Assembly: GCA_021772835.1 (NCBI GenBank) | Contig: JAJFLE010000057.1 | Coordinates: 3,177-67,176, forward strand | From: Mariprofundus sp. | Lineage (GTDB): Bacteria > Pseudomonadota > Zetaproteobacteria > Mariprofundales > Mariprofundaceae | Length of the DNA: 64,000 nucleotides | Direction of reading: 5' to 3' | In this document: piece after piece, positions 1 through 64,000 of the stretch | Position numbering within the stretch: the first letter of the stretch is position 1 | How the letters are laid out: each line of letters begins with the position of its first letter | Notes under the pieces: generated by a model | The model's database searches: none | Told to the model about the DNA's origin: nothing | What the model saw: the letters and a program-made list of their open reading frames with translations, nothing else | Program-made: the position numbers and the translations under genes

Positions 1-1326
1 TTCATCATTCTTCTGTTTGGCCGCTTCCAGATCGAAGTCCAGCTGGCTCTCAACCCTGCGCGTCATGAAATTGAAACGTACAGCATCAGCACCCACTTCA
101 TCCACCACTTCACGCAGTGTCACAAAAGTACCTGCACGTTTGGACATCTTCACGGGTTTACCATCACGCGTCAGATTCACCATCTGCACCAGCAGCACAT
201 CCGGTTGCCTCTCGCGTCCGGTCAAGGCTTTCATCGCTGCCTGCACGCGCGATACATAACCGCCATGATCGGCACCCCAGACATCAATCATGCGTTCAAA
301 CCCACGCTGATGTTTGTCATAGTGGTAAGCGATATCAGCAGCAAAATAGGTCGGTGTGCCATCCTGTTTTGCCAAAGGGCGATCTACATCATCGCCAAAG
401 TCGGTGGTGCGGAAAAGCAGTTGCTCAACCGATTTATAATCTTCAACCTCCTTACCCTTGGGCGGCGGCAATGTGCCTGAATATACGACACCTTCTGATT
501 GCAGGCGTTCGATAAGCTCGCTAACCCGGCCGCTGGCATGCAGGCTCTGTTCGGAGAAATAGAGATCGAAGTTGATGCCTATAGCAGCCAGGTCATCACG
601 GATCATGGCCATATTAGCCGCAATAGATTCGCTTCCGACGAGTGCGGAACGCGCCTCCTCATCCATTTCTGTGAGTGACACATAGTTGTGTTTTTCCAGC
701 AGTTCGCGAGCAATCTGCACAATATACTCGCCCGGATAGGCACCATCAGGAAATTCAATGGTCTCGCCCTCAAGTTCCTGCATACGTAGCCAGACACTGT
801 TGGCCAACACCCCAATCTGCACACCGGCATCGTTGATATAATACTCGCGCTGCACATTTTTTCCGACCGCATTGAGCACACTGGCCAGTGCATCGCCCAC
901 TACGGCACCACGGCCATGACCAACATGCATAGGGCCAGTTGGATTAGCAGAAACGAATTCAAGGTTCACTTTTTCTGCATCAGCAGTTACTGCTATCTTG
1001 CCATAGCTTTCACCGGCAAGAACAATGGCTTTCAAAGCTTCTGCTTCCGTAGCTTGATGCAGGCGAATGTTGATGAACCCGGGACCGGCGATATCCGCTG
1101 CAACCACGGCATCGGGCCATTGCACCACTGCAAGTATGCTGGCTGCGATCTGTTGCGGACTCTTTTTGAGCAGGCGCGCAAGCGGCATCGCTACATTGGC
1201 AGCATAATCACCATGCTCTTTCATCTTCGGGCGCGTCAAATGCACCTCGGGTGCTATCGCATCCGGGTGATCTTGCAGCAGCTCTTCAAGAGCGGCCTGT
1301 AATGCCTGTTCCAGTGCCTGTTTCAC
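1..1326 (-). CDS. argS: arginine--tRNA ligase (first 442 codons; C-terminus lies beyond the window start)
   Basis: Absent from the ORF track because it starts with GTG (1326..1324), 4 nt downstream of GGAGG (1335..1331). My minus-strand translation reads VKQALEQALQAALEELL...FVSANPTGPMHVGHGRGAVVGDA (class I HIGH-type motif)...DVWGADHGGYVSRV...GKPVKMSKRAGTFVTL (KMSK-type motif). The frame is open to position 1. Confidence 0.9.
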   Translation of the reverse strand, partial: MKQALEQALQAALEELLQDHPDAIAPEVHLTRPKMKEHGDYAANVAMPLARLLKKSPQQIAASILAVVQWPDAVVAADIAGPGFINIRLHQATEAEALKAIVLAGESYGKIAVTADAEKVNLEFVSANPTGPMHVGHGRGAVVGDALASVLNAVGKNVQREYYINDAGVQIGVLANSVWLRMQELEGETIEFPDGAYPGEYIVQIARELLEKHNYVSLTEMDEEARSALVGSESIAANMAMIRDDLAAIGINFDLYFSEQSLHASGRVSELIERLQSEGVVYSGTLPPPKGKEVEDYKSVEQLLFRTTDFGDDVDRPLAKQDGTPTYFAADIAYHYDKHQRGFERMIDVWGADHGGYVSRVQAAMKALTGRERQPDVLLVQMVNLTRDGKPVKMSKRAGTFVTLREVVDEVGADAVRFNFMTRRVESQLDFDLEAAKQKNDE

Positions 1327-1436
1327 GATGCCTCCGGGCCTGTATTTAAACGCCCATGAAAAGTCGGCGCATGTTAACCGTATAACTGTTTTTTTTCACG
1401 GGATTAGAATCCGGAGAAATCGATCCGAACAGGCAA

Positions 1437-1659
1437 TTCACCGCAGAGGTCGCAAAGGATGCAGAGTAAAGGCATTAATCTTTAACTGGTGGATCACTCT
1501 GGGGAACCGATGCTCTGTCCTGCGAACGCAATTCACCCTGACACGGGGAAATCTGCAAGATTAAGGGATTGTGCCTCAGTGCCGGCAACAGCCAAAACTC
1601 AATCATTGCTTACGTGATTTTGGTTTTACGCTGCGTAACTCCGCGTCCTCTGCGGTGAA
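1437..1659 (+). other. 223-nt element closed by a 13-bp terminal inverted repeat; candidate structured RNA or MITE-like element
   Basis: TTCACCGCAGAGG (1437-1449) is the perfect reverse complement of CCTCTGCGGTGAA (1647-1659). Pairing extends imperfectly inward (CGC/GCG, GCAG/CTGC). A T7 run follows at 1663-1669. It lies in the 348-bp argS-mutM spacer. Confidence 0.3.
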
Positions 1660-1674
1660 GAATTTTTTTACAGG

Positions 1675-2490
1675 TTAACGCTGACAGCCGGGGCAAAAAA
1701 AGCTGCTGCGACCGGACTGTGTGATGCGCTTGATGATTTTACCGCAATGAAAACAGCTTTTACCTGCCCTGCCGTACACCTGAAAACTGTGTGCAAAGTA
1801 TCCGGGTTTGCCATCCGCTTTGACAAAATCGCTGATCGTACTGCCTCCAGCTTCAATAGCTTCCTGCAAGACCTGCTTGATCGCATCGGTTAACACACCC
1901 AGCCTAACCTTCGATATTTTACCTGCGGCTCTGGCCGGGTGAATACCGGCCCGAAACAATGATTCAGCCGCATAGATATTACCCACTCCGACCACATTGC
2001 CCGCATGCATGATGATGGTTTTAATCGGCGCCTTTCTTGCCCGGCAAACAGAGCCAAGGTGATCCGAGTGAAACAACTCACCCAAGGGTTCAGGGCCAAG
2101 GGTTTTGAACCAATCGTGCGAATCCAGATCGGCAGAAGCGATCAGCCCGGCATAACCGAAACGGCGCGCATCACGATAACGCAGGCTTTGCCCGTCATGC
2201 AGATCAATACGTACATGTTCGTGTTTGGCTTTATCATCTTCTCTGGTGAGCACATGAAACTGCCCGGTCATACCCAGGTGCCAAACCAGTGTCTGATCAT
2301 TCTCCAGTGCAAACAGCAGATATTTTGACCTTCTTTCTACGCCTGTAATCTTCTGGCCTGCCAGACTGGAGAAATCAGGCAGCGGATAACGCAACGTTTG
2401 CCGAAAACAGGTGACATCATTAATTCTTCTGCCGATTAACAGAGGCTGCAGTCCGGCACGTACCGTTTCAACTTCAGGTAGCTCAGGCAT
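1675..2490 (-). CDS. mutM: formamidopyrimidine-DNA glycosylase
   Basis: N-terminal MPELPEVETVRAGL (catalytic Pro2/Glu3) and a C-terminal zinc finger CFHCGKIIKRITQSGRSSFFCPGCQR. 271 aa. Confidence 0.95.
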   Translation of the reverse strand: MPELPEVETVRAGLQPLLIGRRINDVTCFRQTLRYPLPDFSSLAGQKITGVERRSKYLLFALENDQTLVWHLGMTGQFHVLTREDDKAKHEHVRIDLHDGQSLRYRDARRFGYAGLIASADLDSHDWFKTLGPEPLGELFHSDHLGSVCRARKAPIKTIIMHAGNVVGVGNIYAAESLFRAGIHPARAAGKISKVRLGVLTDAIKQVLQEAIEAGGSTISDFVKADGKPGYFAHSFQVYGRAGKSCFHCGKIIKRITQSGRSSFFCPGCQR

Positions 2491-2982
2491 CTACAGCCGC
2501 CTGACCAGTGTCTTGGTGGAGATCACCCGATCGGTAAACAGGATGCCATCAAGGTGATCAATCTCATGCTGAATCACTCGCGCCTCAAAGCCTGTAGACT
2601 CTATCTGCTGCCGGTTCCCGAGCAGGTCATCAAAACTGACCCGTATGGTTTTGGCGCGCGGCACCATACCCACCCAATCCGGTACGGAAAGACAGCCTTC
2701 TCGCCCAAGCGATTCACCATCTATCTCATCCACAAACGGATTGGCCATATAAAGCAGCCCGTGGTTTTTGCATGGCCGCAAACTTGCCCGGCAATCGACG
2801 ACAATCAAGCGCAGCTTTTCTCCAATCTGAGGGGCTGCTATGCCAACTCCACCGGTGCCAGCACGCATGGTCTCCTCAAGCTCTTCAACCAGCGCTTCCA
2901 GCGACGCACCAAACGTGAGCACAGCATCCGCTTTTTGACGCAACCGGTCATCCGGCTGCTTTAGAATTTCACGTACCGGCAT
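2491..2982 (-). CDS. def: peptide deformylase
   Basis: All three PDF motifs are present: GIAAPQIG, EGCLSVP, HEIDHLDG. The stop abuts the mutM start. Confidence 0.93.
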   Translation of the reverse strand: MPVREILKQPDDRLRQKADAVLTFGASLEALVEELEETMRAGTGGVGIAAPQIGEKLRLIVVDCRASLRPCKNHGLLYMANPFVDEIDGESLGREGCLSVPDWVGMVPRAKTIRVSFDDLLGNRQQIESTGFEARVIQHEIDHLDGILFTDRVISTKTLVRRL

Positions 2983-2999
2983 GGGCTATCAGCTTCAAT

Positions 3000-3533
3000 T
3001 TAGAGAACGGCATCATCCAGAGCATGCAGGTCGATATTTACGCCAATTTTCTCTGCCACAGTGTCGAGTGCCGGTTTTATTTCATCGCCATGGCCATTTG
3101 AAGCCACTTCCAGCGCCATCATATAGACACTACCTTCTCCGGAGCAGCGTGACTGAGTCGAGAGATCAACAATGGATACACCCAGCTCAGCCAATGTTTC
3201 AGTGACTGCGTATACAATACCGACTTTATCAGCACCGTGAACCGTAATGACATAATCCGGTTCCATCGGCTCTGCAGCCACCTCCTCATCGCTGATAACC
3301 TGTGACTGCACGGTCAAACGTGTACGTTGCTCCAGCTCCGCCAATGCTGCCTTTAACTCACCCATGCTTCGGTCTTCAGAGAGGCGAACAATCAGCATCA
3401 TGGCAAAACGGCCGCGCAGGGCGGTCATGGATGAGTCTTCAATATTGGCATTCAGATGCTGCAATGCATCGGCGACATCACGAACAATGCCGGCACGATC
3501 ATGACCGGATATGGATAACAGAACATTCGACAT
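3000..3533 (-). CDS. tandem ACT-domain protein (GcvR-like)
   Basis: Two ACT-like repeats (LSISGHDRAGIVRDVADAL... and ITVHGADKVGIVYAVTETLAELGVSI). The size and architecture match glycine-cleavage repressor-type proteins. Confidence 0.7.
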   Translation of the reverse strand: MSNVLLSISGHDRAGIVRDVADALQHLNANIEDSSMTALRGRFAMMLIVRLSEDRSMGELKAALAELEQRTRLTVQSQVISDEEVAAEPMEPDYVITVHGADKVGIVYAVTETLAELGVSIVDLSTQSRCSGEGSVYMMALEVASNGHGDEIKPALDTVAEKIGVNIDLHALDDAVL

Positions 3534-3621
3534 AGTTGACTCCTTAGCTTTGACCTTAAGCTATGCAGCAGCTTGAATTTGACAAGGGTAAGCAGCGCTG
3601 CCGGTTGGCCAGGCGTATGAA

Positions 3622-4134
3622 TCAGCGATTGCCAATATTGGCATAAAAGGCAGTGCCCGTTCTTGCATCTTCATAGACTTCAATCCACACCGGTTGACCT
3701 TCGATCACATCCGGAAGTTCTGTATCAGGAATCTTTGCACGTAACGTAAGCTGCTCACCATGAAAAATATCAATAATCTGGCAACTGCCTGCAACATTAT
3801 AGTGTGCCGCTTCTCGAGACAGGGATAGCTGGCAATTAATGCCCATATCACTGAAATTTCCACCTGTCGTGCTTCTTAGCGCATCCTGTTGCAGGTTCAG
3901 CACATCACCACTAAGCGTGTGAGGGCTGTGCGACAATAACAACAGCTTCGAATCCTTCATCTGTGCTATAAAGTTTGAAAAATCGCCAAACATAATCGGA
4001 TCATACTGATATGACGGATCCTCATTCAAAAAGATAATAAAATTAAAACTTTTAGCCTCGCCAATCGTACCGGCATGAGTTACAGCGGGAACGAGGTATA
4101 ACATCACTAAAACCAACAAACTTTTAATACGCAT
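3622..4134 (-). CDS. secreted protein of unknown function
   Basis: Clear Sec signal peptide MRIKSLLVLVMLYLVPAVTHA. I recognise no other motif. Confidence 0.55.
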   Translation of the reverse strand: MRIKSLLVLVMLYLVPAVTHAGTIGEAKSFNFIIFLNEDPSYQYDPIMFGDFSNFIAQMKDSKLLLLSHSPHTLSGDVLNLQQDALRSTTGGNFSDMGINCQLSLSREAAHYNVAGSCQIIDIFHGEQLTLRAKIPDTELPDVIEGQPVWIEVYEDARTGTAFYANIGNR

Positions 4135-4306
4135 GAGTCACTCTGCCAAATATAATTTCTATCGAAAGTCGCTCTCTCCGGCACTTCCGCCATACAGTGA
4201 CAACAACCCTGTCACTGCCCAAATCGAACTATTCGTAGTTTTTTTGCTATTTCCCTGATGCCCCAGACACCAACCGGACCAGTAAACTCACTGCTCCGGA
4301 ATCTCC

Positions 4307-5146
4307 TTATTGAACAGGAATATACCCCATATCTTTCACTGAGCTTTGACACTCCTTACCCTGAAGGTAGTCAATGAAGTTTTTCACTTCACCTTGTGCT
4401 TCTCCATTGGTCAGCAACAACAGAGGTCGCACCAATGCGTAACTGCCGCTTGTCACATTCGCTTCTGTTGCAGCAACGCCATCCAATAAAAGAAGTTTGA
4501 CCTGGCCTGTCTTTTCAGCAAACGCAGTGGCTACGCCAATAGATGCAAATGCAATGGCGTGTTCATCATGGGCAACCCTGTCCAGAGCCACATCTTGTGA
4601 AAATGCGATCCACGCCTTGCCCTTGGAAAACTGGATATTACCCTCAGATTCCTCTCCGCGCAGATGGAAGAATTTACTGAACAGCTCATAGGTTCCATGT
4701 TCCATTCCCAATGTGACCAAGTTCACCGTAGCATCAGAGCCCCCAACCACACTCCAGTTGTCAGCAGCCCCATTATACAGCTTCGCCACCTGATCAGCAC
4801 TTATGCTGGTCAGGGGATTCGCTGAATTCACAATCACAACTACGCCATCCGTGGCGAGCTTATATTGCTTTAGCCCCGGGTACGCAGCCAGCTCTTTATC
4901 CTTTACAGCACGCGATGCAGTACCGATATCGACTTTGCCTCGCCCAACTGAACTCACGCCCTTGCTGGAGCCGCCTCCGGCAGAGATCACGTACACATCT
5001 GCATGTTTTGCCTGAAAGCTCTTGCCACAGCCTTTCAATGCAGGCAAAACCGTGGTGGACCCGGCAGCGGTAATAACCGCTGCTTCCACCGAAGTTGCCG
5101 CCAGGCAGAGCAGACCTATGCCAACCAACAACATATTTGTTCTCAT
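4307..5146 (-). CDS. PstS-family (PBP-like 2) periplasmic phosphate/anion-binding protein, orphan
   Basis: Signal peptide followed by AAGSTTVLP...SAGGGSSKGV...DIGTASRAVK, the typical PstS-family signature. No pstCAB genes are adjacent. Confidence 0.75.
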   Translation of the reverse strand: MRTNMLLVGIGLLCLAATSVEAAVITAAGSTTVLPALKGCGKSFQAKHADVYVISAGGGSSKGVSSVGRGKVDIGTASRAVKDKELAAYPGLKQYKLATDGVVVIVNSANPLTSISADQVAKLYNGAADNWSVVGGSDATVNLVTLGMEHGTYELFSKFFHLRGEESEGNIQFSKGKAWIAFSQDVALDRVAHDEHAIAFASIGVATAFAEKTGQVKLLLLDGVAATEANVTSGSYALVRPLLLLTNGEAQGEVKNFIDYLQGKECQSSVKDMGYIPVQ

Positions 5147-5480
5147 ATCAACATCTCCTGATTACTTCTTCAAAGGTAAAAGCCTCTGGTGCATGTGCAA
5201 TGGTTCTTAATGACAGCTCATCACCAAACGGCACGCTTTCTCGTTTGAAAAAAGGTGGCGAAACTTAATCCAAGCCCATGACAATCACAACAAGTCCCCA
5301 CCTCTCTTCATTGACTCGAAACACAGCAGGTCTACCAGCGTCAGATCGTTGCAACGTAGGAATTCACTGATTCTCAAAGGGCACCACAGTAGAACTAGCA
5401 GTACAACTGACTTTGACCGACCTTTCCACCTTCAGTACCGCCTTTGACAGTATAGTAAAGCCTGGACAATGCACTCCCCC

Positions 5481-6761
5481 TTAAATCATCAGCCAGGTGA
5501 GCAGCAAGCCGAGCATCACAACCATGATCATTCTGGCACTCCAGCCATCCATGAATTTTTCCAGTTTCTGAGAGCGAGTTGTGTCCGGAGATCGTGACAG
5601 CATTCGCCCAGCAATAGCACTCAGCCGGTGGATTCGATGCAGTTCGACACTGCACTGTTGGGCCAGAATTTGAATTTTTTTCTCAACCCATTTGATAGAT
5701 CGCTTTATACTATCAAATGTTGTATCAGGAGGTTGATCATGTTGTGCTCGCCTGACGAACAGGCTCAGGCTAACAAGGAACAGTACTGATACAGCGATAT
5801 AGGGGTTGGCCAGATAAGCAAAGTCATGCCATAGAGAAGGGTGAGTCAGGCCGACGCCCAGCAGTACCATGAACAGGCCGGAGCCAACGGTGGCTCCATA
5901 GGCAGGAAGCAGCCTGATTTGACGTGCAGTGTAGAACCTGAACGCGGCATACAGCATGCCCGCCACACCGATGATCTGGAGGCTCAGCCCCCATTCATCA
6001 AAGCTGTGCTTTCCAACAGGCAGCCAGCGTAGCATGCCAAGCAACCCCGCCGCCACCGGAATCGAGACCAGTAGCAGGGCTCTGGATGAAGAGATGGCGC
6101 TGAAGGCGGTTGAAAGCCACAGACTCAATGGCCAGATGCCTGCTTTGAGCATAAAAGCGGTGAGAACCAAACCCAGGTAGAAATGTGTGGCCGGTACGTT
6201 GGACATGGCTTGATGCACGGCCAGAAATTGTAGATTCTCTGTATTCGAAGCGGCCAGCAGCAATGCTTCGAACAGAGCCAGATCAGCCACAATCAGGCAG
6301 ATCAGATACAACCTGCCAGCCCGATGCACCTGACCGTTGCCGCCATGGATCAGCAGACCGTAAAAACCATAGCTCATCAGGGTTGAGAAACAGAAGAATG
6401 TGACCAGATCGGCGGCCAGAATCAGACCAACATTACCACTGAGGGTGAGCAGAAACAGTGTGGTGAAATAATCATTTGGTGCCGGGTGTTTTGCTCGCCA
6501 TAACAGCGTAGCGGTCAGCAGCCAGAGCATTACGATGGCAACCAGAATCCAGCGTCCCCCCCCATGCAGCGAAAAGCTTGTTCCAAACAGCAGCCAGGGC
6601 ACAGTCAATGCGCTATCGGCAGAGAACAGAACCAGGAACGCAGCTGGCAACACAGCCAAATGGCGTGGAAATGGTAATCGTTGATGCAAAGCAGGCAGAG
6701 CCAGTAACAGCGGCCAGAGTACGGCAAGCCAGATCAGAATGTTGGAAAAGTCGCTACTCAT
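5481..6761 (-). CDS. divergent third antiporter-like (Proton_antipo_M) subunit with a C-terminal amphipathic tail plus terminal TM
   Basis: Start moved to the ATG at 6761, which forms an ATGA overlap with the upstream stop. It is polytopic and retains a ...FMLKAGIWPLSLWL... segment homologous to the TM7 Lys region. The TM5 Glu of its paralogs (LELV / YEFL) is Ser here (FSTL). The last ~90 aa are hydrophilic or amphipathic and are followed by one TM (IMVVMLGLLLTWLMI). Confidence 0.7.
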   Translation of the reverse strand: MSSDFSNILIWLAVLWPLLLALPALHQRLPFPRHLAVLPAAFLVLFSADSALTVPWLLFGTSFSLHGGGRWILVAIVMLWLLTATLLWRAKHPAPNDYFTTLFLLTLSGNVGLILAADLVTFFCFSTLMSYGFYGLLIHGGNGQVHRAGRLYLICLIVADLALFEALLLAASNTENLQFLAVHQAMSNVPATHFYLGLVLTAFMLKAGIWPLSLWLSTAFSAISSSRALLLVSIPVAAGLLGMLRWLPVGKHSFDEWGLSLQIIGVAGMLYAAFRFYTARQIRLLPAYGATVGSGLFMVLLGVGLTHPSLWHDFAYLANPYIAVSVLFLVSLSLFVRRAQHDQPPDTTFDSIKRSIKWVEKKIQILAQQCSVELHRIHRLSAIAGRMLSRSPDTTRSQKLEKFMDGWSARMIMVVMLGLLLTWLMI

Positions 6762-8257
6762 GGCCGGTAAAACTCCCGTACTGAGATCAACTTTGCCCAC
6801 TCCAGCGGGCTAAATGGCAGCGTGGCCAGCAGCCCTGCTGCCAGAGCCAGAGCTGCTGTAATCAGGGGCGGCAATAGCAATGCCCAGGCTGTTTCCTTGC
6901 GACCAAAGTCATGTTCGTGCGGCCATGATTCCGGAGATTTTCTGAACCATGCAGCATGCAATATGGGCAAAAAGTATGCGGCGTTGAGCAGGCTGCTGCC
7001 CGCCAGTACCAGCAACACCCAGCTTTGTCCTGCCTCCAGCGCCCCCATCCCCAGATACCACTTGCTGATAAAGCCGGCCACCGGCGGTGCGCCTATCATG
7101 CCGAAGGCACCAATGGTGAATGCCGCCATGGTCCATGGCATACGCCGTCCTACGCCATTCATCTCGCTGACTTTGTGTATGCCCAGTGTTTCAGCCAGGT
7201 TGCCTGCACAGAAAAACAGGGTGATTTTCATCAGCCCCTGATGCACCAGATGCACCACCCCGCCAATGGTGGCTATAGGCCCTGCAATGGCGACACCGAG
7301 CACAATATAGGAGACCTGGCTGATGGTGGAGAAGGCCAGCCTGCGCTTGAGGTCATCCTGAAACAGTGCGCGCAGAGAGCCGTAGATAATCGTAAATCCT
7401 GCCAGCCATGCCAGTGGCTCCATGACACCGAGACCTGTGGCAAAGTCGACGCCAAAGACATCATAAACCACACGTACGATGCCAAATGCACCCGCCTTCA
7501 CCACTGCCACAGCATGCAACAGAGCACTGACCGGTGCCGGTGCCACCATGGCCAGTGGCAGCCATCCGTGCAGTGGTACAAGTGCCGCCTTCACGCCAAG
7601 CCCTGCGATCATCAGCACAAAAATAATAATCAGGGCATGTCTGTGCTCCTCTCCCAGTCCAGAGAGGAAACCACGCGGCGTAAATTCCAGCGTACCTGTC
7701 AGACTGTAGAGCCATGCAGTTCCCAGCAACAGCAAGGCTCCGCCTATCATGGTATAGACAAGGTAGGTATGCCCTGCCCGGCGTGCTTCTTCCGTACCGC
7801 GATGTACCAGCAGCGGGTAGGTTGCGAGTGTCAAAAACTCATAGAAAATCAGAAAAGTGATCATATTACCGGAGAGGGCGACACCGACTGTGGCGGTCAC
7901 ACAGAGGCTGAAAAAACCGAAGAAGCGGCTGCGATGGGGTGATCCTTCCAGGTAACCAATCGCGTAAATAGTGGTAACCAGCCAGAGCACTGTGGAGAGG
8001 CTGACAAACAGCAGTGCCAGAGGCCCGGCCCTTAGAACCAGCTCCAGATTCGGTAGCAGTGGCAAGCGTGTCTCAAAATGGTGTCCGTTGTAAACGCCCC
8101 AGAACATCCAGCCGACCAGTGCCAGTTTGGTAAGGGCGCCAAACAGATTGAGTCCTGTACGCAAACGTATCCGCTCTTCGGCCAGGGTGAAAATGACCAG
8201 TCCGGGCAGCAGAGAGCTTGCTACCACTAGCAGTGGAATCCACGCATCCCAGTTCAA
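6758..8257 (-). CDS. mrpD: Mrp/Mnh subunit D-like (NuoM/N-like) antiporter subunit, copy 2
   Basis: Start reassigned to the TTG at 8257, giving a TTGA overlap with the upstream stop at 8254-8256 and the N-terminus MNWDAWIPLLVV. The ORF-track ATG would overlap the upstream gene by 244 nt. Motifs: FLIFYEFLTLATYPLLVH and GLGVKAALVPLHGWLPLAMVAPAPVSALLHA. Confidence 0.85.
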   Translation of the reverse strand: MNWDAWIPLLVVASSLLPGLVIFTLAEERIRLRTGLNLFGALTKLALVGWMFWGVYNGHHFETRLPLLPNLELVLRAGPLALLFVSLSTVLWLVTTIYAIGYLEGSPHRSRFFGFFSLCVTATVGVALSGNMITFLIFYEFLTLATYPLLVHRGTEEARRAGHTYLVYTMIGGALLLLGTAWLYSLTGTLEFTPRGFLSGLGEEHRHALIIIFVLMIAGLGVKAALVPLHGWLPLAMVAPAPVSALLHAVAVVKAGAFGIVRVVYDVFGVDFATGLGVMEPLAWLAGFTIIYGSLRALFQDDLKRRLAFSTISQVSYIVLGVAIAGPIATIGGVVHLVHQGLMKITLFFCAGNLAETLGIHKVSEMNGVGRRMPWTMAAFTIGAFGMIGAPPVAGFISKWYLGMGALEAGQSWVLLVLAGSSLLNAAYFLPILHAAWFRKSPESWPHEHDFGRKETAWALLLPPLITAALALAAGLLATLPFSPLEWAKLISVREFYRP

Positions 8258-9717
8258 GGTTGCACGCCACTGGCTGAAAATGGGTCGCCGATGTCCATGA
8301 GCGGCAAGATAAATGGCGCGAGAAACCCGAGCAGGATAGCCCCGCAGGCCAACAGCAGTGCGGCCCACTCCATCCTTGCCGGCACGGCACGTGCCTTTTG
8401 GCATACCGGCGCCTGAGTAAAGGCGCGCCCCAGCACTTTGAACACATATGCTGCTGCCAGCAAACTGCCAAGAATTATCACAACCACGAGCTCCCATCGT
8501 CCCTGTGTGAGTGCTGCTTCAAGCAATAACCATTTACCGACAAAACCACCGCTTGGCGGTAAACCAATAATGCTAACCCCTGCCAGGGCAAAAGCCCCGG
8601 CAGTAAGCGGCAGGCGTTGCACCACCCGGTCCAGATCAGCGATGCGATCATGCCCGCCAAAGCGCATCAGGTTGCCTGCCGCGAGAAACATCGCCGCTTT
8701 GGCCAGCGCATGTGACAGCGCCAGATATCCTGCTGCACTCCAGACTGCCGCACCTGCCATGGTGGAAAGTGGAAATGCAATGAACAGATAACCCAGCTGT
8801 GCTACGGTGGAATAGGCGATGAGCAGCTTCAACCGGGTCTGACGTAGTGCCTGCAGGGAACCCCAAATCACGGCTGCAGAACCAAGCAGCCCGAGCAGAG
8901 TTTCAGCACCGCCGCTGTGCGGAGCAAAAATCTCAAGCCACAGGCGCAACAGAATATAAAAAGCGCCCTTGATGACCAAGGCAGAGAGCAGCGCGCTTAC
9001 CGGTGCAGCAGCACTGGCATGGGTAGCAGGCAACCAGAAGTGCAGCGGCACCAGTGCCATTTTAAGTGCCAGACCTGCCCCCATCAAGCCAAACGCCACC
9101 CACAGTACAGGCACAGGTTCCGCCTGTGTGGCTAAAATGGCGATATCCACACTGCCGAAGCCATGGTAGAGCAATGCCACACCGAGCAGGTAGGCCAGTG
9201 ATCCCAACAGTGTTGCCAACAGGTAACGCATCGCTCCGGCCAGAGCATCCCGGCCGCCGGTCAGCGCTGCCAGTGCCACGGCAGCCAGCCCCACCAACTC
9301 CAGCGTGATATAGAGGTTGAAAATATCGGCAGAGAGGTAAAGTGCGTTCAGCGATGCCAGCAGCAACAGCCATAGCGGCCAGAAGCGGGCCGCGTCCTGC
9401 TGCTTAAAATAGGATGTTGCATAGATGCTGATGCCAAGCCCTGCCACTGCGGTGATGGTAAGCATCAGCAGGCTCAGGCCATCAGCGTAGAGTCCGATAC
9501 CCAGTGGCGCTTCCCAGCCACCAATAGCATGGTGATAGACACCAGTCTCCCTGATCTGCCAGCCCAGTGCGGCAACCGACAGCACCAATGCAGAAAGTGT
9601 CATCACGCCTATGATGTTGGCTGCTCGTGCGTAGAGGAAACACAACACTGCTGCCGCCAGCGGCAGCAAAATTAGAATGATCGCCCAGTGGGAGTCAGCA
9701 ATGACGGCTTGCAACAC
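8254..9717 (-). CDS. mrpD: Mrp/Mnh subunit D-like (NuoM/N-like) antiporter subunit, copy 1
   Basis: 487 aa and polytopic. Motifs: YITLELVGLAAVAL and GLALKMALVPLHFWLPATHASAAAPVSALLSAL. Confidence 0.88.
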   Translation of the reverse strand: MLQAVIADSHWAIILILLPLAAAVLCFLYARAANIIGVMTLSALVLSVAALGWQIRETGVYHHAIGGWEAPLGIGLYADGLSLLMLTITAVAGLGISIYATSYFKQQDAARFWPLWLLLLASLNALYLSADIFNLYITLELVGLAAVALAALTGGRDALAGAMRYLLATLLGSLAYLLGVALLYHGFGSVDIAILATQAEPVPVLWVAFGLMGAGLALKMALVPLHFWLPATHASAAAPVSALLSALVIKGAFYILLRLWLEIFAPHSGGAETLLGLLGSAAVIWGSLQALRQTRLKLLIAYSTVAQLGYLFIAFPLSTMAGAAVWSAAGYLALSHALAKAAMFLAAGNLMRFGGHDRIADLDRVVQRLPLTAGAFALAGVSIIGLPPSGGFVGKWLLLEAALTQGRWELVVVIILGSLLAAAYVFKVLGRAFTQAPVCQKARAVPARMEWAALLLACGAILLGFLAPFILPLMDIGDPFSASGVQP

Positions 9718-9719
9718 TA

Positions 9720-10025
9720 TTACTCTGGTGAATCATCGGGCAGTGTTGCACTGCCGGTTTCAGCTGCCAGCTTCAACATCAGAACCAGAGCCAATGCCGT
9801 GGCTGATACCGCGACCACAATGCCGGTGATGACCATGGCATGTGGCACCGCATCCGGCAGCGCATCGCCGCCACGCCTTGCCAGCGCCACCAGCACAAGT
9901 GAAACACCGCTTCCCATGATATTGATCGCCAAAATCTTGCGCAGCAAGTGGGCATGAACAATCAGGGCATGCAGCCCCAGCACAAACAGTCCAATGCCAG
10001 CCAGTGCAAAGCTAAAACTACTCAT
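9720..10025 (-). CDS. mrpC: Mrp/Mnh subunit C (NuoK-like)
   Basis: Start moved to the ATG at 10025, which overlaps the upstream TAG by 8 nt. The product is ~101 aa with 3 TM: MSSFSFALAGIGLFVLGLHALIVHAHLLRKILAINIMGSGVSLVLV. Confidence 0.85.
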   Translation of the reverse strand: MSSFSFALAGIGLFVLGLHALIVHAHLLRKILAINIMGSGVSLVLVALARRGGDALPDAVPHAMVITGIVVAVSATALALVLMLKLAAETGSATLPDDSPE

Positions 10026-10995
10026 GCTGCCCCTGACCCCCTGAAAACAGTGCCGCCAGTGTGACCGCAATGGAAAGCGCCGCCACCGTTTCAAGTAATA
10101 AAATCAGCGTGCCTGCATGCTCTGGTGGGAACTGCAACAACGCTCCTTCCGCGATTAAGCTGTATGCTGCCATAGACACAAATACCACAGGGCCTGCCAC
10201 CGCCAGCAGCCGCAGCCGCATGGCTGTTAGCAGGCGGTGTAGCGGCCATCCGGCCAACAGCAGCAACACGCAAGCTGCAGCCAGCACGGAGCCCGCCTGA
10301 AAGGCGCCGCCGGGTGCATGGGCGCCTACCCACAACAGATAGGCAGCGACCATCATCAATACCGGCACCAACAGGTAAACCAGCGTATCGAGAACGGAAC
10401 TGGTAGTTTCAAGCGAGGTTTTGCCAATGGTTTCAATTGAGCGATTGAATTGAATCGATCCCATCGACCAGATTGCTATCAATGCCAAGAGCAATACAAA
10501 CACCTCCAGCAGCGTGTCGTATGCCCGGAAGTTGAGCAGCACCGCTGTTACCGGATTACTCACCCCGCTGGCTGCAAGGTTTGCATTGATTTCAGCGCTT
10601 AGTCCGACCGCGTTGCCTGGCAGGGATAACACGCCATAAACAAGACCAAACAACACAGGCAGCAGCAAAATTGCTGACAGCCACTGCACAAGCCTAGCAT
10701 CGATGTTATTCGGAGCTTCTTCTACGCCTGTATTGCTCGTTACATTGCCCTCCATGCCGCGCAGTCGTGCCAGTGCCGCCAACAGCAGCGCACCGGATAA
10801 CCCGGCACCGATGGCTGCTTCAGCAAGCGCGATATCCGGCGCCTCCAGCCTGACCCACACCAGTGCCATAAGCAGGCCAAAGGCAATGAACAGTGCAATA
10901 GCGCTGAACAGATCGGTAGAATTCAATGCTTTCCATGCCAGCCCCAGCAGCCCCAACAGCAACAGTCCATCAAAACCCCATGCCAGCAACGTCAT
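10018..10995 (-). CDS. mrpB: fused MbhD/DUF4040-like + MnhB-domain subunit (MrpA C-terminal-like + MrpB)
   Basis: Start moved to the ATG at 10995 (ATGA overlap with the mrpG stop). The N-terminal half, MTLLAWGFDGLLLLGLLGLAWKAL...AIGAGLSGALLLAAL, resembles DUF4040. The C-terminal half carries the MnhB signature NPVTAVLLNFRAYDTLLEVFVLL. Confidence 0.8.
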   Translation of the reverse strand: MTLLAWGFDGLLLLGLLGLAWKALNSTDLFSAIALFIAFGLLMALVWVRLEAPDIALAEAAIGAGLSGALLLAALARLRGMEGNVTSNTGVEEAPNNIDARLVQWLSAILLLPVLFGLVYGVLSLPGNAVGLSAEINANLAASGVSNPVTAVLLNFRAYDTLLEVFVLLLALIAIWSMGSIQFNRSIETIGKTSLETTSSVLDTLVYLLVPVLMMVAAYLLWVGAHAPGGAFQAGSVLAAACVLLLLAGWPLHRLLTAMRLRLLAVAGPVVFVSMAAYSLIAEGALLQFPPEHAGTLILLLETVAALSIAVTLAALFSGGQGQHE

Positions 10996-11294
10996 GACTT
11001 CCACGGTCGAATCCCCCGCTTTAATGCGCCATTTGCAACCAGATAGGAGACACTGGCTCCGGCAAGCAGCACCAGCAACCAGATCAAGACCAGCTTGCCT
11101 GCCACCGCCCATGACTCCGCCTGCAGGGCCAGTCCGGCTATGATCAAGCCTAAGCCGACATTGTCAGCCTTGGTCAGTGCATGCAGACGGGTATAGACGT
11201 CAGGAAAACGCAACAGTCCCAGTGTTCCGGCCAGAAAAAACACAGCCCCGGCAATCAGAAGAAGTACGGAGAAGAGATCAATCACTGCGATCAT
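10992..11294 (-). CDS. mrpG: Mrp/Mnh subunit G
   Basis: Carries LRFPDVYTRLHALTKADNVG, the PhaG/MnhG/YufB signature. 100 aa. It overlaps mrpF by 17 nt. Confidence 0.88.
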   Translation of the reverse strand: MIAVIDLFSVLLLIAGAVFFLAGTLGLLRFPDVYTRLHALTKADNVGLGLIIAGLALQAESWAVAGKLVLIWLLVLLAGASVSYLVANGALKRGIRPWKS

Positions 11295-11553
11295 CTACCT
11301 GTTCCGGCCATGCACGGCGAACAAAAGCCACCGCCGTTACTGCGGCCAACAGGGCAAACACCAGTGCCACATCACGCAGCGCAGGATTATCGTACGTTTC
11401 AGCCAGCAACAGCAGGATGGCTACCGCAGTGGTGCCGAATAACTGTGCTGCCAGCATGCGATCTGCAGCTGTTGGCCCGCGCAGCACACGCCACATGCCG
11501 GCAATAAGCGTGCATAGCAAAAACAGGGCGACGGCGAGGAACAATAGCTGCAT
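11278..11553 (-). CDS. mrpF: Mrp/Mnh subunit F
   Basis: Carries WRVLRGPTAADRMLAAQL, the MrpF/PhaF signature. 91 aa with 3 TM. Confidence 0.88.
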   Translation of the reverse strand: MQLLFLAVALFLLCTLIAGMWRVLRGPTAADRMLAAQLFGTTAVAILLLLAETYDNPALRDVALVFALLAAVTAVAFVRRAWPEQVDDRSD

Positions 11554-11562
11554 AGCCAGCTG

Positions 11563-12543
11563 TCACTCCTCCAGCGTTACCGGGGTGACAAACTCGGGTG
11601 GCTTCACGGCTAGTACTGAGCAATCAATGCTATTGAGTATCTCTTCGGCAGTATTACCCATGATGAACCCGGGTATGCCGGTGCGACCAACAGTTCCCAT
11701 AACGATAAGGTCTGCCTTAATTTTTTTAGCCTGTTTCGGGATGACTGCTCGTGCCCAGCCTTTCACTACATGTACCTCGGGTTTGAGGTAATCGACAGCA
11801 TTGTCTGACTGGCCACTGGCCATTTCATCCAGAAATGCAGCCATACTGTGCTCTTCGCTCTTCTTGACCTGCTTAATGTATGCTTTGATCTCATCCTCTG
11901 GTGTTCGCATGAAGTGGCCACGCATTGCGCTTTCCCCAATAGCATCCCAGGCATGCACAAGGTGCAGTTCAGCAAAATCAGAGAGCGCCAGTGAGCTGGC
12001 CATTTCAAACACCTGCCGGTTCAGCGCCTGTCTGGAATCAAGCTCATGCGACGGGTAAGCATCACCCACATCAACTGCTGCCAGAATACAGCGCCATGAT
12101 TTCTTCGCCTCTGGCTTGATCAGCCAGACCGGACACGGGCATTTGCGCAATAAATGCATATCGTTGCTACCAAAGAGCCTGTGCAACCACGTATGGCTAT
12201 CCGGCGTTTTAATGACCAGGTCATGGCCGTTGCGTAGCACCTCTCTGATGATTTGCAGAAAAGGTACGCCGTTCAATATTCGAGTTGAGATGTCGACATG
12301 GGCTCTAAAGGGATCAAGCAACGTATCCAGAGCCTGCTCATGCGCCTGCTTTACAGCGGCTTGCAAGTCAGCGGGTGACGGACCATCTTCTGGCAGCCTG
12401 ATTCGCCCTTCGATCTGCTTGCCAACGATGGCAACGGTCAGGTTGGCCTGATTACTCTCAGCCAAAGCCACTGCACGTTTAAGGGCTGGCTCGCATGCTG
12501 TGTCTATATCCACTACACATAATATGTTCTTGAATCGTTTCAT
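11563..12543 (-). CDS. tandem universal stress protein (2 x USP domains) embedded in the mrp operon
   Basis: Start moved to the ATG at 12543, with GGAGG 8 nt upstream and 1 nt after the mrpE TAG. The N-terminus is MKRFKNILCVVDIDT. A second USP repeat begins at WRCILAAVDVGD and ends with ADLIVMGTVGRTGIPGFIMGNTAEEILNSIDCSVLAVKP (ATP-binding G-2x-G-9x-G(S/T)-type motif). Confidence 0.85.
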   Translation of the reverse strand: MKRFKNILCVVDIDTACEPALKRAVALAESNQANLTVAIVGKQIEGRIRLPEDGPSPADLQAAVKQAHEQALDTLLDPFRAHVDISTRILNGVPFLQIIREVLRNGHDLVIKTPDSHTWLHRLFGSNDMHLLRKCPCPVWLIKPEAKKSWRCILAAVDVGDAYPSHELDSRQALNRQVFEMASSLALSDFAELHLVHAWDAIGESAMRGHFMRTPEDEIKAYIKQVKKSEEHSMAAFLDEMASGQSDNAVDYLKPEVHVVKGWARAVIPKQAKKIKADLIVMGTVGRTGIPGFIMGNTAEEILNSIDCSVLAVKPPEFVTPVTLEE

Positions 12544-12544
12544 C

Positions 12545-13054
12545 CTATTGACCTCCTTCAGACGCCTGCAAACCCATAACAAATATTCGGGCCACATGTT
12601 GCTCCACCTCTGCAAGCTCCGGATAAATATCATTCCGGCAATCCAGAACGTGCACGGTGAGGATATCCTGGTTGATTCCAGCACTTAATGTGCCGGGTAG
12701 CAAACTTGCAATATTCGCCATCAATACGCGCGGCAATCCTGGTGGTATGCGCAGCGGATATTCAATGAACGCTGGCGCAATGGGTAACATCGGATGATAC
12801 GCACGCCGTGCAACATCGATGCCGCCTAACAAAGAGCGCATGAAAAAAAAGGGTATGAATTTTAGTATCGCATAGCCATTCATCTGCACAGGCAAACCCA
12901 GCCGGATACTCACCCATACTGCCAGCACCACCGCAGGCACACCTATCCACCAGGAGTGAATATTACCATCAGTGAGAATCCACCAGATCAGACTGAATAC
13001 GATGACGCATACAAGAATCGACATCATGCCGGTTTTTAGATATTTCGTCCTCAT
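12545..13054 (-). CDS. mrpE: Mrp/Mnh subunit E
   Basis: 169 aa with two N-terminal TMs, then ...LANIASLLPGTLSAG...VHVLD, typical of the MNHE family. Confidence 0.8.
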   Translation of the reverse strand: MRTKYLKTGMMSILVCVIVFSLIWWILTDGNIHSWWIGVPAVVLAVWVSIRLGLPVQMNGYAILKFIPFFFMRSLLGGIDVARRAYHPMLPIAPAFIEYPLRIPPGLPRVLMANIASLLPGTLSAGINQDILTVHVLDCRNDIYPELAEVEQHVARIFVMGLQASEGGQ

Positions 13055-13109
13055 ATGTAACCTTTATGGTTCATATCTGGTTTCATCAGTGGGTGCATTT
13101 ATAGTCCTG

Positions 13110-15830
13110 TCATGAATCTGTACTGGTTCGTTTTTCCTTATAATAACGAATCAGGAATTTTTCTGTTTCCACCAGAAAAAGAACGGATGACCCAATGGCT
13201 ATAATTCTCACCCAGGCCTCAACACTGATTCCTGTGGTTGCGAAGAGTGTCTGCATGGGAGCAAGGTAAGTAAAGCCCAGTTGGAAGATCACCAATAGCC
13301 CAATGGCATAAAGCACATAACGGTTCCCTGTCAGTCCTTCATAGCTAAGTGATGGAGCATGGAGATAACGTGCACTAAACAGATAAAATATCTCGAACAT
13401 GACAAGCGTATTCACTGCAATGGTGCGAGCTTCTTCAATCGAAGTTCCGTTTCCCCTTTCCCACAAGAACAGGCCAAAGGTTCCGATCAGAATGATCAGC
13501 GAGACAAAGGTTACCCGCCAGATAAGGAACCCGGAGAGTATAGGTTCGTTTGGGTTGCGCGGGGGGCGCTGCATGACATTTCGTTCAGCGGGTTCAAACG
13601 CGAGGGTCAAAGCCAATGTGACGGCCGTTATCATATTAACCCAAAGAATTTGCGCTGGAGTAATGGGGAGCATGCGACCCATGACAATCGCTGCGATGAT
13701 GATAAGTGCCTCCCCACCATTGGTTGGAAGTACAAAAAGTATAGATTTTTTCAGGTTATCATAGACCGTCCTACCCTCTTCAACAGCATGTGCGATGGAG
13801 GCAAAATTATCATCGGCGAGCACCATTTCTGCTGCCTCCTTGGCAACCTCAGTACCCTTGAATCCCATGGCAACACCAACATCGGCTCGTTTCAGGGCAG
13901 GCGCATCATTAACACCATCGCCTGTCATGGCAACCACTTCACCCGTGGCCTGCAGTGCTGTTACCAGCTGTAGTTTCTGTTCCGGTGATACACGGGCAAA
14001 AATATCACAGCGTTGTACAGCATCCTGCATCTGTTTGTCGTTGTAAGCTTCCAGTTCGGCCCCTGTGATGACTTCCACGCCATTGCCTATGCCCATCTGG
14101 GTGCCAATAGCACGGGCAGTAATAGCATGGTCACCGGTGATCATTTTGACACGAATACCGGCAGCCTGGCAGTTGTGCACTGATCGGGTGGCCTCCTCAC
14201 GTGGCGGATCAATGATTCCTACGATACCAAGCAGGGTAAAACCGTTCTCTACATCATGAAAATCAAGCTCTTTTTTCTCGGCAGGAGCTGCCTTGAGTGC
14301 AATAGCCAGCAACCTCTGCCCCTTGGAGGCCATGGTATCCATGCAGTCCTCCCAATAGGGCTTGTCGAGAGCTATATCTTCATCTTGGCTGCGTTGCAGC
14401 GTACACATCTCCAAAATCCGTTCCGGGGCACCTTTCAGATAAATAAAGCCATGGCCTGTGTGATCATGGTGCAGCGTAGCCATGAAGCGGTGTTGCGATT
14501 CAAAAGGGATGCCATCTGTACGCGGGAGTTGACGATGACAATCACGTTGCTCAAAACCTGCTTTAAGCGCCAGCGTCACCAAAGCGCCTTCAGTAGGGTC
14601 GCCCTGTATTCGCCACTGCCCGTCTGCCTCAGACAGCGTAGCGTCATTACACAGCAGTGCAGCCTGAGCCACTTCTTGCAGCAATGGGAACTCTTCTGGT
14701 GTCATATTCTGGCCGTCGCGACTGAAAGCCCCATGCGGGGCATATCCGACACCGCTAACTTCACATGACCCGACACTGGTGGTCAGGCTCTGCACAGTCA
14801 TTTCATTGCGTGTGAGTGTACCCGTTTTATCAGAACAGATTACAGTAACCGAACCAAGCGTTTCAACCGCAGGTAGACGGCGAATGATGGCATTTTTTTT
14901 CGCCATGCGCTGCACCCCGATGGCAAGCGTAATGGTCATAATTGCAGGTAAACCTTCAGGAATACCTGCCACAGCAAGACCCACAGCAGCCAGGAACATA
15001 TCACCGATAGAATAGTCATGAAAAAGTACGCCATAAGCGAAAGTAGTCGCCGCAATCACAGCGATGGCGATAGTTAGCCACTTGGCAAATATCGCCATCT
15101 GCTGCAACAGTGGTGTGGTGAGCACCTGAACCTGACTTAGCATGCCACTGATACGGCCGATTTCAGTGCTGTCGCCTGTTTCCACCACAACCCCCTGCCC
15201 CTGACCATACGTAACCAGTGTGCCAGAATAGGCCAAGCATTTGCGATCACCGATGCTGGCATGTTCGGATGCGACCCCAATGTTTTTTTCAACAGGTACC
15301 GATTCGCCGGTAAGCATCGCCTCTTCGATGCGCAGTTCACGAACCTTGAACAGGCGCAAATCCGCCGGGACTTTATCTCCAGACTGGAGCAGAACAACAT
15401 CGCCAGGAACCAGCTGATCTGCCGGGATTGCTATGAATGCCCCATCACGTTTTACCATCGCCTGCAGTGAAAGCATATTGCGGATGGCATCCAAAGATTT
15501 TTCTGCTTTGCCCTCCTGGATGAATCCGATAATGGCATTAATTACCACCACACCCACAATCACACCGCTATCCACCCAGTGGCCAAGCAGGGCGGTGACA
15601 ACACCTGCCCCTATCAACACATAGATAAGAAGGTTGTGAAACTGAGCAAGGAACCGTGCCAACGGGCTAATCTTTTTCGCAGGTCGCAACCTGTTTGGCC
15701 CGTACTCCTGCAAACGATCTTGAGCATTTTTTTGTGAAAGACCATCCACTGATGAAGAAATCTTCTTTAGTGCATCTCCAGCTTCGAGCGCATGCCAATT
15801 GCTTATTCTAGAATCACCGGAATCAATCAT
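13110..15830 (-). CDS. cation-translocating P-type ATPase (type II, PEGLP class)
   Basis: 906 aa. Motifs: TGES, PEGLPAIMT, CSDKTGTLT, MITGDH and TGDGVNDAPALKRADVG. It sits 55 nt upstream of mrpE on the same strand. Confidence 0.92.
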   Translation of the reverse strand: MIDSGDSRISNWHALEAGDALKKISSSVDGLSQKNAQDRLQEYGPNRLRPAKKISPLARFLAQFHNLLIYVLIGAGVVTALLGHWVDSGVIVGVVVINAIIGFIQEGKAEKSLDAIRNMLSLQAMVKRDGAFIAIPADQLVPGDVVLLQSGDKVPADLRLFKVRELRIEEAMLTGESVPVEKNIGVASEHASIGDRKCLAYSGTLVTYGQGQGVVVETGDSTEIGRISGMLSQVQVLTTPLLQQMAIFAKWLTIAIAVIAATTFAYGVLFHDYSIGDMFLAAVGLAVAGIPEGLPAIMTITLAIGVQRMAKKNAIIRRLPAVETLGSVTVICSDKTGTLTRNEMTVQSLTTSVGSCEVSGVGYAPHGAFSRDGQNMTPEEFPLLQEVAQAALLCNDATLSEADGQWRIQGDPTEGALVTLALKAGFEQRDCHRQLPRTDGIPFESQHRFMATLHHDHTGHGFIYLKGAPERILEMCTLQRSQDEDIALDKPYWEDCMDTMASKGQRLLAIALKAAPAEKKELDFHDVENGFTLLGIVGIIDPPREEATRSVHNCQAAGIRVKMITGDHAITARAIGTQMGIGNGVEVITGAELEAYNDKQMQDAVQRCDIFARVSPEQKLQLVTALQATGEVVAMTGDGVNDAPALKRADVGVAMGFKGTEVAKEAAEMVLADDNFASIAHAVEEGRTVYDNLKKSILFVLPTNGGEALIIIAAIVMGRMLPITPAQILWVNMITAVTLALTLAFEPAERNVMQRPPRNPNEPILSGFLIWRVTFVSLIILIGTFGLFLWERGNGTSIEEARTIAVNTLVMFEIFYLFSARYLHAPSLSYEGLTGNRYVLYAIGLLVIFQLGFTYLAPMQTLFATTGISVEAWVRIIAIGSSVLFLVETEKFLIRYYKEKRTSTDS

Positions 15831-16073
15831 TATGATGACCTCTCTAAGGAAATATTATAGTCAACCAGCTATAGCAAATCACCAAATATGTCTGGCTTTA
15901 CGAAATAATTTTTCCAGACTATGCAATAATCAGAAGCGCTCTCTGCCCTGCAGCTTTCCCCGACTTGACTTATTAGCCCCGAGAGTCGGCTAACACGGCT
16001 TCAATACCACCACAGAAGATTCACGCTTAATGTCTCAGACAGGAATCTTTTCCGCGAATGCGTCATGAACCAC

Positions 16074-16100
16074 AAAAAAAGCCGCCATCAGGCGGCTTTT
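16074..16100 (-). terminator. rho-independent terminator downstream of iscA (bidirectional shape)
   Basis: GCCGCC-ATCA-GGCGGC stem-loop (16081-16096), flanked by A7 on one side and T4CT3 on the other. On the minus strand the stem is followed by T7. Confidence 0.8.
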
Positions 16101-16122
16101 CTTTGAGGAGAGAAAATGAATG

Positions 16123-16449
16123 TTAAACGGAGAAGGAGACGCCACAACCGCAGGCACCTTTTTCATTTGGATTGTTATAAACAAATGCCGATGACATCAT
16201 ATCCTGCTGAAAATCAAGCTGCAGCCCGCGCAATGCGCTTGCATAAGAATCGGCATCCAGATACAAGTTAAAATCATCAAATGGCTGCACCAGATCGCCT
16301 TCCTGTGCCGCATCCACTGTTTCCATCACATATTCCAAGCCTGAACATCCTGCAGCTTTTACCGCCAGCCTGAGTGCAGGTTTCCCTTCTGCTGTGAGAA
16401 TAGCTTTCACGCGCTGTTGTGCCGCCGGTGTCAATTCGATATCGATCAT
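16123..16449 (-). CDS. iscA: IscA/ErpA/HesB-family Fe-S cluster insertion protein
   Basis: 108 aa with ...AAGCSGLEY... and the C-terminal GACGCGVSFSV cysteine signature. Confidence 0.9.
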   Translation of the reverse strand: MIDIELTPAAQQRVKAILTAEGKPALRLAVKAAGCSGLEYVMETVDAAQEGDLVQPFDDFNLYLDADSYASALRGLQLDFQQDMMSSAFVYNNPNEKGACGCGVSFSV

Positions 16450-17594
16450 ACTGCCATACCCGCCATCTGTTTGAGTCTCTGAAACACTGTCACCAGCGCA
16501 TCCACTAAAGCAATTGCATCATCTTCACTGTTACCCGGCCCAAAGCTGACCCTAATGGAGCTGCGCGCCATCTGCTCGCTCAACCCCATCGCCATCAGCA
16601 CGTGTGAAGGGTCTAGTTTGCCAGATGCACATGCCGAACCTGATGCTACGGCAAAACCGGCCAGATCCAGCTGCATCAGCAGCGTTTCTCCGTCCATGCC
16701 CGGCAGCATGACAAGGCTGGTGTTCGGTGTACGCTCGACATCCTTGGCGATGATAGATGCCAAAGGCAAACGTTCAGACAGCTCTTTCTCAAACCGATCA
16801 CGTATCACTGCAAATGATTCAAAATCGACCTCACCGAGAGCTGCCGCAAAACCGGCTATACCCGGCACATTTTCAGTTCCCGAACGTCGTCCACGCTCCT
16901 GACCACCGCCGGGGGTCAATTCCAGAAGCTTCACGCCACGACGTACAAGCAGCAGACCTACGCCTTTTGGACCACCAATTTTATGCGCCGACAGACTCAT
17001 GAAATCCACACCCAGTGATTTGAAACTCAGCGCCTTTTTACCCAGCCCCTGCACAGCATCAACCAGCATACGTATGCCATGCTCCCTGCAATAATCCGCC
17101 ACCTGCTGCACAGGCTGTACAGCTCCGCTCTCATTGTTGGCCAACATCATGCAAACCAGACGTGTATCTTCGTGGATTGCAGCAATCATATGCTCGGCAC
17201 TGACCACGCCACTGGCTTCGGGGCGAACCTGAGTTACTGACCATCCCTGCGCTTTCGCCGTGTCAGTTGAAAACCGTTCCAGCGGCTTGAGCACTGCAGG
17301 GTGCTCGATAGCTGTAGTTACAATAGCACCAGGCTCTGAGGCCGACAGTACGCTGTGAATGGCAATATTATTAGACTCGCTAGCACCGGAGGTAAAAACA
17401 ACACTGCCCGATTCCGCGCCTAGATATGCTGCCAGTTTATCGCGCGCATCATCAACATAGCGCCGTGCTGCGCGCCCTGCCCAGTGCAGACTCGATGGAT
17501 TGCCCGGCGCCTGAGTCGCCACCTGTTCAGCAGCGTCTAAAGCAACTCGCAGGGGAGGACATGTAGCATTAAAATCAAGATATCGTTGCAACAT
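16446..17594 (-). CDS. cysteine desulfurase (NifS/IscS-like, class V aminotransferase)
   Basis: PLP-lysine motif SLSAHKIGGPKGVG and active-site loop ASGSACASG. At 382 aa it is shorter than E. coli-type IscS. Confidence 0.9.
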   Translation of the reverse strand: MLQRYLDFNATCPPLRVALDAAEQVATQAPGNPSSLHWAGRAARRYVDDARDKLAAYLGAESGSVVFTSGASESNNIAIHSVLSASEPGAIVTTAIEHPAVLKPLERFSTDTAKAQGWSVTQVRPEASGVVSAEHMIAAIHEDTRLVCMMLANNESGAVQPVQQVADYCREHGIRMLVDAVQGLGKKALSFKSLGVDFMSLSAHKIGGPKGVGLLLVRRGVKLLELTPGGGQERGRRSGTENVPGIAGFAAALGEVDFESFAVIRDRFEKELSERLPLASIIAKDVERTPNTSLVMLPGMDGETLLMQLDLAGFAVASGSACASGKLDPSHVLMAMGLSEQMARSSIRVSFGPGNSEDDAIALVDALVTVFQRLKQMAGMAV

Positions 17595-18072
17595 CTACCT
17601 TCACTTCGGTGGGTTGTGGCTGGTTCAGGTAGTTCTCCACATCGCCGAGTACAACCTGATCAAGCTCAACACCACTGTTACATACCCTTTCAAGGCTGAC
17701 AGCATCAAGAAAACGGTAGATGTGATGCCCCAGAGATTCCCACAGCTGATGTGTGTCGCAACGGTTACCGCGATGACAACCGCGCACGCCATTCTCACAC
17801 ATGGTCGTGCGAACGGGCTCGTTTACCGCACGAATAATGTCGGCGACTGAAATATCGATCGCTTCCTTTGCCAGCAAATAACCGCCACCGGGTCCGCGCA
17901 CTGACTTAACCAACCCTGACTCTCGCAAGCGTCGGAACAATTGTTCAAGGTAGGAAAGAGAAATGAACTGGCGTTCAGAAATTGCAGCCAGGGTGACCGG
18001 GCCTTCTGTCTGCTGCTTGTTTAAATCTACCATTGCCGAAACGGCATAACGTCCTTTACTGGTTAAACGCAT
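17575..18072 (-). CDS. iscR: Rrf2-family regulator, IscR-like
   Basis: Start taken at MRLTSKGRYAVSAMVDL (ATG 18072). Cluster-ligand spacing CENGVRGCHRGNRCDTH (C-x6-C-x5-C-x2-H). Confidence 0.85.
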   Translation of the reverse strand: MRLTSKGRYAVSAMVDLNKQQTEGPVTLAAISERQFISLSYLEQLFRRLRESGLVKSVRGPGGGYLLAKEAIDISVADIIRAVNEPVRTTMCENGVRGCHRGNRCDTHQLWESLGHHIYRFLDAVSLERVCNSGVELDQVVLGDVENYLNQPQPTEVKVDVATIS

Positions 18073-18208
18073 GCTGACCTCCGTTGAGTAACCCACTAAA
18101 AGAGTCGGATATTACAATCCGGATCATTTTAGTCAAGTATAGATTACAGTGAGGTGAAAAGAGTGAACCTTAAGGCCAGTGCGGCCACTGCCACCTTATA
18201 CCTCTGCC

Positions 18209-18949
18209 TTATATTCCGCCGCCCAGGAAACGTTCCAGCTTCTCCTGCTCACTCAGACGGTCCTTATCAAGCTCATCGGATACCTTACCCTTCGTGCCTT
18301 TTGCATCGGGATGGAAGGTGTCAATGCGCGCATTTACATCATCGATCATCTTCAGAACATGGCCCAAAGCCTCAGAAACCGGGTTGGCCAGCAGATGATG
18401 ATCCAGGTTTATCTTCCCATCTTCAATCAGCGATTCGGTAGACCCCACCACGGTGCCGGGAATACCGACGACAGTCGAATGTTTCGGTACATCACGAAAG
18501 ACAACGGAATTCGCTCCGATACGGGATTGTTCACCGATAGTAATCGCCCCCAGCACTTTAGCTCCGGCACCGACGATCACGCCGTTTTCCAGAGTCGGGT
18601 GGCGCTTCACCTTTTCCCAGGTTGTGCCACCCAGCGTCACACCGTGATACAGGGTAACATCATCACCAATTTCAGTGGTTTCCCCGATCACGATGCCCAT
18701 GCCATGGTCGATAAAAAAGCGGCGGCCAATGGTAGCCCCCGGATGAATCTCAATACCGGTTAAAAAACGTGCTATATGTGATACAAAACGCCCCAGCCAG
18801 AGCAGCCGTGCATGCCACAGACTATGCGCAAGCCTGTGCATCCAGATCGCATGCAGACCCGGATAGCAGGTCAAAGCTTCCCATACCGAGCGGGTTGCCG
18901 GGTCACGATCAAAAGCAGTATGAATATCTTCGCGCATTCTATTTAACAT
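18209..18949 (-). CDS. cysE: serine O-acetyltransferase
   Basis: Carries DRDPATRS...[14 protein letters not shown]...[44 protein letters not shown] (hexapeptide repeats). Start taken at MLNRMREDI (18949). The alternative ATG at 19003 would overlap the upstream gene by 65 nt. Confidence 0.88.
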
Positions 18950-20207
18950 GGTCAGATCCAATTCTATCACAAATTTTTGGCAGTGCCTGCTCTGGCGCGC
19001 CAATACTCCACAGCAAGCCCTGTGAAAGCTTTTCGGCCGACCACTGTCTTACTGTCTTGATATCAACAGCATGGATCTCATCTACCCATGCAGCCGGAGA
19101 AATCAGCGTCTGCTCATCAAGCCTGGACCCCAGATAGAGCATCTGCCCTTCAACCGAATCCAACCCCATGCGCAATTGCACCTCTAGCTGCCGTTTGGCC
19201 CGCAGCAACTCCTCTTCGCCAATATTATCAGCAAAGCTAACCAAAATATCCGAAATGACATCCACACATTCGGCTGCACGCGCTGTCTCGGAACCACATG
19301 TAATACTCCATGTGCCAGCATCACACAGTGAGTTCATGTGTGAACCAATACTGTAAGCCAGACCGCGCTTTTCACGAACTTCTCTGAACAGATGAGAACT
19401 CATGCCGCCGCCCAGCATCTGGTTAGCCAACCATGCCACCGGACGCTCGGACGATGCCGCATGAATGCCCGGAGCAGAAATAACCATCTGTGCCTGTTCC
19501 ATTTCCCGTGGCAAAGCCTGAACACCTGTTCTCATCCTTGCAGGAGCTATACGCACCACTCTGTCACTGCCTGTCGCCCATTCGATATCACTCATGGCAT
19601 CAACCAGTTCAGCGTGTTCAATGCGACCTGCGGCAACGATCATTAAACCCGGCGGTCGATACCAGTGTTGCAGATAGTCATCGAGTTGCTGCCTTGAGAT
19701 TGCCGCAAGCGCGTCATGATTACCGAGTACCGGGCGGCCGATGGCATGATCAGGAAACAGTCCTGCTACATGCTGATCGGTAATCCACTCTTCCGGAATA
19801 TCGTCCACCATAGCCATTTCAGCATAGATGACTTCCCGCTCACGCCGCCACTCCTCATCAGGAATGGCAGCATGGCATACCATATCCGTCAGTATTGCCA
19901 GAGCATCACGCCAGTGTTCATGCAAGACATGCAGATGGAAGCAGGTGCGTTCACGCGAGGTGAACGCATTGGCATTGCCACCCAATTCATCCAGTTTTTC
20001 CGCCAGCTGATGCACATCCATGTTGTCCGTCCCCTTGAACAGCATATGTTCAAGGGCATGGGTGATACCGGCCTGGGCTTCTGATTCATCACGCGCACCA
20101 ATATCAATAAACACACCGAGCGCAACACTCTGCGCTTGCGGCATAACATGCGTGAGAACCAGCGGACCTCCGCTAATCTGACTTTCCTTGTAGAATATTT
20201 CGTTCAT
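18939..20207 (-). CDS. M16-family zinc peptidase (insulinase/PqqL-like)
   Basis: Inverted zinc motif [11 protein letters not shown] followed by the downstream Glu region. 422 aa. Confidence 0.85.
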
Positions 20208-20320
20208 CTGAGCCTCTTGCTAACGCGCATGTATTCTTTTCACACCGTGATATGACACAATATCACGGCCTGGGAAGCATCATTCGGCGCATTGTGTATT
20301 TCATCTTTCTACAGCACAAA

Positions 20321-20353
20321 CGATAAGAGGCGGGCAAAGCCCACCTCTTATCG
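20321..20353 (-). terminator. stem-loop downstream of pnp
   Basis: CGATAAGAGGTGGGC-TTTG-CCCGCCTCTTATCG on the minus strand. It forms a 15-bp stem whose single non-Watson-Crick pair is G.U only on the minus strand. A moderately T-rich tail follows. Confidence 0.6.
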
Positions 20354-20393
20354 CACTATGTATAGGACAGAGCTTTCACCCGTCTTTTGTTGA

Positions 20394-22487
20394 TCAGTCG
20401 TCCAACAGTTCTTTCATGGACAGACGAATTTTGCCGTTACGATCCACTTCCAGAACTTTAACACGAACTTCCTGACCTTCTTTCAGTTCATCAGCCACTT
20501 TCTCAACACGGTGGTTAGCAATCTGAGAGATATGTACCAGACCATCGGTGCCACCAACAACACGTACGAATGCGCCGAAGTCCATCAGCTTAACAACCTT
20601 ACCCGTGTAGATAGCGCCAACTTCAACTTCAGCCACGATATCTTCGATCATCTTCCTGGCAGCTTCACCGGCTTCTCCGGTCACTGCGAAGATTTTCACC
20701 GTACCGTCATCTTCCAGATCAACCTTGGCACCGGTTGCTTCGACGATGCCACGGATCACTTTACCGCCAGCGCCGATCACTTCACGAATCTTGTCCGCTT
20801 TGATCTTCATCATGATCATGCGAGGTGCATGGTCAGCAATGGATTCACGTGACGTTTCGATGCATTTGGCCATTTCATCAAGGATGTGAATACGACCGGC
20901 ATGTGCCTGTCCCAGTGCTTCCCTCATGATGTCGCGAGTCAAACCACCAATCTTGATATCCAGCTGCAGCGTAGTTACACCTTCACGGGTACCGGCCACT
21001 TTGAAGTCCATATCGCCCAGATGATCTTCATCACCCAGAATATCGGTCAAAACGGCATATCCGTCATTTTCCAGGATCAGGCCCATGGCCACACCTGCAA
21101 CCGCGGCTTTCGTTGGCACACCGGCATCCATCAGCGCCAGAGAGGTACCACAAACAGAAGCCATGGATGAAGAACCGTTGGATTCCGTAATTTCTGAAAC
21201 CGAACGGATCGCATAACCGAAATCATCCATGGAAGGCAGCACAGCTTCAATACCACGACGGGCAAGTCGACCATGACCAATCTCACGACGACCCGGAGGG
21301 CCAAAGCGACGTGCTTCACCAACAGAGTATGGCGGGAAGTTGTAATGCAGCATGAAACGCTGTTTAGCTACGCCTTCCAGGGATTCAGTCATCTGCATAT
21401 CAGATTCGGTACCCAGTGTAATGGTAACCAGTGCCTGAGTTTCACCACGGGTGAACAGAGCTGAACCATGTGTACGAGGCAGAACGCCGATTTGGCAGTC
21501 AATGGCACGAACCTGATCAGTGGAGCGGCCATCAATACGCGGGTTACCAGCGATGATTGAACGACGAACAACACTCTTCTCGAGGTTCTTTATAGCTGAA
21601 CTGACATCATTGGATGAGTACTGACCCGGTGCTTCGTCTGTACCGGCCAGCTGGGATTGTGCCGCAGCACGAAACGCTTCGATCTTGGCTGCACGTGCAG
21701 ACTTGTCGACAATCGCATAAGCATCACGAACATCAGCTTCGAATGCCGCATTTACAGCAGTCTTCACTTCGTTGTTACCTGCAAGTTCAACAACCAGCTT
21801 GTCTTTGCCAGCTATTTTCACCAGCTCTTCAATGGCATCGAGTACCGGCTGGTAACCTTCCTGACCAAAGATAATCGCATCGATCATCTGCTCTTCGGTC
21901 AACTCTTTTGCTTCTGATTCAATCATCAGTACCGCATCACGGGTACCTGCAACAATCAGATCCAGCTTGGATTCTGCAACCTGCGCATACGTTGGGTTAA
22001 GTACGAATTCGCCATCAATCAGAGCAACACGGGAAGCAGCAATCGGTTCAGCAAATGGTACGTCAGAAATTGCCAGTGCGGCAGAGACACCGTTAATGGC
22101 GACGATATCAGGATTGGTGTTTTCATCAGCAGAGATTACAGTAGCAATCACCTGAGTTTCATGAAAATAGCCTTTAGGGAACAGCGGGCGAATCGGACGG
22201 TCAATCAGACGAGAGGTCAGTGTTTCCTTTTCAGAAGGACGACCCTCACGCTTGAAAAAACCACCAAGAAAACGGCCTGCTGCGTATGTTTTTTCCTGAT
22301 AATGAACAGTCAGCGGCATGAAATCCACGCCCTGCAATGGTTGTTTGGCAGCAGTAGCTGCAACGTGGACAACCACGTCTCCAACCTGAACCAGAACCGA
22401 ACCACCGGCCTGACGGGCTACACGCCCTGTTTCGAATGAGATTGTACGGCCAGCAACTTCGGCCTTGGTAGTTTTTACATCAAACAT
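20394..22487 (-). CDS. pnp: polyribonucleotide nucleotidyltransferase (PNPase)
   Basis: 697 aa, with two RNase PH-like halves, a KH domain (GAGGKVIRGI) and a C-terminal S1 domain (YTGKVVKLMDFGAFV). It sits downstream of rpsO, as is canonical. Confidence 0.96.
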   Translation of the reverse strand: MFDVKTTKAEVAGRTISFETGRVARQAGGSVLVQVGDVVVHVAATAAKQPLQGVDFMPLTVHYQEKTYAAGRFLGGFFKREGRPSEKETLTSRLIDRPIRPLFPKGYFHETQVIATVISADENTNPDIVAINGVSAALAISDVPFAEPIAASRVALIDGEFVLNPTYAQVAESKLDLIVAGTRDAVLMIESEAKELTEEQMIDAIIFGQEGYQPVLDAIEELVKIAGKDKLVVELAGNNEVKTAVNAAFEADVRDAYAIVDKSARAAKIEAFRAAAQSQLAGTDEAPGQYSSNDVSSAIKNLEKSVVRRSIIAGNPRIDGRSTDQVRAIDCQIGVLPRTHGSALFTRGETQALVTITLGTESDMQMTESLEGVAKQRFMLHYNFPPYSVGEARRFGPPGRREIGHGRLARRGIEAVLPSMDDFGYAIRSVSEITESNGSSSMASVCGTSLALMDAGVPTKAAVAGVAMGLILENDGYAVLTDILGDEDHLGDMDFKVAGTREGVTTLQLDIKIGGLTRDIMREALGQAHAGRIHILDEMAKCIETSRESIADHAPRMIMMKIKADKIREVIGAGGKVIRGIVEATGAKVDLEDDGTVKIFAVTGEAGEAARKMIEDIVAEVEVGAIYTGKVVKLMDFGAFVRVVGGTDGLVHISQIANHRVEKVADELKEGQEVRVKVLEVDRNGKIRLSMKELLDD

Positions 22488-22537
22488 CTATGAATTCCTT
22501 TTTTAACGCGCATGCCTTTGGCGTGGATAGAACCGAT

Positions 22538-22570
22538 AAAAAGAAAAAAGGCGGCCCGCTAGGGGCCGCC
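22538..22570 (-). terminator. rpsO terminator / pnp leader hairpin
   Basis: The minus strand reads GGCGGCCCC-TAGC-GGGCCGCC followed by TTTTTTCTTTTT. It lies between the rpsO stop (22581) and the pnp start (22487). Confidence 0.85.
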
Positions 22571-22580
22571 GAAAACTGAT

Positions 22581-22853
22581 TTACTTACGCAGTCCCAAGC
22601 TTTCGATGAGGGTGCGATAACGACCGAAGTCCTTACCTTTAAGGTAACCCAGCAAGCTACGGCGCTGACCAACCATCTTCAACAAACCGCGGCGGGAGTG
22701 ATGATCTTTATGGTTTTCTTTAAAATGAACCTTGGAAAGCTGATTGATACGCTCTGTCAACAGTGCAACCTGCACTTCCGGTGAACCCGTATCGCCTTCT
22801 TTGCGACCAAATTTTTCAATAATTGTGTTTTTTTCTTCCAGCGCCAAAGACAT
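22581..22853 (-). CDS. rpsO: 30S ribosomal protein S15
   Basis: [39 protein letters not shown]...[18 protein letters not shown] is the canonical S15 sequence. Confidence 0.96.
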
Positions 22854-23072
22854 GAACGTTCTTACCTCTTATTTACTTTCCTTTTCATTAGGGCGGCGAA
22901 CCATAGCGATAGGATTCAAGGCATGCAAATATTTATTGCGTCTCTGTTGATTGCTGCCTCACCTGCTCAGCAAACAGAACGGTAAATATACAGAGAAATC
23001 CACCAGGGCCTGATGACCGCCAATCAGAAACCGAACAGGCTTATATGTATATAATCGAACGGTCCATTGTGG

Positions 23073-24302
23073 TTACTTAGCACGCTGTTGATCATGATGT
23101 GGCACCATTCTTCCCACGACAGCGGCGCCAACAGCATCACCGAAGACATTGATTGTGGTACGACAGCGATCAAGAAACCAGTCGATGGCAAGGATCAGAC
23201 CGATGCCTTCCAGTGGCAAGCCAACCGCTTCGAGCACAATCACCATGGTCACCAACCCCGCTTCCGGAATGCCTGCAGCACCAATGGCCGCCATGGTCGC
23301 TGTCACCAGCACCAGCATCTGCTGGCCAAAGCTCAAATCAATACCATAGGCCTGAGCAATAAACAGTACGGCTACCGCTTCATACAAGGCAGTGCCATCC
23401 ATATTAATCGTTGCACCAAGAGGAAGCACAAAGCGACGGGCTTTTTCATCCACACCGGCAGCTTTCACCCCATCCATAGTCAATGGTAATGTGGCACTCG
23501 ATGAGGCGGTGGAAAATGCAGTCATCAATGCTGTGCCCATATGTCTGAGATATTCAGCAACCGAACGCCGCGCCAGAACCATCAGCAGCATACATAATAC
23601 CGCTGCATGGGCCAGCAGGCCGGAAATCACTGCCATGGCGTATTTGGCCAGGCCAGATAGCTGGGCAAAGAAGGCCTCTCCGCCACCTGCTGAACCAAGC
23701 TTGGAAGCGATTAGCGCAAACACGCCAATCGGTGCAAAGATCATGATCCACCCCACAATACACATCATCGCCTCGTTCAAACCTTCGAAGAAAGCAATCA
23801 CCGGTTTCCCCTTCTCAGCCAGCGTGGTCAATGCTGCCGCCAGAAGAATACAGAACACAATTATAGGCAACAGCTTCATATTCGCCGCAGCATCGACAAT
23901 ATTCGAATGCACCAGTGATAAAATCAGATCGGTAACACCGACGTCGCCTATTTCAGGCTTAGGGGCGTTGCTGCCAGTTGTCAGGTCAACGCCAACACCG
24001 GGCTGCCATAAGTTAGCCATCAGAAGGCCGATAGAAACTGCGATCAGGGTAGTGCAGGCATAATAGGTGACGGACAATCCCCCCATACGGCCAAGCTTGC
24101 GTACATCTCCAAGGCCGGCCACACCGGTAATAATACTGGCAGCTACCAGCGGAACAATTAGCATTTTCAGCGCTGTTAAAAACAGCTCACCCAGCCACGC
24201 CACAGATTCCATGGCTTCGCCCCAGATAAAACCTGATACTCCGCCAGCCAGGATTGCCACAATCATGGCCATTAAAAGTTTATTCTCGGCACCTTCTCGC
24301 AT
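23073..24302 (-). CDS. dicarboxylate/amino acid:cation symporter (DAACS family)
   Basis: Polytopic, with GIPEAGLVTMVIVL and RCRTTINVFGDAVGA motifs. Start chosen at MREGAENKLLMAMIVAIL (24302), but the ATG at 24368 is also possible. Confidence 0.85.
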   Translation of the reverse strand: MREGAENKLLMAMIVAILAGGVSGFIWGEAMESVAWLGELFLTALKMLIVPLVAASIITGVAGLGDVRKLGRMGGLSVTYYACTTLIAVSIGLLMANLWQPGVGVDLTTGSNAPKPEIGDVGVTDLILSLVHSNIVDAAANMKLLPIIVFCILLAAALTTLAEKGKPVIAFFEGLNEAMMCIVGWIMIFAPIGVFALIASKLGSAGGGEAFFAQLSGLAKYAMAVISGLLAHAAVLCMLLMVLARRSVAEYLRHMGTALMTAFSTASSSATLPLTMDGVKAAGVDEKARRFVLPLGATINMDGTALYEAVAVLFIAQAYGIDLSFGQQMLVLVTATMAAIGAAGIPEAGLVTMVIVLEAVGLPLEGIGLILAIDWFLDRCRTTINVFGDAVGAAVVGRMVPHHDQQRAK

Positions 24303-24433
24303 TTCACCTACCCGATCATACAAGTATGAAGAGCAAAACCATAAGCATGTCCTGCCTGAATTGCACACATCACGTTGCCATATCCAATGCTCTGTATATA
24401 GTAATTCACATTAGATTCAGCAAGGAGAGTTCA

Positions 24434-24820
24434 TTGTTCAATCCCAATCATCGTAAATTCAGCCGTTCTCAGGTTGCCGTTGCCGCCCTGCTATCGTTTG
24501 AGGGTAAGGAACCCGTTGAAGTCATGGTCATGGATGTCAGCATGAATGGTGCGCTTCTGCAGACTGACCTTAGGTTTGATCCCGGCACACATTGCAACGT
24601 CAGCATACTGCTTGGCCACTTCCAACATGAACTACCGATTGAGGCTGCAGGCATAGTCGTGCGCTCGTTTGAAGACGGCCTCGCACTCAGATTTGAGTCG
24701 GTTAAAATAGACAGCACACCCAGACTACAGAACCTGATCATCGATCATGCTGAAGACCCGGGACAGGTAGAAGTTGAGTTCTCAAAGAATGGTGGCTGGA
24801 TTTTCAACCCGAACAATTAA
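24434..24820 (+). CDS. PilZ-domain protein (putative c-di-GMP receptor)
   Basis: Start reassigned to the TTG at 24434, 6 nt after AAGGAG. It is in frame with the track ORF, whose ATG at 24254 overlaps the symporter gene. PilZ motifs: HRKFSR (RxxxR-like) and MDVSMNGALL (DxSxxG). Confidence 0.7.
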   Translation: MFNPNHRKFSRSQVAVAALLSFEGKEPVEVMVMDVSMNGALLQTDLRFDPGTHCNVSILLGHFQHELPIEAAGIVVRSFEDGLALRFESVKIDSTPRLQNLIIDHAEDPGQVEVEFSKNGGWIFNPNN

Positions 24821-25047
24821 TAGCACCAAGACCCTTGACGGCTATTGTCAGTCGCGCCACAGGCAATAGCCGGTCTGCTCCGAACATTCGAATCAAAATT
24901 TATCTGAGTCTGTAGCTTTAGGGGTAGTCCGGGCCTTCCGCGCGGTAAACTTGCTGTCCGGATAACTACAAATGTATCATAAACGTTGACAGCTCAGGCC
25001 TACTGTATCGCTGCAAAACATTTAACCGGACAGCCGTGCATGTTTAA

Positions 25048-25929
25048 TTAATCGGTACGGGAAACTTGCACACTGACTGTCAATTTCTGCTCGACATTAC
25101 CCCGAAAGATGCCTTTTACGGGCGTAACATCGAAATAGTCACGTCCGATTGCGGTGCGGATATATTGCCAATCGACCAGCTTGTCATTGGTAGGGTCAAT
25201 GCCGCACCAGCTCATAGTCGGGTGCCATGCCTGCACCCAGGCATGTGTGGCCGCAGCGCCACGAAGATGCTGGCCTGCCTCTTCTGCTTGATTTGAATCG
25301 TAGATATATCCGCTGACATAACGTGCCGGAATACCGGCAAGGCGTAAAACGCCGATCATGGCATGAGCCATATCTTGGCAAACACCGCCGCCATGGTCGA
25401 AAAATGCTTTCGGTGACGAGTGCACATGGGTCACATCGGGATCATAACGGAAATTATTGTAGAAATAGGCAGCCAGTTCGTAGAGTGATTCTTTGAACTC
25501 CTTTTCATTCATCTGCAGGGTGATCCGATTCGGTACTGCATCGTATTCGGCAAGCACCGGCACTCCTTTTGACCAGTGCAGAAATTCAGCATATTGCTGC
25601 GATATGGGGCGCGGATCCTGCTCAACAGCAAAACCTGAAATGCAGTTGGATGTGTGCACAACGGACTCGGAAACAATCTCAACAAAATCATGCGGGGCGA
25701 TGATGTTGAAGTGGTGTACGATATTACCATAATAATCATAGTGTTTGCCGATGCTGCACTCGGGAGATACCGTCAATTCTGCATGTCCCACGCTCTGCAG
25801 AGGGGTATCGACAGGCATCATGCGCACTTCTGAATAAGCCAGCGCAACCGGACCGGAGTAATCCAGACGGGTGCTATGACGCACTTTCATGGTGGCGTGC
25901 AGTTCTTTTTGTCTTCTGGTCGCATTCAT
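25048..25929 (-). CDS. transglutaminase-like cysteine protease-fold protein (Bact_transglu_N + core)
   Basis: Carries GGGVCQDMAHAMIGVLRLAGIPARYVSGY (Cys), THAWVQAW (His) and GIDPTND (Asp). ATGA overlap with the upstream gene. Confidence 0.88.
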   Translation of the reverse strand: MNATRRQKELHATMKVRHSTRLDYSGPVALAYSEVRMMPVDTPLQSVGHAELTVSPECSIGKHYDYYGNIVHHFNIIAPHDFVEIVSESVVHTSNCISGFAVEQDPRPISQQYAEFLHWSKGVPVLAEYDAVPNRITLQMNEKEFKESLYELAAYFYNNFRYDPDVTHVHSSPKAFFDHGGGVCQDMAHAMIGVLRLAGIPARYVSGYIYDSNQAEEAGQHLRGAAATHAWVQAWHPTMSWCGIDPTNDKLVDWQYIRTAIGRDYFDVTPVKGIFRGNVEQKLTVSVQVSRTD

Positions 25930-26942
25930 TGGTGAACCTGCTGTTGTTGCTGGGCTTGCGTGCCCATGGGGGTTTCATGTCCGAAACTGTCGAGGATGAT
26001 CATTGGATCGAGATAGCCGCTTGTCAGTTGCTGGTGAATATCACTACAGCGTGCATTGATCTCTTCAAGGTAGGAGCGCAGACCTTGATCGAGCACGACA
26101 TCACCGTTGCCTTCTTCAAGCTCTTCATGAAAGGTAGCTATCTGCGCAAACAGCGTTTTTTGCGAATCGGTGTGGCAACCGATACCACTGAGTCCATCAC
26201 GTACGTGCCTGATACAATAACTCAGCGAACGCGGGAATCGCGGATCGAACAGCATCAGGTTAATCACCTTGCCCGGCGAAATACGGGCCCTATACAGACG
26301 GCGGTAGGCTTCATAACCGGATACGGAGCGCAGCAACGCCTGCCACTGATGCAGATCCAGCGGGCGGCCCACCTCATCCGAATCGGGTAGCAGGATGTAA
26401 TACTTGATGCCGAGAATACGAGCGGTCATGCGGGCACGCTCCAGGTAGCGCCCCAGGCGCAGGAACTGCCACGCTTCTCCATGCACCATGGTGTTATCGG
26501 CAAAGCCGTTGAAGGCGTTACAGAAAAGCTGAATACGCCGATTGAAACGGTTGCTGCCTCGGTTGATCACTTCATCAAGGACGACACCCTGAATTTCAAT
26601 ATGCATGCGGTTGATGTGTTCCCAGATCTCCTCACTGATTCGCTCACGCATGCCTCGCGCATGTTCTCGAGCCAGATTCAGGCTGGAAATCATCGAACGC
26701 GGGTTGTCCTCGCTGAGCAGCAGGAAGTCATAGACATTGATTTCGTTGACTTCATCGTAGAGTGAATCGAACAGTTCACGGGAGCCGGTGATGGAGAGCA
26801 TCGGCGACCAGACATCCAGATCGGAGAAGTAGTTTAACTCCAGGCTCATACGGTGGTTTACATCAAGGATACGCGTAACATTCTCAGTGCGCTCGATACA
26901 GCGGCCGAGTTCATACATGCCTCGGGCGATACGGCTAAGCAT
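25926..26942 (-). CDS. alpha-E domain protein (DUF403 family)
   Basis: MLSRIARGMYELGRCIERTENVTRILDVN is the typical N-terminus of alpha-E proteins. It is flanked by the ATP-grasp and transglutaminase partners. Confidence 0.85.
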   Translation of the reverse strand: MLSRIARGMYELGRCIERTENVTRILDVNHRMSLELNYFSDLDVWSPMLSITGSRELFDSLYDEVNEINVYDFLLLSEDNPRSMISSLNLAREHARGMRERISEEIWEHINRMHIEIQGVVLDEVINRGSNRFNRRIQLFCNAFNGFADNTMVHGEAWQFLRLGRYLERARMTARILGIKYYILLPDSDEVGRPLDLHQWQALLRSVSGYEAYRRLYRARISPGKVINLMLFDPRFPRSLSYCIRHVRDGLSGIGCHTDSQKTLFAQIATFHEELEEGNGDVVLDQGLRSYLEEINARCSDIHQQLTSGYLDPMIILDSFGHETPMGTQAQQQQQVHQ

Positions 26943-28416
26943 GGTTTTCTCCCTCTTCGGGGTAGAGCACCCAGGTATCTTTACTGCCTCCGCCCTGCGA
27001 TGAATTGACCACCAGTTGCCCTTCGGCCAGCGCCACGCGAGTCAGCCCCCCGGGCAGCACGGAAATTCGCCCGTCAGATCCGCATACGGCGTAGGGGCGC
27101 AGATCGACATGGCGAGGTTGCAATACCTTGTGCCCATCTTTCTCCACCAGTGTCGGGTGGGTAGAAAGTTTCTGTATGGGCTGTGCAATGTAATGCTCAG
27201 GATTGTCGGCAATCAGCTGACGGAACGCAATGATCTGCTCCTTCGTGGCATGGCTGCCGACCAGCATGCCGTAACCGCCGGAGGCATCGGTGGGTTTGAC
27301 CACCAGTTCTTCAAGGTGGTCCAGTACATAGGCCAGCTCATCGGGCCTGCGGCACAGATAGGTCGGCACGATAGGTATGATCGGCTCTTCGTTCAGATAA
27401 TAGCGAATGATATCCGGTGTGTAGGCATAGGTTGCCTTGTCATCAGCCACACCTGTGCCCGGGGCATTGGCCAGCACCAGGTTGCCAGCGCGATAGGCGT
27501 GCATGATACCAGTCACGCCGAGCATCGAATCGGCGCGGAAGGTCAACGGGTCGAGGTACTCATCGTCGATGCGGCGGTAGAGCACATCCACGCGCACCAG
27601 CCCTTCGGTGGTTTGCATATACAATATGTCATTATCAACCAGCAGGTCGCGACCCTCAACCAGTTCGGCTCCCATCTGATTGGCAAGAAACGCGTGCTCG
27701 AAATAGGCCGAGTTATAGGTGCCTGGAGTCAGTACTGCAATGTTGGGATTCTCGACTCTGGCCAGTGATGACAGGGCGGCAAAAAGCATTTGAGGATAAT
27801 GATCAACGGCACGAATGCGATGTTGCTGCAAGAGATCGGGCATCACACGGCCCATAACCCAACGGTTTTCCACCACATAGGAGACGCCGGATGGTGAACG
27901 AAGATTATCCTCGAGAACGAGCAGTTCGCCATTGCCATCGCGAATCAGGTCAATGCCGCTGATATGAGCGTAAACACCACCGGGAACATCCACATGCATC
28001 ATTTCACGACAAAAGTAGGGTGAATTGACAACCAGGTCTGTGGGGATGATCTGCTCCTTGAGTATGTTCTGTTCATGATAAATATCATGCAGAAACATGT
28101 TCATGGCTGTAAGTCGCTGTTTGATGCCGGCCTCCACCTTATCCCACTCGCTGGCAGTGATCAGACGTGGCATGAGATCGAACGGAAAGATCTTTTCTGT
28201 GCCACGGGCATCGGAATAAACCGTGAAGGTTACGCCCTGATTGAGCAATGACAGGTCTGCTTCACGCTGCAGGTCGGTCATGTCCTCACCATTACGTCGC
28301 CTTAACCAAGCATAGAGTTTGCGGTAGTGAGGGCGGGGCTTGCCGGACTCATCCAGCATTTCATCAAAGAAAGATTGTGCGTCGTAAGATGGCCAGAGGG
28401 ATGTGTTGGATTCCAT
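26935..28416 (-). CDS. circularly permuted type-2 ATP-grasp protein
   Basis: 493 aa. Carries ...PRPHYRKLYAWL...READLSLLNQGVTFTVYSDARGTEKIFPFDLMPRLI..., characteristic of the CP_ATPgrasp_2 family. It is the first gene of the triad. Confidence 0.85.
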   Translation of the reverse strand: MESNTSLWPSYDAQSFFDEMLDESGKPRPHYRKLYAWLRRRNGEDMTDLQREADLSLLNQGVTFTVYSDARGTEKIFPFDLMPRLITASEWDKVEAGIKQRLTAMNMFLHDIYHEQNILKEQIIPTDLVVNSPYFCREMMHVDVPGGVYAHISGIDLIRDGNGELLVLEDNLRSPSGVSYVVENRWVMGRVMPDLLQQHRIRAVDHYPQMLFAALSSLARVENPNIAVLTPGTYNSAYFEHAFLANQMGAELVEGRDLLVDNDILYMQTTEGLVRVDVLYRRIDDEYLDPLTFRADSMLGVTGIMHAYRAGNLVLANAPGTGVADDKATYAYTPDIIRYYLNEEPIIPIVPTYLCRRPDELAYVLDHLEELVVKPTDASGGYGMLVGSHATKEQIIAFRQLIADNPEHYIAQPIQKLSTHPTLVEKDGHKVLQPRHVDLRPYAVCGSDGRISVLPGGLTRVALAEGQLVVNSSQGGGSKDTWVLYPEEGENHA

Positions 28417-28672
28417 GACTCATATGCTTGGCGGCAAGCCTACGTCTGTCAATAAACATGATTATTATGGGTAAACATGAACAAAGCGTTCGCGCATGGG
28501 TTTTGAACGCGCAGCCTCAGGCTGTCGGAGCCGGGGGTAACCTGTTGAGCGGACTGATTACAGTTAAGGCTGTCGATGGTTGCGGCAAAACGCTCAGCTC
28601 AAGCTTTTCGCGACGACTTCGCCACGCCTCCCGCTCCAACTACGGGGGATTTTGTCTCGTTCAGGAGTAATT

Positions 28673-28994
28673 TGATTCGGGTCATCCATGACCCTCACCC
28701 TCCGGGCGACTTTTAGTCGTCCAATTTGGCTTCCTGCAAGATTGTGATTCGGGTCATCCGTGGCCCTCACCCTGTGGGCGAGCTGAAACTCGTCCCATTC
28801 GGCTATCCTGCCGAATGGTGATTCAACTCATCCGTGGCCCTCACCCTGTGGGCGAGCTGAAACTCGTCCCATTTGGCTATCCTGCCGAATGGTGATTCGA
28901 ATCATCCGTGGCCCTCACCCTGTGGGCGAGCTGAAACTCGTCCCATTCGGCTATCCTGCCGAATGGTGATTCAAATCATCCGTGGCCCCCAAGC
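28673..28994 (+). repeat. tandem array of a 74-bp structured unit (4 full units + a 5' partial fifth unit)
   Basis: Units start at 28673 (72 bp, diverged), 28745, 28819, 28893 and 28967 (partial). The consensus is TGATTCNNNTCATCCGTGGCCCTCACCCTGTGGGCGAGCTGAAACTCGTCCCATTCGGCTATCCTGCCGAATGG. The 74-bp period is not divisible by 3. Confidence 0.95.
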
Positions 28995-29334
28995 TTTTAT
29001 TGTAATAGAACAATACGGCGGAATGGTGATTTTCGGCCTCTTTGAGTCAGTCATGACCATCGCAGTCCTAAATGGCTACATTAGTCACATGGTCATCTTA
29101 GCTTACTATAAACAGCCCGGTCTACTTTTGGTTGCCATTATATAGACAATAAAAAATCGACTATAGAATCAAACCGATTGAAGTTCGCCCAGTATGTAAG
29201 AGGTGATCTTTTTCAGTTTACCTTCGTTTATGTTATTAAGATCAATTTTCAAATTCCTGTCGTAGGCATTTTGAATGATTATCTTAATGGCATCATTTGC
29301 TGCGCTATCCTCGTCATTTATACATCTGTAGTGG

Positions 29335-29707
<373 letters not shown>

Positions 29708-29711
<4 letters not shown>

Positions 29712-30034
29712 AGTGTTTCACTCCTTTGCTGAATGCGTTTTCGTTCCTTGGTGAACCGCCACCAGGAAAGGATTTCACCATGTTCCATAAAATGAATGGC
29801 AGCCATGAATACATCAATGATGCAGGGGTCAACTGCTTGGCCTTTCATCAGGCAAAGCTCTGCATGCAACTCAAATGGATCTTTCCCGATCAATTGGATG
29901 GGATGCTTTATGCCGATGGATTGAAGCTTCATTGCAATTGCCTTGCCAATATTCGGCAGCGCTTCCAGTTGAGCTACTGTATTCCGATCAGAAGATTTCA
30001 AGGTCAACACCTTCCGGCTTAACATGACTTCCAA
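29708..30034 (-). CDS. helix-hairpin-helix protein (mitomycin-resistance McrB / TfoX-C-like family)
   Basis: Carries LEALPNIGKAIAMKLQSIGIKHPIQLIGKDPFELHAELC...DPCIIDVFMAAIHFMEHGEILSWWRFTKERK. Confidence 0.65.
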
Positions 30035-30053
30035 TTCCGATAGTCATCCACGA

Positions 30054-30731
30054 CTATGGTTTGAATGCGCTCGCCAACCGGTTGAATTGAATTAACTCAG
30101 ATATTTCATCGGCAAATTTTTCAGAACTTAATTTAGCCAGCAATGCAAAGGCCGCCTGATAGCTGATCGGGCCACCGTTGGAAGTAATGATGCCATCGTC
30201 AATCACGATGTTGGTATCATACTGAACATTTATGTTGGGATACGCCTTGGCTAAACCTTTTTCACCACCTGCCCAAGTCGTGGCGCGTTTGCCATCGAGC
30301 ACACCTGCTTTACCCAGTAGGAATGCCCCCGAACAGTTACTGGCCATCCATGATGCCAATTTTTGTTGTGTTTGGATAAACAGGATTAATTTTTTATTAT
30401 CCAGCAAAGCATCCATCTCATAAGCGCTGGGCACAATCAACACATCCAGCTTGATGTCATCATAGATGCTTTTGTCGGCAATGATTTTCAGGCCTTCCTC
30501 TGAACGCACCGTCTTATTTCTGGTCGTCGAAATGATCACCACTTCATAAGATGAGAACCACGCCTTTTTCGTCGCAGCCCCAAACACCTCGACAGGTGCT
30601 GTCACATCACTGGTCAGAAAACCGTCGAATACCAGAATGCCAATTTTAGAAGTCGCAGCCTGAGTCGAACTAGAAAATAGTATCACCAGACAAAACAGAC
30701 TGGAAAATATAGATCGTTTCGCTCTGATCAT
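30054..30731 (-). CDS. DJ-1/PfpI-family protein with signal peptide
   Basis: Signal peptide MIRAKRSIFSSLFCLVILFSSSTQA, then IGILVFDGF and the nucleophile-elbow motif ASNCSGAFLLGKAGVLDGKRATTW. Confidence 0.8.
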   Translation of the reverse strand: MIRAKRSIFSSLFCLVILFSSSTQAATSKIGILVFDGFLTSDVTAPVEVFGAATKKAWFSSYEVVIISTTRNKTVRSEEGLKIIADKSIYDDIKLDVLIVPSAYEMDALLDNKKLILFIQTQQKLASWMASNCSGAFLLGKAGVLDGKRATTWAGGEKGLAKAYPNINVQYDTNIVIDDGIITSNGGPISYQAAFALLAKLSSEKFADEISELIQFNRLASAFKP

Positions 30732-30961
30732 ATGCGCTCCTTTTTTAATCTAGTTTCTGCAAGTCATTGTGCGTGCAGTTTGCCTGATATTTTCAAGCCG
30801 TCACGTATATTTAAACCCATCAACCCCGGCCAGTTTCATTTATTCGTTCAAGTCCTACATGGCTCCCCATTTCGGACAAATCCGGGCACCATTGGAATGA
30901 GGTTATTTTTATCGGCGAATGCAAGACCATTTCCAGCCAAAAGAAAGTTTTTCCTACCCCT

Positions 30962-31420
30962 TCAACTAATTTCTTTTTCCATATATGAATGTTGATAAGT
31001 TGCATGTTTATATTCACCAAACGGCTCACACAAATTAAATCCATTCTTTAGATAAAGGTGATAAGCATTCTCAAATTGATCACTTGTTTCGAGCTTTAGG
31101 GATGCCTTCCGCCTGTGTGCAGCCACTCGTTCAAGCTCATTTAACAAAAGGACTGCTAGACCTCTTCCACGATATTCTTCTAGAACGAACATTCGTGTTA
31201 TTTCTGCATAATCATCAATAAATTTTAATCCGGCCATTCCACACAGCGTTCCATTGCAGAGTATTCCAAGCAATATTGAGCTAACCCTCTCCAGTTCATC
31301 TGGTTGGGTTAAGTGACACTCTTCTGGAAGGCAATGTGTCATGTTGTGTGCATCAAGAAGCTTAAACAGCTCCTTCACCTCAATATTTGTTGGAGAAATT
31401 TGTGTAATTTCAATTTTCAT
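30962..31420 (-). CDS. GNAT-family N-acetyltransferase
   Basis: Acetyl-CoA-binding motif VLEEYRGRGLAVLLLNELERVA. 152 aa. Confidence 0.8.
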   Translation of the reverse strand: MKIEITQISPTNIEVKELFKLLDAHNMTHCLPEECHLTQPDELERVSSILLGILCNGTLCGMAGLKFIDDYAEITRMFVLEEYRGRGLAVLLLNELERVAAHRRKASLKLETSDQFENAYHLYLKNGFNLCEPFGEYKHATYQHSYMEKEIS

Positions 31421-31516
31421 ATCTTTGTGAATCGTAGACAGATTTCACTCCAATGTTAAATATCCGCTTTTTGGAAACGAACACGTTGCTAGATTCGAGT
31501 TATAAATAGGCATGGT

Positions 31517-31792
31517 TCACTGCTTTTGATTTATTTCATGGATCAATGCATTGAGCTGAAGTTGCTTTTCCGCATCAATGCATCCAAAGAGCTTTGCATC
31601 AATGCTCTCAACCGCATGAATCACGCACGGAATCATTTTCTGGCCAGACTCGGTTAGTGAAACAGATACCGAGCGTGTGTCATGGTTGCTTTTGATACGG
31701 TTTACCAATTCAAGCGCATCCGGTTCCACAAGCATGGCTTGCAACGATTGCATCTTATCCATGCGCGAATCCCTGCCATGCACCCACCGCAT
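31517..31792 (-). pseudogene. MarR-family regulator, probable C-terminal remnant
   Basis: Only the wing and dimerisation part is recognisable (LELVNRIKSNHDTRSVSVSLTESGQKMI). The expected N-terminal ~50-60 aa are missing, and that space is occupied in another frame by the upstream membrane-protein gene. Confidence 0.5.
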
Positions 31793-32228
31793 AGCAAGCG
31801 CCGATGAAAAGGCAGAGCACCGAGCTGATTACCATAAACAACATCTTCTCTTTGAGCTCAAGTGCATATGGATACTTCAGGAAGAGCACAGCCGGAATTG
31901 CCAGCAGTCCCCGCAACAAAAACACCACTGAAATCAGTGCAAGCGACTCCCTTAATAAGGGCAATCGGGGAAGCATCCCCGCAGCCGAGAATCCATACAA
32001 TGCCCAAACTCCTAATGCAGAAGCAATCACTCCGGTCACAATGGCCGGGTGGCGGGAGCCTTTTTCCGCAAGCTGAGCCATGCGTTCGCCTGCGCCGAAG
32101 AGGCGATACCAATCGGCTCCACCGAAGATGATGGCAATGTGCAAGGCCGCGGCGATCAAGCTTAGTAGACCGGCTGTCATCAAAAAAATATTGTACCGGT
32201 GTCCGGCAACCTCAATCAAATATTCCAT
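31755..32228 (-). CDS. small integral membrane protein (4 predicted TM), unknown function
   Basis: Hydrophobic segments LMTAGLLSLIAAALHIAIIF, AIVTGVIASALGVWALYGF, LALISVVFLLRGLLAIPAVLF and LFMVISSVLCLFIGACYAV. Confidence 0.55.
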   Translation of the reverse strand: MEYLIEVAGHRYNIFLMTAGLLSLIAAALHIAIIFGGADWYRLFGAGERMAQLAEKGSRHPAIVTGVIASALGVWALYGFSAAGMLPRLPLLRESLALISVVFLLRGLLAIPAVLFLKYPYALELKEKMLFMVISSVLCLFIGACYAVGAWQGFAHG

Positions 32229-32256
32229 TCTTGGCCAGCCCCCAATTAATCATAGC

Positions 32257-33567
32257 TTACGCACTGGTCCAGCGGTTTTGCATGCGCACGGTTGCGCCCA
32301 TCTGCTCGAAGATTTTATACAAACCGTAGAGCGTGCGGTCGGTAAAAACAAAATCACTGTTTAATACAAGATAACCATCGTCGAAACCTTTATGTTTTCT
32401 GATATTTTCAAGCAGTTTCAGGCTCTCTGCGGCATATCCGGCATTGGCGGCGAAATCAAAATATTCACATTTGAAGGGTCGGCTAACCCAATCAAAAAAC
32501 GGTGACAGGATTGTATCGAAATATGCGTTTGAAAAACCATCACCTGAGTCCGACTTGAGCATGCCCAGCTCTCTATAAGTATCCAACAGCGTATCTGTAT
32601 CGGCAACCACAACTGCTTGGTATAGCGTAGATAAATTTACTGCAAAGCGTGCCGTAAGGGTTTTGACACAGCCAAAATCAATCAGGCCAAGCTTGCCATC
32701 TTCACAAAAAAGATAATTGCCGGGATTGGGATCGGCATGAAAACGATTCAGCTCGAATACCGAACGGATATAAATATCATAAATAGTCTGAGCGGCTTGG
32801 TTGCGCTGCTGCTGTGGCGGATTTGTCGCCAGCCACTCCTGCAGGTGTTTGCCTTCCAGCTTCTCCATACTGAGCAGGTGTTTGCTACTCCACTGATCAT
32901 ACACCGCAGGAATAATCACCTGACCCATCTTCAGATGCTGATCAAACCACCGGATATTATCCGCCTCCAACTGGTAGTCGGTCTCTTCCTGCATGCGGGT
33001 TTCAATCTCGCTCAAGGCGTGGCCTGCTGATTCATAGCCCTGCATGTGTTTTATGAGTTGCCTGACCATCTGAATATCACTCTTGATGGTGGCATCAATG
33101 CCAGGGTATTGTACTTTGATCGCCAGCTTCAAACCATCCTTCGCACACGCATTATGCACCTGACCAAGGCTTGCTGCGGCAAATGCCTGAGTATCAAATG
33201 ATGCAAACACCTGATCTGGTGCGTGACCCAGCTCCTGCCGCACCACCTTGCGAATCAATGCCCGATTAAGCGGGGGCACCTGATAGTAGGATTTGGCCAA
33301 TTCATGGCGGTAACGTTCAGGCAACATATCTGTTTCCATGCTAAGCATCTGGGCTATTTTTAATGCTGTACCGCGCAGTTGCGTCAAGGCATTGAAAATA
33401 ACCTTGGCATTAGCTGCATCTGTTTCCTGTTCATGCTGGTCTCGATTTTCGGCAGAGAGAAAGGGGCGCTTGGCAACATGAGACAACTGACGAGCGCCGA
33501 CTCTGGCCGCAGTCATGGCCGCCAGACCGGAGCGCTTCAGTTTTCCACTTGGAATATCGCTACTCAT
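32257..33567 (-). CDS. ABC1/AarF/UbiB-family atypical kinase
   Basis: 436 aa. Carries ...FDTQAFAAASLGQVHNA...LAIKVQYPGI...FHADPNPGNYLF...LIDFG, the ABC1-kinase signature. It overlaps the upstream TetR gene by 8 nt. Confidence 0.82.
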   Translation of the reverse strand: MSSDIPSGKLKRSGLAAMTAARVGARQLSHVAKRPFLSAENRDQHEQETDAANAKVIFNALTQLRGTALKIAQMLSMETDMLPERYRHELAKSYYQVPPLNRALIRKVVRQELGHAPDQVFASFDTQAFAAASLGQVHNACAKDGLKLAIKVQYPGIDATIKSDIQMVRQLIKHMQGYESAGHALSEIETRMQEETDYQLEADNIRWFDQHLKMGQVIIPAVYDQWSSKHLLSMEKLEGKHLQEWLATNPPQQQRNQAAQTIYDIYIRSVFELNRFHADPNPGNYLFCEDGKLGLIDFGCVKTLTARFAVNLSTLYQAVVVADTDTLLDTYRELGMLKSDSGDGFSNAYFDTILSPFFDWVSRPFKCEYFDFAANAGYAAESLKLLENIRKHKGFDDGYLVLNSDFVFTDRTLYGLYKIFEQMGATVRMQNRWTSA

Positions 33568-34300
33568 GGGGTGGCTCCATAAACGGACGTTTGCGAATTA
33601 CCTTTTTTATGGGGCTTGCCGCAAGGTTGTCGAGCAAGGAGCTGATATGTTGACGGAACAGAAATGAAACGATATCGAGCGCTTTGACAACCACGCCGCT
33701 CTGTAACAGGCTGACAACCAGATCAAGACTTTTGTCCAGCAACTGGGTCGTGCGCGTGAATCTTTCCGAATCATCTTTGAGCCAGTAACACAGAATGCCC
33801 AGATAAAGATCGGTGGTCAGTTCCGGGAGCAGGCCCTGATACGGTTGCTCGGGAATCTCTTCCGCCTCAATGGCTGCATCCAGCATATCGCTAACGACTT
33901 CGATAAACATGGCGCGGCTGTTGGCCATCTCACTTTTGCTGACAACTGGCGTTTGAAAGGCTCGCTCAAAGGCAATCGCCACAAACTCCCTATCTGGCAG
34001 GAATTGTTCCAGCTTGGTTTCAATCAAGGTATGTAGCTGTTCCTGAAGCGTATATGTATGAAAGTCGCTTATGTCCTTCAATATCTCAACCGTCGTCAGT
34101 TGCGATTCTTCAAAATACGCCACCAGTATTTTTTCCTTAGTGGGGAAGTAGTTATAGATGGTGGCATCAGAAACTTCACCACGCCGGGCAATCTCTCGCA
34201 TAGTGGCCGCCTTAAAGCCTTTTTCAGTGATGACATCAACGGCTGCCGCTATCAATTTCCGCCGTGTTTTGAGTTGCTCCTTCTGACTAACCTTCATAAG
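33560..34300 (-). CDS. TetR-family transcriptional regulator
   Basis: The N-terminal HTH is RRKLIAAAVDVITEKGFKAATMREIARRGEVSDATIYNYFPTKEKIL. Start taken at MKVSQKE. Confidence 0.85.
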   Translation of the reverse strand, partial: LMKVSQKEQLKTRRKLIAAAVDVITEKGFKAATMREIARRGEVSDATIYNYFPTKEKILVAYFEESQLTTVEILKDISDFHTYTLQEQLHTLIETKLEQFLPDREFVAIAFERAFQTPVVSKSEMANSRAMFIEVVSDMLDAAIEAEEIPEQPYQGLLPELTTDLYLGILCYWLKDDSERFTRTTQLLDKSLDLVVSLLQSGVVVKALDIVSFLFRQHISSLLDNLAASPIKKVIRKRPFMEPPHE

Positions 34301-34382
34301 AACCTCCGATACAATAAACACTATAGTTAAATATCATATTAACTGTCAATATACTATTGTAGTTTAATTCATAGAGGGTGCG

Positions 34383-34640
34383 TCATATCATGTTATTACC
34401 GAATTTGTTTTGGATAATTACTTCAGGTGAATCAAGCTTCCCGCCTCTTGGGCACGGCTCCTTGATGCACTTTCCAATCGCCACGAATATGGCAATGACA
34501 TGATCTTCGGGTAAACGGATCAGTTCAGCTACTGCCTCAAAATCAAACCCATCTATCGGGCAGGAGTCATAGCCTAAACCTTTTGCAGCCAGCATCAGTG
34601 TTTGGGCGGCAATGCCACAAGAGCGTCCCTCATTCCCGGC
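34383..34640 (-). pseudogene. nitroreductase-family gene, C-terminal fragment
   Basis: The frame is open upstream of the track ATG: ...GRSCGIAAQTLMLAAKGLGYDSCPIDGFDFEAVAELIRLPEDHVIAIFVAIG. A stop lies ~25 codons further up and no N-terminal FMN-binding part is present. Confidence 0.7.
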
Positions 34641-34857
34641 ATCACCCAGCGCATGCTGACGAAACAGTTACGAGAACTTGAGTCAGATCAGATATTCGCC
34701 GCAAGGTTTATGCTGATTGTCGTCCAAGGTAGCATATTCCATGGCAGAATTCGGCCGAATCCTTGCCCCCACACTCGATGCTCTGCAAGCATGGGGCGAA
34801 GATTATATCCAAAAGCTTTCGCTTATCCGGAACAAAACTCAAGAAAGCGCTGGTTGA
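34629..34857 (+). pseudogene. HxlR-family regulator fragment, N-terminally truncated with two frameshifts
   Basis: IPGITQRMLTKQLRELESDQI in one frame, RRKVYAD in a second frame, and KVAYSMAEFGRILAPTLDALQAWGEDYIQK in a third together reconstruct the HxlR wing and C-terminus. Confidence 0.65.
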
Positions 34858-34884
34858 ACTTGCTTATCCGCATGCGTGAGAATT

Positions 34885-35178
34885 TTAGTGATTACTCCTG
34901 TATTCACGGATAATTTCTACAACCTGAATGTGATATGACCTGTACCATTTTGATTTGCCAAACTCTTGCGCAGCCAGATGTTCAACATCCTGCTTCCATC
35001 GCCGTATCTGCTCCTGACTCTGCCAATATGAAATAGCAATTTCATTCGCGCCTTCAATAGCAGACGTAAATTCGGTACAGCCATATTTTTCCATTGCCAG
35101 CTTTCTCATTCGCGCCGCCATCTCCACATAAGCTTCATCAAGCCTGTTAACTTCGGCTCTGAATATAACTGCATACAT
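34885..35178 (-). CDS. antibiotic-biosynthesis-monooxygenase (ABM) domain protein
   Basis: 97 aa. MYAVIFRAEV...GCTEFTSAIEGANEIAISYWQSQEQIRRWKQDVEHLAAQEFGK is an ABM ferredoxin-like fold pattern. Confidence 0.7.
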   Translation of the reverse strand: MYAVIFRAEVNRLDEAYVEMAARMRKLAMEKYGCTEFTSAIEGANEIAISYWQSQEQIRRWKQDVEHLAAQEFGKSKWYRSYHIQVVEIIREYRSNH

Positions 35179-35187
35179 TAGTTACTT

Positions 35188-35250
35188 CCCTTCACCCTGC
35201 GGGCGAGCTGAAACTCGTTCATCAACGCCCAAGCGCCCTGCAAGGATGGC
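35188..35250 (+). repeat. 3' part of a 74-bp repeat unit (direct orientation), right flank of the island
   Basis: CCCTTCACCCTGCGGGCGAGCTGAAACTCGTTC closely matches the unit core CCCTCACCCTGTGGGCGAGCTGAAACTCGTCC. It continues with ...CCCTGCAAGGATGG, which resembles unit 1 (TTCCTGCAAGATTG). Confidence 0.8.
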
Positions 35251-35323
35251 ATACACGGATGTGCGTGATGAATTCCTCAACCCTGAGAAATAGTGGCATA
35301 TCATTTGCTCGGGATGATCACTT

Positions 35324-37465
35324 ATGAACGAGATCGCCAATCATTCAACCCAAAACAAGCTGCACACAATCATGGTCATTGATGACGATGAGATGCTGCG
35401 AGAAGTCATGATTGAGACTCTGCGTGACGATGGGTATGCAGTCGTACAGGCTGGTAATGGCAAGGAAGCTTTAGAAATCCTCGAACAATCAACTCCCGAA
35501 CTGATCCTTGTTGATGTCATGATGCCTGTCATGAACGGCTATGAGTTTTGTAAAAGACTGCGCAAACTGCCAAACGGGCACAATGTGCCCGTCATTATCA
35601 TGACTGGGCAGGGTGATGTTGAGGCCATTGAAACGGCCTTTGATAGCGGCGCCACAGACTTTATCTCAAAACCTGTCAACTGGCACATCATCGGACATCG
35701 AATTCAGTATACCCTACGAGCCAGCCAGGCTATGAAGGAAGCCACCCTGAATGCCAAGCTTCTTTCCGACGCCCAGCGCATAGCCAAGCTGGGCAACTGG
35801 AGTTGGGACACCGGCACCAAGCAAATGCATGTCTCGACAGCGGCGTATCGCATTTTCGGAGTGCCGCACACATCTCCCGGCATATTTTATCAGATGCTAC
35901 GCTCTTCCATCGACTCTGATGACAGCGATGCTTTTGAGCTGGCTATCCAGCAGGCTCAGGGCGGAACCCCTAGCGACGTTGAAATTCAGGTCATTCCGCC
36001 AGACGGCAAATGCCGTTCATTGCACATACATGTCGAACGTGTGCCTGACGGGGGAGTATCCCAACTCTTCGGTACATTTTAGGATATCACTGAGAGAAAA
36101 AATGCAGAGGCAGAAATTCGCCAGCTGGCTTACTACGATGCAGTAACCGGGCTGCCTAACCGAACCCTGTTTAAAGAACACCTGCAAGTTGCCCTGCATC
36201 AGGCAGAGCGAAACGGTACTAAAGTTGCTGTGATGTTTCTGGACCTGGATAACTTCAAACGCATCAACGACAGTCTTGGCCACAAGGCAGGCGACCAGCT
36301 GCTTGAAGAAGTCTCCAGACGACTACAACAAAGCGTCCGCACCACTGACGTCGCAGCAATAGATAAACCCGGAGGCAGTGGTCATTCACTGGCAAGACTT
36401 GGTGGTGATGAATTCACAGTCATGCTCAGTGGCATTAAGGATTTACATCATGTCGGCATCGTTGCCGATCGAATTCTGAAAAACCTGAGTGAACCGGTCA
36501 TGCTGGAAGGAAATCGCGTGGTCGTTACCTCCAGTATAGGCGTTTCAATTTACCCTGAGGATGGCAGTGAAATTGACTCACTGCTCAAACATGCCGATGC
36601 CGCCATGTATCAGGTTAAATATAAAGGGCGCAACGGTGTGTTCTTTTATGATGATGAACTGCGCCAGCAGAGTCAGAATAGAATCCAGCTGGAAGCTGAA
36701 CTGTACAAAGCACTTCAAAATGATGAGATGACGCTGTTTTACCAACCCAAAGTTAACGCCACCACCCAGAAGGTTGAAGGATTTGAAGCACTGATTCGCT
36801 GGATTCATCCGGAAAGAGGCATGGTATCCCCGGCCGATTTCATTCCCGTCGCAGAAGAGTCAGGGCTGATTATTCCGATGGGCAAATGGGTCATTAAAAC
36901 TGCCTGCAAGCAGCTGCAAGCATGGCGCAAAGCAGGTGCAGGGCCGATCACGATGGCTGTAAACATTTCATGCCATCAGTTTGCAGACCATTATCTACTG
37001 GAATCTGTCGAGCAGATTTTCGAAGAGACAGGCGTAGAGCCGGAGCTCATTGAATTTGAACTGACTGAAAGCGTCCTGATGCAGGATGCTGAAACCGCGA
37101 TGAAAGTGCTCAAGGAAATGAAACGCATGGGGCTGAAATTGTCCGTTGATGATTTTGGTACCGGTTATTCAAGCATGAGCTACCTCAAACATTTCCCGTT
37201 GGATGTTATTAAAATTGACCGCTCATTTATCATGGACATTCCACACGATGAACAGGACATGACCATCACCACAGCCATCATCTCTCTGGCCAGGGCCCTG
37301 GAGCTTGGCGTAGTTGCCGAAGGTGTGGAAACTCAGGAGCAGCTGGCCTTCCTTCGCGACTGTGATTGCGAGCAGATTCAGGGCTTCCTGTTCAGCCCCC
37401 CTGTACCCGCTGAAAAAGCTGAGCCTATGATTTACAAACCTTTCTCTATAGGGACAGACGATTAA
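35324..37465 (+). pseudogene. REC-PAS-GGDEF-EAL protein gene interrupted by one in-frame TAG (36080-36082)
   Basis: ORFs 35324..36082 and 36230..37465 are in the same frame. Reading through gives ...[36 protein letters not shown]...MFLDLDNFKRINDSLGH...RLGGDEFTV...FEALIRW...DDFGTGYSS...QGFLFSPP. Apart from the stop, the REC (LVDVMMP), GGDEF and EAL motifs are all intact. Confidence 0.75.
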
Positions 37466-38421
37466 GTCAGACTATGGTAAACCTGAGCCACACCTTCGGG
37501 CTCACACACCAGCAATGCATCACAACCGGCTTTCAGGGCCGCATGAGCAGCATGCAGCACATCTTCGCCCACGCCTTTCATGCACAAATCATCGGACCAG
37601 ATACGGCCAAAGAAGTGCATGCGCTCTCTTAACACATGATGCACCCAGAACGGTGAAACCGTAGCCACTTCCGGTCGCACCTGCGAATAAATTACATGCG
37701 CAGTCATGATATGTTTCAGCCCACTCGCAATCAGGGCAGAAAACGGCTCGGATTCATCAAACAACGTATTCAAAGCAACATCCACCACCGGCACAGCCAC
37801 ATGTGAATCGGCATTGGCACGACCATGGCCGGGAAAGTGTTTGCCGACTGCTTCAATGCCTGCATCGTGCAGGCCGCGCATGCAGGCTGTTGCCAAAGCC
37901 ACGACCTGAGCCACGTCTTCGCCGAAGGAGCGCTTGCCGATAATCGAATGACCCTCAATACAAAACAGGTCCAGCACCGGCGCGCAGTTATGCGTAAAGC
38001 CGAGTTCTTTCAATGCCTCACCTGTAACAAAACTGTCCTGATAAACGGCCTGAATAGCAGTGCCAGCATTGCGGGCATACATCTCTCCATACTCCGCAGC
38101 ATGACGACGATTATTCAATGGAGCCCATGGCAGCCGATTCACCCTGCCTCCCTCTTCATCAATGGCAGCCCATGTAGCTTGACCGGTACAGGACCGCACT
38201 TCAGATAACAGTGATTTCACCTGCTCCGGGCTGTCGATATTGCGGGCAAACAGGATGACACCGAGCGGCGGCTTACTCTTAAGCCAGGCGCGCTCCTGAT
38301 CTGTCAAACTCAACCCTTTCAAACCGACAATCAGATGTTCATTAATCAATGATGACTCCCCGCAGCTTTTTCTGCGTTGCTTGCGCATGTACCCTAAGCC
38401 CAACCTGGCCATACTGCACAA
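37462..38421 (-). CDS. nagZ: beta-N-acetylhexosaminidase (GH3)
   Basis: Carries GVILFARNI...AIDEEGGRVNRL...KHFPGHGRANADSHV. The precise start is uncertain (ATG 38421 or 38388). Confidence 0.88.
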   Translation of the reverse strand: MCSMARLGLGYMRKQRRKSCGESSLINEHLIVGLKGLSLTDQERAWLKSKPPLGVILFARNIDSPEQVKSLLSEVRSCTGQATWAAIDEEGGRVNRLPWAPLNNRRHAAEYGEMYARNAGTAIQAVYQDSFVTGEALKELGFTHNCAPVLDLFCIEGHSIIGKRSFGEDVAQVVALATACMRGLHDAGIEAVGKHFPGHGRANADSHVAVPVVDVALNTLFDESEPFSALIASGLKHIMTAHVIYSQVRPEVATVSPFWVHHVLRERMHFFGRIWSDDLCMKGVGEDVLHAAHAALKAGCDALLVCEPEGVAQVYHSLT

Positions 38422-38430
38422 CAGCCCATG

Positions 38431-41349
38431 TTAACCAAGCATATGACGCAAAAATTGGCCGAGCCGCTCAAACGAAAAAGGTTTTGTTAAAATTTTACAG
38501 TTCACGAAATCAGCTTTGCCGGAAGTCACCCGTTCCTTGTCGTAACCGGTCGCAAGTATGATAGGAATCTCAGCATCAAGTTTACGAATTTCTTCCGCCA
38601 ACTCTATTCCTCCCATTTTAGGCATGACTACATCTGAAAAAATAATCGCGATTTCACTTTGATGGGCGAGATATTTTGCCAGTGCCTCTTCACCATCGCC
38701 TGCCTCGATAACCTTATAATCAAAACCCTCCAATACCTCAGCAGTCGTCATGCGCAGATTTTCATCATCATCAACCAGTAAAACAACCTGTTGATCACCC
38801 CCGATCAACGCCGATTCGGCATCAGCTTGTGGCAAAACCGGGGTGGACTTGGATAGAGGAATATATATAAAAAAAGTTGTACCTTCGCCCGGTTCGCTCT
38901 TCACCTCCAGCACACCACCAAGCCGCTGTATTGAGCCGAACACCATAGCTAACCCCAGCCCGGTACCCTTGCCTGTCTCCTTGGTGGTGAAGAAAGGATC
39001 AAAAATAACATCTAAATGCTGGCTCTTGATGCCGCATCCGTTGTCTTTCAATGAAATCATAGCCATCTGGCGATCTACTATTTCGGGGTGCCTGTTCATG
39101 AAGGTTTCGTCTGCCTTATATAGCTTCAGGTGCCATTCGATAGATGGTTTCGGAACACCCTCAAGCGCATCTCTGGCATTATTTGACAGGTTGATAATCA
39201 CCTGTTTCAGCTGGGTGGCATCGGCATCGACATTTAAAATATCATCACACAGGTGTAACTGGTGATTGATATTTTCAGGAGTCGTGCTTCTGGCCAGCCT
39301 AAACCCTTCGCCAAGTAGGTTATTCAGATTGATCGTTTTGACCTCAACAATATCTTTTTTGGCAAAGGCCAGCATCTGCCTGACAACTTCAGCAGCATCT
39401 CCTGAGATCTCATCAATAAGCTTCAGTTTGTTGGTGATAAGCTGCTTGTCATCCAGATTTTTCATAGCGATATAGAGGTTGCCCTGTATCGCAGCCAGCA
39501 TATTGTTGAAATCATGCGCAATTCCGCCGACCAGCGTACCCACAGCCTCCATCTTCTGTGCCTGCAACAGCTGATGCTCCATTCTTTTCAGCTCGGTGAT
39601 ATCCTTCATGATTGAGACATAATGCGTGGGCTTTTTATCCTCATTGAATACAGGCGCAATAGAAATCATGGAGGGGAAAAAACTACCATCCTTACGGCGA
39701 TCAATCAGCGTCCCCTGCCACCGCTTGCCTGCGGCAATGGTTTGCCATAGCTCCCGGTAAGTGGCCGGATCCTGAGCTCCACTTTTCAGCATCGAGGTGT
39801 TTTGGCCAATAGCCTCTGCATAGCTATAACCCGTAATTTCGGTAAAAGCGGGATTCACGTATTCAATGATCGCCTCGGGAGAGGCGATCATGACGGCTTC
39901 CCCGGCTTGCTCTAGCGCCTGTGAAAGCTTAGACAGCTCCTTCTGTTGGGATGCTATCTCCTCTTCGGCCCGTTTCCTCTCACTGATACCCCTGGCAATG
40001 CCCAGCACCCCGATAAGGTTATCGTTTTCATCGTACATAGGCGTCTTGATCGTTTCGAACAGGCCGGAATAACCGCCAACAGCAAAGCTTAACTCCTCCT
40101 CGTTGATTCGGCTCACTTTTGCCTCGATAGCCGCCAAATCATTATGGCGGAAAAAATCGGCCAGTTCACTGCTGACAAAATCGTAGTCGGTTTTACCCAC
40201 GATCTCGGCTTCGGGATGGCCATACAGCTTTTCAAACATCGGATTACAGCTCAGGTAAACCCCATTGGCATCCTTTAACCAGACAAGGTCGGGAATGGTG
40301 CTGACCAGGGTTTTGAGCTGCCCTCGCTCCAACACCAGCTTATTCTGACTCACAATAAACTCAGCTTGCAGCGCATACAACTGCTCCCGCTCCTTCATTA
40401 AGGCGCCCTGCCTGAACATGGCCAGCACCAGCACTATTACCGCCCCCATATCTGCGATGACCTGCACGATATGCGGCAGATCCAACGTATGAGATAGAAC
40501 AACCGCTGCTGCTGCGACCACCACAGTCATCATAGGTAGCATTCGTAATGCAGCTTCGCAGCGCAGATCCCACTCCCGATCTGTATTGATCTCAATCTTC
40601 CAGCCCGTCAGGGCAAACGCGATCAACAGTACGGCAACAGAAAAGGAGGGATTAAACCAGCTGCCATCAATGGTAACGCCGTCGAGCGCCAGAAAATTCC
40701 AGTGCATCCAGCTTAGCCCCGTCGCTATCAGACCGCCAACAAACAACAGTAAACTGCCGTTCACACGCAAACGCAGGGATGGGATCATGCTCAGGGCAGT
40801 AATTGCCGCGGCAAGCAACGTAGTTGGGTAAGCAATCAAGACCAGCATCGGCAACCACGATGTATCGCCACGCTTAGGTAAATAGAGTGCAAGCACCAGA
40901 GTCAGCAACGCAACGGTGAGGATAGTTGCATCCAGCCAGGCCATTTTCCTCTGTGATGGAGTGGTGTATCTGCTGATCTCCTTTAGCAAGCCTATGATAA
41001 CACACAGACCCAGCCAGAGATAAAAGAGATCTGACGGGGCAGGGAACCCTGTATAGGCAAGTGCCACCTGAACATCCCATAGAATTTGCCCCACTGCGTA
41101 GCCAGTTAATCCAAGCGCTATCCAGAATAGCCCTTTGCGATCAGCAACTGATGCAGATCTAAAAACCAACCAGGCAACAATGGCTGCCGTAGAGGTACTG
41201 GTAGTCCAGTGTAGATTGTCGAAAATGCGAATCCAGGAAGTATCCTGTGCCAAGCGAATGCCAATAGCACCGGTCAGCGTGCCGATAATACCTGCAAGCA
41301 TAACGGCATTGATCATGCGGAACTTACTTAAAGCGACGGCTCCCTGCAC
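38431..41349 (-). CDS. hybrid sensor histidine kinase (multi-TM sensor, 2 PAS, HisKA-HATPase, receiver)
   Basis: 972 aa. About 300 aa of polytopic N-terminus, then PAS/PAC repeats (...ARGISERKRAEEE..., ...MKDITELKRMEHQL), the H-box GGIAHDFNNML, G-boxes DNGCGI/GTGLGLA, and a receiver (LLVDDDE...FSDVVMPKMGG). Confidence 0.9.
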   Translation of the reverse strand: MQGAVALSKFRMINAVMLAGIIGTLTGAIGIRLAQDTSWIRIFDNLHWTTSTSTAAIVAWLVFRSASVADRKGLFWIALGLTGYAVGQILWDVQVALAYTGFPAPSDLFYLWLGLCVIIGLLKEISRYTTPSQRKMAWLDATILTVALLTLVLALYLPKRGDTSWLPMLVLIAYPTTLLAAAITALSMIPSLRLRVNGSLLLFVGGLIATGLSWMHWNFLALDGVTIDGSWFNPSFSVAVLLIAFALTGWKIEINTDREWDLRCEAALRMLPMMTVVVAAAAVVLSHTLDLPHIVQVIADMGAVIVLVLAMFRQGALMKEREQLYALQAEFIVSQNKLVLERGQLKTLVSTIPDLVWLKDANGVYLSCNPMFEKLYGHPEAEIVGKTDYDFVSSELADFFRHNDLAAIEAKVSRINEEELSFAVGGYSGLFETIKTPMYDENDNLIGVLGIARGISERKRAEEEIASQQKELSKLSQALEQAGEAVMIASPEAIIEYVNPAFTEITGYSYAEAIGQNTSMLKSGAQDPATYRELWQTIAAGKRWQGTLIDRRKDGSFFPSMISIAPVFNEDKKPTHYVSIMKDITELKRMEHQLLQAQKMEAVGTLVGGIAHDFNNMLAAIQGNLYIAMKNLDDKQLITNKLKLIDEISGDAAEVVRQMLAFAKKDIVEVKTINLNNLLGEGFRLARSTTPENINHQLHLCDDILNVDADATQLKQVIINLSNNARDALEGVPKPSIEWHLKLYKADETFMNRHPEIVDRQMAMISLKDNGCGIKSQHLDVIFDPFFTTKETGKGTGLGLAMVFGSIQRLGGVLEVKSEPGEGTTFFIYIPLSKSTPVLPQADAESALIGGDQQVVLLVDDDENLRMTTAEVLEGFDYKVIEAGDGEEALAKYLAHQSEIAIIFSDVVMPKMGGIELAEEIRKLDAEIPIILATGYDKERVTSGKADFVNCKILTKPFSFERLGQFLRHMLG

Positions 41350-41559
41350 ACTAGAACTCCTTGCTCATCACGCCAATCTGAAAATGTGTCCCGCCGATAT
41401 TCGAGGAGAGCAACAACTCACCCATCTCGACAGAGGCAGGCAAAGAAGACGGATACATACAGGCTATGATTTACACTTGCCATAAGTCAGCCTTCTGTCT
41501 TGCAACATTATCAGAAAGTCAGAGCAGGAACAGTGCCAAGTATGAACTACAACAAATGC

Positions 41560-42366
41560 TTATTTGATTTCCATGCGCACATCGAGTTTATCGCGCAGAG
41601 CATCACCCAGCAGATTTACCGCCATGACCAGCGAAAAGAGAATCAGACCGGGCCAAACAACCAGACCGGGAGAGACCAACATCAAACGTGTGCCTTCACG
41701 AATCATCGTACCCAATGATGCGTCGGGGGGCTGAACACCTACCCCGAGGAAGGAGAGGCCGGCTTCGCCGATAATCACGGCAGCAAGGCCGAAACTGGCC
41801 TCTACCAGCAGCGGAGCCGCGATATTCGGCAACAGGTGACGCAATGCGATATAAGGCACACCTGAGCCGTTAGCGATGGCTGCTTCTACGAAGGGTACGG
41901 ATTTGAATGACAGCACCTGCACCCGGGAAAGCCGCGCAAAACCAACCCAACCGACTGCCACCAGCGCCATCACCAGATTATCGATACCGGGACCAAGCAT
42001 CGCAGCCAATGCGATGGCCAGCAAGATGCCGGGAAAAGAGAGCACAATATCGGCAATACGCATCAGTAAAGCATCCACCCAACCGCCGACCCATCCGGCC
42101 AGCATACCGATAGCTATGCCCACCGAACCACCAAACAGAACCACCGTAATACCAACGCTCAGGGACAACTGAAGCCCTTCGGAAAGTCTGGCCAAGACGT
42201 CACGCCCCAGTGCATCAGTACCCAGCAGATGCGATCGAGCCACACCGGAGAGTACAGCGTCCAGGTTGATGGCATGACCATCCACACCTGTCACTGCGGC
42301 CACGAATAACACCAATAAAGGGAATGAAAGGCACAGGCCTGCCAGCTTCAATGCCGACCTAGACAT
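41560..42366 (-). CDS. ABC peptide/nickel-type transporter permease (DppC/OppC-like)
   Basis: Carries LLGTDALGRDVLARL and the EAA-loop region FVEAAIANGSGVPYIALRHLLPN. Confidence 0.85.
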   Translation of the reverse strand: MSRSALKLAGLCLSFPLLVLFVAAVTGVDGHAINLDAVLSGVARSHLLGTDALGRDVLARLSEGLQLSLSVGITVVLFGGSVGIAIGMLAGWVGGWVDALLMRIADIVLSFPGILLAIALAAMLGPGIDNLVMALVAVGWVGFARLSRVQVLSFKSVPFVEAAIANGSGVPYIALRHLLPNIAAPLLVEASFGLAAVIIGEAGLSFLGVGVQPPDASLGTMIREGTRLMLVSPGLVVWPGLILFSLVMAVNLLGDALRDKLDVRMEIK

Positions 42367-42395
42367 GAGGCAGTCCTTTAAGCATCACAACAGAC

Positions 42396-43322
42396 TCACA
42401 TACCATGTCTTTGCCTCGGATCCAGCCACATGCCCAGCAGATCGGCCAGCAGATTCGCCAACACATAAAAGCCTGCAATCAGCAGCACACATCCCTGCAC
42501 CAGCGGATAATCACGGCTCTGAATTGCTTCAATCGTCAGCAATCCAAGACCCGGCCAGTCGAATACAGTCTCGGTAATCACCGCACCACCAAGCACAGCT
42601 CCCAACTGCAAGGCAAACATGGTAATCACCGGAATCGCAGCAAGGCGCGCGGCATGACGCCACCAGATCATGCGCTCCGATACTCCAAACGCCCGAGCTG
42701 TGCGCGTCGCATCCATACTCATCGCTTCCAGCCATGATGAGCGCGCCATGCGTGACAACACAGCCGCCAGTGCCGTACCCAGCGTCACTGCAGGCAGAAT
42801 AATTGATCCGGGTTGGTCCATGCCGGATACCGGCAACCAGCCGAGTCCCACGGCAAACAGCAGCATCAGCATAGGTCCCAGCCAGAAGTTGGGAATGGAA
42901 ACGCCAATAAGAGAGAAACCCATGGCGGCAACATCCTGGGATTTTCCAGCATGCCGGGCAGCCCAGTAACCCAGAGGTAAAGCCAGCAGTACAGCAAGAA
43001 TCAGACTGATCACCGCCAGCTCAGCCGTAGCCGGAACGCGCTCAACAATACGTTCGAGCACCGGCCTGTGATCAATCAGGCTAGTGCCCCAATCACCCGC
43101 GGCCAAACCGGAAAGGTAGTTGCCATATTGATAAAGTATGGGTTGATCAAGATTCAGAGCCTGACGCAAAGCTTCACGGTCTGCGGGCATGGCTGTTTCG
43201 CCAAGCAGGGCATCCACAGGATCGCCCGGCACCAAATGCAGCAGAAAAAAGACAAGTGTGGCCACGCCCAACAGTGTGGGAACAGCCTGTAGCAGACGGG
43301 TTAATACGATTTGAGCAAACAC
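42396..43322 (-). CDS. ABC peptide/nickel-type transporter permease (DppB/OppB-like)
   Basis: N-terminus MFAQIVLTRLLQAVPTLLGVATLVFFLLHLVPGDPV, with the EAA region ...MDATRTARAFGVSERMIWWRHAARLA. Confidence 0.85.
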   Translation of the reverse strand: MFAQIVLTRLLQAVPTLLGVATLVFFLLHLVPGDPVDALLGETAMPADREALRQALNLDQPILYQYGNYLSGLAAGDWGTSLIDHRPVLERIVERVPATAELAVISLILAVLLALPLGYWAARHAGKSQDVAAMGFSLIGVSIPNFWLGPMLMLLFAVGLGWLPVSGMDQPGSIILPAVTLGTALAAVLSRMARSSWLEAMSMDATRTARAFGVSERMIWWRHAARLAAIPVITMFALQLGAVLGGAVITETVFDWPGLGLLTIEAIQSRDYPLVQGCVLLIAGFYVLANLLADLLGMWLDPRQRHGM

Positions 43323-43387
43323 CCGGGCAGCCTAGCTGTGAAACTGACCGGAAAGAAGTCCGGCTTAACCGTGCAGCAAAGAATCGG

Positions 43388-44599
43388 TTACAAAGCGATA
43401 AGTGCTGCCATCTTCTGGTCTGCCCAGTGCATGGCCTCAACCTGCAGGCGCGTCACGTCCGTATAAGCTATGCGGCGGTTATCTTCAGTAAAGACCTGGA
43501 TGAAATCCCGGTTCCCTTGCTCAATGGCAAATGAAAGCGCCAGCTTTTCACCCATAGGTGTTGTCAGATCGATCAGACCATCATGCACATGTTCGGCCAG
43601 ATGAATTTCCTGCAACGAGTCCTGCATGGAGCGATCCAGTAACGCATCCAGAATAGAGAATAGCCCCAGAAGGAAATCATCATCGACACTGTTCTCACCC
43701 ATTGCTCTGGCCAGCGACTCAAGGAAACGCGCACGCCACAGTGCCTGACGGATCAGCTCCTTCGGTTTGTTTTCACCCAGCGACGTCATGGCCAAAAGTG
43801 TCAACCAGCGGCGTATATTGTTCAGTCCCAGCAGACTCAGCGCCTGCTCAATCGACTGCACTTCCCGGCGCAAGCCGAAAGCAGCCGAATTGATATATTT
43901 GAGTAACCGATAGGACAGAGTCACATCCTGCCTCACCACATCAAACATCCCGTCAATCGACGTTGCAGTCATGGCCTGTTGCATGGCTCTTAGAATCGAC
44001 ATTTTTGATTCAGGTATTTTTTTGCCCGATACGATAGCCGGCTTGCAGAAAAAGTAGCCCTGATAAAAATCAATACCGAGGGCCTTGGCAGCTTCAGCGG
44101 TCTCATATGAATCGACCTTTTCAGCCAGAAATTTCACATTGCGACCACAAAAAGCTCTGATGATCGCTCCCGGATTGCTGGCATCAATCCAGTCCACTTT
44201 AATCACATCAATATAATCAACAAAGGCCATACCGTGTTCAATGGAGACCACATCATCCAGCGACAGGCTATAACCTCTCTCCCTCAGCCGACTGCATGCT
44301 GCCAACACCGCTTGCGTAGGCTGCACCGTTTCAAGAATCTCGAAACGAACCTGTTCGGCAGGCAAGGCTTGCGTCAGTTCAGATTCATTGAGCAGGAAAT
44401 CCTCATCAATATTGAAATAGACTGGCAAAGTACCCGCAACATTTTCCAGCCCTATATCCATAAGTGTATTAACCACAACTTGAGACGTCATCTCGCTATC
44501 CGCAATAGAAAAGTCACCTCGAAACAGTATCTCGTACGCCACCACGTTATATTCGCGATCAAAAATTGGCTGACGAGCAATCATAATTTCATTCGACAT
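43388..44599 (-). CDS. EAL-like + HDOD domain signalling protein
   Basis: N-terminus ARQPIFDREYNVVAYEILFR (EAL replaced by EIL)...KVDW...YQGYFFCKP, then HDOD (LLKYINSAAFGLRREVQSIEQALSLLGLNNIRRW). Confidence 0.82.
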   Translation of the reverse strand: MSNEIMIARQPIFDREYNVVAYEILFRGDFSIADSEMTSQVVVNTLMDIGLENVAGTLPVYFNIDEDFLLNESELTQALPAEQVRFEILETVQPTQAVLAACSRLRERGYSLSLDDVVSIEHGMAFVDYIDVIKVDWIDASNPGAIIRAFCGRNVKFLAEKVDSYETAEAAKALGIDFYQGYFFCKPAIVSGKKIPESKMSILRAMQQAMTATSIDGMFDVVRQDVTLSYRLLKYINSAAFGLRREVQSIEQALSLLGLNNIRRWLTLLAMTSLGENKPKELIRQALWRARFLESLARAMGENSVDDDFLLGLFSILDALLDRSMQDSLQEIHLAEHVHDGLIDLTTPMGEKLALSFAIEQGNRDFIQVFTEDNRRIAYTDVTRLQVEAMHWADQKMAALIAL

Positions 44600-44993
44600 T
44601 CAAGCGCTCCTGGCTTCACAATTATGGTCCAGCGGCCCAAACCCTTTTCCAGAGCTGCCAAGATCATCGAGCCAAAGTCAGCACGCTGCTCAACAGCACA
44701 AGCAATGCCAGACCAGATCACTCTTCAGTAATGGCTGACTCTATGACGCACCTTACGAGCTGCGAGCCACCTCGAACATCCGTAATACTACGGATTTCAT
44801 GCCGGATCTGGCTTGGAACAGGGCTGAGACGCATCGCTTATGAACGGGAAGAGAAGGCGATATGAGCATCCCGAAACCTCTGCATCATCTGGATATATCT
44901 ACGCAGTACAGCAGCCTCAGCCTGCTAACCACTACGAGCCTGAATGTTACACCGCCCTTGCCTTCATCATGTGTCGCCGACATGCTTTCGCTT

Positions 44994-45701
44994 ATGCAGA
45001 CAGACAAGCATTTTGACACCGAAGAAATCGCCAAGTTCGAAGCCATGGCTGAAGAGTGGTGGGATCCCACCGGAAAATTCAAGCCATTGCATAAAATCAA
45101 CCCGCTCAGGCTTGATTACATTGCGCGGCAGGTAAATCTCCCTGAAGCCTGCATCCTGGATGTTGGCTGTGGCGGCGGACTTCTTGCTGAAGGCATGGCA
45201 TCGCGCGGTGCAACGGTGAGCGGCATTGACCGCTCCCCCAAGGCACTGGCCGTGGCACGTCTGCATAGTGAGCAATCCGGTGTGGCGGTAGAGTATATAG
45301 AAAATGATGCGGAAAGCTGGGCTGGCTCCCATGATGAATATTATGACGCTGTAACCTGCCTGGAAGTGCTTGAACATGTTCCCGATGTGCCACGTACCGT
45401 GGCTGCCTGTGCTTCCATGATTAAACCCGGGGGACACTTCTTTTTTGCCACGCTGAACCGCAATCCGGTTTCTTATATCAAGGCTATTCTGGGTGCGGAG
45501 TATATTCTCGGCTGGCTACCCAAAGGTACACACGAATATGCCAAGTTCATCAAACCATCCGAGATGAATTCCGCACTTCGTGATGCAGGCCTGGAAATCA
45601 AAGACCTGAGAGGCATGAGCTACGCCATGCTTACCGACCATTTCACACTTTCCGATGATTTATCAGTAAACTACCTGGGCTTCGCCATCAAACCCGAATA
45701 A
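44994..45701 (+). CDS. ubiG: 3-demethylubiquinol 3-O-methyltransferase
   Basis: Carries FDTEEIAKFEAMAEEWWDPTGKFKPLHKINPLRLDYI...ILDVGCGGGLLAEGMA...LEVLEHV. Start set at MQTDKHF. The 44 upstream codons of the track ORF have no UbiG counterpart, and the ATG at 44982 is also possible. Confidence 0.88.
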   Translation: MQTDKHFDTEEIAKFEAMAEEWWDPTGKFKPLHKINPLRLDYIARQVNLPEACILDVGCGGGLLAEGMASRGATVSGIDRSPKALAVARLHSEQSGVAVEYIENDAESWAGSHDEYYDAVTCLEVLEHVPDVPRTVAACASMIKPGGHFFFATLNRNPVSYIKAILGAEYILGWLPKGTHEYAKFIKPSEMNSALRDAGLEIKDLRGMSYAMLTDHFTLSDDLSVNYLGFAIKPE

Positions 45702-45819
45702 CCACTCCGGTTATTCCCGAGGCATGGGCAGCAACACTCTGGCTTTGTTATCAAACCTGATTTTTTAACGGAAAGACACCGACTTCCATGCCCTGCAGGC
45801 ATCAACGTAGTGGACGCTT

Positions 45820-47937
45820 ATGAATTGTAGGATAGCCTTCCACCCCATGCTTCAACTGCCCCGTTTATTCCTTATTGCAGCCATACTTGTCGCAGCGCCT
45901 CTCGCCCATGCCGTGCCGGTCGACATTGCCGCAGATGAGATTTCGCGAGATGCCAATGGTGTTGTTGTAGCCAAAGGCAATGTTGTCATCAAGCGAACCA
46001 GCGACACCCTGCGCGCTGATGAAGTCATATATCGAACGGATCAGCAGGTGCTCGAAGCTCGCGGACATGTTGTCATAGAATCCCCTCAGGCAACGATTCA
46101 CGCTGATCAGGCTGTGATGAACACGGACAGTCAAGCCGGTAACATTCAAAATGCTGTTATTACATTACCCGGAGGCGAGCGCCTGCAGGCTGCGCGTGTA
46201 AAACGCATAGATGATCAAACCTTTGAAGCTGAAGAGATCATCTATTCCGCTTGCCCGATAGACGAAGAGTCATGGCGTATCAGGGCAAGCCACGCTCGTC
46301 TGGACCAACAGGATGGCAGCCTGATTACAACAAATGGTCGTTTCGAGCTCTGGGAAATTCCGGTGCTCTACACACCATGGTTGCAACAGTCGCTCAGACG
46401 CAAGTCCGGCCTGCTCATGCCCAGCGTAGGCATTGGCAATCGCAGGGGAACCGAGCTCGGCCTGCCAGTCTATCTTGCTCCATCTGAGAACTGGGATATC
46501 ACCATGACCCCCCGCTGGATGAGCGCACGCGGCTTCATGGGTGAGGCCGAACTTCGCCATGCATCGGGCATCGGCACAGAACGCTTGTCTGCTGCAGGTA
46601 TTAACGACACATTAACAGCCAGATCCCGTTCTCGCCTGCAGGGAGATATCCACTGGGGCCTGCCCGCCGGCTTCAACTTTGATGTCAAGGCAGACCATAT
46701 CAGTGATCGGGATTATCTGGCCGATTTCGCCTCGGAAGATGTGGGCAGCACACGTTATCTGCAAAGTGTGGCGACACTTTCTCAGTCAGGTGTTTATGGA
46801 GATTTCAAGGAGGACTGGGCTCTTATTGCGCAACATCAACAGGACCTGCTTTTAACAAGCAATGCATCAACATTGCAGATTCTACCCCGACTGGAGGGCC
46901 GGATGTTATGGTCACGTCATTCCAACCTGATCTTTGGCCTGGAGCATCAGACAACACGCTTTGATCGCAAGCTTGGCGTAGACGGTTTGCGTATGGACTT
47001 GCACCCCTTCGTTGAAGTCCCGTGGGAACTGGCAGGCGGTGGCATTTCGGCCAAACTGCATGCGGGTAGCCATCACACCCGCTATTGGCTCAAACAGCAA
47101 GCCAATAACACAGCCGCCAATCCGTTCCGCACTAGCGGTGAAGTCAGTCTGGAAGTTCGCAGTGATTTTGAAGGCATCAGCAGCGACCGAACTTGGCGGC
47201 ACGCGATCTCGCCTGTCCTACGTTATGATTATATCAATGTTCCGGATCAAAGCACTCTGCCGAACTTTGATTCGGCATTTGGCCTGCTCGCCTGGAGCAA
47301 TCTGATGTCAGGCAACCGCTTTTCCGGTTTCGACCGCATTGAAAAAGCCAATCGCTTCAGCCTGATTCTGGAAAACCGACTGCAGCATAAACCTGACCCG
47401 GAGACCGCAGCCAGCGATTTCCTGATCATTCGTGGCGGTGCTTCTTACAACCTGCAGCGACAAACCATTGATGCCGCGCTTAAACCTGCTGCAACCAGGC
47501 CCTTCTCAAACCTGCTCGGAGAGGTGGTTTTTCAACCCTTTACCGGCGTCAGCCTGTATAGCTCAGGCCAATACAACACCGTCGACCGCTATTGGGCGAC
47601 ATTAAGTTCAGCCATCAGCCTGAGCGGAGCAACAGGCAACAGCTTGATTGTATCCCACCAGTTCACTGACGCGCGTTACACAACTGAATCACAACTGCTG
47701 AACATCTCTGCCAATCTGCGTCTGGCCAACCGCTGGCAGGCCAGTGGCCGCTGGCAATATGATTTTGTGCAAAAAATCTCCCAACGTACTGCCCTGGAAG
47801 TACAGTATCAGCACCCCTGCTGGAAACTGGGCGCTGAAGGTTATCGCATCAACAGTCGCACAGGCACCGCCAAAGCATCCAATCTGGGCTTCAGAATCTT
47901 GCTTGAATTCAAAGGCTTAGGTAGCGTCGGTTCGTGA
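45820..47937 (+). CDS. lptD: LPS-assembly outer-membrane protein LptD
   Basis: Signal peptide followed by an OstA-like N-terminal domain (ADEISRDANGVVVAKGNVVIK...LRADEVIY) and a large beta-barrel part. It sits immediately upstream of surA-pdxA, as in the canonical locus. Confidence 0.88.
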   Translation: MNCRIAFHPMLQLPRLFLIAAILVAAPLAHAVPVDIAADEISRDANGVVVAKGNVVIKRTSDTLRADEVIYRTDQQVLEARGHVVIESPQATIHADQAVMNTDSQAGNIQNAVITLPGGERLQAARVKRIDDQTFEAEEIIYSACPIDEESWRIRASHARLDQQDGSLITTNGRFELWEIPVLYTPWLQQSLRRKSGLLMPSVGIGNRRGTELGLPVYLAPSENWDITMTPRWMSARGFMGEAELRHASGIGTERLSAAGINDTLTARSRSRLQGDIHWGLPAGFNFDVKADHISDRDYLADFASEDVGSTRYLQSVATLSQSGVYGDFKEDWALIAQHQQDLLLTSNASTLQILPRLEGRMLWSRHSNLIFGLEHQTTRFDRKLGVDGLRMDLHPFVEVPWELAGGGISAKLHAGSHHTRYWLKQQANNTAANPFRTSGEVSLEVRSDFEGISSDRTWRHAISPVLRYDYINVPDQSTLPNFDSAFGLLAWSNLMSGNRFSGFDRIEKANRFSLILENRLQHKPDPETAASDFLIIRGGASYNLQRQTIDAALKPAATRPFSNLLGEVVFQPFTGVSLYSSGQYNTVDRYWATLSSAISLSGATGNSLIVSHQFTDARYTTESQLLNISANLRLANRWQASGRWQYDFVQKISQRTALEVQYQHPCWKLGAEGYRINSRTGTAKASNLGFRILLEFKGLGSVGS

Positions 47938-48011
47938 CATTTCGTTCCTCTAATCGCCCACCGCGCATGCATTCACACAACGTTGTGCGGCCCAGTTCAT
48001 CCGGAGTTTTC

Positions 48012-49721
48012 ATGCGTTCCCTTATTTTGCTTTCAAGCCTGCTGATTTATGTCTCAGTCGCTAAAGCCGAAACATTCGATTCAATCGCAGCCGTTGTTAA
48101 TAACGAAGCCATCAGCTGTTACGAGATTCAGCAAGAAATTCAAACTGCAGTTGCCCAGATACGTCAATCAGGACAAGCATCCCCACTTTCTTATAACGAG
48201 CTGAAATACAGAGCCTTTGATGCAAAAGTCACCAAATTACTGCAAGTTCAGGAAGCTCGCAAACTGGAGCTAAGTGTCACTCAGGAAGAGGTAGACAATG
48301 CCATTCAGAATGTAGAAAGCAGCAACAATCTGTTACCGGGTCAACTCAAGGATGCCATTGCGCAGCAGGGCATGAATTTTGATGATTATAAAGAAACACT
48401 AAAAGACCAGATCCTGATCGGTAAACTCATCAATGTCGCCGTGCGCAGCAAACTGCAAATTTCCGAAGAGTCCATGCGCGAGTATTACCGTAAATATCTG
48501 GCTGTGCCAAAACCTCGCAGAGAAGTGCATCTTGCCCAGATTTTTATGGCAGTGCCAAACGAACCCACACCTGAGCAACTCAATAAGGTTCGTGACAAGG
48601 TTCGCTGGATTCACCAGCAACTTGTTGACGGTACAGACTTCGCCCAAATGGTCGCCACATATTCCCAGTCCGCAGAGAGAGAGCAGAAGGGAGATATGGG
48701 CTGGTTCATGCACGGCGGAATCGCACAGCGCTTCGTGCCCGCACTGGAGTTGCCTGTGAATGCTTTGACTGACCCCATTCGCTCACCATCAGGCTTTCAC
48801 ATTATTAAAGTCCTGGAAGACAGATGGCAGGACACTGAGCAAACTGGTGAAAGTTACGATGAAGCCCATGCCCGGCACATTCTCCTGCAAATCCCTGCTC
48901 TCGCAGATGAGGCCACGGTCGCGAAAATAAGACATCGTGCAGATTCCATTGCAGCCGATATGAAAGGCGCATCTGATGAAGCGTTTGCAAAACGCGCCGA
49001 GGAAGACTCCCAGGGACCTAGCGCCAGCAAGGGCGGGGACCTTGGATGGTTCAAAAGAGGCATGATGATCCCAGCCTTTGAAGAGGCAGCCTTTAAGCTC
49101 AAGGCTGGAGAAACCAGTGGCGTGGTTGAAACTGGTTTTGGACTGCATATTATTCGGCTTGTTGCCCGTCGTCACATTGACCCAAACTCATTTGAAGCGA
49201 ACAAAGACAAGATTCAACAAATTCTGACCGACATTGAAATGCAGGAGCAGCATCCGCACTGGCTGGCTGGTCTGAAGGCAGCAGCAAAAATTGAGAATTT
49301 CAGCTGTGCCGATATAAACATAGGAAGTGCCGCGCCCGTGGTTGAACAGGCTCAGCCAACGACAAACGCTTCTGAGCAACAGATTAGCCCTGAAGCCGTG
49401 GTAAATTCCTGGCTTAAGGCTTGGAGCAGCAAAGACCTGGATGTTTATTTTGCCAACTATTCCGAGCACTTTTACCTTGGTAAATCCCATGCATCTATTG
49501 CTGAGTGGAAAAAATATCGCACCCAGATGATAGAAAACAAAACTTTTATTCGTGTTTCCATCCATGATTTAAAGGTAATTCCGGTTGATGGCAACCATGT
49601 CCGCTGCGAATTCACGCAGAATTATGAATCCGACACATATTCCAACAAAGGTAAAAAATCTCTGATCCTGGAAAAAGAGGGTAATAGTTGGAAAATCGTC
49701 CGTGAGCTAAGCTTTCTCTAA
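48012..49721 (+). CDS. surA: SurA-type periplasmic chaperone/PPIase with an extra C-terminal NTF2/SnoaL-like domain
   Basis: Start at the ATG at 48012 (GGAG 5 nt upstream; signal peptide MRSLILLSSLLIYVSVAKA). It has a SurA N-domain and two parvulin domains (...SPSGFHIIKVLEDR, ...ETGFGLHIIRLVARR). A ~130-aa extension follows: VVNSWLKAWSSKDLDVYFANYSEHF...VRCEFTQNYESDTYSNKGKKSLILEKEGNSWKIVRE. Confidence 0.85.
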   Translation: MRSLILLSSLLIYVSVAKAETFDSIAAVVNNEAISCYEIQQEIQTAVAQIRQSGQASPLSYNELKYRAFDAKVTKLLQVQEARKLELSVTQEEVDNAIQNVESSNNLLPGQLKDAIAQQGMNFDDYKETLKDQILIGKLINVAVRSKLQISEESMREYYRKYLAVPKPRREVHLAQIFMAVPNEPTPEQLNKVRDKVRWIHQQLVDGTDFAQMVATYSQSAEREQKGDMGWFMHGGIAQRFVPALELPVNALTDPIRSPSGFHIIKVLEDRWQDTEQTGESYDEAHARHILLQIPALADEATVAKIRHRADSIAADMKGASDEAFAKRAEEDSQGPSASKGGDLGWFKRGMMIPAFEEAAFKLKAGETSGVVETGFGLHIIRLVARRHIDPNSFEANKDKIQQILTDIEMQEQHPHWLAGLKAAAKIENFSCADINIGSAAPVVEQAQPTTNASEQQISPEAVVNSWLKAWSSKDLDVYFANYSEHFYLGKSHASIAEWKKYRTQMIENKTFIRVSIHDLKVIPVDGNHVRCEFTQNYESDTYSNKGKKSLILEKEGNSWKIVRELSFL

Positions 49722-49727
49722 GCCTGC

Positions 49728-50747
49728 ATGAAACCATTATTGCTTACCCTTGGCGAGCCTGCAGGGATAGGCCCGGATTGTGTCATCCGAGCTTATAAAG
49801 ACCACCCTGAGAGCTTCGATCACATCATTATTGTTGCACCAGCAATCTGGCTGCAACAGCGTGCAAAACAGATTGGCCTGCAAACAGAAATCCGTGAGTT
49901 CGTCACACTAAGCACTGCAGAGCAATCGAGCACAACAGGCCTGAAGTGCTGGAATCCATTAACACCTGACGTCAAAGTTAGCCCTGTCACAATGGGTAAA
50001 ACTTCACAGACAACTGCTGCTGCAGTCATCAACTGCATTCAAACTGCAGCAGAAACCTGCCTGTCCAATCAGGCGGCAGGACTGATTACCGGTCCGATTG
50101 AAAAGGCCGTATTGCGCAGTGCCGGATTCAAGTTCCCCGGCCATACCGAGTTCCTGGCCCACATTTCACGCAAACCCGATGCAACTGCAGCAACAGATTT
50201 TGTCATGATGCTCGCCTCAGCATCACTGCGCGTGGCCCTGCTTACGACTCACCTTGCCATCAAAGATGTACCTCATGCCCTTTCGATACAGCTAACGATT
50301 GATTGCATCCGCATTGTGCATCATGACCTGAAACAGCGTTTTGGCATCAAACAGCCAAGACTAGCTTTATGTGGCTTAAACCCGCATGCAGGTGAGCAGG
50401 GACACTTTGGTCGGGAAGAGATCGATATTCTCAATCCTGCAGTTGAAGTTGCACGTCAGGAAGGCATAGAAATAACAGATGCAATACCGGCAGATACAGC
50501 CTTTTCTGCAAGCAATCGCCATCACTTTGATGCCATCATCTGCTGTTACCACGATCAGGCCCTGATCCCGATCAAAGCCATTAGCTTTGGTGAGTCCGTC
50601 AACATTACACTCGGCCTGCCATTTATTCGCACCAGCGTTGATCACGGTACGGCCCTTGACCTGGTTGGGTCTGAAGACGTATCTTATTCTAGCCTGATGG
50701 AAGCTATCCATATGGCTAAACTGATGGCACAGAAAACATTGTCATAA
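49728..50747 (+). CDS. pdxA: 4-hydroxythreonine-4-phosphate dehydrogenase
   Basis: Carries LTLGEPAGIGPD...FPGHTEFL...GLNPHAGEQGHFGREE...FIRTSVDHGTALD. Confidence 0.92.
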   Translation: MKPLLLTLGEPAGIGPDCVIRAYKDHPESFDHIIIVAPAIWLQQRAKQIGLQTEIREFVTLSTAEQSSTTGLKCWNPLTPDVKVSPVTMGKTSQTTAAAVINCIQTAAETCLSNQAAGLITGPIEKAVLRSAGFKFPGHTEFLAHISRKPDATAATDFVMMLASASLRVALLTTHLAIKDVPHALSIQLTIDCIRIVHHDLKQRFGIKQPRLALCGLNPHAGEQGHFGREEIDILNPAVEVARQEGIEITDAIPADTAFSASNRHHFDAIICCYHDQALIPIKAISFGESVNITLGLPFIRTSVDHGTALDLVGSEDVSYSSLMEAIHMAKLMAQKTLS

Positions 50748-50765
50748 TTCAGCAGGATTCACATC

Positions 50766-51362
50766 TTGTCATCACAAGGAGGCAACGTGCAGATTAACAA
50801 ACTCGCCGGGCAGTTGCTTCTGGCAACCCCTTCTCTGCAGGATCCGAACTTCAAGGATTCCGTGGTATTGATCTGCCATCATGACGATGATGGCTGCATG
50901 GGGCTGATCATTAATCGACCGCAGGATATCTCTTTGTCAGATGTACTCATTGATCTCGGCCTTCAGAACAAACAAAGCCTTGCTGATCAAAGCAATAAAG
51001 AGATTCAACGTGTGTTTGAAGGTGGGCCTGTTGATGATTTTCGCGGTTTTGTGCTGCATGACAGCTGGCAAGTCTACGACTCAACCATGGAGATCACACC
51101 TGAGTTGTTTCTGACTTCGTCGCGTGATGTACTTGAGGATCTGGCTCAGGGAGAGGGCCCTGAACATTACATGTTAATTCTGGGTTACGCAGGTTGGCAA
51201 ACAGGACAACTGGAAAGTGAACTATTCAACAACGACTGGCTGATTGCACCAGCCAGCCAACGTATCGTCTTTCAGGAACCACCGGAACAGCGCTGGGACT
51301 TTGGCGCACGATGCATGGGTTTCGAGCGCAGCCAACTATCGGACCAGATTGGTCACGCCTGA
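50766..51362 (+). CDS. YqgE/AlgH-family protein (UPF0301)
   Basis: Carries LAGQLLLATPSLQDPNFKDSVVLICHHDDDGCMGLIINRP...GGPV...LGYAGWQTGQLESE. Confidence 0.85.
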   Translation: MSSQGGNVQINKLAGQLLLATPSLQDPNFKDSVVLICHHDDDGCMGLIINRPQDISLSDVLIDLGLQNKQSLADQSNKEIQRVFEGGPVDDFRGFVLHDSWQVYDSTMEITPELFLTSSRDVLEDLAQGEGPEHYMLILGYAGWQTGQLESELFNNDWLIAPASQRIVFQEPPEQRWDFGARCMGFERSQLSDQIGHA

Positions 51363-51373
51363 CGCAAAGACAA

Positions 51374-52717
51374 TCAGCAGACTCTTTCTCTGATTGCCTC
51401 GGTTAACTGCCCACCAATATTGAGCATTATAGTCTCATCCTCAGCTTCAACCATCACTCTGATCTTCGGCTCTGTGCCTGACATGCGCACATTGATACGC
51501 CCACTTCCACCCAGATGCCGCTCAGCATCGCAGATAAGTTTCTGCACCTGCTCATCAGCCAACACATCCTTAGGCTCGCTCATCATGATATTCCATAACT
51601 TTTGCGGAAACAGCGACATGCCAGCAGCCATCTCTGCAAGAGCTTTATTCTGCTCCTGCATGGCCGTAAGTAACTGTAGCGCCGTCATCACCCCGTCTCC
51701 GGTTGTATTGTGGTCCAGTAAAATCATGTGCCCGGATTGTTCGCCACCAACATTACAGCCTGTCTCTCGCATCATTTCGAGCACGTAACGATCACCCACT
51801 GCAGCCCTGAACATGGAAAGCCCTATACCTTCCAGGTAACGCTCCAGCCCCATATTGCTCATCAGAGTCGTCACAACAGCTCCGCCCGTCAGCTGCCCCT
51901 TCTTGTGAGCATGTTCTGCCAAAATGGCAATCACACGGTCACCATCAACAATGCAACCCTGAGCATCGCAGGCGATCAGACGGTCAGCATCGCCATCGAA
52001 TGCCAGCCCGACATCCGCACCGACATCGACCACCTTCTGCATCATACTCTCCGGGTGGGTTGATCCGCATTCACGGTTAATATTAAATCCGTCCGGTTCG
52101 TCAAACATGGCAATCACATCACAACCAAGTTCGCGCAAAATACGCGGCCCAACGTCATAGGCTGCACCATTGGCACAGTCGACCACGACTTTCAAACCAT
52201 CGAGCCGCAAGCCTCGTGGCAACGAACCCTTTAAAAATTCTATATAGCGACCTCGTGCATCTTCAACGCGTGCCGCTTTACCGACCGCAAGGGCCGCTGG
52301 CAAAGGAGGAAGCTTATCCAGGCAGGCTTCTATCTCCAGCTCAATCTCATCCGCCAACTTGAAGCCATCGGCAGCAAAAAACTTGATGCCATTATCGCCT
52401 GCAGGATTGTGCGAGGCCGACAACATGACGCCTGCATCCGCCCGTAAGCTGCGAGTCAGGTATGCGACTGCGGGTGTAGGCACTGGCCCTACAAGCAACA
52501 CACTCATACCTTGTGCAGTTAATCCGGCACATAGAGCCGATTCGATCATATAGCCGGAAAGCCGTGTATCTTTACCGATCAGGATTCGGGGCTGATGATC
52601 CAGGTGCTGAGTCAGAACATGGCCAGCAGCACGCCCCAGAGCCAAAGAAAACTCTGCCGTCATCGGAAACTGATTGACCGGGCCACGCACGCCATCGGTG
52701 CCAAAATAACGTCTCAT
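51374..52717 (-). CDS. glmM: phosphoglucosamine mutase
   Basis: Carries MRRYFGTDGVRG...GVMLSASHNPAGDNGIKFF (phosphoserine loop)...FDGDADR. ATGA overlap with the upstream cdaR-like gene. Confidence 0.95.
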   Translation of the reverse strand: MRRYFGTDGVRGPVNQFPMTAEFSLALGRAAGHVLTQHLDHQPRILIGKDTRLSGYMIESALCAGLTAQGMSVLLVGPVPTPAVAYLTRSLRADAGVMLSASHNPAGDNGIKFFAADGFKLADEIELEIEACLDKLPPLPAALAVGKAARVEDARGRYIEFLKGSLPRGLRLDGLKVVVDCANGAAYDVGPRILRELGCDVIAMFDEPDGFNINRECGSTHPESMMQKVVDVGADVGLAFDGDADRLIACDAQGCIVDGDRVIAILAEHAHKKGQLTGGAVVTTLMSNMGLERYLEGIGLSMFRAAVGDRYVLEMMRETGCNVGGEQSGHMILLDHNTTGDGVMTALQLLTAMQEQNKALAEMAAGMSLFPQKLWNIMMSEPKDVLADEQVQKLICDAERHLGGSGRINVRMSGTEPKIRVMVEAEDETIMLNIGGQLTEAIRERVC

Positions 52718-53412
52718 TTCTGCTCTCCTCCACCCAAACCATCCGGTAAAACCGGTGCATCTGTTTGCACCAGCACACCACGCACATCAATTTTCACCTT
52801 GCCTTCAACCAGCCGAATCGCCTTGCCGGACGGACTTTCAACTCCAGAGCTCGCCTTAAAAGGACCCGCCTTCAAGGACGGACGAATCGGTGTGGTTTCT
52901 ACCTTTCTTAAGGTGTCCAGCCAGACTTCAGGCCCAATCAGGTGCACCTGTTGCGGCTCAACAGTGACGGAGGCTGCCTTCCAGCCTTCAGGTAGCTCAA
53001 AGTGTGCTTTCACAGGAATAGACCGGGTCACCAACCTGTCCACCTGCAGCTCCAGCCTGTCCGGCTGCACCTTCTCGATATGTAAACCGACAGGCAGAGA
53101 CACTGATGAAACTTGCAGCGCACGCTCAACCACACCTGGAGTGGTGATATCACTGACCATGATAGGCAGCGACATATCCTGTTGGTGCAGATCCTTCAAA
53201 CGTGATTGTAAGCCCGTCACCGTAACACGCACATGATCCGGCAAATCATTGACGATCACCATACCTGCTGGCAAACCCTGAATTTGCAATGGAACATCCA
53301 TACTCAAAGAACCTTCACCCTGGCCATGTACCTGCAACCACAGTGCAATGGCAATAATAATGGCCCAGATGTGCAGATTAAATTTTCGGAACTGACTGAC
53401 AAACAAGCGCAT
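52714..53412 (-). CDS. cdaR: YbbR-domain protein (CdaR-like regulator of diadenylate cyclase)
   Basis: N-terminal TM (HIWAIIIAIALWL) followed by repeated beta-rich YbbR-like modules (VPLQIQGLPAGMVIV...VRVTVTG..., IPVKAHFELPEGWKAASVTVEPQQVHLIGP). It is sandwiched between cdaA and glmM with 1-nt and 4-nt overlaps. Confidence 0.7.
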   Translation of the reverse strand: MRLFVSQFRKFNLHIWAIIIAIALWLQVHGQGEGSLSMDVPLQIQGLPAGMVIVNDLPDHVRVTVTGLQSRLKDLHQQDMSLPIMVSDITTPGVVERALQVSSVSLPVGLHIEKVQPDRLELQVDRLVTRSIPVKAHFELPEGWKAASVTVEPQQVHLIGPEVWLDTLRKVETTPIRPSLKAGPFKASSGVESPSGKAIRLVEGKVKIDVRGVLVQTDAPVLPDGLGGGEQK

Positions 53413-54209
53413 CAGACTTTGTCTGCCGTTTCAGCAGATTTCCCCTGTGAATAAAGCACGGATGACAGTGTTTTTTCCAGGGCCTGATGCAATTCCCGGC
53501 TGTTAAGCGACTCGCCCAATTGCCCCTCTTCAACCAGATGAACGTCACCCCGCTCTTCAGACACCACAATCACCAGCGCATCACTCTCTTCGGACAAGCC
53601 GACAGCGGCACGATGCCGTGTGCCGAAATTACCGGGGAGGGCCGTCACCTGAGCCAGAGGAAGCAACACACGTGCAGCGACAACTCGCCCTCCGCGAGCA
53701 TCCCGGCAAACAATAACCGCCCCATCATGCATAGGGGCATCAGGGCAAAATATGGCTTGTATGACATCCGGTCGAATGGGCGCATTCATTTCAACACCGG
53801 ATTCGAACAAGTGGCGCAGGCCAGTTTCACGTTCAATCACAATCAGGCCACCCCAACCACGGTGCACCAGAGAAAAAGCCGACTCTACCAATTCATCGAG
53901 CATGGCTACTGTTGGTGTAGTACCGGATGAAAGTGGATTGACCGCCACACGCACCAGAGCACGACGAATTTCCTGCTGAAAAAGTACAACCAGAATCACC
54001 ATAAAAGCGGAAAAGAAGTGCCCGAATATCCATTCAACCGTAAACAGACCAAACACCTGAGATAACTGATAAACAACCACAACCATGGCAACGCCAATCA
54101 ACATCTGCACTGCACGAGTGCCACGAATCAAGCGTAAAAAGAAATAGACCACGATGGCCACCACCGTGATGTCGAAGACATCAGAAAGTCCAAACTGCCA
54201 GCCGCTCAT
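53412..54209 (-). CDS. cdaA: membrane-anchored diadenylate cyclase (CdaA/DacA type)
   Basis: Three N-terminal TMs followed by a DAC domain: GWGGLIVIERETGL, MHDGAVIV (DGA motif) and GTRHRAAVGLSEESDALVIVVSEERG (RHR motif). Confidence 0.9.
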   Translation of the reverse strand: MSGWQFGLSDVFDITVVAIVVYFFLRLIRGTRAVQMLIGVAMVVVVYQLSQVFGLFTVEWIFGHFFSAFMVILVVLFQQEIRRALVRVAVNPLSSGTTPTVAMLDELVESAFSLVHRGWGGLIVIERETGLRHLFESGVEMNAPIRPDVIQAIFCPDAPMHDGAVIVCRDARGGRVVAARVLLPLAQVTALPGNFGTRHRAAVGLSEESDALVIVVSEERGDVHLVEEGQLGESLNSRELHQALEKTLSSVLYSQGKSAETADKV

Positions 54210-54276
54210 GAGTCTGCCTTCTTGTTCATCCCAGTAAGGGTAGTTCGATTAAGCACGCATGCAAGCACCAACATAT

Positions 54277-55095
54277 TCAGGACAGGGCTGATGCCACTTT
54301 AATCGCTCTTCGCTGCAACTTCACATCATGCACTCGCAGCACATCTGCTCCGTGTATAATGCCTGCAGCCCCGGCCACCGCCGTTTCAACTTCACGATCA
54401 TCAACAGTACATCCGGTAAGCAAACCGAGGAAAGATTTTCTCGAAACACCGAGCAGTACAGGCATGGAAAATCGATCTTTGAATTCAGCCAGCGACCGGA
54501 TCAGTGTCAGGTTATCTTCAAGTCGTTTACCAAAACCGATACCCGGATCAAGCAAGATTGAAGAAGCCTGAATACCCGCGGCCAAGGCCACATTGATTCT
54601 TTCTGCGAAAAAAGCTGCCACCTCCTCGATCACATCATCGTATTGCGGCCTGTGCTGCATAGTTTCTGGATTTCCCAGCATATGCATCAGGCACACATCG
54701 ACACCCGACCCGGCAACCACAGCAAGGCTTCCGGGGTCATGTGTGAGCGCGCTGACATCGTTCACCATCACCGCTCCGGCGGCAATCGCCTGCGCCATGA
54801 CTTCAGCCTTCATGGTATCAATGGATACGGCACAGCCATGTCTGCTCAGCTCACGCACTACAGGAATTACACGTCCCAGTTCATCGTCTACAGTTACTCT
54901 CGCAGCTCCCGGGCGGGTAGACTCCCCCCCCACATCCAGCAGACGGGCTCCATCATGCCACATGGAGAGACCGTGATTTACTGCAGCATCGACATCGACA
55001 AAACTACCGCCGTCCGAAAACGAGTCGGGGGTGCAATTAAGCACCCCCATAATCCACGCTTCACCATCAACCGGACGGTGCCACAGTGAAGGCAT
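54277..55095 (-). CDS. folP: dihydropteroate synthase
   Basis: Carries IMGVLNCTPDSFSDGG...LDVGGESTRPGA...SIDT...VNDVS...DPGIGFGK. Confidence 0.94.
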   Translation of the reverse strand: MPSLWHRPVDGEAWIMGVLNCTPDSFSDGGSFVDVDAAVNHGLSMWHDGARLLDVGGESTRPGAARVTVDDELGRVIPVVRELSRHGCAVSIDTMKAEVMAQAIAAGAVMVNDVSALTHDPGSLAVVAGSGVDVCLMHMLGNPETMQHRPQYDDVIEEVAAFFAERINVALAAGIQASSILLDPGIGFGKRLEDNLTLIRSLAEFKDRFSMPVLLGVSRKSFLGLLTGCTVDDREVETAVAGAAGIIHGADVLRVHDVKLQRRAIKVASALS

Positions 55096-57029
55096 CAGTG
55101 AACCTGCCCAGCCTCATCACCTGATGATTTTTCCTGTTCAGGCTCCTTGCCAACATCTACTTTTGCAGAAGGCTCTTCAGGCGGTCTTTTGCCAGGAGAT
55201 GCCGGTTTCTGCTCGAACTCCTTGATCAGCAACGGCTCCTTACCTTCCATCACACGATCAATATCGGTCGTGTCCAGCGTCTCATATTTGATCAACCCCT
55301 TTGCCAGCAGGTGCAACTGATCCATGTGCTCTATGAGAATATTCTTGGCACGGTCGTAGTTATCTTCAATCAGCTGGCGAACCACGACATCAATCTTGCG
55401 TGCTGTCTCTTCCGAGATATTGGTCTGACGGGTAATTTCACGACCCAGGAATGGCTCGTGCTCGCGTTCACCATATACCATAGGCCCCATCTCATCGGAC
55501 ATGCCCCACTGGGTCACCATGTTGCGCGCCAGTTGTGTCGCACGTTCGAAATCATTGGAAGCACCGGTCGTCATCTGCCCCAGCACCAGCTCTTCGCCGA
55601 GACGCCCACCCATCATGATAGATATCTGGTCACGCAGATATTCCTTATCATGATTGAATTTGTCTTCTGTCGGCATCTGCATGGTAATACCGAGGGCCTG
55701 ACCACGCGGAATAATACTCACCTTATGCACCGGATCTGCATTTTTCAGGTATTTAGCCACCAGCGTATGACCAGCTTCATGATATGCCGTAGTCTTCTTC
55801 TGATCATCGGAGATCAACATGGAACGACGCTCGGTACCCATCATCACCTTGTCTTTGGCCGTTTCAAAGTCGGCACGGCCCACCTTGTCACGATCGAAAC
55901 GGGCCGCATTCAGCGCCGCCTCATTGACCAGATTGGCCAGATCAGCGCCAGAGAAACCCGGCGTACCGCGTGCCAGCTCCTTGGTATCCACATCAGATGC
56001 CAATGGCACTTTACGCATGTGAACTTTCAGGATCTGATCGCGGCCCAACAGATCCGGACGCGGCACAGTGACCTGACGGTCAAAACGACCAGGGCGTAGC
56101 AAAGCCGGATCGAGCACATCGGGACGGTTGGTGGCAGCCACCAGAATGACGCCTTCATTGGATTCAAAACCATCCATTTCAACCAGCATCTGATTCAACG
56201 TCTGTTCGCGCTCATCGTTGCCGCCACCGATACCGGCGCCGCGATGACGCCCCATGGCATCAATTTCATCGACAAAGATAATGCATGGCGCATGTTTTTT
56301 GGCCTGTTCGAACATATCGCGCACACGCGATGCACCAACACCAACAAACATCTCCACAAAATCGGAACCGGAGATTGAATAAAACGGCACTTCCGCTTCC
56401 CCGGCAATGGCACGCGCCAACAGCGTTTTACCAGTACCCGGAGGGCCAACCAGCAAAACGCCTTTTGGAATTTTACCACCAAGGCGGGTAAACTTGGATG
56501 GATCACGAAGGAACTCGATGACCTCAGTTACCTCCTGCTTGGCCTCATCACATCCGGCCACATCTTCAAAGGTGACTCGCGCAGTATTCTCATTGAGCAA
56601 TTTGGCCTTACTCTTACCAAAGCCCATGGCACCACCTTTACCACCGCCCTGCATCTGGCGCATAAAGAATACCCACACGCCGATCAGCAGCAGCATTGGG
56701 AACCAGGAGATCAGTATGGAAAGAAGGAACGGCACTTCGTCCGCCTCTTTGACATTCACCACTACTTTATTATCCAGCAGACGCTGCGTCATGGACGGAT
56801 CATTCGGTACGTTGACATCGAAGTTCCTCAGATCACCGGATTTATCACGATATTGACCGATAACCTGCTTGTCTTTGATGGTTGCCGATTCAACCATGCC
56901 GTTATCCACCTTCTCGATAAAGGTGGAATAAGCCATTTTATCGGCCTTCGACATTGGTGCCGAAAACATATTAAACAGGCTCATCATGGTCAGGCCTATA
57001 ACCAGCCACAGCAGTAAATTCTTACCCAT
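55095..57029 (-). CDS. ftsH: ATP-dependent zinc metalloprotease FtsH
   Basis: Two N-terminal TMs, Walker [12 protein letters not shown], Walker B IIFVDEID, the SRH region and the zinc motif HEAGHT. 644 aa. Confidence 0.97.
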
Positions 57030-57141
57030 TGATTCTAATCCTCTTGCCCGTCAAAACGGGCTTAAAATATCTGTTGTCACGCAAGCGTGGCCTATTATGC
57101 ATGAAAGTTCGATTAAATAATAAACCTATTTATTCTAATAT

Positions 57142-58113
57142 TCACCCGGCTCTGACAGTCTGCAGGTGCAGGCGCCCTTGAGCTCTATAGAGTCGGCAAC
57201 GGGACAAATCAAGTCCCCCCCGTGCCTTTTTCGACGTCCATGTTTCAACCAGTTCGATATGACGCCGCCCGGGAGTACTACCTTCGCCAAGCACGATAAC
57301 CATAATTTTCTGCAACACACGTGCCCGCACAGGCGGCGAGCTTGCACACCAGGCCTGCCAAGAGAGGGAGGCCACACCCTGTTCATGCAACAGATCATTT
57401 TCCAGCATTTTTTCCGCTGCCGTATCCAACCTGTCAGTAAGACAGTCAGCCTGAACTTTCCAGCGCAAAAACAGCTGGCGGGGCTGATATCCAGCCTGAT
57501 GCATGGCAGAAAAATCTCTCGCCCTTATCCGATTGCGCCACAAGCCTGAATCATCGTTGCTGGGATCTTCCAGCCATTCAACTTCAGCCTCTCTTAAAGC
57601 CTCTTTCAGCATGTTACCCTGCACATGCAACAGTGGGCGCAGCAATCTTAATGTTCCAAGCATACGTTCGTTATGCATGCCCCGGCAGCCTGCCGCCCCT
57701 GCCCCTTGCAGCATACGCATATAAACAGTCTCAGCCTGATCATCCAGATGATGACCCAGACACAAAACATTCACATCAAGCTCTTGTCCCCAGCGTGCAA
57801 ACTGCGCATAACGGCCAGCTCTGGCCTCAGCCTCCATATTCTTACCGGTTGGTTCATCCAGCCTGGTTGAATAAAACGGAATACCCCACTGCTCTGCTCT
57901 GTTCGCCAGCAGCGCGGTTTCATCATGGGAAAATGATCGCCATGCATGGTCCACATGCCAAGCCTGGAGCTGGCATCCAGTCGATTTCAGAGCCAGTAAC
58001 AAAGCGGTTGAATCAGCCCCGCCCGACCAGCCCACAGCCACCGTTTGTGAGGTCGTAAAAATAGTCTGACCATCCAGCCAGCCATTGAATATTTCAGATT
58101 GCATGTTTTGCAT
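57142..58113 (-). CDS. tilS: tRNA(Ile)-lysidine synthetase
   Basis: PP-loop VGWSGGADSTALLL, then GHHLDDQAET. 323 aa, a short form without the long C-terminal domain. Confidence 0.88.
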   Translation of the reverse strand: MQNMQSEIFNGWLDGQTIFTTSQTVAVGWSGGADSTALLLALKSTGCQLQAWHVDHAWRSFSHDETALLANRAEQWGIPFYSTRLDEPTGKNMEAEARAGRYAQFARWGQELDVNVLCLGHHLDDQAETVYMRMLQGAGAAGCRGMHNERMLGTLRLLRPLLHVQGNMLKEALREAEVEWLEDPSNDDSGLWRNRIRARDFSAMHQAGYQPRQLFLRWKVQADCLTDRLDTAAEKMLENDLLHEQGVASLSWQAWCASSPPVRARVLQKIMVIVLGEGSTPGRRHIELVETWTSKKARGGLDLSRCRLYRAQGRLHLQTVRAG

Positions 58114-60320
58114 CAGATCCAGCGAACCAGCCCATGATCAATAATATTTTGGGTTGCAACAGCATCTTCATCCAGCAGCTCGAACAGATCCACATCAAGA
58201 CCCGCCAGACACGGCTTACCGACCTTCATCAACACCCATGGCTTCTGCTTGTGCTCACCGTAGCGCTGAATCACGCATAGCTCCAGACCGCAAGCTGGCA
58301 AGCGGTAGCCATCGAGTACCCCGGCAATATCCCTCGGATTCGGGTGTATTTCCCGGATGGTCGCCTTGCCGGACAACACCGAGCTCAACTCTTGCCTGGC
58401 TGAAGCTGTCAGTGCGAAACCTGCATTATGCAACACCTGAACCTTGCCTCCGTCGCTACCCTGTACCGGCTCCACATTAACACCGCCAATCGGCTTCGGA
58501 GCATGCTTGCCAACACATGCGTTGATCAAACGCTCACCATTACTATCCCTGCATACGCCAGCCTCGACCTGAGGCACTGCCAGTGAAAAGACTATGCGCT
58601 GGACGCCGAGCCCTGCATGTTGATGCTCAGAAAATGCCCACTCTCCAGTCATATCCATACACATGGAAAGCTGCGGCAAATTCAGCTGCGCGATACTATC
58701 AGCTTCCTGCTTACACGCCTGCCGATACAGGTGATGCAAAGACTTGCGCATTGCGATGCCGGTTTCAGTTAATGATAACACCGAGCCACGCAACAGGCAG
58801 CCGGATGCTGAACAGCTATCAAGGAAAACATCTTTCTTTGCTTCGACAATAGACAACACATTCGGCAAAAATATCTTATCAAGAAATTCGGCCGCAGATG
58901 AGCCGGACAGGACATGCATTCTGGCCAGATAATCGGACCACTCGATACGCATGCAGCCATGCCGCTGCGACAGTGCCTTACCGCTATGCAGCGCTTTGCT
59001 CACATCAGGCTGAATCAGAACCAGATCTCCATTCTGCCATGCTGCCTCAAGATCATGGGCCACCTGAATATTCGCACCACTGCGCAAAGCACCTATGGCA
59101 CGCGTAACGGAAGCTGCCCCCGAAGTCTTATTCGCAACAGCGCTTTTATCTACCCAGAATATTTCGGCCTCACGTCTGGCTATTTCTACCCGTACATCTT
59201 CATCAAATACCCTGAAAGCAAGCAAGGTAATATTATCACGCAACCACGGCTCGCCTGCATTTTTTACAGCTTTACCACCAGCCAATTGCGCCAGCAGCCA
59301 TGCAGCGACCGGCTCATTGATATTGGCTTTCAGATTCTCGATAGAAGCAGCATCAGGTTGAACCTGCCCGGCTAATAGTTTGTCCAATTGTTTGGCATCG
59401 AGCACCCAGCGCATCCAGGCGCCATGCCCGGATTTCAAGGCAAGCTTCCATAGCGACAGTCGTGCCCAGCAACGCCGCAACAAATGTTGCCCCAGCTTAT
59501 CCTTTGCAAGCAGAGCCAGCATGCCACCTTCATTTTTAAAGCCGACCTTACTACGCAGATAACGCAACTGCGGCACGATCTCAGGCTCAAGCCCATAAAG
59601 CCGAATCAACTGGCTGTCATCAGCCAAAAGGTTCGATTCCGGCTGATGGTGCAAAAACACCATGGGGGTAACCGGCAACATCATTGATTCATAAGAGGCA
59701 ATGCGCGAAACCTCGACCACACCTTCCATGTATCGTTTAAGAAATTCCTGTAGAGCCCAAAGATACAAACCGCCAACCACACACAACATGACGTGGTTAC
59801 TGGTACCACTTTCTTCATTCGATAACGCAGCCATTCCATTTCTAATCATCTTCAACAGCAGCACATTCACAGCGGGCACCCAGGGGGCTGCATCCATCCG
59901 ATCCTGCTTCCAGCCCTGTTCCCACAATTTCTCGCAAACCTGCAGCAGAGCAGTGGCTCCTTTCGGGTCGGCACACCAGTGATGCAGCATATCTCGCGAC
60001 AGATGTGGATTTTGCTTGCGCAGGTATGTAACCATCGACCTGATGCGATCATCCATAACAGGCAGCACATGAGCGGAGACCTTCTCCCCTTTCACCATAT
60101 AACGAATGGCGTAATCCTGCAGTCGGTGCAGTGAACCCGAAATAGCCGTCTTGATTTCGGGATGAACGGCGTAGGGAATATATTCACAGGCGTCCTTTCC
60201 CGACACACGAATGGGCAAACGTCTCACATCAACCGCACAGCGATCGGACGGCTGTTCCTGTCGGTTCAGAACAGGGCTATACCAGCTCCAGCGAAATGAA
60301 AAATAGTCTGGTGAAATCAT
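58113..60320 (-). CDS. 735-aa soluble protein of unknown function, translationally coupled to tilS
   Basis: Long uninterrupted ORF on the strand of its neighbours. Its stop overlaps the tilS ATG (TGATG, 58115..58111). It has no TM segments or signal peptide, and I can assign no catalytic or binding motif by eye. Confidence 0.75.
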   Translation of the reverse strand: MISPDYFSFRWSWYSPVLNRQEQPSDRCAVDVRRLPIRVSGKDACEYIPYAVHPEIKTAISGSLHRLQDYAIRYMVKGEKVSAHVLPVMDDRIRSMVTYLRKQNPHLSRDMLHHWCADPKGATALLQVCEKLWEQGWKQDRMDAAPWVPAVNVLLLKMIRNGMAALSNEESGTSNHVMLCVVGGLYLWALQEFLKRYMEGVVEVSRIASYESMMLPVTPMVFLHHQPESNLLADDSQLIRLYGLEPEIVPQLRYLRSKVGFKNEGGMLALLAKDKLGQHLLRRCWARLSLWKLALKSGHGAWMRWVLDAKQLDKLLAGQVQPDAASIENLKANINEPVAAWLLAQLAGGKAVKNAGEPWLRDNITLLAFRVFDEDVRVEIARREAEIFWVDKSAVANKTSGAASVTRAIGALRSGANIQVAHDLEAAWQNGDLVLIQPDVSKALHSGKALSQRHGCMRIEWSDYLARMHVLSGSSAAEFLDKIFLPNVLSIVEAKKDVFLDSCSASGCLLRGSVLSLTETGIAMRKSLHHLYRQACKQEADSIAQLNLPQLSMCMDMTGEWAFSEHQHAGLGVQRIVFSLAVPQVEAGVCRDSNGERLINACVGKHAPKPIGGVNVEPVQGSDGGKVQVLHNAGFALTASARQELSSVLSGKATIREIHPNPRDIAGVLDGYRLPACGLELCVIQRYGEHKQKPWVLMKVGKPCLAGLDVDLFELLDEDAVATQNIIDHGLVRWI

Positions 60321-60430
60321 AGATTTGGCATGTTCCTTTCATTCCCTCTTTTAATCAAGTTGCGATAGCAACAACACGGCCAAACAAATCCATAGATGGA
60401 CTTTTCCGGTATCATGCTAGCATTGCCCGC

Positions 60431-61246
60431 ATGCCCGTTCACTTTCGCACCGTAGCTACGCTTTTTTTATCTCTGACACTGTCTCTGGCAGCACCATTTA
60501 TGGCGCCTGCAGCAGAGATTGCGGTCACGCTGCCACCACTGGCTGGACTGGTGAAAATGCTGGACAGAGAGTCAGAAGTGATGTGCCTGTTGCCAGCGGG
60601 CGCTGATCCGCACCACTTCCAGATGCAGCCACGTACGATTGAAAGACTGGCCAAAAGTCATCTGTTGATTCGTGCCACCTTTGATGATGGCGGCTGGCCA
60701 TTGCCACCGAATCATAACAACGTACTCGACGTCTGGCCTGACAAAGATCACGGATGGGTCAGCCCGAAAGAAGTACGCCTTATTTTACCCGCTATGGCTG
60801 AAGCGCTGATCAAGCTGCAACCAGATCAGAGCGAATCGATCAAGCACAATCTCGATCTGGCGATGGCAATAACAGACAAGATAGAGCAGCAGTGGCAGAA
60901 GACGCTGGCTCCGGCCAAGGCATCGGGTGTCATCATGCAACATCCATCCTGGCGCCGACTGATGAACGACATGCAGGTGCCGATACTGAATGTGCTTGAG
61001 TCAGGTCAGCACGGTCATGAACACGGACCGCATGCGCTCGATCAATCCCTGCACCGGCTTGAAGAGCACCCAAAAGCCTGGCTGATCAGCGATGCAGGCC
61101 ACAGCAACCGCGCACTGGACTGGCTGAAGCAACACAGTGATCAAACCCCGCGCCAGATCACACTGGATGCGCTGGGTGAATGCGGCACGCCATGGGATCA
61201 ACTGATGCTGCAAAACTTGCAGCAGATTTCAGGGCAGGGTCACTGA
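60431..61246 (+). CDS. znuA: Zn/Mn-type metal ABC transporter substrate-binding protein
   Basis: Signal peptide, then LPPLAGLV...GADPHHFQ and a His/acidic loop SGQHGHEHGPH. It is followed by its cognate ATPase and permease. Confidence 0.82.
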   Translation: MPVHFRTVATLFLSLTLSLAAPFMAPAAEIAVTLPPLAGLVKMLDRESEVMCLLPAGADPHHFQMQPRTIERLAKSHLLIRATFDDGGWPLPPNHNNVLDVWPDKDHGWVSPKEVRLILPAMAEALIKLQPDQSESIKHNLDLAMAITDKIEQQWQKTLAPAKASGVIMQHPSWRRLMNDMQVPILNVLESGQHGHEHGPHALDQSLHRLEEHPKAWLISDAGHSNRALDWLKQHSDQTPRQITLDALGECGTPWDQLMLQNLQQISGQGH

Positions 61247-62037
61247 TGGCCGAAAACATCGTTAAGATCAGTCACCTTCGCTTTGGCCCGGCCAATAAAC
61301 CGATTCTGGATAATATCAGCCTGAGCGTAGAGGCCGGTCATTTCATGGGCATCGTTGGCCCCAATGGAGCTGGCAAAAGTACACTGATCAATATCATCGC
61401 AGGATTGACGCAGCCCGATGGCGGCCATATCGACCTGATGGGCGAGTGTCTGACACGCTACAGTCGCCGCCGTCTGCTCAAACAGATAGGTTTTTTACAC
61501 CAGCTTCATGATCATCAGCCAAGGCTACCAATGCGCGTGTCCGATGTGGTTGCCATGGGCCTTGGCCAATATGCCTCGCCCTGGAAACGGACCGATCAGC
61601 AAGCCATCAAACATGCACTTGAACTGGTGGATATGGACAAACTGACCAACAGCGATTTCCGCCAGCTATCCGGTGGCCAGAGGCAGCGTGTTCGCCTTGC
61701 CCGTGCTCTGGTGAACAAGCCCAAGCTACTGCTGCTCGATGAACCATCCGCAGCACTGGACAGCGTAAGTCAGGACAGACTATTCCGCTTGTTACGCAGG
61801 CTTTGCGATGAAACCGGCATGTGTGCCATCATGGTGGAGCATGATATAGCCGCCATCAGCAGCCATGTCGATTCTGTTGCCTGCCTGAATCGACAGATTC
61901 ATCACCACGCCATGAAAGGTGAAAATATTCCGGACGATGTCTGGCGTGGCATGTACGGTGATCACATTCAAATTGTTGCGCATGATGCCGGCTGCATCGG
62001 CTGCCACCCTGAAACAGGAACGCATCATCATGATTGA
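61246..62037 (+). CDS. znuC: metal ABC transporter ATP-binding protein
   Basis: Start at the ATG at 61246, overlapping the znuA TGA. Walker A GPNGAGKST, signature LSGGQRQR, Walker B LLLLDEP, and a His-rich C-terminus (HPETGTHHHD). Confidence 0.88.
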   Translation: MAENIVKISHLRFGPANKPILDNISLSVEAGHFMGIVGPNGAGKSTLINIIAGLTQPDGGHIDLMGECLTRYSRRRLLKQIGFLHQLHDHQPRLPMRVSDVVAMGLGQYASPWKRTDQQAIKHALELVDMDKLTNSDFRQLSGGQRQRVRLARALVNKPKLLLLDEPSAALDSVSQDRLFRLLRRLCDETGMCAIMVEHDIAAISSHVDSVACLNRQIHHHAMKGENIPDDVWRGMYGDHIQIVAHDAGCIGCHPETGTHHHD

Positions 62038-62863
62038 TCTGTTAAGTGATTTTCTCGCCAGCCCCGTGATGTCGGCAAGCCTGCTTCCAGCACTGCTGAT
62101 TGCCGTGGTTACCGCATCCATGTCGGTGATGGTGATGGCACATCGCCTATCATTCCTCACCGTCGGTGTTTCACATGCTTCATTGGCCGGACTGGGCATT
62201 GCCGTTTCGCTTTCGCTACCACTACTGCCCATCGCTACGCTGTTTTCCGTTGCCATTGCTCTGTTGCTGGCTTTGATGCCCAAACGGCAGGGCATATCTG
62301 AAGATGCAGGTACAGGCATACTGTTTGCTGGCTCCATGGCCCTTGGTATCGTATTGATTTCCACCGCCACAACGACACGCGTGGATCTGTTCGGCCTGCT
62401 CTTTGGTAACATACTGACTGTCTCTGCGAATGAAAAAGTTTGGCTCTATTTCCTCGGCACCCTGATTTTGATTGTCATGCTGCTGGCATCCCGGGCATGG
62501 TGGAGTATCGCCTTTGATGCAGTCACGGCGGAGGCATCCGGCCTGCCAGTGAATGCGCTGCGCCTGCTGCTCTACGGGCTGGTCGGACTGACCGTGATTC
62601 TCTGTGTTAAGCTGGCTGGCATCGTATTAACAGCAGGTCTTTTAGTGCTTCCAGCAGCCTGCGCCTGGCTGTGGGGCAGATCGCTGGCAAGCCTGTGGTT
62701 ATTATCGGTTGGATTCTCAGTCACCGGCACGTGCGCAGGCTTGATCTGGTCCTATGCTTACGAATGGCCTTCCGGAGCGTCGGTTGTACTGGCACTATGT
62801 GGCCTCTTCGTAATCAGCTGGGCTAGCAACGGCATCAGAGCATCGATCACAACGCGGAACTAA
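62030..62863 (+). CDS. znuB: metal ABC transporter permease
   Basis: Start at the ATG at 62030 (8-nt overlap with znuC; MIDLLSDFLASPVM). Polytopic, ABC-3 family-like. Confidence 0.85.
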   Translation: MIDLLSDFLASPVMSASLLPALLIAVVTASMSVMVMAHRLSFLTVGVSHASLAGLGIAVSLSLPLLPIATLFSVAIALLLALMPKRQGISEDAGTGILFAGSMALGIVLISTATTTRVDLFGLLFGNILTVSANEKVWLYFLGTLILIVMLLASRAWWSIAFDAVTAEASGLPVNALRLLLYGLVGLTVILCVKLAGIVLTAGLLVLPAACAWLWGRSLASLWLLSVGFSVTGTCAGLIWSYAYEWPSGASVVLALCGLFVISWASNGIRASITTRN

Positions 62864-62910
62864 GGAGATGCTGATTTATTGCCATCCTGGCAATAATCAG
62901 CTCGCAAAGA

Positions 62911-62996
62911 CACCATTCCACAGGATAGTGGAATGGGACAGCGAAGGGTGCCACGTAGTGGTGTGAGGCATGGATGCCGAGCATCAAAAGCGTGGT
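62911..62996 (-). repeat. diverged, inverted solitary copy of the 74-bp repeat family
   Basis: The reverse complement reads TGATGCTCGGCATCCATGCCTCACACC...GTCCCATTCCACTATCCTGTGGAATGGTG. It shares the TGAT..CATCC.TG.CC.TCAC head and the hairpin GTCCCATTC-NNN-TATCCT-NNN-GAATGGTG with the array units. Confidence 0.6.
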
Positions 62997-63122
62997 TTAC
63001 CTTTGCTTACAAATCAGGCTCTTACATGCCTGATTTGGCAGGCCGTCCATGGCCTGCACGGAAGCGCTGAATAAATCAGCGCTTCCCTAACACACGGTAT
63101 GATATGAAGATGGGGGGAACAC

Positions 63123-63638
63123 ATGGCAGAGAACACACGCGACCAAGGAGTAAGAGCAGGCATCATTGTCCGCATACTTGCCAGCGCTTACGACCTCACC
63201 ATTCTGTTCGGCGTCACCATGATTATGGTGGGCATTCCCATCACCATCAGCGTTGAAATGTTCGGCATGACGCCGCCGAAATGGCTGCAGGGGCTGTTGT
63301 TTCTGACTGTCATCGCAGCGTATTTCATCGGCTTCTGGGTCAAAGGTGGTGCCACCACTGGCATGCGTCCGTGGAAGCTGAGGCTTGCCATGCTGGAGAC
63401 CGGAGACCCGCTCACACCGATTACCGCCAGCATCCGTTTTGCCGGACTGATCATCACCTGGCTGGCACTGGCCATGACGCTCTGGTACATCGCCACCAAA
63501 GACACCAACCACTTTCTCTTCTTTGTGGCAGCAAGCATCCCTGCCATAAGCATGTTGGTGATGGCGCTGAGCAAAGAAAAACTGGCGCTGCACGACATGA
63601 TTTCAGGCTCGACGGTTTACAGACTCAAACTGAAATAA
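63123..63638 (+). CDS. RDD-family membrane protein
   Basis: 171 aa. Carries ...AGIIVRILASAYDLTILFG..., three TMs and ...LALHDMISGSTVY, matching the R-D-D pattern of the family. Confidence 0.7.
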   Translation: MAENTRDQGVRAGIIVRILASAYDLTILFGVTMIMVGIPITISVEMFGMTPPKWLQGLLFLTVIAAYFIGFWVKGGATTGMRPWKLRLAMLETGDPLTPITASIRFAGLIITWLALAMTLWYIATKDTNHFLFFVAASIPAISMLVMALSKEKLALHDMISGSTVYRLKLK

Positions 63639-63813
63639 AAGCCATCGATCTCTTCTTCAAAATTGGCCTCTCCGCCTGGTTGCTCGGCGCAGGTGGGACT
63701 GCGCTTGTATTCATGCTCTCATGTGATGACCACCAGCGGCATTGACTGGCGAATGGCCTAAAAAGGAGACGCTACCGAATGGCGCTAAATCAATCGTGTC
63801 TGACCCTGTTGAT

Positions 63814-64000
63814 TCAAATGTCGCTTCGGATTTCAGTTATTTTATCAATATAGCCGACACCCCAGCCTCTAAGTGTTTGAAGCACGGGAATAAGAGTCAT
63901 TCCAAAATCTGTAAGAGAGTATTCAACTTTGGGAGGAACCTGAAGGAATATTTCCCTATGGATTATCTGGTCAGCCTCAAGCTCTCTTAACTGCTTTGTT
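63814..64000 (-). CDS. HxlR-family transcriptional regulator (C-terminal 61 codons; N-terminus beyond window end)
   Basis: My minus-strand translation is TKQLRELEADQIIHREIFLQVPPKVEYSLTDFGMTLIPVLQTLRGWGVGYIDKITEIRSDI*. It is not in the ORF track because no Met lies inside the window. Confidence 0.8.
   Translation of the reverse strand, partial: TKQLRELEADQIIHREIFLQVPPKVEYSLTDFGMTLIPVLQTLRGWGVGYIDKITEIRSDI

Follow-up and report, generated by a model that had tools for sequence, protein, structure and literature searches.

Closest described systems

Group 3 Mrp systems are defined by the absence of mrpA and the presence of one or more mrpD-like genes, sometimes in several copies, in irregular order (Swartz 2005; Ito 2017; Haja 2021). 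The class has been described previously (PMC8415708, PMC5703873), and clusters equivalent to the one analyzed here have been annotated before in several genome papers (PMC4287430, PMC13274419, PMC3578206, PMC7784846), in some of them under the names MrpEFGBBCDD or MrpEFGBCD1D2D3 (e.g., PMC4287430, PMC13274419). A cyanobacterial group 3 Mrp complements Na+ sensitivity (PMC5703873). The number of antiporter-like subunits differs between the systems: the stand-alone P. furiosus Mrp (MrpEFGBB'CD) has one, the cyanobacterial mrpCD1D2EFGAB has two, and the operon described below has three.

Operon structure and gene content

The analyzed window is the whole stretch of 64,000 nt from Mariprofundus sp. 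(Zetaproteobacteria; assembly GCA_021772835.1, contig JAJFLE010000057.1, positions 3,177–67,176 of the forward strand). The operon at positions 5481–13054 of the window contains nine genes, all on the minus strand:

12545..13054, minus strand: mrpE, 169 aa; PF01899 (MNHE), E 1.9e-24
11563..12543, minus strand: tandem USP, UspE-like, 326 aa; two PF00582 stretches, E 6e-38; NCBIfam UspE, E 7e-53, below the curated cut-off
11278..11553, minus strand: mrpF, 91 aa; PF04066; Gln37 (codon 11443–11445) in place of Asp
10992..11294, minus strand: mrpG, 100 aa; PF03334 and TIGR01300 above cut-off
10018..10995, minus strand: fusion of MbhD, MbhE, and MnhB/MrpB, 325 aa; PF13244, PF20501, PF04039
9720..10025, minus strand: mrpC, NuoK-like, 101 aa; PF00420, E 4e-15; best PDB matches MbsG and MbhG
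8254..9717, minus strand: D1, complete MrpD-type antiporter-like subunit, 487 aa, GTG start; PF00361 and PF00662; best PDB matches MrpD, MbsH, and MbhH
6758..8257, minus strand: D2, complete antiporter-like subunit with an L-type TM8 His, 499 aa, TTG start; PF00361 and PF00662; best PDB match NdhF1, then MbhH and MbsH
5481..6761, minus strand: D', third antiporter-like paralog, 426 aa

Gene models and the domain scan agree with the order and the Mrp identity given in the original prediction, and the junction lengths listed there were reproduced exactly: from mrpE to D' they are +1, +9, −17, −4 (ATGA), −8, +2, −4 (TTGA), and −4 (ATGA) nt. Among the operon products, PF01899, PF04066, PF03334, PF04039, PF00420, and PF00361 all score above the gathering threshold, and every Mrp part of the operon is covered by Pfam and NCBIfam matches. 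With homologs of MrpB, C, D, E, F, and G in one operon, overlapping or 1–9 nt apart, the locus belongs to the Mrp (CPA3) type.

When D1, D2, and D' served as phmmer queries against every ORF in the six reading frames of the window, no fourth PF00361 homolog was found, and no MrpA of ~800 aa is encoded within the window. With several mrpD-like genes and no mrpA in these 64 kb, the operon fits the group 3 definition. The claim that MrpA is missing holds, within the window, for the full-length protein but not for its C-terminal domain, which is present on a separate polypeptide as the MbhD/MbhE part of the fusion. Since, in addition, D' looks like the remnant of an L-type subunit bearing the lateral helix (HL), "no MrpA" is partly a matter of semantics, and MrpA is better read as dispersed and degenerate.

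The operon shares with known group 3 Mrp systems the lack of a full-length mrpA, at least one mrpD, the E-F-G-B-C-D order, all small-subunit families, and an MbhD/MbhE-like "MrpB" that supplies the MrpA C-terminal domain (PMC8415708, PMC5703873, PMC4287430, PMC13274419). It differs from them in that its last D is a stub of 11 TM ending in a lateral-helix tail, and in having an internal tandem USP, a Gln in MrpF, and an Ala in MrpG. As a class, the architecture had been published before. In the literature searched we found no mention of a stub third subunit, an operon-embedded USP, or the family-wide substitutions in MrpF and MrpG.

We consider it fairly likely that the operon encodes one group 3 Mrp (CPA3) antiporter complex, with Na+ as the likeliest cation and with D' as a non-pumping lateral-helix stub.

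Related loci and genomic context

The same gene order was observed in 48 non-redundant loci spread over several phyla (Zetaproteobacteria, Nitrospinaceae, and sulfur-oxidizing Gammaproteobacteria of marine origin), and hence the arrangement is more than chance. In all complete related loci mrpE opens the block. The USP gene is situated between mrpE and mrpF in 27 of the 48 loci, and the MbhD/MbhE/MnhB part forms one continuous ORF in 23 of them, whereas it is split in the other 25. The genes strictly co-occur across related loci, which, together with natural D2–D3 fusion proteins, supports the earlier suggestion of a single complex. The hosts are chemolithoautotrophs, all of them marine or saline. 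Multi-subunit cation/proton antiporters of this kind are known and are encoded by many chemolithotrophs of the sea.

Directly upstream of the operon, at a distance of 55 nt, lies a gene that is a neighbor rather than a subunit:

13110..15830, minus strand: P-type cation ATPase, 906 aa; NCBIfam type IIA (Ca-ATPase-like) models, below cut-off

Its homologs were found in 17 fetched loci, nine of them just upstream of mrpE (20–715 nt or overlapping) and eight downstream of D' (seven within ~0–2 kb of the D' match and one ~3 kb away). In one locus (L005), the neighbor is a CPA2 Na+/H+ exchanger instead.

The E-F-G-B-C-D order, as pointed out in the original prediction, is that of mbh/mbs-type modules, and also of P. 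furiosus mrp (PMC8415708). The likeness to the P. furiosus MBS and MBH complexes extends to the best PDB matches of D', MrpF, MrpG, MrpC, and the MbhD/MbhE part, and MbsE is a comparable fusion of MbhE and MbhF. One could suppose that a larger respiratory complex of this kind uses the cluster as its ion-translocating module, with the redox partner encoded elsewhere and D' docking in place of MbsH' or MbhI; the HL-bearing C-terminus of MbsH' is located at the redox-module interface of MBS (PMC8165549), and a chemolithoautotrophic lifestyle is compatible with such a role. We regard this as very improbable. Unlike MBS and MBH, the operon has no hydrogenase-like module: neither hydrogenase-like nor NuoB, D, H, or I genes (MbhJKLMN type) are linked to the cluster within the window, and the same is true for 74 of 75 related loci, the exception carrying an unrelated hydrogenase/NuoH-type module on the opposite strand. 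Moreover, the neighbors of the cluster are cation-homeostasis genes, and stand-alone systems of the group 3 Mrp type are a recognized category. MbsH' differs from D' in being complete, with 16 TM and the whole of the charged axis.

Small subunits and the putative cation route

The cation entry of Mrp antiporters has been proposed to involve an Asp of MrpF (D35 in A. flavithermus, D38 in B. pseudofirmus) and a Pro of MrpG (P86) (PMC7419157, PMC9568556). The former was termed "invariably conserved," and the D35L substitution inactivates the A. flavithermus Mrp (PMC7419157). According to the alignments, both residues are absent from the operon. The MrpF segment DRMLAAQ aligns with DR..A.D of all five solved MrpF/MbhB/MbsB chains, so that Gln37 occupies the Asp position; Gln is found there in 51/51 family members and also in a Rubrobacter cluster. 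MrpG has Ala where the helix-breaking "essential" Pro is usual, again family-wide. Other residues of the route are retained, namely D31 of MrpF and His38 of the TRLHA motif in MrpG. The MbhD/MbhE part of the fusion corresponds to TM17–21 of MrpA (NCBIfam MrpA models match it at their positions ~620–850) and keeps both the key Glu in LAEAAIGAG (MbhD E69/MrpA E706, TM19) and the D..E exit pair in YDTLLEV (D792/E796; reference residues from PMC7419157).

With the MrpF Asp and the MrpG Pro lost, the canonical Na+ entry route is altered and the substrate could be a different one, which counts against the main reading. Through such a remodeled cytoplasmic entry site, the complex might exchange K+ or Ca2+ instead of Na+, or differ in affinity or regulation, perhaps in cooperation with the adjoining P-type ATPase, whose type IIA (Ca-ATPase-like) character and recurrence near the cluster would agree with this; K+- or Ca2+-specific Mrp systems are documented (PMC5703873). 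We nevertheless consider this unlikely, given that the MbhD Glu, the exit pair, D31, His38, and Glu140 of D1 are all in place, that Glu or Asn instead of the MrpF Asp has only a mild effect in B. subtilis (PMC7419157), and that Na+ export is the obvious need of hosts from marine and saline habitats. The CPA2 Na+/H+ exchanger found in place of the ATPase in L005 also speaks against it.

The tandem USP, separated by 1 nt from mrpE and by 9 nt from mrpF, probably serves as a cytoplasmic regulatory partner. Its C-terminal domain contains a conserved stretch MGT..RTG..G...GNTAE. The nucleotide-binding motif of ATP-binding, UspFG-type members of the UspA superfamily is G-2x-G-9x-G-(S/T). At this place the C-terminal domain reads G-TV-G-RTGIPGFIM-G-N-T, where an Asn follows the third Gly instead of Ser or Thr, and no such motif occurs in the N-terminal domain.

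Complete antiporter-like subunits D1 and D2

As originally noted for the TM5 Glu and the TM7 Lys-His pair, D1 and D2 retain the canonical charged residues. In D1 these are E140, K219, H226, K250, H336, K340, and K395, all conserved in the family; in D2, E140, K223, H230, H248, K254, K344, and K399 are conserved in 60/60 sequences. Overall, the canonical charges (TM5 Glu, TM7 Lys/His, TM8 Lys, TM11 Lys, TM12 Lys) are present in 52–60 of 55–60 sequences of the D1/D2 family. Of the three antiporter-like subunits, D2 shows the highest conservation, with a mean pairwise identity of 79%, compared to 71% for D1 and 47% for D'; hence D' diverges faster than the other two. In two proteins (P0183 and P0250), D2 is naturally fused to a long third subunit, which speaks for D2 and the third subunit being direct neighbors, in that order.

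The truncated third subunit D'

The three antiporter-like paralogs and the motifs quoted for them are indeed present, and the third is degenerate. It can be divided into a core and a C-terminal extension:

5739..6761, minus strand: D' core, aa 1–341, truncated antiporter-like fold; 11 predicted TM (AF2); PF00361 matched only at model positions 1–227 of 294, E 2e-15
5586..5726, minus strand: D' tail, aa ~346–392, predicted long amphipathic helix of lateral type; AF2 helix 349–390 (42 residues)
5484..5546, minus strand: D' C-terminal TM anchor, aa 406–426 (hydropathy segment); AF2 helix 406–425

The degeneration goes further than had been stated. TM12–14 are absent from D' by AF2, hydropathy, and PF00361 coverage, so that the 14-TM core of L-type subunits, in which each of two inverted 5-TM repeats has a broken helix (TM7, TM12), is incomplete, and the N-terminal domain PF00662 was not detected in D'. 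On the canonical charged axis, Lys206 of TM7 is the sole survivor, at a position that is Lys or Arg in 42/42 family members; the TM5 Glu, TM8 His/Lys, TM11 His/Lys, and TM12 Lys are gone. The replacement of the TM5 Glu by Ser, as first described, is correct in that no acid remains there (0/42 family members), but HMMER and MAFFT agree in placing T127 of CFSTLMS in this column, with S126 its neighbor. The TM7 His-to-Ser change is real in the window; it is lineage-specific, with Ser in only two of 42 family members besides and His kept in 34.

In contrast to the canonical positions, other charges of the D' core are strongly conserved: in an alignment of 61 sequences D160 and E165 of TM6 are invariant and K206 is nearly so. 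D160 aligns with the Asp of the VGD motif of E. coli NuoL, which thus shares a TM6 acid with D', and the position is D/E throughout the clade. As a separate observation, these charges could form a non-canonical path, which would speak against a non-pumping D'.

In a rough neighbor-joining tree the D' clade branches apart from MrpA/NuoL. D' is part of a large clade, made up of NuoL/MrpA-shaped subunits of about 580 aa that all lack the TM5 Glu. These long forms keep a K in each of TM7, TM8, and TM12 and an H/K in TM11 (34/69 show the pattern AKHKHKK).

The operon resembles the complex I membrane arm (NuoK-N-M-L): three antiporter-like subunits come after a NuoK-like one, with a lateral helix on the last, and the gene order C-D1-D2-D' mirrors the physical order. 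On the other hand, the operon has no NuoH/A/J Q-module or redox arm, possesses the Mrp-specific E/F/G/B sodium module, and has a non-canonical third subunit. If D' were an active third ion path through a relocated network (Asp160/Glu165 of TM6 and Lys206 of TM7), at least three H+ would pass per cycle, as in the membrane arm of a complex I that lacks its Q module. The conservation of these residues is in line with such a path, and the long-form relatives, judging by their residues, are plausibly active. We hold an active D' to be improbable, however, as the short form lacks the second half-channel (TM12–14) and the connecting residues of TM8 and TM11 and evolves far faster than D1 and D2, and as the TM5 Glu, normally the coupler to the TM12 Lys of the neighbor, is missing from all short and long members.

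Predicted lateral helix and anchor of D'

Like D', the L-type subunits MrpA, NuoL, ND5, and NdhF (TM15-HL-TM16) have an amphipathic helix and then a TM anchor behind the antiporter-like core; D' differs from these proteins in lacking TM12–14/15 and the charges listed above. HL has been described as universally conserved and as a brace for assembly (PMC8165549). The AF2 model of the short-form D' has moderate confidence (pLDDT 70, tail 47–70), and by this prediction D' carries the L-type C-terminal signature of a long amphipathic helix plus a single TM anchor, as originally suggested. The tail has a hydrophobic moment of 0.4–0.6 and a negative mean hydrophobicity, with conserved Trp residues at periodic spacing across the family. 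Being K/R-rich and following an odd-numbered TM, it should lie on the cytoplasmic side, like the HL of NuoL. The anchor is conserved as well (consensus ITLFVLLGL..AWLA, with W407 in 61/61 sequences).

Homology provides further support. The HMM of the D' tail matches the C-terminus of relatives of ~580–614 aa (E 1e-13 to 1e-19), and the model of one of them (P0115, 580 aa; pLDDT 86, pTM 0.86) superposes over its full length on MrpA (TMq 0.72), NuoL, and NdhF, with a poorer fit to MrpD (0.56–0.61), establishing an L-type fold for the long relatives.

Proposed function

From homology to the solved Mrp, MBH, and MBS structures, we infer that the subunits would be arranged as [MrpE-MrpG-MrpF-MnhB] – [MbhD/E + MrpC] – D1 – D2 – D'. 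Proton flow down the pmf via D1, D2, and a path through the small subunits would drive export of a cation, most likely Na+, which may pass from MrpF/G/E via the MbhD Glu to Glu140 of D1. D' would descend from an L-type (NuoL/MrpA-N-like, 16-TM) subunit by truncation and loss of charges and is expected to carry no canonical proton path. It would cap the distal face of D2, while its cytoplasmic amphipathic helix and TM anchor brace the row of subunits; D' probably survives mainly as the supplier of this lateral clamping helix. In two loci (L024 and L031), a fourth, long subunit is encoded after D', and hence D' is not always terminal.

Gene content of the operon

Nine co-oriented genes follow one another on the minus strand, from position 13054 down to 5481, and a Pfam scan of the nine products assigned every one of them to the Mrp or universal stress protein (USP) families.

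Genes of the operon, in order (all on the minus strand), with Pfam assignments
mrpE: MNHE
11563-12543: usp, a tandem UspE-like gene between mrpE and mrpF; two USP domains
11278-11553: mrpF; MrpF_PhaF
10992-11294: mrpG; PhaG_MnhG_YufB
10018-10995: B fusion; MbhD, MbhE and MnhB in a single 325-aa protein
mrpC: Oxidored_q2 (NuoK/MrpC)
8254-9717: D1, first antiporter-like subunit, 487 aa; Proton_antipo_M
6758-8257: D2, second antiporter-like subunit, 499 aa; Proton_antipo_M
5481-6761: D', third antiporter-like subunit, 426 aa; Proton_antipo_M

The junctions, recomputed in the same order, are +1 and +9 nt on the two sides of the USP gene, then -17, -4, -8, +2, -4, and -4 nt, identical to those listed in the original prediction. 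Together with the domain assignments and a phmmer comparison of all six-frame ORFs, they bear out the nine-gene Mrp operon described there. That comparison, with D1, D2, and D' as queries, revealed no fourth antiporter-like gene in the window, and neither another Mrp cluster nor an MrpA. In NCBIfam terms, the N-terminal two thirds of the B fusion correspond to positions ~620–850 of the MrpA models, i.e., to the MrpA C-terminal domain, and the remainder to MrpB. The PF00361 model is matched over its whole length by D1 and D2, both of which also have Proton_antipo_N; only positions 1–227 of 294 are matched by D' (E 2e-15). The Rfam scan gave 0 matches, and promoter and terminator scans yielded nothing useful, promoter-like sites being fewer than in shuffled sequences.

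Group 3 Mrp systems are defined by the absence of mrpA and the presence of one or more mrpD, e.g., mrpEFGBB'CD in Pyrococcus furiosus (PMC8415708, PMC5703873). Judged from gene content and order, block 5481-13054 is a real and conserved group 3 Mrp operon. Related clusters have already appeared in genome papers as the "MrpEFGBBCDD complex" of the Solemya velum symbiont (PMC4287430), "Mnh/MrpEFGBCD1D2D3" of Verruconatronum (PMC13274419), an "eight subunit Mnh-type antiporter" of Nitrospina gracilis (PMC3578206), "mnhBCDEFG" of tubeworm symbionts (PMC10300362), and a pair of additional NuoM/L-like genes behind mrpD in Ca. Nitrospira alkalitolerans (PMC7784846). At the annotation level, this type of operon is therefore already known, and the initial reading, while essentially right about the system, overstated the novelty of its architecture. 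The published references that we found to MrpD3, and to Mrp in Zetaproteobacteria, Nitrospina, and related taxa, are annotation-level mentions only; in the literature we found neither the third-subunit clade lacking the TM5 Glu, nor its shortening to a stub of 11 TM helices and a lateral helix (HL), nor a USP embedded in an Mrp operon, nor the MrpF and MrpG substitutions described below.

Recurrence across genomes

Searching with D' gave 309 homologues, most of them 420–440 aa long, from Gammaproteobacteria, Nitrospinaceae, and Chromatiales MAGs; their names are generic ("proton-conducting transporter membrane subunit," "formate hydrogenlyase"). The order E-(USP)-F-G-MbhD/MnhB-C-D1-D2-D' was repeated in the four homologue contexts inspected. 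Scanning a single genome of each species then yielded 70 loci, and ORF calling with phmmer at all of them recovered an unchanged order wherever there was enough sequence. The nearest loci are those of Ghiorsea (D' identity 63–64%) and Mariprofundus, pointing to a probable zetaproteobacterial origin of the window; further hosts include Nitrospinaceae, Ectothiorhodospiraceae, Sedimenticolaceae, tubeworm and clam symbionts, Methylophaga, and the cultured Thiohalobacter thiocyanaticus. Marine oxidisers of iron, sulfur, and nitrite, together with their symbiotic relatives, commonly carry the cluster, which is routinely annotated just as a Na+/H+ antiporter. Among 48 non-redundant complete loci, the USP gene stands between mrpE and mrpF in 27, across phyla; MbhD and MnhB make up one fused protein in 23 loci and are split in 25.

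A redox-linked complex was considered and rejected: when 75 loci were compared with E. coli HycD/E/F, HyfC/G/I, and NuoI/J, a hydrogenase- or NuoH-type module was found in only one, on the opposite strand. One contig (L051) has two complete Mrp-type clusters in tandem. In the first, the third subunit is a long form (638 codons from stop to stop); the second, within the fetched stretch, has D1 and D2 only.

Two canonical antiporter-like subunits

The closest solved relatives of D1 are MrpD, MbsH, and MbhH. D2 is closest to NdhF1, then to MbhH and MbsH, with NuoL, NdhF, and MrpA chains among the next matches, and it has the TM8 His of L-type subunits (those shaped like NuoL, ND5, NdhF, or the MrpA N-terminal part). 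Residue states were read from a joint alignment with 157 family sequences, in which the tabulated charged residues are essentially exceptionless in both subunits.

Charged residues of the antiporter-like subunits
TM5 Glu: E140 in D1, E140 in D2
TM7 Lys: K219 in D1, K223 in D2
TM7 His: retained in both
TM8 Lys: retained in both
TM11 Lys: retained in both
TM12 Lys: K395 in D1, K399 in D2

The third subunit, D'

The only canonical residue kept in D' is the TM7 Lys, K206 (K/R in 42/42). The TM5 Glu column is occupied by T127, with S126 as its neighbour, and holds T, A, V, or S across the family but never an acid; the TM8 Lys is replaced by Ala, the TM11 His/Lys is gone, and the chain exits the membrane after TM11. 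The predicted loss of Glu and His thus stands as to the missing TM5 acid, but the residue in that column is Thr rather than Ser, and the TM7 His is replaced by Ser only in this sequence and two relatives (His in 34/42).

D' diverges much faster than D1 and D2. Mean pairwise identity is 47% for D', as opposed to 71% for D1 and 79% for D2, and the respective identities to Ghiorsea are 64, 88, and 95%. The possibility that D' is a decaying pseudogene was rejected, as across phyla its reading frames are unbroken, show translational coupling, and contain invariant residues. TM6 of the window's D' (5481-6761) has two invariant acids, D160 and E165. The former, D/E throughout the clade, aligns with the Asp of the "VGD" motif of E. 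coli NuoL; this TM6 acid is shared by the D' clade and E. coli NuoL, whereas MrpA, MrpD, D1, and D2 lack it. D160 may substitute for the lost TM5 Glu as a partner of Lys206.

The C-terminal tail had been likened to a lateral helix with its anchor, and this reading held at the level of prediction. An AF2 model of D' (mean pLDDT 70, input alignment of 61 sequences) has eleven TM helices, a continuous helix at 349–390, a short helix at 396–403, and a terminal TM at 406–425. Residues ~342–392 are amphipathic, with hydrophobic moments of 0.4–0.6 and negative mean hydrophobicity. Many Lys/Arg are found from ~353 to ~402, the family consensus of the tail has Trp at periodic spacing, and the anchor is well conserved, with W407 invariant. 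The short-form tail HMM matches the C-termini of long homologues (E 1e-13 to 1e-19). Because it is basic and follows an odd-numbered TM, the tail should, from topology, lie on the cytoplasmic face, like the HL of NuoL/MrpA. A review describes the HL as universally conserved and as important in keeping antiporter-like subunits together (PMC8165549).

Origin of the third subunit

In a rough neighbour-joining tree (272 columns, small reference set), D' falls in a well-separated clade with bootstrap 100, the support being for the clade itself and not for how it branches more deeply with respect to MrpA/NuoL; that D2 groups with NuoN in this tree is unreliable. The clade also takes in "long" forms of ~580–640 aa, the extra fourth subunits of two loci (L024 and L031), and a 595-aa "complex I subunit 5 family protein" from a plasmid cluster of Rubrobacter radiotolerans. 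The latter cluster (L078; plasmid 1, 2454-9983) has the order E-F-G-MbhD-[595-aa L-type]-D-D, so that the HL-bearing subunit precedes the two D genes, and it adjoins a CRISPR-Cas locus.

An exhaustive profile search gave 683 clusters at 50% identity (E ≤ 1e-30), and its top 150 matches include 53 short and 69 long forms. The long forms carry TM12–15, an "IPxGD" turn, the amphipathic stretch, and the anchor. The TM5 Glu is absent in all 69, and most keep the other charged residues (A-K-H-K-H-K-K in 34/69). The residue states across long and short forms therefore describe a graded loss within the clade: the Rubrobacter protein and typical long forms lack only the Glu; the X4 subunits also lack the TM8 Lys; in long D' forms, among them the 580-aa P0115, the TM11 and TM12 residues are missing too; and short D' proteins also lack the helices themselves. 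The model of P0115 (pLDDT 86, pTM 0.86) aligns full-length both to MrpA (7qru_A, TMq 0.72) and to NuoL, ND5, and NdhF (0.66–0.72), but more poorly to MrpD (0.56–0.61).

Natural single-chain fusions (P0183, 1115 aa; P0250, 1063 aa; fragment P0237) join an N-terminal D2 orthologue to a C-terminal long third subunit, Rosetta-stone evidence that D2 and the third subunit are probably neighbours in that order. D' is not always the last subunit, since a fourth antiporter-like gene of ~600 aa directly follows the short D' in L024 (9817-11658) and L031 (10234-12030); its product is a long form with the TM11 and TM12 residues retained.

Small subunits

The motif DR..A.D is common to all five solved MrpF/MbhB/MbsB chains, while MrpF of this operon reads DRMLAAQ.

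Substituted MrpF residue
11443-11445, minus: codon of Gln37 in mrpF (11278-11553), replacing Asp

Gln is found in 51/51 family members and also in the Rubrobacter cluster. The replaced Asp is D35f of A. flavithermus, "invariably conserved" and situated along the proposed Na+ path; activity is lost in D35L, while E and N substitutions are mild in B. subtilis (PMC7419157). The same residue is Asp38 of B. pseudofirmus MrpF (PMC9568556). MrpG in turn has Ala, family-wide, in place of the "invariable and essential" P86g that normally faces the MrpF Asp. Hence, the cation entry region is remodelled in this clade. The cation-site residues of MrpC (H37c/H40c equivalents; Ser/Gly here) were dropped as a family difference, as these columns vary among S. 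aureus, Dinoroseobacter, MbsG, and MbhG as well. The C-terminal domain of the USP has a putative nucleotide-binding motif close to consensus.

Proposed mechanism and implications

In solved Mrp, the TM5 Glu of MrpD faces a cation site made with MrpC and the MrpA C-terminal domain, and, between consecutive antiporter-like subunits, the TM12 Lys of the first lies opposite the TM5 Glu of the second (PMC7419157). By homology, D1 E140 would face the cation site, D1 K395 would face D2 E140, and D2 K399 would face the D' position that never has an acid, which would make D2 the electrostatically last canonical unit. D' would then be a cap providing the lateral helix and anchor. We infer how the subunits are ordered in the complex, that D' does not pump, and which cation is transported. 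In the B fusion, both the D..E exit pair and the central Glu of the MbhD part are kept, which supports cation/proton antiport.

A more far-reaching reading would make the clade a distinct, regulated Mrp subtype: D' would have become a scaffold that does not pump and serves only to deliver the HL, a stoichiometric cytoplasmic tandem-USP subunit would gate the complex on nucleotide or stress signals, and the MrpF/MrpG entry changes would give a cation selectivity or coupling unlike that of any characterised Mrp. We consider it unlikely that all three hold jointly. An HL-only scaffold, if true, would be a natural experiment for the HL as a structural brace and not a piston.

Mrp is considered ancestral to the ion-pumping modules in complex I, MBH, and MBS, and both the role of the lateral helix and the TM5-Glu/TM12-Lys intersubunit contacts are under debate. 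The third subunit offers a graded natural series, from an L-type subunit minus the TM5 Glu only, through a charge-stripped long form, to an 11-TM stub with helix and anchor, each stage adjoining two fully canonical subunits. If D' is indeed a structural cap, helix plus anchor would be the selectable function of the terminal subunit, HL function could be tested in a compact bacterial system, a complex-I-like membrane arm with three subunits and no redox module could be studied, and one could test how Mrp works without the "invariant" MrpF Asp. For lateral-helix function and Mrp cation-entry chemistry, the operon serves as a natural test case.

Genomic neighbourhood

The operon is preceded, 55 nt upstream and on the same strand, by a cation pump gene.

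Upstream neighbour
13110-15830, minus: type-II (Ca-ATPase-like) P-type ATPase

Homologues of this ATPase occur in 17 fetched loci, in nine of them just upstream of mrpE (20–715 nt or overlapping) and in the other eight downstream of D' (seven within ~0–2 kb of the D' match, one ~3 kb off); L005 has a CPA2 exchanger upstream instead. This recurrent pairing suggests that the Mrp cluster and the P-type ATPase form a conserved cation-homeostasis island.

The remaining window is ordinary chromosome, including PNPase, FtsH, LptD/SurA, and an ABC transporter. A 735-aa ORF (58113-60320, minus) has no Pfam match at E ≤ 1e-4. Three consecutive minus-strand ORFs have overlapping ends (25048-25929, 25926-26942, and 26935-28416), and the last of these encodes a circularly permuted ATP-grasp type 2 protein.

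Follow-up and report, generated by a model that had tools for sequence, protein, structure and literature searches.

Extragenic hairpins of the REP/BIME (REPIN) type are single hairpins (imperfect palindromes) of 20-40 nt that carry a conserved terminal tetranucleotide tag, GTAG or CGTC, and usually occur as inverted pairs, in hundreds of copies per genome. They are strand-asymmetric, tolerate G.T pairs and have palindromic stems that differ between lineages; a Y1 enzyme acting in trans (RAYT), which recognises the hairpin and its flank, is believed to mobilise them in single-stranded form. MIRU/VNTR loci of mycobacteria are direct tandem repeats without spacers, located in intergenic DNA, whose copy number varies between strains and which can overlap stop codons; they show no marked dyad symmetry and follow the orientation of operons. 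BrickBuilt of P. gingivalis, a MITE containing a minisatellite (PMC4596501), has leader and tail subunits with inverted-repeat ends. The BOX, RUP and SPRITE elements of S. pneumoniae are small, modular intergenic repeats with secondary structure and a variable tandem module (boxA-boxB(n)-boxC); they are patchily distributed among close relatives, can modify the ends of genes and are co-transcribed with their neighbours (PMC3049150). Repetition of short hairpins with GGA in the loop is characteristic of the sponge RNAs CsrB, CsrC, RsmX, RsmY and RsmZ.

Here we describe a tandem array of a 74-nt unit in the window (the whole 64-kb stretch of DNA that was analysed), and we lean toward regarding it as a tandemly amplified member of a lineage-restricted, modular, hairpin-rich family of interspersed repeats in the iron-oxidising genus Mariprofundus (Zetaproteobacteria). 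The host of the window belongs to this genus: ZnuB shares 92% identity with its M. aestuarium counterpart, and the segment from 51 to 64 kb is syntenic with the M. aestuarium genome. Small structured repeats of the interspersed kind occur in many bacteria; Rfam and a literature search for Mariprofundus yielded no prior description of a structured interspersed repeat in Zetaproteobacteria.

The array and its units

The array is by far the strongest tandem repeat that TRF finds in the window. It is reported as a single array at 28682-28988, with a period of 74, 4.2 copies, 89% matches, no indels and a score of 460. Read unit by unit, it extends over 28673-29031 and consists of four full units, a partial fifth and one remnant (Table 1). 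The unit starts that the initial annotation had proposed (28673, 28745, 28819, 28893 and 28967) were recovered by reading the sequence and by profile and covariance-model searches. Units 2-4 are closely similar, with 70-72 identities over 74 positions in pairwise comparison, and unit 1, at 72 nt, shares 56-58 of 74 positions with them. Hairpin B of unit 1 contains one G.A mismatch and one T.G pair. The GAA triplet of unit 4 gives rise to a perfect 12-nt palindrome, TGATTCGAATCA, at the unit junction. Nine TGAT-N4-ATCA sites occur in the window; two of these are unit junctions (28893 and 28967), and most of the others are intragenic.

Table 1. Units, fragments and dispersed copies of the repeat in the window
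Feature	Position	Strand	Score	Composition and remarks
Unit 1, diverged, 72 nt	28673..28744	+	80.2 bits (covariance model)	C GGGTCA-TCCA-TGACCC; A GGGCGAC-TTTTA-GTCGTCC; B CAATTTGGC-TTCCT-GCAAGATTG
Unit 2, reference unit	28745..28818	+	102 bits (covariance model)	TGATTC head; C 28751-28766; C-rich linker TCACCCTGT; A 28776-28795; B 28795-28818, loop TATCCT
Unit 3	28819..28892	+	89.8 bits	Triplet AAC, which breaks hairpin C on the plus strand
Unit 4	28893..28966	+	95.9 bits	Triplet GAA
Unit 5, head	28967..28992	+		Triplet AAA
Remnant	29018..29031	+	23 (0/200 shuffles reach this score)	Unit tail GCGGAATGG, then next head TGATT
Partial copy, linker and hairpin A	35189..35220	+	E 1.3e-6 (profile); 23.4 bits (covariance model)	CCCTTCACCCTGC-GGGCGAG-CTGAAA-CTCGTTC
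Tentative head-like module	62872..62903	+ (opposite orientation to solo unit)	Weak; 20.4 bits including the neighbouring B hairpin	TGATTTAT-TGCCA-TCC-TGGCA-ATAATCA
Solo unit, full-length, diverged, in the znuB-to-RDD spacer	62913..62986	-	69.6 bits (covariance model)

At the right edge of the array, 25 nt of AT-rich DNA stand in place of the core of unit 5. Because a unit tail and the next head follow at 29018-29031, the array was formerly longer in the rightward direction, and unit 5 has lost its core. An AT-rich palindrome, TATTGT-AATAGA-ACAATA (28998-29015), lies inside the stretch that replaces this core. On the left flank, a candidate decayed unit was not significant. The 20-mer of hairpin A had no match in 100 shuffles and is thus not expected from chance.

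The array had initially been set apart from both CRISPR and coding repeats, and we agree on both counts: the units abut head to tail without spacers, the TRF period being equal to the unit length of 74, which is not a multiple of 3, and the array contains only short overlapping ORFs. A mini-ORF on the minus strand of units 2-4 (AGGA-N7-ATG, 14 codons, TGA) is not kept in unit 1 or in contig L055, a metagenome contig considered below, and we regard it as a coincidence.

Directly to the right of the array lies a low-GC patch (29000-32000; 41-44% versus about 51%), which encodes an IS3-type integrase-core fragment (29335-29589, minus strand) together with Cdd1 "pathogenicity locus," DJ-1/PfpI and GNAT proteins. 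The patch is likely to be an acquired island of small size, bordered by the array.

Three hairpins in each unit

Two hairpins per unit had been recognised initially. Hairpins A (28776-28795) and B (28795-28818) are indeed present as described, but a third, hairpin C, had been overlooked. The unit begins with the head TGATTC, which is followed by hairpin C (GGGTCA-TCCG-TGGCCC, 28751-28766 in unit 2), the C-rich linker TCACCCTGT, hairpin A (GGGCGAG-CTGAAA-CTCGTCC) and hairpin B (CCATTCGGC-TATCCT-GCCGAATGG). The so-called variable triplet, which reads GGG, GGG, AAC, GAA and AAA, belongs to hairpin C, where it forms the outer part of the 5' arm. Hairpin A competes with an alternative helix, A' (CTCACCC-TGT-GGGCGAG), so that GGGCGAG can pair either downstream, in A, or upstream with CTCACCC, in A'; the non-Watson-Crick pair is a G.U on the plus strand in A and a G.U on the minus strand in A'.

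The individual substitutions on which the initial annotation had built its argument are all present in the sequence, namely the compensatory change from G:C to C:G in hairpin A of unit 1, the C-to-T change that produces a G.T pair in hairpin B of unit 3, and the constant G.T pair of hairpin A. The broader proposal that substitutions preserve pairing also stands. Over six distinct copies, 89.6% of cells are paired, as opposed to 79.7% in shuffles, none of 500 of which reached the observed value, and pairing falls to 32-45% when the partners are slid against each other. Helix B is the clearest case, with changes on both sides in six of eight pairs and 97.9% of cells paired in the same six copies. 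Five different B stems are found across copies (CCATTCGGC, CAATTTGGC, CCATTCCAC, CAAACCTAC and TCTCGC), and their partner arms match around a loop that is kept. Covariation in hairpin C is seen at one or two positions, and hairpin A draws its support from the one swap in unit 1. Hairpins B and C are same-strand hairpins whose stems vary freely without losing complementarity; hairpin A, for which the support is weaker, has likewise been preserved. In L055, B and C have the apex ATCCTG in common. In the window array this apex is found in B only, and C reads ATCCGTG.

Divergence between the array and L055 is unevenly distributed along the unit. The 5' 50 nt are about 94% identical, whereas the B stems differ at 10 of 18 positions, a pattern that would fit a sequence-specific function or a shuffling of modules better than it would fit plain neutral decay.

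Dispersed copies and their insertion sites

In the array, a discrete, non-coding module of 73-74 nt, which runs from TGATTC to the foot of hairpin B, has been amplified locally in tandem. The parts of the module are separable (the head with hairpin C, the C-rich linker with hairpin A, and hairpin B), and the module is found in fragments, singly, in pairs and in the array of 4-5 units. Its sites lie in intergenic DNA or overlap the ends of genes, and its presence is sporadic between close relatives. The window contains three loci of the family. At two loci the unit is missing from the orthologous sites of close relatives, at 85-95% protein identity.

One of these loci is the spacer between znuB and the RDD gene. 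In the solo unit found there, hairpin A has not been preserved; hairpin C reads GGCA-TCCA-TGCC, and hairpin B (CCATTCCAC-TATCCT-GTGGAATGG) differs from the array by two compensatory pairs. The spacer is 259 nt long in the window, and the extra DNA contains the solo unit; in four relatives, with ZnuB identities of 95, 93, 92 (M. aestuarium) and 91%, it measures 62, 68, 74 and 36 nt, respectively. Judged by these lengths, the solo unit (62913-62986) is apparently a lineage-specific insertion. The insertion is complex, and neither here nor elsewhere could a clean target-site duplication or empty-site junction be defined. The tentative head-like module beside the solo unit sits within a 14-bp hairpin that resembles the ancestral hairpin of the spacer with an insertion at its apex.

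Hairpins at 63031-63097 were considered as further family members and rejected, because they belong to the ancestral znuB-RDD spacer and their loops differ in relatives. The spacer holds an orthologous hairpin pair (63038-63087 in the window, 7790-7855 in the relative L066 and 10888-10950 in L068) whose stems covary (for example, GGAAGCGCTGA/TCAGCGCTTCC versus GGAAGCAGTG/CACTGCTTCC). This conserved pair has no relation to the repeat family and may be a terminator or regulatory structure. In the same region, some relatives have a PDDEXK_3-family gene between znuC and znuB (L064 326-724; L071 9529-9927) that is lacking in the window and in M. aestuarium; its presence in some genomes and absence from others is a further sign of local gene flux.

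The partial copy at 35189-35220 lies 10 nt from the start codon of an ABM-like gene on the minus strand (34885-35178), and the 3' arm of its hairpin A is the variant that is found in L055. A weak covariance-model match on the minus strand, at 35220-35271 (7 bits), may be a decayed, inverted head module beside this hairpin-A fragment. The adjoining plus-strand segment (35225-35323) contains mini-hairpins with GGA loops, CAAGGATGG and CAC-GGAT-GTG, and GGGATGA 8 nt before the ATG; it precedes a REC-domain gene on the plus strand (35324), after which comes a GGDEF/EAL gene.

Beyond the window, a metagenome scan returned two contigs with full units, L055 and L056, and in L055 two units stand in tandem with a period of 73. 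L055 is from another Mariprofundus population: its 256-aa flanking protein shares 84% identity with the M. aestuarium and M. micogutta proteins. Two other contigs, L057 and L059, have a single unit (91.4 bits), although the flanking protein is identical to that of L055/L056, where there are two. The difference between one unit and two could be a collapse of identical units by the assembler (ENA assemblies, k=141; the JGI assemblies give two). L055 also provides the second case of absence at an orthologous site. Its FlhB-like protein ends in ...EIFDKPTG, with KPTG and the stop codon read from hairpin B, whereas the FlhB-like protein of element-free relatives (85% identity) ends in ...EIFDSRSK followed by a stop. 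Comparison of these gene ends places the right boundary of the element exactly at the foot of hairpin B. A reduced form of the element is present in the relative L066 (ZnuB 93% identical), at 11788-11821, where TGATTC and 5 nt precede the 6-bp hairpin TCTCGC-TATCCT-GCGGGA; it lies between a LysR gene and the next gene and is co-directional with both. The array site itself could not be compared in this way, because relatives with 72-75% nucleotide identity do not share the gene order upstream of the ATP-grasp operon, which is therefore uninformative.

No further copies of the unit were found in about 100 kb of other Mariprofundus DNA, and blastn in distant mode gave no match in a plasmid collection. 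An exact 18-mer of hairpin A has 48 matches in species-representative genomes and one in a viral contig, all of which we attribute to chance; they are bare 18-mers in unrelated taxa, with no Mariprofundus record among the 48. The window also does not contain a REP-like swarm of hairpins with TCC/GGA loops, as 96 were observed window-wide against about 100 expected. Long-stem hairpins with this apex do not occur outside the family's loci, which makes it a small family. A perfect 11-bp hairpin, ATGATCGCCTC-TCCC-GAGGCGATCAT, was noted at 39866-39891 on the minus strand, inside the gene for a 972-aa sensor kinase.

Alternative readings and relation to known systems

The fold had initially been taken to be specific to the plus strand, and this did not hold: both strands fold equally, and the wobble evidence is split. 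The 351-nt region has a folding energy of -136.5 kcal/mol on each strand (z = -5.75 on plus and -5.23 on minus), and RNAalifold gives consensus structures of -21.07 on the plus strand (hairpins C, A and B) versus -23.96 kcal/mol on the minus strand (hairpin B, 9 bp, and helix A', 7 bp). About six wobble events give G.U pairs on plus only (A 34.49, A 33.50, B of unit 3, B of unit 1, B of L066 and C 10.19). Oppositely, the wobble of helix A' falls on the minus strand, and seven of the eight triplet changes are G to A, which break hairpin C on the plus strand and keep G.U pairs on the minus strand; these changes also create the junction palindrome TGATTCGAATCA at the DNA level. A consensus scan of 28200-29700 gave no promoter-like site in either orientation; the minus strand has no terminator-like site, and the only one in this interval is hairpin A of unit 1. 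Nor does orientation help, since the GGA-containing strand is sense to neighbouring genes at four loci and antisense at two, which is uninformative.

On the minus strand, the unit reads as two hairpins with GGA in the loop, in the contexts CAGGAU(A/G) or (C/U)CA-N-GGAUG. The loop of B is AGGAUA and that of C is ACGGAUG, AUGGAUG or CAGGAUG, in accord with what we take to be the CsrA/RsmA pattern (CAGGAUG in the CsrB repeat and ACGGAUG in the RsmE-hcnA site). The array might then be a CsrA/RsmA-binding RNA, either a sponge like CsrB/RsmZ or a long CsrA-responsive leader of the ATP-grasp operon, and solo units would tie their neighbouring genes to Csr control, an arrangement compatible with mobility. 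We consider this unlikely. GGA does occur 14 times on the minus strand of the array and not once on the plus strand in 320 nt, which is the maximum for the whole window (mean 4.4, sd 2.1), and it is invariant (TCC on plus) in all B and C loops of all copies while the stems covary. The minus consensus fold is the better of the two, the triplet changes are tolerated on that strand as G.U pairs, and the array has the same orientation as the ATP-grasp operon, from which no terminator separates it. With one GGA per 23 nt, the array comes close in density to known Csr sRNAs (counts from PMC11882849). However, hairpin C has a C.A mismatch on the minus strand in units 2-5, the scan that found no promoter or intrinsic terminator also found no GacA-type upstream site, and the models for CsrB, CsrC, RsmX, RsmY and RsmZ gave no match even at permissive settings (E<=10, over 28300-29300 and L057 2700-4300). 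The position of the element is not conserved between relatives, and at both L066 and 62872-62903 the genes on either side run antisense to the GGA strand. The csrA gene is present in at least the stalk-forming Mariprofundus (PMC8250860), but the pan-genome paper places it outside the stalk-less isolates, the closest named relative of the window being the dread-former M. aestuarium, and it was not found in about 0.2 Mb of Mariprofundus DNA examined. A combined possibility, which we rate as distinctly unlikely, is a mobile modular RNA element with minus-strand GGA hairpins, whose tandem copies upstream of the ATP-grasp operon would act as a CsrB-like sponge or a multi-site CsrA-responsive leader and whose solo copies would recruit genes to the Csr regulon. 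If true, this would be the first Csr antagonist in Zetaproteobacteria and the first instance of CsrA-binding sites spread and amplified by an interspersed repeat, and the GGA-loop reading would link the spread of a repeat element to global post-transcriptional control.

A structured RNA from the plus strand, be it a tandem small RNA family or a processed transcript, on the model of tandem sRNA clusters with C/U-rich loops that pair with ribosome-binding sites, seems quite improbable to us. The plus-only wobble events argue for it, as do the z score of the plus fold and the location of the unit 1 swap in hairpin A rather than A', and the UCC loops and the linker CCCUCACCCU are C/U-rich and would be complementary to Shine-Dalgarno-like sequences. 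But the folding energy is the same on both strands, hairpin C is broken on plus in units 3-5, and a plus-strand transcript would be antisense to the genes on both sides, at the array as well as at 62.9 kb; furthermore, the element occurs sporadically and not in synteny, it matches nothing in Rfam, and the consensus scan shows no promoter-like site. The array could also act at the DNA level, with phased junction sites (TGAT-N4-ATCA) bound by a dimeric regulator or nucleoid protein. The period of 74 bp corresponds to about 7.05 helical turns by arithmetic, the array precedes the ATP-grasp operon, at 255-575 bp from the ATG at 28416, TGAT-N4-ATCA resembles the core of FNR/CRP-type sites, and the changes from GGG to GAA and AAA convert a quasi-palindrome into a perfect site at 28893 and 28967. 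That the core is perfect at only two of five junctions, and that the same motif is over-represented window-wide (9 sites versus about 2 expected in Markov simulations), mostly inside genes, makes this reading highly improbable; the covariation of hairpin B, the conserved loops and the dispersed solo copies are moreover not explained by a binding array.

A modular interspersed repeat that has been amplified in tandem, with BOX, REP and MIRU elements as its nearest counterparts, is the explanation we prefer. The unit would be inserted or duplicated as a module, through the action of a trans-acting enzyme that recognises two same-strand hairpins or through recombination, and arrays would grow and shrink by slippage or unequal exchange. 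Such slippage or exchange would explain why the inner units are nearly identical and the edge units decayed. Any effect on the host could come from stable hairpins formed when the unit is co-transcribed with its neighbours, as has been proposed for BOX, REP and ERIC. Among the options offered by the initial annotation, a structured REP-like element therefore fits best, and a dedicated tandem sRNA gene does not fit, given that the copies are dispersed, are absent in relatives and have no promoter-like site. Several points speak against this explanation, among them the uneven divergence along the unit, the small size of the family and the lack of a clean target-site duplication. No transposase or recombinase able to move the element was found in the 64-kb window. 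The only nearby mobile-element gene is the IS3-type integrase-core fragment, about 340 nt away and without a link to the unit, and a Pfam scan of 30 window ORFs revealed no RAYT (Y1 transposase). As a family, the repeat is compact, with three hairpins, two of which share an apex, clear boundaries and unusually clean compensatory evolution. It is a good marker for strain typing in iron-mat metagenomes and a tractable system in which to ask why hairpins are kept, whether for movement as single-stranded DNA or for a function in RNA.

The unit had not been recognised initially as any named family, and Rfam gave no match at the gathering threshold in the window. A snoRNA sR18 match in unit 4 is noise (11.8 bits, E 9.1, gathering score 45), and ARAGORN found no tRNA. 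Outside the window, Rfam matches the cspA thermoregulator in L068 19603-20032 (M. aestuarium CP018799; 102 bits against a gathering score of 78), and a cold-shock gene lies downstream of this match. A tentative lead is the "Zeta-pan" RNA motif, which lies near ketopantoate-reductase genes, and the flanking gene of L055 bears the name ketopantoate-reductase; Rfam gave no match at the element, and the motif was not found in the literature search. An integron attC site is rejected, because the unit has no R''/R' boxes and there are no cassette ORFs and no integrase beyond the IS3-type fragment. A MITE would have inverted repeats at its ends, which the unit does not have in L055 or in the solo copy, and no duplication is evident at the L055 or znuB-RDD junction.

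Among systems that share particular features with the array, the Csr/Rsm sponges resemble its minus strand in their repeated short GGA-loop hairpins (CAGGAU, ACGGAUG) and in the density of these, and they differ in that the array has no Rfam Csr/Rsm match, promoter or terminator of its own and is dispersed, insertion-like and not syntenic. REP/BIME (REPIN) elements with RAYT resemble it as extragenic, strand-asymmetric hairpins with tolerated G.T pairs and stems that differ between lineages. Unlike them, the Mariprofundus unit is a 74-nt, three-hairpin element in direct tandem, with no RAYT in view and few copies (three loci in 64 kb, all array units direct and one possible inverted head module at 62872-62903); window copies lack a GTAG/CGTC tag, and a GTAG in L055 lies within the variable stem of hairpin B. 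With MIRU/VNTR and BrickBuilt it shares spacerless direct tandem repetition of a 23-100 bp unit at several intergenic loci (BrickBuilt PMC4596501), strain differences in copy number and an overlap of units with an adjoining gene's stop codon, but MIRU lack marked dyad symmetry, and BrickBuilt has the leader and tail subunits with inverted-repeat ends, whereas the Mariprofundus unit is made of covarying hairpins without terminal inverted repeats. BOX has no sequence similarity to the unit, belongs to a host of another phylum and is far more numerous than the copies visible here; in addition, it repeats an inner module between fixed ends, whereas here the whole three-hairpin unit is repeated. 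Nevertheless, as in BOX, RUP and SPRITE, for which a parasitic nature has been argued from a comparable patchy distribution (PMC3049150), we find a small, modular and structured intergenic repeat that occurs as lone modules and in one, two or 4-5 copies, modifies the end of a gene and is absent at orthologous sites in close relatives.

Follow-up and report, generated by a model that had tools for sequence, protein, structure and literature searches.

Described relatives of the module

In Bacillota, the genes for a membrane diadenylate cyclase (CdaA), a YbbR-domain protein (CdaR) and phosphoglucosamine mutase (GlmM) form a three-gene module, represented by ybbP-ybbR-glmM of B. subtilis, dacA-ybbR-glmM of S. 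aureus and the module of L. monocytogenes. CdaR of B. subtilis is about 480 aa long and carries several YbbR repeats. Contacts between CdaA and GlmM of B. subtilis, including that of CdaA R126 with GlmM D151, have been described (Pathania 2021, PMC8573169), and the GlmMs of E. coli and P. aeruginosa do not bind DacA of S. aureus (PMC8573169). Among Gram-negative bacteria, Chlamydia trachomatis encodes a 3-TM DacA and a single-TM YbbR protein in one bicistronic operon, which is unlinked to glmM, folP and ftsH. Activation of DacA needs YbbR in Chlamydia, and interaction of DacA with GlmM was not seen (PMC12422730).

Diadenylate cyclases are largely missing from Gammaproteobacteria and from Proteobacteria as a whole (PMC10118264, PMC12901056), in line with a preliminary description of the present DNA, which regarded c-di-AMP signalling as absent from most well-studied Gamma- and Betaproteobacteria. 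That description also took ftsH, folP and glmM to be neighbours in E. coli, where we found rlmE-ftsH-folP-glmM-secG on one strand, with folP overlapping glmM directly and no cdaA-cdaR. Adjacency of folP and glmM has been reported only from Proteobacteria, and in most Spirochaetes a diadenylate cyclase gene flanks folP (PMC6335563). In the literature that we searched, no paper on Zetaproteobacteria or Mariprofundus dealt with c-di-AMP or a diadenylate cyclase.

Gene organisation of the locus

The window, i.e. the whole 64-kb stretch of Mariprofundus sp. DNA analysed here, carries six genes on its minus strand in the transcriptional order tilS, ftsH, folP, cdaA, the YbbR gene (cdaR) and glmM, all of them confirmed as ORFs. 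The block begins with tilS for tRNA(Ile)-lysidine synthase (57142-58113; Pfam ATP_bind_3, 2.8e-45), followed by ftsH for an AAA+ zinc metalloprotease (55095-57029; Pfam Peptidase_M41, AAA and FtsH_ext) and folP for dihydropteroate synthase (54277-55095; Pfam Pterin_bind, 7e-83; TIGR01496, 311 bits), the stop of ftsH and the start of folP meeting in TGATG. At 67 nt downstream of folP comes cdaA for a predicted membrane-anchored diadenylate cyclase of 265 aa (53412-54209; Pfam DAC, 2e-34, and CdaA_N, 5.5e-9). Its stop shares 1 nt with the start of the short cdaR (52714-53412; 232 aa; Pfam YbbR, 1.1e-12) in another TGATG, and the cdaR stop shares 4 nt (ATGA) with the start of glmM (51374-52717; 447 aa). 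On the sequence, cdaA is translationally coupled to the gene for a short single-pass CdaR, and the latter to glmM. The preliminary description had already named these three genes, with the coordinates of cdaA and the two overlaps, and had placed cdaA-cdaR between folP and glmM, and the ORFs, Pfam and TIGR01455 bear it out. Counts of predicted promoters and terminators in positions 51000-60600 were not above those in shuffled sequence, so that these predictions are uninformative. In zeta genomes, unlike in the blocks of Desulfobacterota and Nitrospirota described below, a 735-aa ORF lies upstream of tilS.

The three genes and their order are those of Bacillota, but the module in the window stands downstream of tilS-ftsH-folP. 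With E. coli the locus shares ftsH-folP upstream, glmM downstream and the single strand, whereas tilS of E. coli lies apart from these genes.

CdaA

Both Pfam domains of CdaA scored above their cut-offs, namely DAC (DisA_N, PF02457; 118.2 bits against 27, residues 111-230) and CdaA_N (PF19293; 36.5 bits against 23.8, residues 5-81). Three N-terminal hydrophobic segments, all inside residues 6-79, and the catalytic motifs MHDGAVIV (DGA, D162-G163-A164) and GTRHRAAVG (RHR, R198-H199-R200) are present, as had been described. R117 is the equivalent of B. subtilis R126, and its spacing to the DGA Asp is 45 residues, the same as from R126 to D171 in B. subtilis. In all these features (3-TM CdaA_N with DAC, DGA/RHR and the Arg126 equivalent) the protein resembles CdaA of Bacillota; on the other hand, its identity to the latter is just ~33-34%, and zeta CdaA has an insertion of four residues following DGAVIV. 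DGA and RHR were kept in at least 98% of 121 zeta-type CdaA sequences, as was R117 in at least 98% of the zeta sequences, and DGA and RHR were near-universal in 269 non-zeta homologues too. The best PDB match was a full-length CdaA (9g69_C, 4.5e-39). From its motifs and domains, CdaA is predicted to be an intact membrane diadenylate cyclase with three TMs and no catalytic motif missing. By analogy with characterised homologues, CdaA dimers would condense two ATP into c-di-AMP.

With regard to TIGR00159, CdaA scored 186.1 bits, which is 2.7 bits lower than the curated equivalog cut-off (188.8), in an alignment of residues 8-247 to model positions 11-249 of 254. This score just under the cut-off fits the NCBI name of the Mariprofundus proteins, 'diadenylate cyclase' and not CdaA. 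It could also be taken, together with the window showing neither a degradation enzyme nor a receptor for c-di-AMP, as a sign that CdaA is a non-catalytic relic, which makes no c-di-AMP and is kept as a structure or scaffold with GlmM and FtsH. We consider such a relic extremely improbable, in view of the conserved DGA and RHR, the Ser and Glu of the SEE motif (invariant or nearly so in the 121 zeta and 269 outside sequences), the alignment to the CdaA model and to solved CdaA structures, which runs over the full length and has no disruptive gaps, and the strong conservation of CdaA across zeta sequences (63-90% identity).

Conservation of the block in Zetaproteobacteria and other phyla

We found about 120 zeta-type CdaA clusters. 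The CdaA from the window shares 90% identity with that of M. micogutta, as befits DNA of an iron-oxidising, Mariprofundus-like zetaproteobacterium. In all 26 Zetaproteobacteria loci recovered, cdaA is directly followed by the YbbR gene, with glmM next in every one of the 20 loci long enough to reach its position; 25 of the 26 have folP ahead of cdaA, and ftsH is there wherever the contig reaches. The novelty that the preliminary description saw in the module does not hold, since it is standard in this lineage and the Mariprofundus proteins already carry the annotation diadenylate cyclase. The module itself is routine, a standard CdaA-CdaR-GlmM set in public Mariprofundus genomes.

The same block was found outside the class, in loci whose taxon labels are the submitters' names. 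A Desulfuromonadaceae locus (L035) and a Nitrospirota-like contig (L040) have the full order tilS-ftsH-folP-cdaA-ybbR-glmM, a Desulfovibrio locus (L027) has ftsH-folP-cdaA-ybbR-glmM, and a 'Deltaproteobacteria' MAG (L038) has the block with tilS and folP in a sequence that ends before glmM. In these four loci the order, including the upstream housekeeping genes, is identical to that in the window and the start/stop overlaps are the same, with identities to the window proteins of 38-45% for CdaA and 26-29% for CdaR. CdaR is short, as in the window, in L035 and L040 (226-236 aa) and has 306 aa in L027. The block is partly present in three further loci (L036, L037 and L039), with tilS at the same position in L039, and ybbR is directly downstream of cdaA in L027 and in L035-L040. 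In addition, among 80 diverse metagenomic CdaA loci, a sample biased towards the query profile, folP was immediately upstream of cdaA in 32 of the 53 assessable loci, ftsH upstream in 23 of 34 and glmM one gene downstream in 37 of 46, and the complete block was seen in 11 of 27. The identical block in Desulfuromonadaceae, Desulfovibrio, Nitrospirota-like and metagenomic loci suggests that it is old.

CdaR, GlmM and regulation of CdaA

The YbbR domain (PF07949; 48.5 bits, cut-off 22.3) was found in CdaR at residues 40-123. A second, degenerate YbbR-like repeat at about 139-176 gave a weak match (20.3 bits, E 7e-4), and comparison of domain 1 with domain 2 by hhalign was in register at E 0.004 with a probability of just 8%. 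The N-terminal hydrophobic segment at 11-29 is predicted to be a single transmembrane anchor; in the AF2 model from a single sequence, residues 2-29 form a confident helix (pLDDT 79-93), the model being unreliable outside this transmembrane helix at an overall pLDDT of 38. An N-terminal transmembrane helix with a YbbR domain is likewise found in CdaR of Bacillota, whereas the 232-aa protein of the window has only one clear and one degenerate repeat.

GlmM scored 619.1 bits against TIGR01455 (cut-off 447.55), and its four PGM_PMM Pfam domains and the SASHNP active-site serine loop are like those of GlmM from Bacillota. It is 52% identical to GlmM of E. coli and 46% to that of B. subtilis. Where GlmM of B. 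subtilis has D151, E154 and D195, that of the window has R150, D153 and E196, so that the acidic triad of the Firmicute-type CdaA contact is incomplete and the partner of CdaA R126 (PMC8573169) is replaced by Arg. The same R/D/E residues are found in E. coli GlmM, and Arg at the D151 position in those of both E. coli and P. aeruginosa. Every zeta GlmM aligned, from the window and from six zeta loci, has R/D/E as well, as have the GlmMs linked to cdaA in L035, L036 and L040, while L027 GlmM has K/D/E and L038 stops short of glmM. Thus, the Gram-negative cdaA-linked GlmMs that we aligned have not kept the salt bridge between GlmM and CdaA of Firmicutes. Chlamydia GlmM is likewise without the residues for a Firmicute-type interaction (PMC12422730).

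With Arg at this contact position, inhibition of CdaA by GlmM is not assured, and direct inhibition of zeta CdaA in the Firmicute style is doubtful, judged from these residues. Some contact with GlmM may still occur, since R117 of CdaA is retained. By analogy with homologues, a periplasm-facing CdaR may act on CdaA via the membrane parts of both proteins, probably activating it as YbbR does in Chlamydia, and co-translation of GlmM would link c-di-AMP output to the supply of envelope precursors. Experiments have demonstrated in Chlamydia both the production of c-di-AMP and the need for YbbR, which for the zeta module are predictions from homologues.

Origin of the block

The preliminary description regarded the locus as a Firmicute-style cdaA-cdaR-glmM module inserted into a proteobacterial cluster. 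This reading, in which the triplet was acquired horizontally between folP and glmM together with its regulation by CdaR and GlmM, could appeal to the triplet and order being equal to the operon of Bacillus, Listeria and Staphylococcus, to the lack of DAC genes in most Proteobacteria (PMC12901056, PMC10118264) and to the Arg126 equivalent of CdaA. It did not survive the comparison. CdaA showed ~40-45% identity and up to 208 bits with homologues of Gram-negative phyla, against ~33-34% and 137.6 bits with the Firmicute enzymes, which were the most distant. In the CdaA tree, which is a neighbour-joining tree only and settles no sister group of the zeta clade, zeta CdaA was monophyletic (100 of 100 bootstraps) among Gram-negative lineages and far from Firmicutes. 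Moreover, the entire block including folP, ftsH and tilS is common to Desulfobacterota and Nitrospirota, the module was present in every Zetaproteobacteria locus examined, CdaR is of the short form (~230 aa), and the single glmM is closer to that of E. coli and has the E. coli-type R150. The composition is also without anomaly: cdaA and ybbR do not differ from 15 other genes in the window in GC, GC3 or codon-usage distance. Insertion from Firmicutes is therefore highly improbable. Two candidate origins were rejected as such, a recent horizontal transfer on the GC, GC3 and codon usage of cdaA and ybbR, and a Firmicute origin on the distance of the Firmicute enzymes in the PDB and tree comparisons.

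We think it very probable that the locus is an ordinary inherited chromosomal module for c-di-AMP synthesis, in an old tilS-ftsH-folP-cdaA-cdaR-glmM block common to many Gram-negative phyla. The block would then be older than Zetaproteobacteria. If it is old, the E. coli order ftsH-folP-glmM is better read as a deletion of cdaA-cdaR, and ftsH-folP-glmM of Gamma- and Betaproteobacteria would be the remnant of a deletion that followed the zeta split.

A rival to inheritance of the block is ancient transfer, by which the zeta ancestor obtained cdaA-cdaR or folP-cdaA-cdaR-glmM from a Desulfobacterota-, Nitrospirota- or SAR324-like donor when the proteobacterial ancestor was already without c-di-AMP signalling. 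Homologous flanks could have guided integration, as recombination would easily replace a segment that is bordered by identical genes in donor and recipient. Among the named hits, the module appears to be confined, within Proteobacteria sensu stricto, to the class Zetaproteobacteria, and the closest relatives of zeta CdaA are non-proteobacterial. However, no donor stands out: the best outsiders, at ~45% identity, are scattered over SAR324, Bdellovibrionota, Verrucomicrobiae, Desulfobacterota and Nitrospirota, and the zeta clade is on a long branch (taxa are given for four of the 20 nearest representative clusters, being SAR324, Verrucomicrobiae, Bdellovibrionota and Dormibacteraeota). FtsH, FolP and GlmM show no donor-like affinity. 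Their distance to E. coli equals that to Desulfobacterota, so that these neighbours do not tell vertical descent from an ancient transfer. The fully native composition also speaks against transfer, and folP-glmM adjacency (PMC6335563) is simpler as a deletion from a folP-cdaA-cdaR-glmM ancestor. The neighbour-joining tree, with the sister group of the zeta clade not settled, leaves some room for acquisition by the zeta ancestor, which we nevertheless hold to be unlikely.

Inheritance of the block leads to a further proposal, which in our judgement has an even chance of being right: Zetaproteobacteria would be the sole class of Proteobacteria sensu stricto that keeps the ancestral folP-cdaA-cdaR-glmM, a living intermediate, and folP-glmM would be the scar of a two-gene deletion. 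If so, both the proteobacterial adjacency of folP and glmM and the derived sul2-glmM linkage would mark this scar, and the ancestor of Alpha-, Beta- and Gammaproteobacteria would have lost c-di-AMP signalling by this deletion once the zeta lineage had branched off. Moreover, Arg in the Gram-negative cdaA-linked GlmMs would imply an uncharacterised control of CdaA, either CdaR-dependent or through another GlmM interface. The locus places genes for c-di-AMP synthesis in a class of a phylum usually described as without this messenger, and it suggests a timing and a route of the loss in the other classes, by deletion between folP and glmM. The cultivable iron-oxidisers M. ferrooxydans and M. micogutta are candidates for the study of c-di-AMP in a proteobacterial envelope.

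Other signalling genes in the window

A gathering search of the whole 64-kb window detected neither the ydaO/kimA riboswitch nor any other Rfam family. Among about 45 ORFs of the window, Pfam detected no c-di-AMP phosphodiesterase (DHH/DHHA1 or PgpH-type HD) and no c-di-AMP receptor of the RCK_C or PII-like type, and neither the tandem USP protein nor any of the six frames contained the KdpD-type c-di-AMP motif (SxS...FTAxY). With regard to the other signalling genes listed in the preliminary description, the EAL-HDOD protein and the hybrid kinase were found again. The locus given as a REC-PAS-GGDEF-EAL gene is also there, but an in-frame TAG at 36080-36082 splits it.

Results and discussion

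The window carries a run of six genes on the minus strand (51374-58113), namely tilS (57142-58113), ftsH (55095-57029), folP (54277-55095), cdaA (53412-54209; 265 aa), cdaR, also called ybbR (52714-53412; 232 aa), and glmM (51374-52717). The cdaA product matched Pfam DAC (2e-34) and CdaA_N (5.5e-9), its partner Pfam YbbR (48.5 bits) and the glmM product TIGR01455 (619 bits), in agreement with the gene identities and positions in the preliminary description. The overlaps described there, TGATG for cdaA/cdaR and ATGA for cdaR/glmM, are present; ftsH and folP are also joined by TGATG, and a gap of 67 nt upstream of cdaA carries a GAAGG ribosome-binding site. The E. coli order is rlmE-ftsH-folP-glmM-secG with folP overlapping glmM, so that folP and glmM are indeed neighbours there with ftsH upstream. 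The preliminary description took the arrangement in the window for a novel, Firmicute-style module inserted between folP and glmM, a view that our results do not support.

The module is ordinary for a Mariprofundus-type zetaproteobacterium. The window CdaA is 90% identical to a protein of Mariprofundus micogutta ET2, and the best 120 database clusters belong, wherever named, to Mariprofundus, Mariprofundaceae or Zetaproteobacteria. A scan with one genome per species gave 26 zetaproteobacterial loci, where cdaR directly follows cdaA in all 26 and, in each of the 20 loci long enough to show it, glmM comes next; the module is therefore standard for the lineage, the very finding that the preliminary description named as removing its novelty. 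NCBI already labels several of these CdaA proteins 'diadenylate cyclase'. In the literature searched, no paper connected Zetaproteobacteria or Mariprofundus to c-di-AMP or to a diadenylate cyclase. folP precedes cdaA in 25/26 loci, and every contig among these that is long enough also shows ftsH and tilS upstream. Only M. ferrooxydans PV-1 (locus L015, 1-6000) departs from this pattern; in it, cdaA-cdaR-glmM is intact and folP-ftsH-tilS is absent upstream, where genes for RNase R, a tyrosine recombinase (Phage_integrase family) and citrate synthase are found instead; this suggests a local rearrangement. Next to tilS, a 735-aa ORF without Pfam family (58113-60320, minus strand; best E 0.088), whose stop codon shares 1 nt with the start of tilS, is kept in most zetaproteobacterial loci (47-78% identity), and no counterpart was seen in the blocks examined outside the class.

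The same gene block occurs well outside the class. It reads tilS-ftsH-folP-cdaA-YbbR(236 aa)-glmM in a Desulfuromonadaceae MAG (L035), ftsH-folP-cdaA-YbbR(306 aa)-glmM in a Desulfovibrio MAG (L027), tilS-ftsH-folP-cdaA-YbbR up to the contig end in a 'Deltaproteobacteria bacterium' MAG (L038), and tilS-hpt-(HD protein)-ftsH-folP-cdaA-YbbR(226 aa)-glmM in a contig (L040) whose CdaA clusters closely with one from Nitrospirota. Partial blocks are tilS-ftsH-...-cdaA-ybbR-glmM in 'bacterium HR30' (L039), ftsH-cdaA-ybbR-glmM in L037, and cdaA-ybbR-glmM in a Thermodesulfovibrionales locus (L036). Among 80 diverse metagenomic CdaA loci, a sample without taxon labels, skewed towards the query profile, in which all but one protein were 34-45% identical to the window protein, folP lay directly upstream of cdaA in 32 of 53 assessable loci, ftsH upstream in 23 of 34, glmM one gene downstream in 37 of 46, and the full ftsH-folP-cdaA-x-glmM in 11 of 27. 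The uncharacterised blocks of Desulfobacterota and Nitrospirota are nearer to the window module in gene organisation than the Firmicute operon is.

With regard to the origin of the zetaproteobacterial cdaA-cdaR, 1.84 billion representative proteins were searched for homologues, which gave one more zetaproteobacterial-like CdaA cluster at 57% identity and then a gap, the next matches being at most 45% identical, with named members from SAR324, Bdellovibrionota, Verrucomicrobiae and Dormibacteraeota. In a profile search, Nitrospirota, Desulfuromonadaceae and others joined these. In the CdaA phylogeny proposed in the preliminary description, run here by neighbour-joining (49 sequences, 100 bootstraps), the zetaproteobacterial proteins are monophyletic (100/100) on a long branch inside a Gram-negative assemblage, and no sister group of theirs stands out in this tree. 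One Firmicute CdaA and three Negativicutes sequences (32-34% identity) fall outside the assemblage, and a Firmicute source thus finds no support. Nor does a recent transfer, since cdaA and cdaR cannot be told apart from 15 other window genes by GC (0.52), GC3 (0.50-0.53) or codon usage. FtsH and FolP are equidistant from E. coli and Desulfobacterota. An ancient transfer of the module into the zetaproteobacterial ancestor is possible. Parsimony favours an old folP-cdaA-cdaR-glmM arrangement, of which the proteobacterial folP-glmM would be the remainder after deletion of cdaA-cdaR, because the same block is found well outside the class, folP-glmM adjacency has been reported solely from Proteobacteria and a diadenylate cyclase flanks folP in most Spirochaetes (PMC6335563). 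The preliminary description regarded c-di-AMP signalling as absent from most well-studied Gamma- and Betaproteobacteria, consistent with reviews (PMC10118264; PMC12901056). Zetaproteobacteria may preserve the ancestral state and would then show when and how c-di-AMP signalling disappeared from the other proteobacterial classes.

The window CdaA has the three hydrophobic stretches (within residues 6-79) and the DGA (162-164) and RHR (198-200) motifs previously ascribed to it. Nearly all of the protein aligns to NCBIfam TIGR00159 'diadenylate cyclase CdaA' with 186.1 bits, 2.7 bits under the curated cut-off of 188.8, and its closest solved structure is 9g69_C, a full-length CdaA crystallised with GlmM (4.5e-39). 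Among 121 zetaproteobacterial sequences, conservation of DGA, GTRHRAA and the SEE motif is 98% or higher, and the D, H and first R are invariant across 269 other homologues; at the sequence level, the catalytic apparatus is intact and strongly constrained. Compared with solved Firmicute CdaAs, the zetaproteobacterial proteins have a 4-residue insertion around residues 169-177, right after the DGAVIV strand (CRDARGGRV versus QGNKI or KEGKI). Judged from sequence, this is a CdaA-CdaR-GlmM module of a known type, the TIGR00159 cut-off being the one exception among the CdaA tests. By analogy with characterised homologues, CdaA dimers would pair head-to-head and cyclise two ATP, and CdaR would modulate CdaA through the membrane.

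In the window CdaR, an N-terminal helix is confidently predicted (residues 2-29; hydrophobic segment 11-29), and the protein has one clear YbbR domain (40-123) and a degenerate second repeat (Pfam YbbR 20.3 bits, E 7e-4); hhalign aligned the two halves in register (E 0.004) with a probability of only 8%. This short form (about 218-236 aa) is common to all zetaproteobacterial loci, L035, L036 and L040, and the window protein shows all the CdaR features tested at the sequence level. Since DacA activation needs YbbR in the Gram-negative Chlamydia trachomatis (PMC12422730), the CdaR described here more probably acts as an activator. In a Candidatus Binatia MAG (L033, 13-1161), a single 382-aa ORF comprises CdaA_N, DAC and a weak C-terminal YbbR-like region (19.6 bits). 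This ORF could represent a genuine CdaA-CdaR fusion or result from an overlooked stop codon or a frameshift.

The B. subtilis contact joins CdaA R126 to GlmM D151, E154 and D195, and with R126A both the complex and the inhibition are lost. GlmMs from E. coli and P. aeruginosa, which carry Arg in place of D151, fail to bind S. aureus DacA (PMC8573169). The window CdaA retains the equivalent arginine (R117). The window GlmM (52% identical to E. coli, 52% to Desulfuromonadaceae and 46% to B. subtilis) shows the E. coli pattern, R150/D153/E196, at the three contact positions; an acidic residue at the D151 position, one defining feature of the Firmicute inhibition mechanism, is missing. The R/D/E pattern is shared by 7/7 zetaproteobacterial GlmMs aligned and by the cdaA-linked GlmMs of L035, L036 and L040, the Desulfovibrio locus has Lys/Asp/Glu, and two HR30/Margulisiibacteriota-type loci deviate with N/A/E and P/H/A. 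Across the aligned cdaA-linked GlmMs of Gram-negative lineages, the Firmicute salt bridge is therefore not conserved. The tight translational coupling to glmM is kept, perhaps for expression alongside envelope-precursor synthesis or for a different interface.

The 64-kb window yielded neither a ydaO-class riboswitch nor a phosphodiesterase of the DHH/DHHA1 or PgpH type, and nothing in it was recognisable as a c-di-AMP receptor. Ion transporters and universal-stress domains are c-di-AMP targets elsewhere, and the minus strand carries a Mrp-type multisubunit cation/proton antiporter cluster (5481-15830; three Proton_antipo_M, MbhD/MnhB, MNHE) with an interleaved tandem universal-stress protein (11563-12684), followed by a P-type cation ATPase (13110-15830); the KdpD-type c-di-AMP binding motif is lacking in the universal-stress protein and in all six frames. 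The REC-PAS-GGDEF-EAL gene (35324-37465, plus strand), previously described as one gene, is split by an in-frame TAG (36080-36082) at the PAS/GGDEF junction, within '...LFGTF*DITERKNAEAEI...', leaving a 252-aa REC-PAS ORF and a GGDEF-EAL ORF whose GGDEF match starts only at profile position 36. The TAG could be a nonsense mutation, a mark of a pseudogene or a sequencing error. Elsewhere in the window, the lptD-surA-pdxA cluster encodes a SurA homologue of 595 aa (47934-49721, plus strand) with an extra C-terminal NTF2-like domain (residues 487-591; Cds6_C 9.4e-19, SnoaL_3 1.2e-5) after two PPIase domains.

Follow-up and report, generated by a model that had tools for sequence, protein, structure and literature searches.

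Gene X of Mariprofundus encodes a 735-aa protein that is best explained, with moderate confidence based on its sequence relationships and structure models, as a conserved two-domain pseudo-cyclase that is co-inherited upstream of the tRNA-modification gene tilS. The gene lies in the stretch of DNA that was analysed (the window, 64,000 nucleotides), and its product divides as follows:

58113-60320, minus strand: gene X, coding for a 735-aa cytoplasmic protein (from the ORF list; stop codon at 58113-58115)
59136-60320, minus strand: N-terminal all-α domain, residues 1-395 (AlphaFold2 models; conservation)
59034-59135, minus strand: interdomain linker, residues 396-429 (alignment columns 401-450; AlphaFold2 confidence)
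58116-59033, minus strand: predicted C-terminal degenerate class III nucleotidyl-cyclase-homology domain, residues 430-735 (Foldseek; hhalign)

The open reading frame runs from the ATG at position 60320 to the TGA at 58113-58115 on the minus strand, the strand having been left out of the initial annotation. Its start is well supported by the conservation of M1 and the first ~20 residues in 32 of 32 aligned homologues. The product had been described as a large cytoplasmic protein lacking a transmembrane segment, a signal peptide and any assignable motif. This description holds, since the maximum Kyte-Doolittle hydropathy is 1.44 (19-residue window) and the N-terminus, MISPDYFSFRWSWYSPVLNRQEQ, is devoid of a hydrophobic core; as regards motifs, it holds for the standard profile libraries. 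Searches with protein X gave no Pfam match, the best candidate (Pyr_excise, E=0.088) being below the cut-off and, as it is seen in only 1 of 32 members, attributable to chance. NCBIfam, PADLOC and a phmmer search of PDB sequences returned nothing, and the profile of the X family found nothing significant among PDB sequences, where the best match, Csm2 (E=0.36), was dismissed as chance. The sequencing runs that contain the gene X sequence are DNA metagenome runs only, and the gene is not mentioned in the literature searched, including the Zetaproteobacteria pan-genome paper PMC8250860.

The protein had also been called an orphan, a term that in its strict sense has to be abandoned, because X belongs to a large conserved family that spans the Zetaproteobacteria sampled and has distant relatives that mostly carry Myxococcota names. 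More than 150 full-length homologues with 40-85% identity were found, 100 GTDB species genomes are positive for X, and all taxonomically informative names among the genomes of the family are Zetaproteobacteria. Mapping of the phylogenetic distribution, as the initial annotation had proposed, thus places the family across the sampled members of this class, in which 79 loci were examined. Poor conservation or frameshifts in close relatives, which had been named as grounds for seeing a lineage-specific acquisition with accidental coupling, are not what these loci contain: the ORF is intact, with no internal stop, in 79 of 79. Moreover, the identity of X tracks that of TilS (r=0.82 over 71 loci, with mean identities of 52% for X and 51% for TilS) and that of FtsH (r=0.88), the pattern that vertical co-inheritance predicts. 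Gene X resembles its neighbours in composition (GC 0.518, versus 0.511 in the window). A defence-system or mobile-element origin was considered and rejected in view of the missing PADLOC match, the native composition, the class-wide synteny and the divergence that follows TilS and FtsH. Vertical inheritance of the gene and restriction of the family to Zetaproteobacteria are probable as parts of the explanation given at the outset, and share its degree of confidence.

Downstream of gene X the following genes are found:

57142-58113, minus strand: tilS, short form, 323 aa, its ATG overlapping the gene X TGA at base 58113
55095-57029, minus strand: ftsH (Pfam/NCBIfam)
54277-55095, minus strand: folP (Pfam/NCBIfam)
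53412-54209, minus strand: cdaA (Pfam/NCBIfam)
52714-53412, minus strand: YbbR/cdaR (Pfam/NCBIfam)
51374-52717, minus strand: glmM (Pfam/NCBIfam)
51374-57029, minus strand: the ftsH-folP-cdaA-ybbR/cdaR-glmM string as a whole, co-oriented with gene X and kept in this order by relatives

The stop codon of X and the start codon of tilS overlap in GGATCTGATGCAAAAC, with the single base 58113 in common. The initial annotation had gene X heading the tilS-ftsH-folP-cdaA-cdaR-glmM string and translationally coupled to it. This is borne out at the locus studied, and the adjacency extends to the relatives, with tilS directly downstream of X in 76 of the 76 loci (out of 79) that have enough downstream DNA for the check, but the coupling is less general. 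The inferred tilS start ranges from -16 to +74 nt relative to the X stop in these 76 loci, and a start/stop overlap is available in only ~40% of related loci. A promoter/terminator scan gave nothing beyond shuffled controls and no terminator-like site in the X-tilS junction of the studied locus. Judged by gene order, synthesis of the X product probably accompanies that of TilS and FtsH, one of which may be its target.

This arrangement gives room for a different reading, in which X physically associates with its neighbours as an accessory subunit of the short TilS or as an adaptor or regulator of FtsH, either providing substrate recognition for TilS or making lysidine synthesis, or proteolysis by FtsH, respond to a ligand. 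The class-wide adjacency to tilS, with its frequent overlap of stop and start codons, and the equal rates at which X and TilS diverge are in line with such a partnership, as is the TilS protein itself, in whose 323 aa only the N-terminal PP-loop catalytic domain is recognised by Pfam/NCBIfam, with no C-terminal tRNA-binding domain. However, all of this evidence concerns gene order, Foldseek against the PDB relates the N-terminal domain of X neither to TilS C-terminal domains nor to RNA-binding folds, and the genes of the closest relatives outside the class, described below, do not lie beside tilS or ftsH. In addition, short TilS functions without such a partner in other bacteria, e.g., Aquifex. 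A physical partnership of this kind is hence regarded as rather improbable, and its strictest form, in which the short TilS or FtsH would require X in stoichiometric amounts as a ligand-sensing subunit, assembled from an inactive cyclase domain and a novel helical fold, that gates tRNA-Ile2 lysidine formation or FtsH proteolysis, as decidedly improbable. If true, this strict form would be the first case in which a pseudo-enzyme of cyclase fold had been drawn into tRNA modification or housekeeping proteolysis.

The assignment of the C-terminal domain comes from two lines of evidence, the first of which is structural. The AlphaFold2 model of protein X (pLDDT 84) has two domains, and residues 430-735 adopt in it the palm-like β-α-β-β-α-β fold of the cyclase-homology domain. 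When this part was compared with the PDB by Foldseek, all 50 of the 50 listed matches were catalytic domains of class III adenylyl or guanylyl cyclases. The match probability was 1.00 for most of those listed and the target TM-score was 0.45-0.67 for isolated catalytic-domain chains, e.g., 3r5g, 1ybt and 3uvj, although the best E-values reached only ~1e-3 (at least 1.3e-3) and the rmsd was 5-10 Å. The second line is a bridge through sequence profiles. Among 1.84 billion proteins, the HMM of the X family matches P0148 (E=1.4e-7) and P0149 (E=7e-5), which together with P0151-P0239 form an outgroup of proteins with a helical N-domain and a cyclase-like C-domain, most of them from Myxococcota by name and the others from other bacteria. 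The C-domains of X and of the outgroup are homologous over their full length (hhalign probability 98%, P=1.5e-13, 308 columns), and the outgroup in turn aligns with the sequences of genuine PDB cyclases (hhalign P of about 5.5e-5 over ~129 columns, probability 66%) with the FxD, GD, GI..G and N...R motifs in register. By contrast, the direct hhalign comparison of the X C-domain with cyclases is not significant (P=0.24), an alignment mixing Zetaproteobacteria and outgroup sequences reaches only E=0.052 against cyclases, and the cyclase model PF00211 matches neither X nor the 32 members even at E≤1, nor any member of the X family or of the outgroup. The cyclase assignment therefore rests on the predicted structure and on a transitive profile chain, the weaker link of which has the 66% probability given above. 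On these grounds, and again as part of the best explanation and with its moderate confidence, residues 430-735 are taken as a probable, highly diverged class III cyclase-homology domain with several insertions.

The initial annotation had guessed that the C-terminal ~250 aa might be a cyclase- or GGDEF-like domain stripped of its catalytic acidic residues. Of this guess, the cyclase fold and the loss of the metal aspartates stand, and the GGDEF option falls, since GGDEF structures are missing from the 50 listed Foldseek matches, PF00990 does not match X and the family consensus has no GG(D/E)EF motif. The clear profile match to a characterised family that would have overturned the annotation exists at the level of the fold only. 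The fold itself could be an artefact of prediction or reflect convergence on a ferredoxin-like arrangement, X then being an unrelated, lineage-specific protein held upstream of tilS as a frozen accident. The modest Foldseek E-values, the large rmsd and the failure of the direct profile comparisons with cyclases are compatible with this. Nevertheless, the listed structural matches all belong to one family with no ferredoxin-like admixture, an independent sequence route leads to cyclases with four motifs in register, third-party names given to outgroup members agree with a cyclase, and strong conservation and synteny across the class speak against a frozen accident. An artefact or convergence is accordingly considered very improbable.

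The positions at which class III cyclases carry their catalytic residues have been altered in the X family (counts over 124 aligned full-length members):

58941-58943, minus strand: E460, where cyclases have their first metal-binding Asp (β1, F-x-D; MAFFT and hhalign agree)
58797-58811, minus strand: S504-A505-S506-G507-C508, the β2-β3 hairpin, at the second metal Asp of the cyclase 'GD' (alignments, counts)
58557-58574, minus strand: P583-Q584-V-E-A587-G588, in place of the transition-state N-x-x-x-R (alignments, counts)

Both metal aspartates and the α4 Asn and Arg are thus missing from X. Position 460 is occupied by E (104 members), D (10), A (6), Q (2) or S (2), i.e., it is non-acidic in 10 of 124. 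Essentially no acidic residue occurs at any of the five positions 504-508, a result that is unchanged by the shift of ±1 in the alignment of this hairpin between methods. The Asn position has become P/A or Q and the Arg position A/S or G. Neither is there a conserved Lys or Glu that would correspond to the substrate-specifying pair (Lys/Asp for ATP, Glu/Cys-type for GTP), whose Lys/Glu position maps, depending on the alignment, to 502 (E42, N22, S19, A16 and others) or 503 (C88, L14 and others). Because the D, D, N, R set is lost and the specificity position is unconserved, X almost certainly makes no cAMP or cGMP, as far as its sequence can tell. At the same time, W461, R511, G512, W561, N632, G634, G701 and E714 are invariant and D501 is present in 123 of 124 members, and counts in the remodelled sites are likewise high (W461 and R511 124/124, C508 117/124, Q584 113/124, G588 120/120+). 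Judged by this conservation, the remodelled pocket is under strong purifying selection, and the invariance of such a pocket makes a non-catalytic mode of action most likely.

The same near-invariance of the replacing residues would also suit an active enzyme of altered chemistry, as it is the mark of a functional pocket and not of a decaying site. In that case the palm domain would bind a nucleotide and perform a different reaction, e.g., nucleotidyl transfer, hydrolysis or a metal-dependent reaction, possibly in tRNA or nucleotide metabolism, with the help of E460, D463 and D501, the invariant R511 and R591, and perhaps the conserved C456, C508 and C554. The three acidic residues do remain near the pocket, and the neighbouring genes encode nucleotide users (TilS uses ATP and CdaA makes c-di-AMP). 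Nonetheless, the second-metal hairpin has no acidic residue in any alignment frame, the members with a non-acidic position 460 fit poorly with a carboxylate that is essential for catalysis, and we know of no enzyme of the cyclase/palm fold that works without the Asp pair. Altered chemistry is for these reasons judged unlikely, and the pseudo-cyclase remains the preferred reading.

Comparison with the outgroup sets this remodelling in relief. These proteins are the closest sequence relatives of X and have a similar size (~750-880 aa), the same two-part layout and, in common with X, the motifs YN-G-A-(T/S) and G...(F/L)-x-G...(W/F)-E-L. However, in 55 of 55 members they keep the D, D, N, R set that is replaced in X, and are for this reason probably active cyclases. 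JGI and NCBI independently list some of them as 'class 3 adenylate cyclase' or 'nucleotidyl cyclase domain-containing protein'. They also differ from X in being rare and patchy, while X is found throughout one class, and in having unrelated gene neighbourhoods. Established class III cyclases (PF00211), such as CyaB of P. aeruginosa (3r5g), Rv1900c of M. tuberculosis (1ybt), Cya2 of Synechocystis (2w01) and soluble guanylate cyclase (3uvj), have in common with X the predicted fold (TM-score up to 0.67) and the order of elements and motif positions (F-x-D, GD hairpin, 'rIGIhtG', α4 N...R and the final 'KG...vyEL' strands), but in X the catalytic set is replaced. Further differences are the length of the X C-domain, which insertions bring to ~300 aa compared with ~190 aa in a canonical cyclase domain, and its fusion to a 395-aa helical domain instead of HAMP, GAF, PAS or CHASE sensors. 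In the same superfamily, mammalian adenylyl cyclase (C1/C2) and heterodimeric soluble guanylate cyclase each have a second site that is non-catalytic, and degenerate GGDEF domains act as nucleotide receptors. By analogy, X may be a pseudo-enzyme that has kept the fold but not the catalytic residues and whose pocket now serves binding or regulation. In those systems, though, either an active half accompanies the degenerate one or the ligand has been identified, whereas X has lost both the 'Asp' and the 'Asn/Arg' halves.

The N-terminal domain contains the invariant motifs HHWC (59973-59984), APWVPAVN, NE(G/A)G and AFRVF(D/E)ED, and AlphaFold2 models it on its own with a pLDDT of 79 and a pTM of 0.78. 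Foldseek finds no fold relative for it in the PDB (best E=0.42, probability at most 0.21), and the matches to helical-repeat proteins, terpene synthases and transporters (E of at least 0.42) were set aside as chance level. Homology to the N-domain of the outgroup is likewise not detectable (hhalign P=0.087, not significant). The linker is G/S/R-rich and variable in length, certain Mariprofundus members having a longer version and other members of the family a short one, and its residues 398-415 have a pLDDT below 50.

In the pseudo-cyclase explanation, the Zetaproteobacteria lineage would have replaced the metal aspartates and the Asn/Arg pair relative to its active-looking closest relatives. 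The cyclase-like domain, probably dimeric as its relatives are, would act by binding either a partner protein or a small anionic ligand, a signal that the helical N-domain would transmit or anchor. Gene X would share a transcript with tilS at the start of the tilS-ftsH-folP string, in many cases with translational coupling between the two.

Among marine neutrophilic iron oxidisers the Zetaproteobacteria are the main group, and since their genetic manipulation is difficult, conserved core-operon genes without an assigned function are among the few handles on the biology of this lineage. A 735-aa "hypothetical protein" can now be defined as a new helical domain joined to a catalytically stripped domain of predicted cyclase fold, which adds a class-wide bacterial example to the short list of cyclase-fold pseudo-enzymes and for which the active-looking, Myxococcota-type sister family offers a natural control. 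Neither family is detected by Pfam or NCBIfam, so annotation would gain from a new family model. If X does act on TilS or FtsH, two essential housekeeping enzymes would turn out to be under a previously unknown form of control.

On its other side, gene X faces the znu genes across a short spacer:

60321-60430, no strand assigned: divergent intergenic region between X and znuA, holding the motif CTTGATTAA

The znuA-znuC-znuB genes follow on the plus strand from 60431, and znuA lies divergently upstream of X in 69 of 79 loci. A role for X in zinc handling was considered in view of these upstream znuACB genes and of the conserved C28, H84 and HHWC in the protein; no fold or motif evidence supports it. 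The conserved motif of the spacer is at 60351-60359 on the minus strand, ~35 nt upstream of the X start, and is present in ~20 loci of the Mariprofundus clade.

The gene directly upstream of tilS encodes a 735-aa protein with neither a transmembrane segment (peak hydropathy over 19 residues of 1.44) nor a signal-peptide-like N-terminus, for which sequence searches of Pfam, NCBIfam, PADLOC and the PDB returned no match, bearing out the initial annotation of a large open reading frame (ORF) without an assignable motif. Its composition is like that of the neighboring genes. As also read initially, the ORF heads a string of six further genes on the same strand (tilS, ftsH, folP, cdaA, the YbbR/CdaR gene and glmM), and base 58113 is common to its TGA and the ATG of tilS (junction sequence GGATCTGATGCAAAAC). 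No terminator-like site was found in this junction, the scan yielding no more sites than shuffled controls. Divergent from the ORF, on its upstream side, lie znuA, znuC, znuB and then an RDD-family gene.

Features at the locus
58113-60320, minus strand: ORF of 735 aa, ATG at 60320 to TGA at 58113-58115 (ORF list)
57142-58113, minus strand: tilS, PP-loop (TIGR02432)
downstream string of the ORF, minus strand: cdaA (TIGR00159)
60321-60430: divergent intergenic region between the ORF and znuA, its motif compared with the equivalents in loci L006-L033 of other genomes

The protein had been labeled an orphan, a label that has to be corrected. Among 5.8 billion proteins, word-indexed searching retrieved 151 matches, all full length, unannotated and 43-85% identical, and those with a named source come exclusively from Mariprofundus, Ghiorsea, Mariprofundaceae or "Zetaproteobacteria". 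Scanning one genome per GTDB species revealed a relative in 100 genomes, and the 79 loci retained for locus analysis carry the same taxon titles except for two labeled only "proteobacterium". The family alignment is conserved end to end, Met1 included, with a mean column identity of 63% and numerous invariant Trp, His, Cys and Arg residues. One member, P0127 (968 aa), has a 263-residue Arg-rich N-terminal extension, which most probably reflects a wrongly called start codon in a high-GC metagenome-assembled genome (MAG) rather than a real fusion. Poor conservation, which had been considered as a sign of lineage-specific acquisition, is not seen: none of the 79 loci has an internal stop in the ORF, and the identity of the protein follows that of TilS (r=0.82, n=71; means of 52% and 51%, respectively) and of FtsH (r=0.88), a correlation that fits vertical co-inheritance and not recent acquisition. 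The family is thus vertically inherited and present in every sampled lineage of the Zetaproteobacteria.

The linkage to tilS is equally constant, since tilS lies immediately 3' of the gene in all 76 loci that reach far enough. The inferred tilS start is located between -16 and +74 nt from the stop of the ORF, and in about 40% of the loci a start codon that overlaps this stop can be read (NTGA or TGATG); adjacency is therefore universal, while overlap coupling is common but not obligatory. ftsH was found in 68 of the 79 loci, most of the others ending too soon to reveal it. In three divergent Zetaproteobacteria loci (L072, L074 and L075) tilS follows the gene, but no ftsH match occurs within ~3-4 kb past it, and the tilS-ftsH link may be broken in this subclade. 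On the other side, znuA is divergent in 69 of the 79 loci, and the order znuCBA, then in the opposite orientation the gene, tilS, ftsH and folP, is found in M. ferrinatatus, one Ghiorsea MAG and two more metagenome contigs. TilS of the window is short (323 aa); only its N-terminal PP-loop catalytic domain is recognized (TIGR02432, residues 25-198), and models of the TilS C-terminal domain do not match it. Further downstream, the typical proteobacterial ftsH-folP-glmM string is interrupted by cdaA-cdaR(YbbR), a Firmicute-style c-di-AMP module located between folP and glmM (51374-54209 with glmM included, minus strand); CdaA falls slightly short of the TIGR00159 cut-off (186.1 versus 188.8 bits). 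In another genome (L003, 14040-17794) this place is taken by genes for LysR, DsrE, a solute-binding protein and DoxDA, so that the folP-glmM gap looks like a variable insertion point.

The AlphaFold2 model of the 735-aa protein, computed from a 32-sequence alignment, is confident (pLDDT 84, pTM 0.61) and predicts two domains, the C-terminal one with a class III cyclase-type fold.

Predicted architecture of the 735-aa protein
residues 1 to ~395: all-helical N-domain (AlphaFold2 model)
between ~395 and ~430: low-confidence linker, lowest at 398-415, differing in length between clades (model and alignment)
residues ~430-735: alpha/beta C-terminal region (AlphaFold2 model)

In the Foldseek comparison with the PDB, all 50 matches listed are class III adenylyl or guanylyl cyclases (ACs or GCs), including CyaB (3r5g), Rv1900c (1ybt), Cya2 (2w01), CyaC (1wc0), soluble GC (sGC; 3uvj) and mammalian AC5 and AC9, most with a probability of 1.00 and with target-normalized TM-scores of 0.45-0.67 against the isolated domains, at 6-14% identity. 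Since the alignments span ~275 columns against targets of ~195 residues, the region would be a single cyclase domain carrying insertions. The N-domain modeled alone (pLDDT 79, pTM 0.78) has no relative in the PDB according to Foldseek (best E=0.42, probability at most 0.21, TM-score at most 0.28). A rival reading is that the fold assignment is an artefact: the E-values are modest (at least 1.3e-3 among the matches listed), and a direct profile-profile comparison of the Zetaproteobacteria C-domain with cyclases is not significant (P=0.24). A bridge between the two is provided by more distant relatives. When 1.84 billion cluster representatives were searched exhaustively with the family HMM, only 32 were retrieved, all family members or fragments except for two proteins, P0148 (762 aa, E=1.4e-7) and P0149 (834 aa, E=7e-5), both with motifs resembling the canonical cyclase motifs. 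Further database searching expanded these two into an outgroup family of 85 proteins, in which Pfam and NCBIfam models were not detected. This family, the nearest relative of the Zetaproteobacteria protein, is unnamed and barely annotated: the taxon-bearing names are mostly from Myxococcota (Anaeromyxobacter, Myxococcales, Myxococcaceae), four members are called "class 3 adenylate cyclase" (JGI) and one "nucleotidyl cyclase domain-containing protein" (NCBI). Compared as profiles, the Zetaproteobacteria and outgroup C-domains align over 308 columns (probability 98%, P=1.5e-13), and the outgroup aligns over ~129 columns (probability 66-67%, P=5e-5) with a reference built from genuine cyclase sequences taken from PDB alignments, the bait consensus being left out. 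The motifs are in register (outgroup/cyclases: FaDvkDFT/FsDi.GFT, GD/GD, GiFIsyG/rIGI.tG and INESAR/VNlA.R). The predicted fold and the transitive profile chain, which are partly independent of each other, thus lead to the same cyclase assignment.

The metal-binding Asp pair, Asn and Arg of cyclases are invariant in 55 of 55 outgroup members. Where cyclases have the Lys/Glu substrate-specificity residue, the outgroup has an invariant Asn, and a long coiled-coil-like insert is present in many of its members. The outgroup looks like an unrecognized subclass of class III cyclases. The equivalent positions were counted over 124 Zetaproteobacteria members.

Residues of the Zetaproteobacteria family at the cyclase catalytic positions
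460, metal Asp-1: E104, D10, A6, Q2, S2
504-508, metal Asp-2 (hairpin): S-A-S-G-C, essentially no acidic residue
583/584, cyclase Asn: P/A or Q
587/588, cyclase Arg: A/S or G
706, Lys of the final "KG": Ala or Gly

The mappings by MAFFT and by hhalign are offset by one residue at two sites and lead to the same conclusion, namely that the C-terminal domain, as aligned, lacks the canonical catalytic residues. The cautious initial guess of a cyclase-like C-terminus without catalytic acidic residues is hence supported by Foldseek, the profile chain and the residue counts. Around the lost positions the family has an invariant set of its own (W461, R511, G512, W561, N632, G634, G701 and E714, each in 124/124) together with near-invariant D501 (123/124), C554 (121/124) and C508 (117/124), which argues for a remodeled site still under selection rather than a decaying one. 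Such a site could alternatively belong to an enzyme of altered chemistry that uses E460, D463, D501 and arginines. We favor a protein that does not cyclise nucleotides and would instead serve in ligand binding or regulation without catalysis, for which the degenerate sites of AC/sGC heterodimers and degenerate GGDEF receptors are models. Within the class III superfamily it would work, at most, like a degenerate member; it differs from an active cyclase in falling short of the profile threshold and in its Asp pair, Asn/Arg pair and specificity residues. The mechanism is likely of a familiar pseudo-enzyme type and the fold class is known, whereas the class-wide conserved degenerate state, the fusion partner and the fixed place before tilS are new.

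Co-expression with TilS and FtsH is probable, and an action on either of them is a speculative extension. Against such a role, the outgroup genes examined (L005, L085 and L086) lie in unrelated neighborhoods, argC/argB for P0149 and accC-accB for P0148, whose start overlaps the accB stop, and no similarity to an RNA-binding or TilS domain was seen in the N-domain. In all, this family is clearly delimited, is encoded in a core operon of a class that matters in the environment, and has in the outgroup a natural, presumably active control family.

The intergenic region shared with znuA contains a CTTGATTAA motif (60351-60359, minus strand), ~35 nt 5' of the start of the ORF and seen in ~20 Mariprofundus-clade loci, followed by a TATAAGG/TATGAGG-like element and then AGGAAAC; in the window a small palindrome, GTTGCTATCGCAAC, lies directly upstream of the motif. 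These elements may be part of a promoter, or bind a regulator (Zur?), shared by the gene and znuACB. Ghiorsea-clade loci have another conserved pattern (TTGCAATTTACCA). A mini-ORF of four codons (ATG CCA AAT CTA TGA, 60318-60332, minus strand), which ends two bases into the ATG of the 735-aa protein, is probably due to chance.
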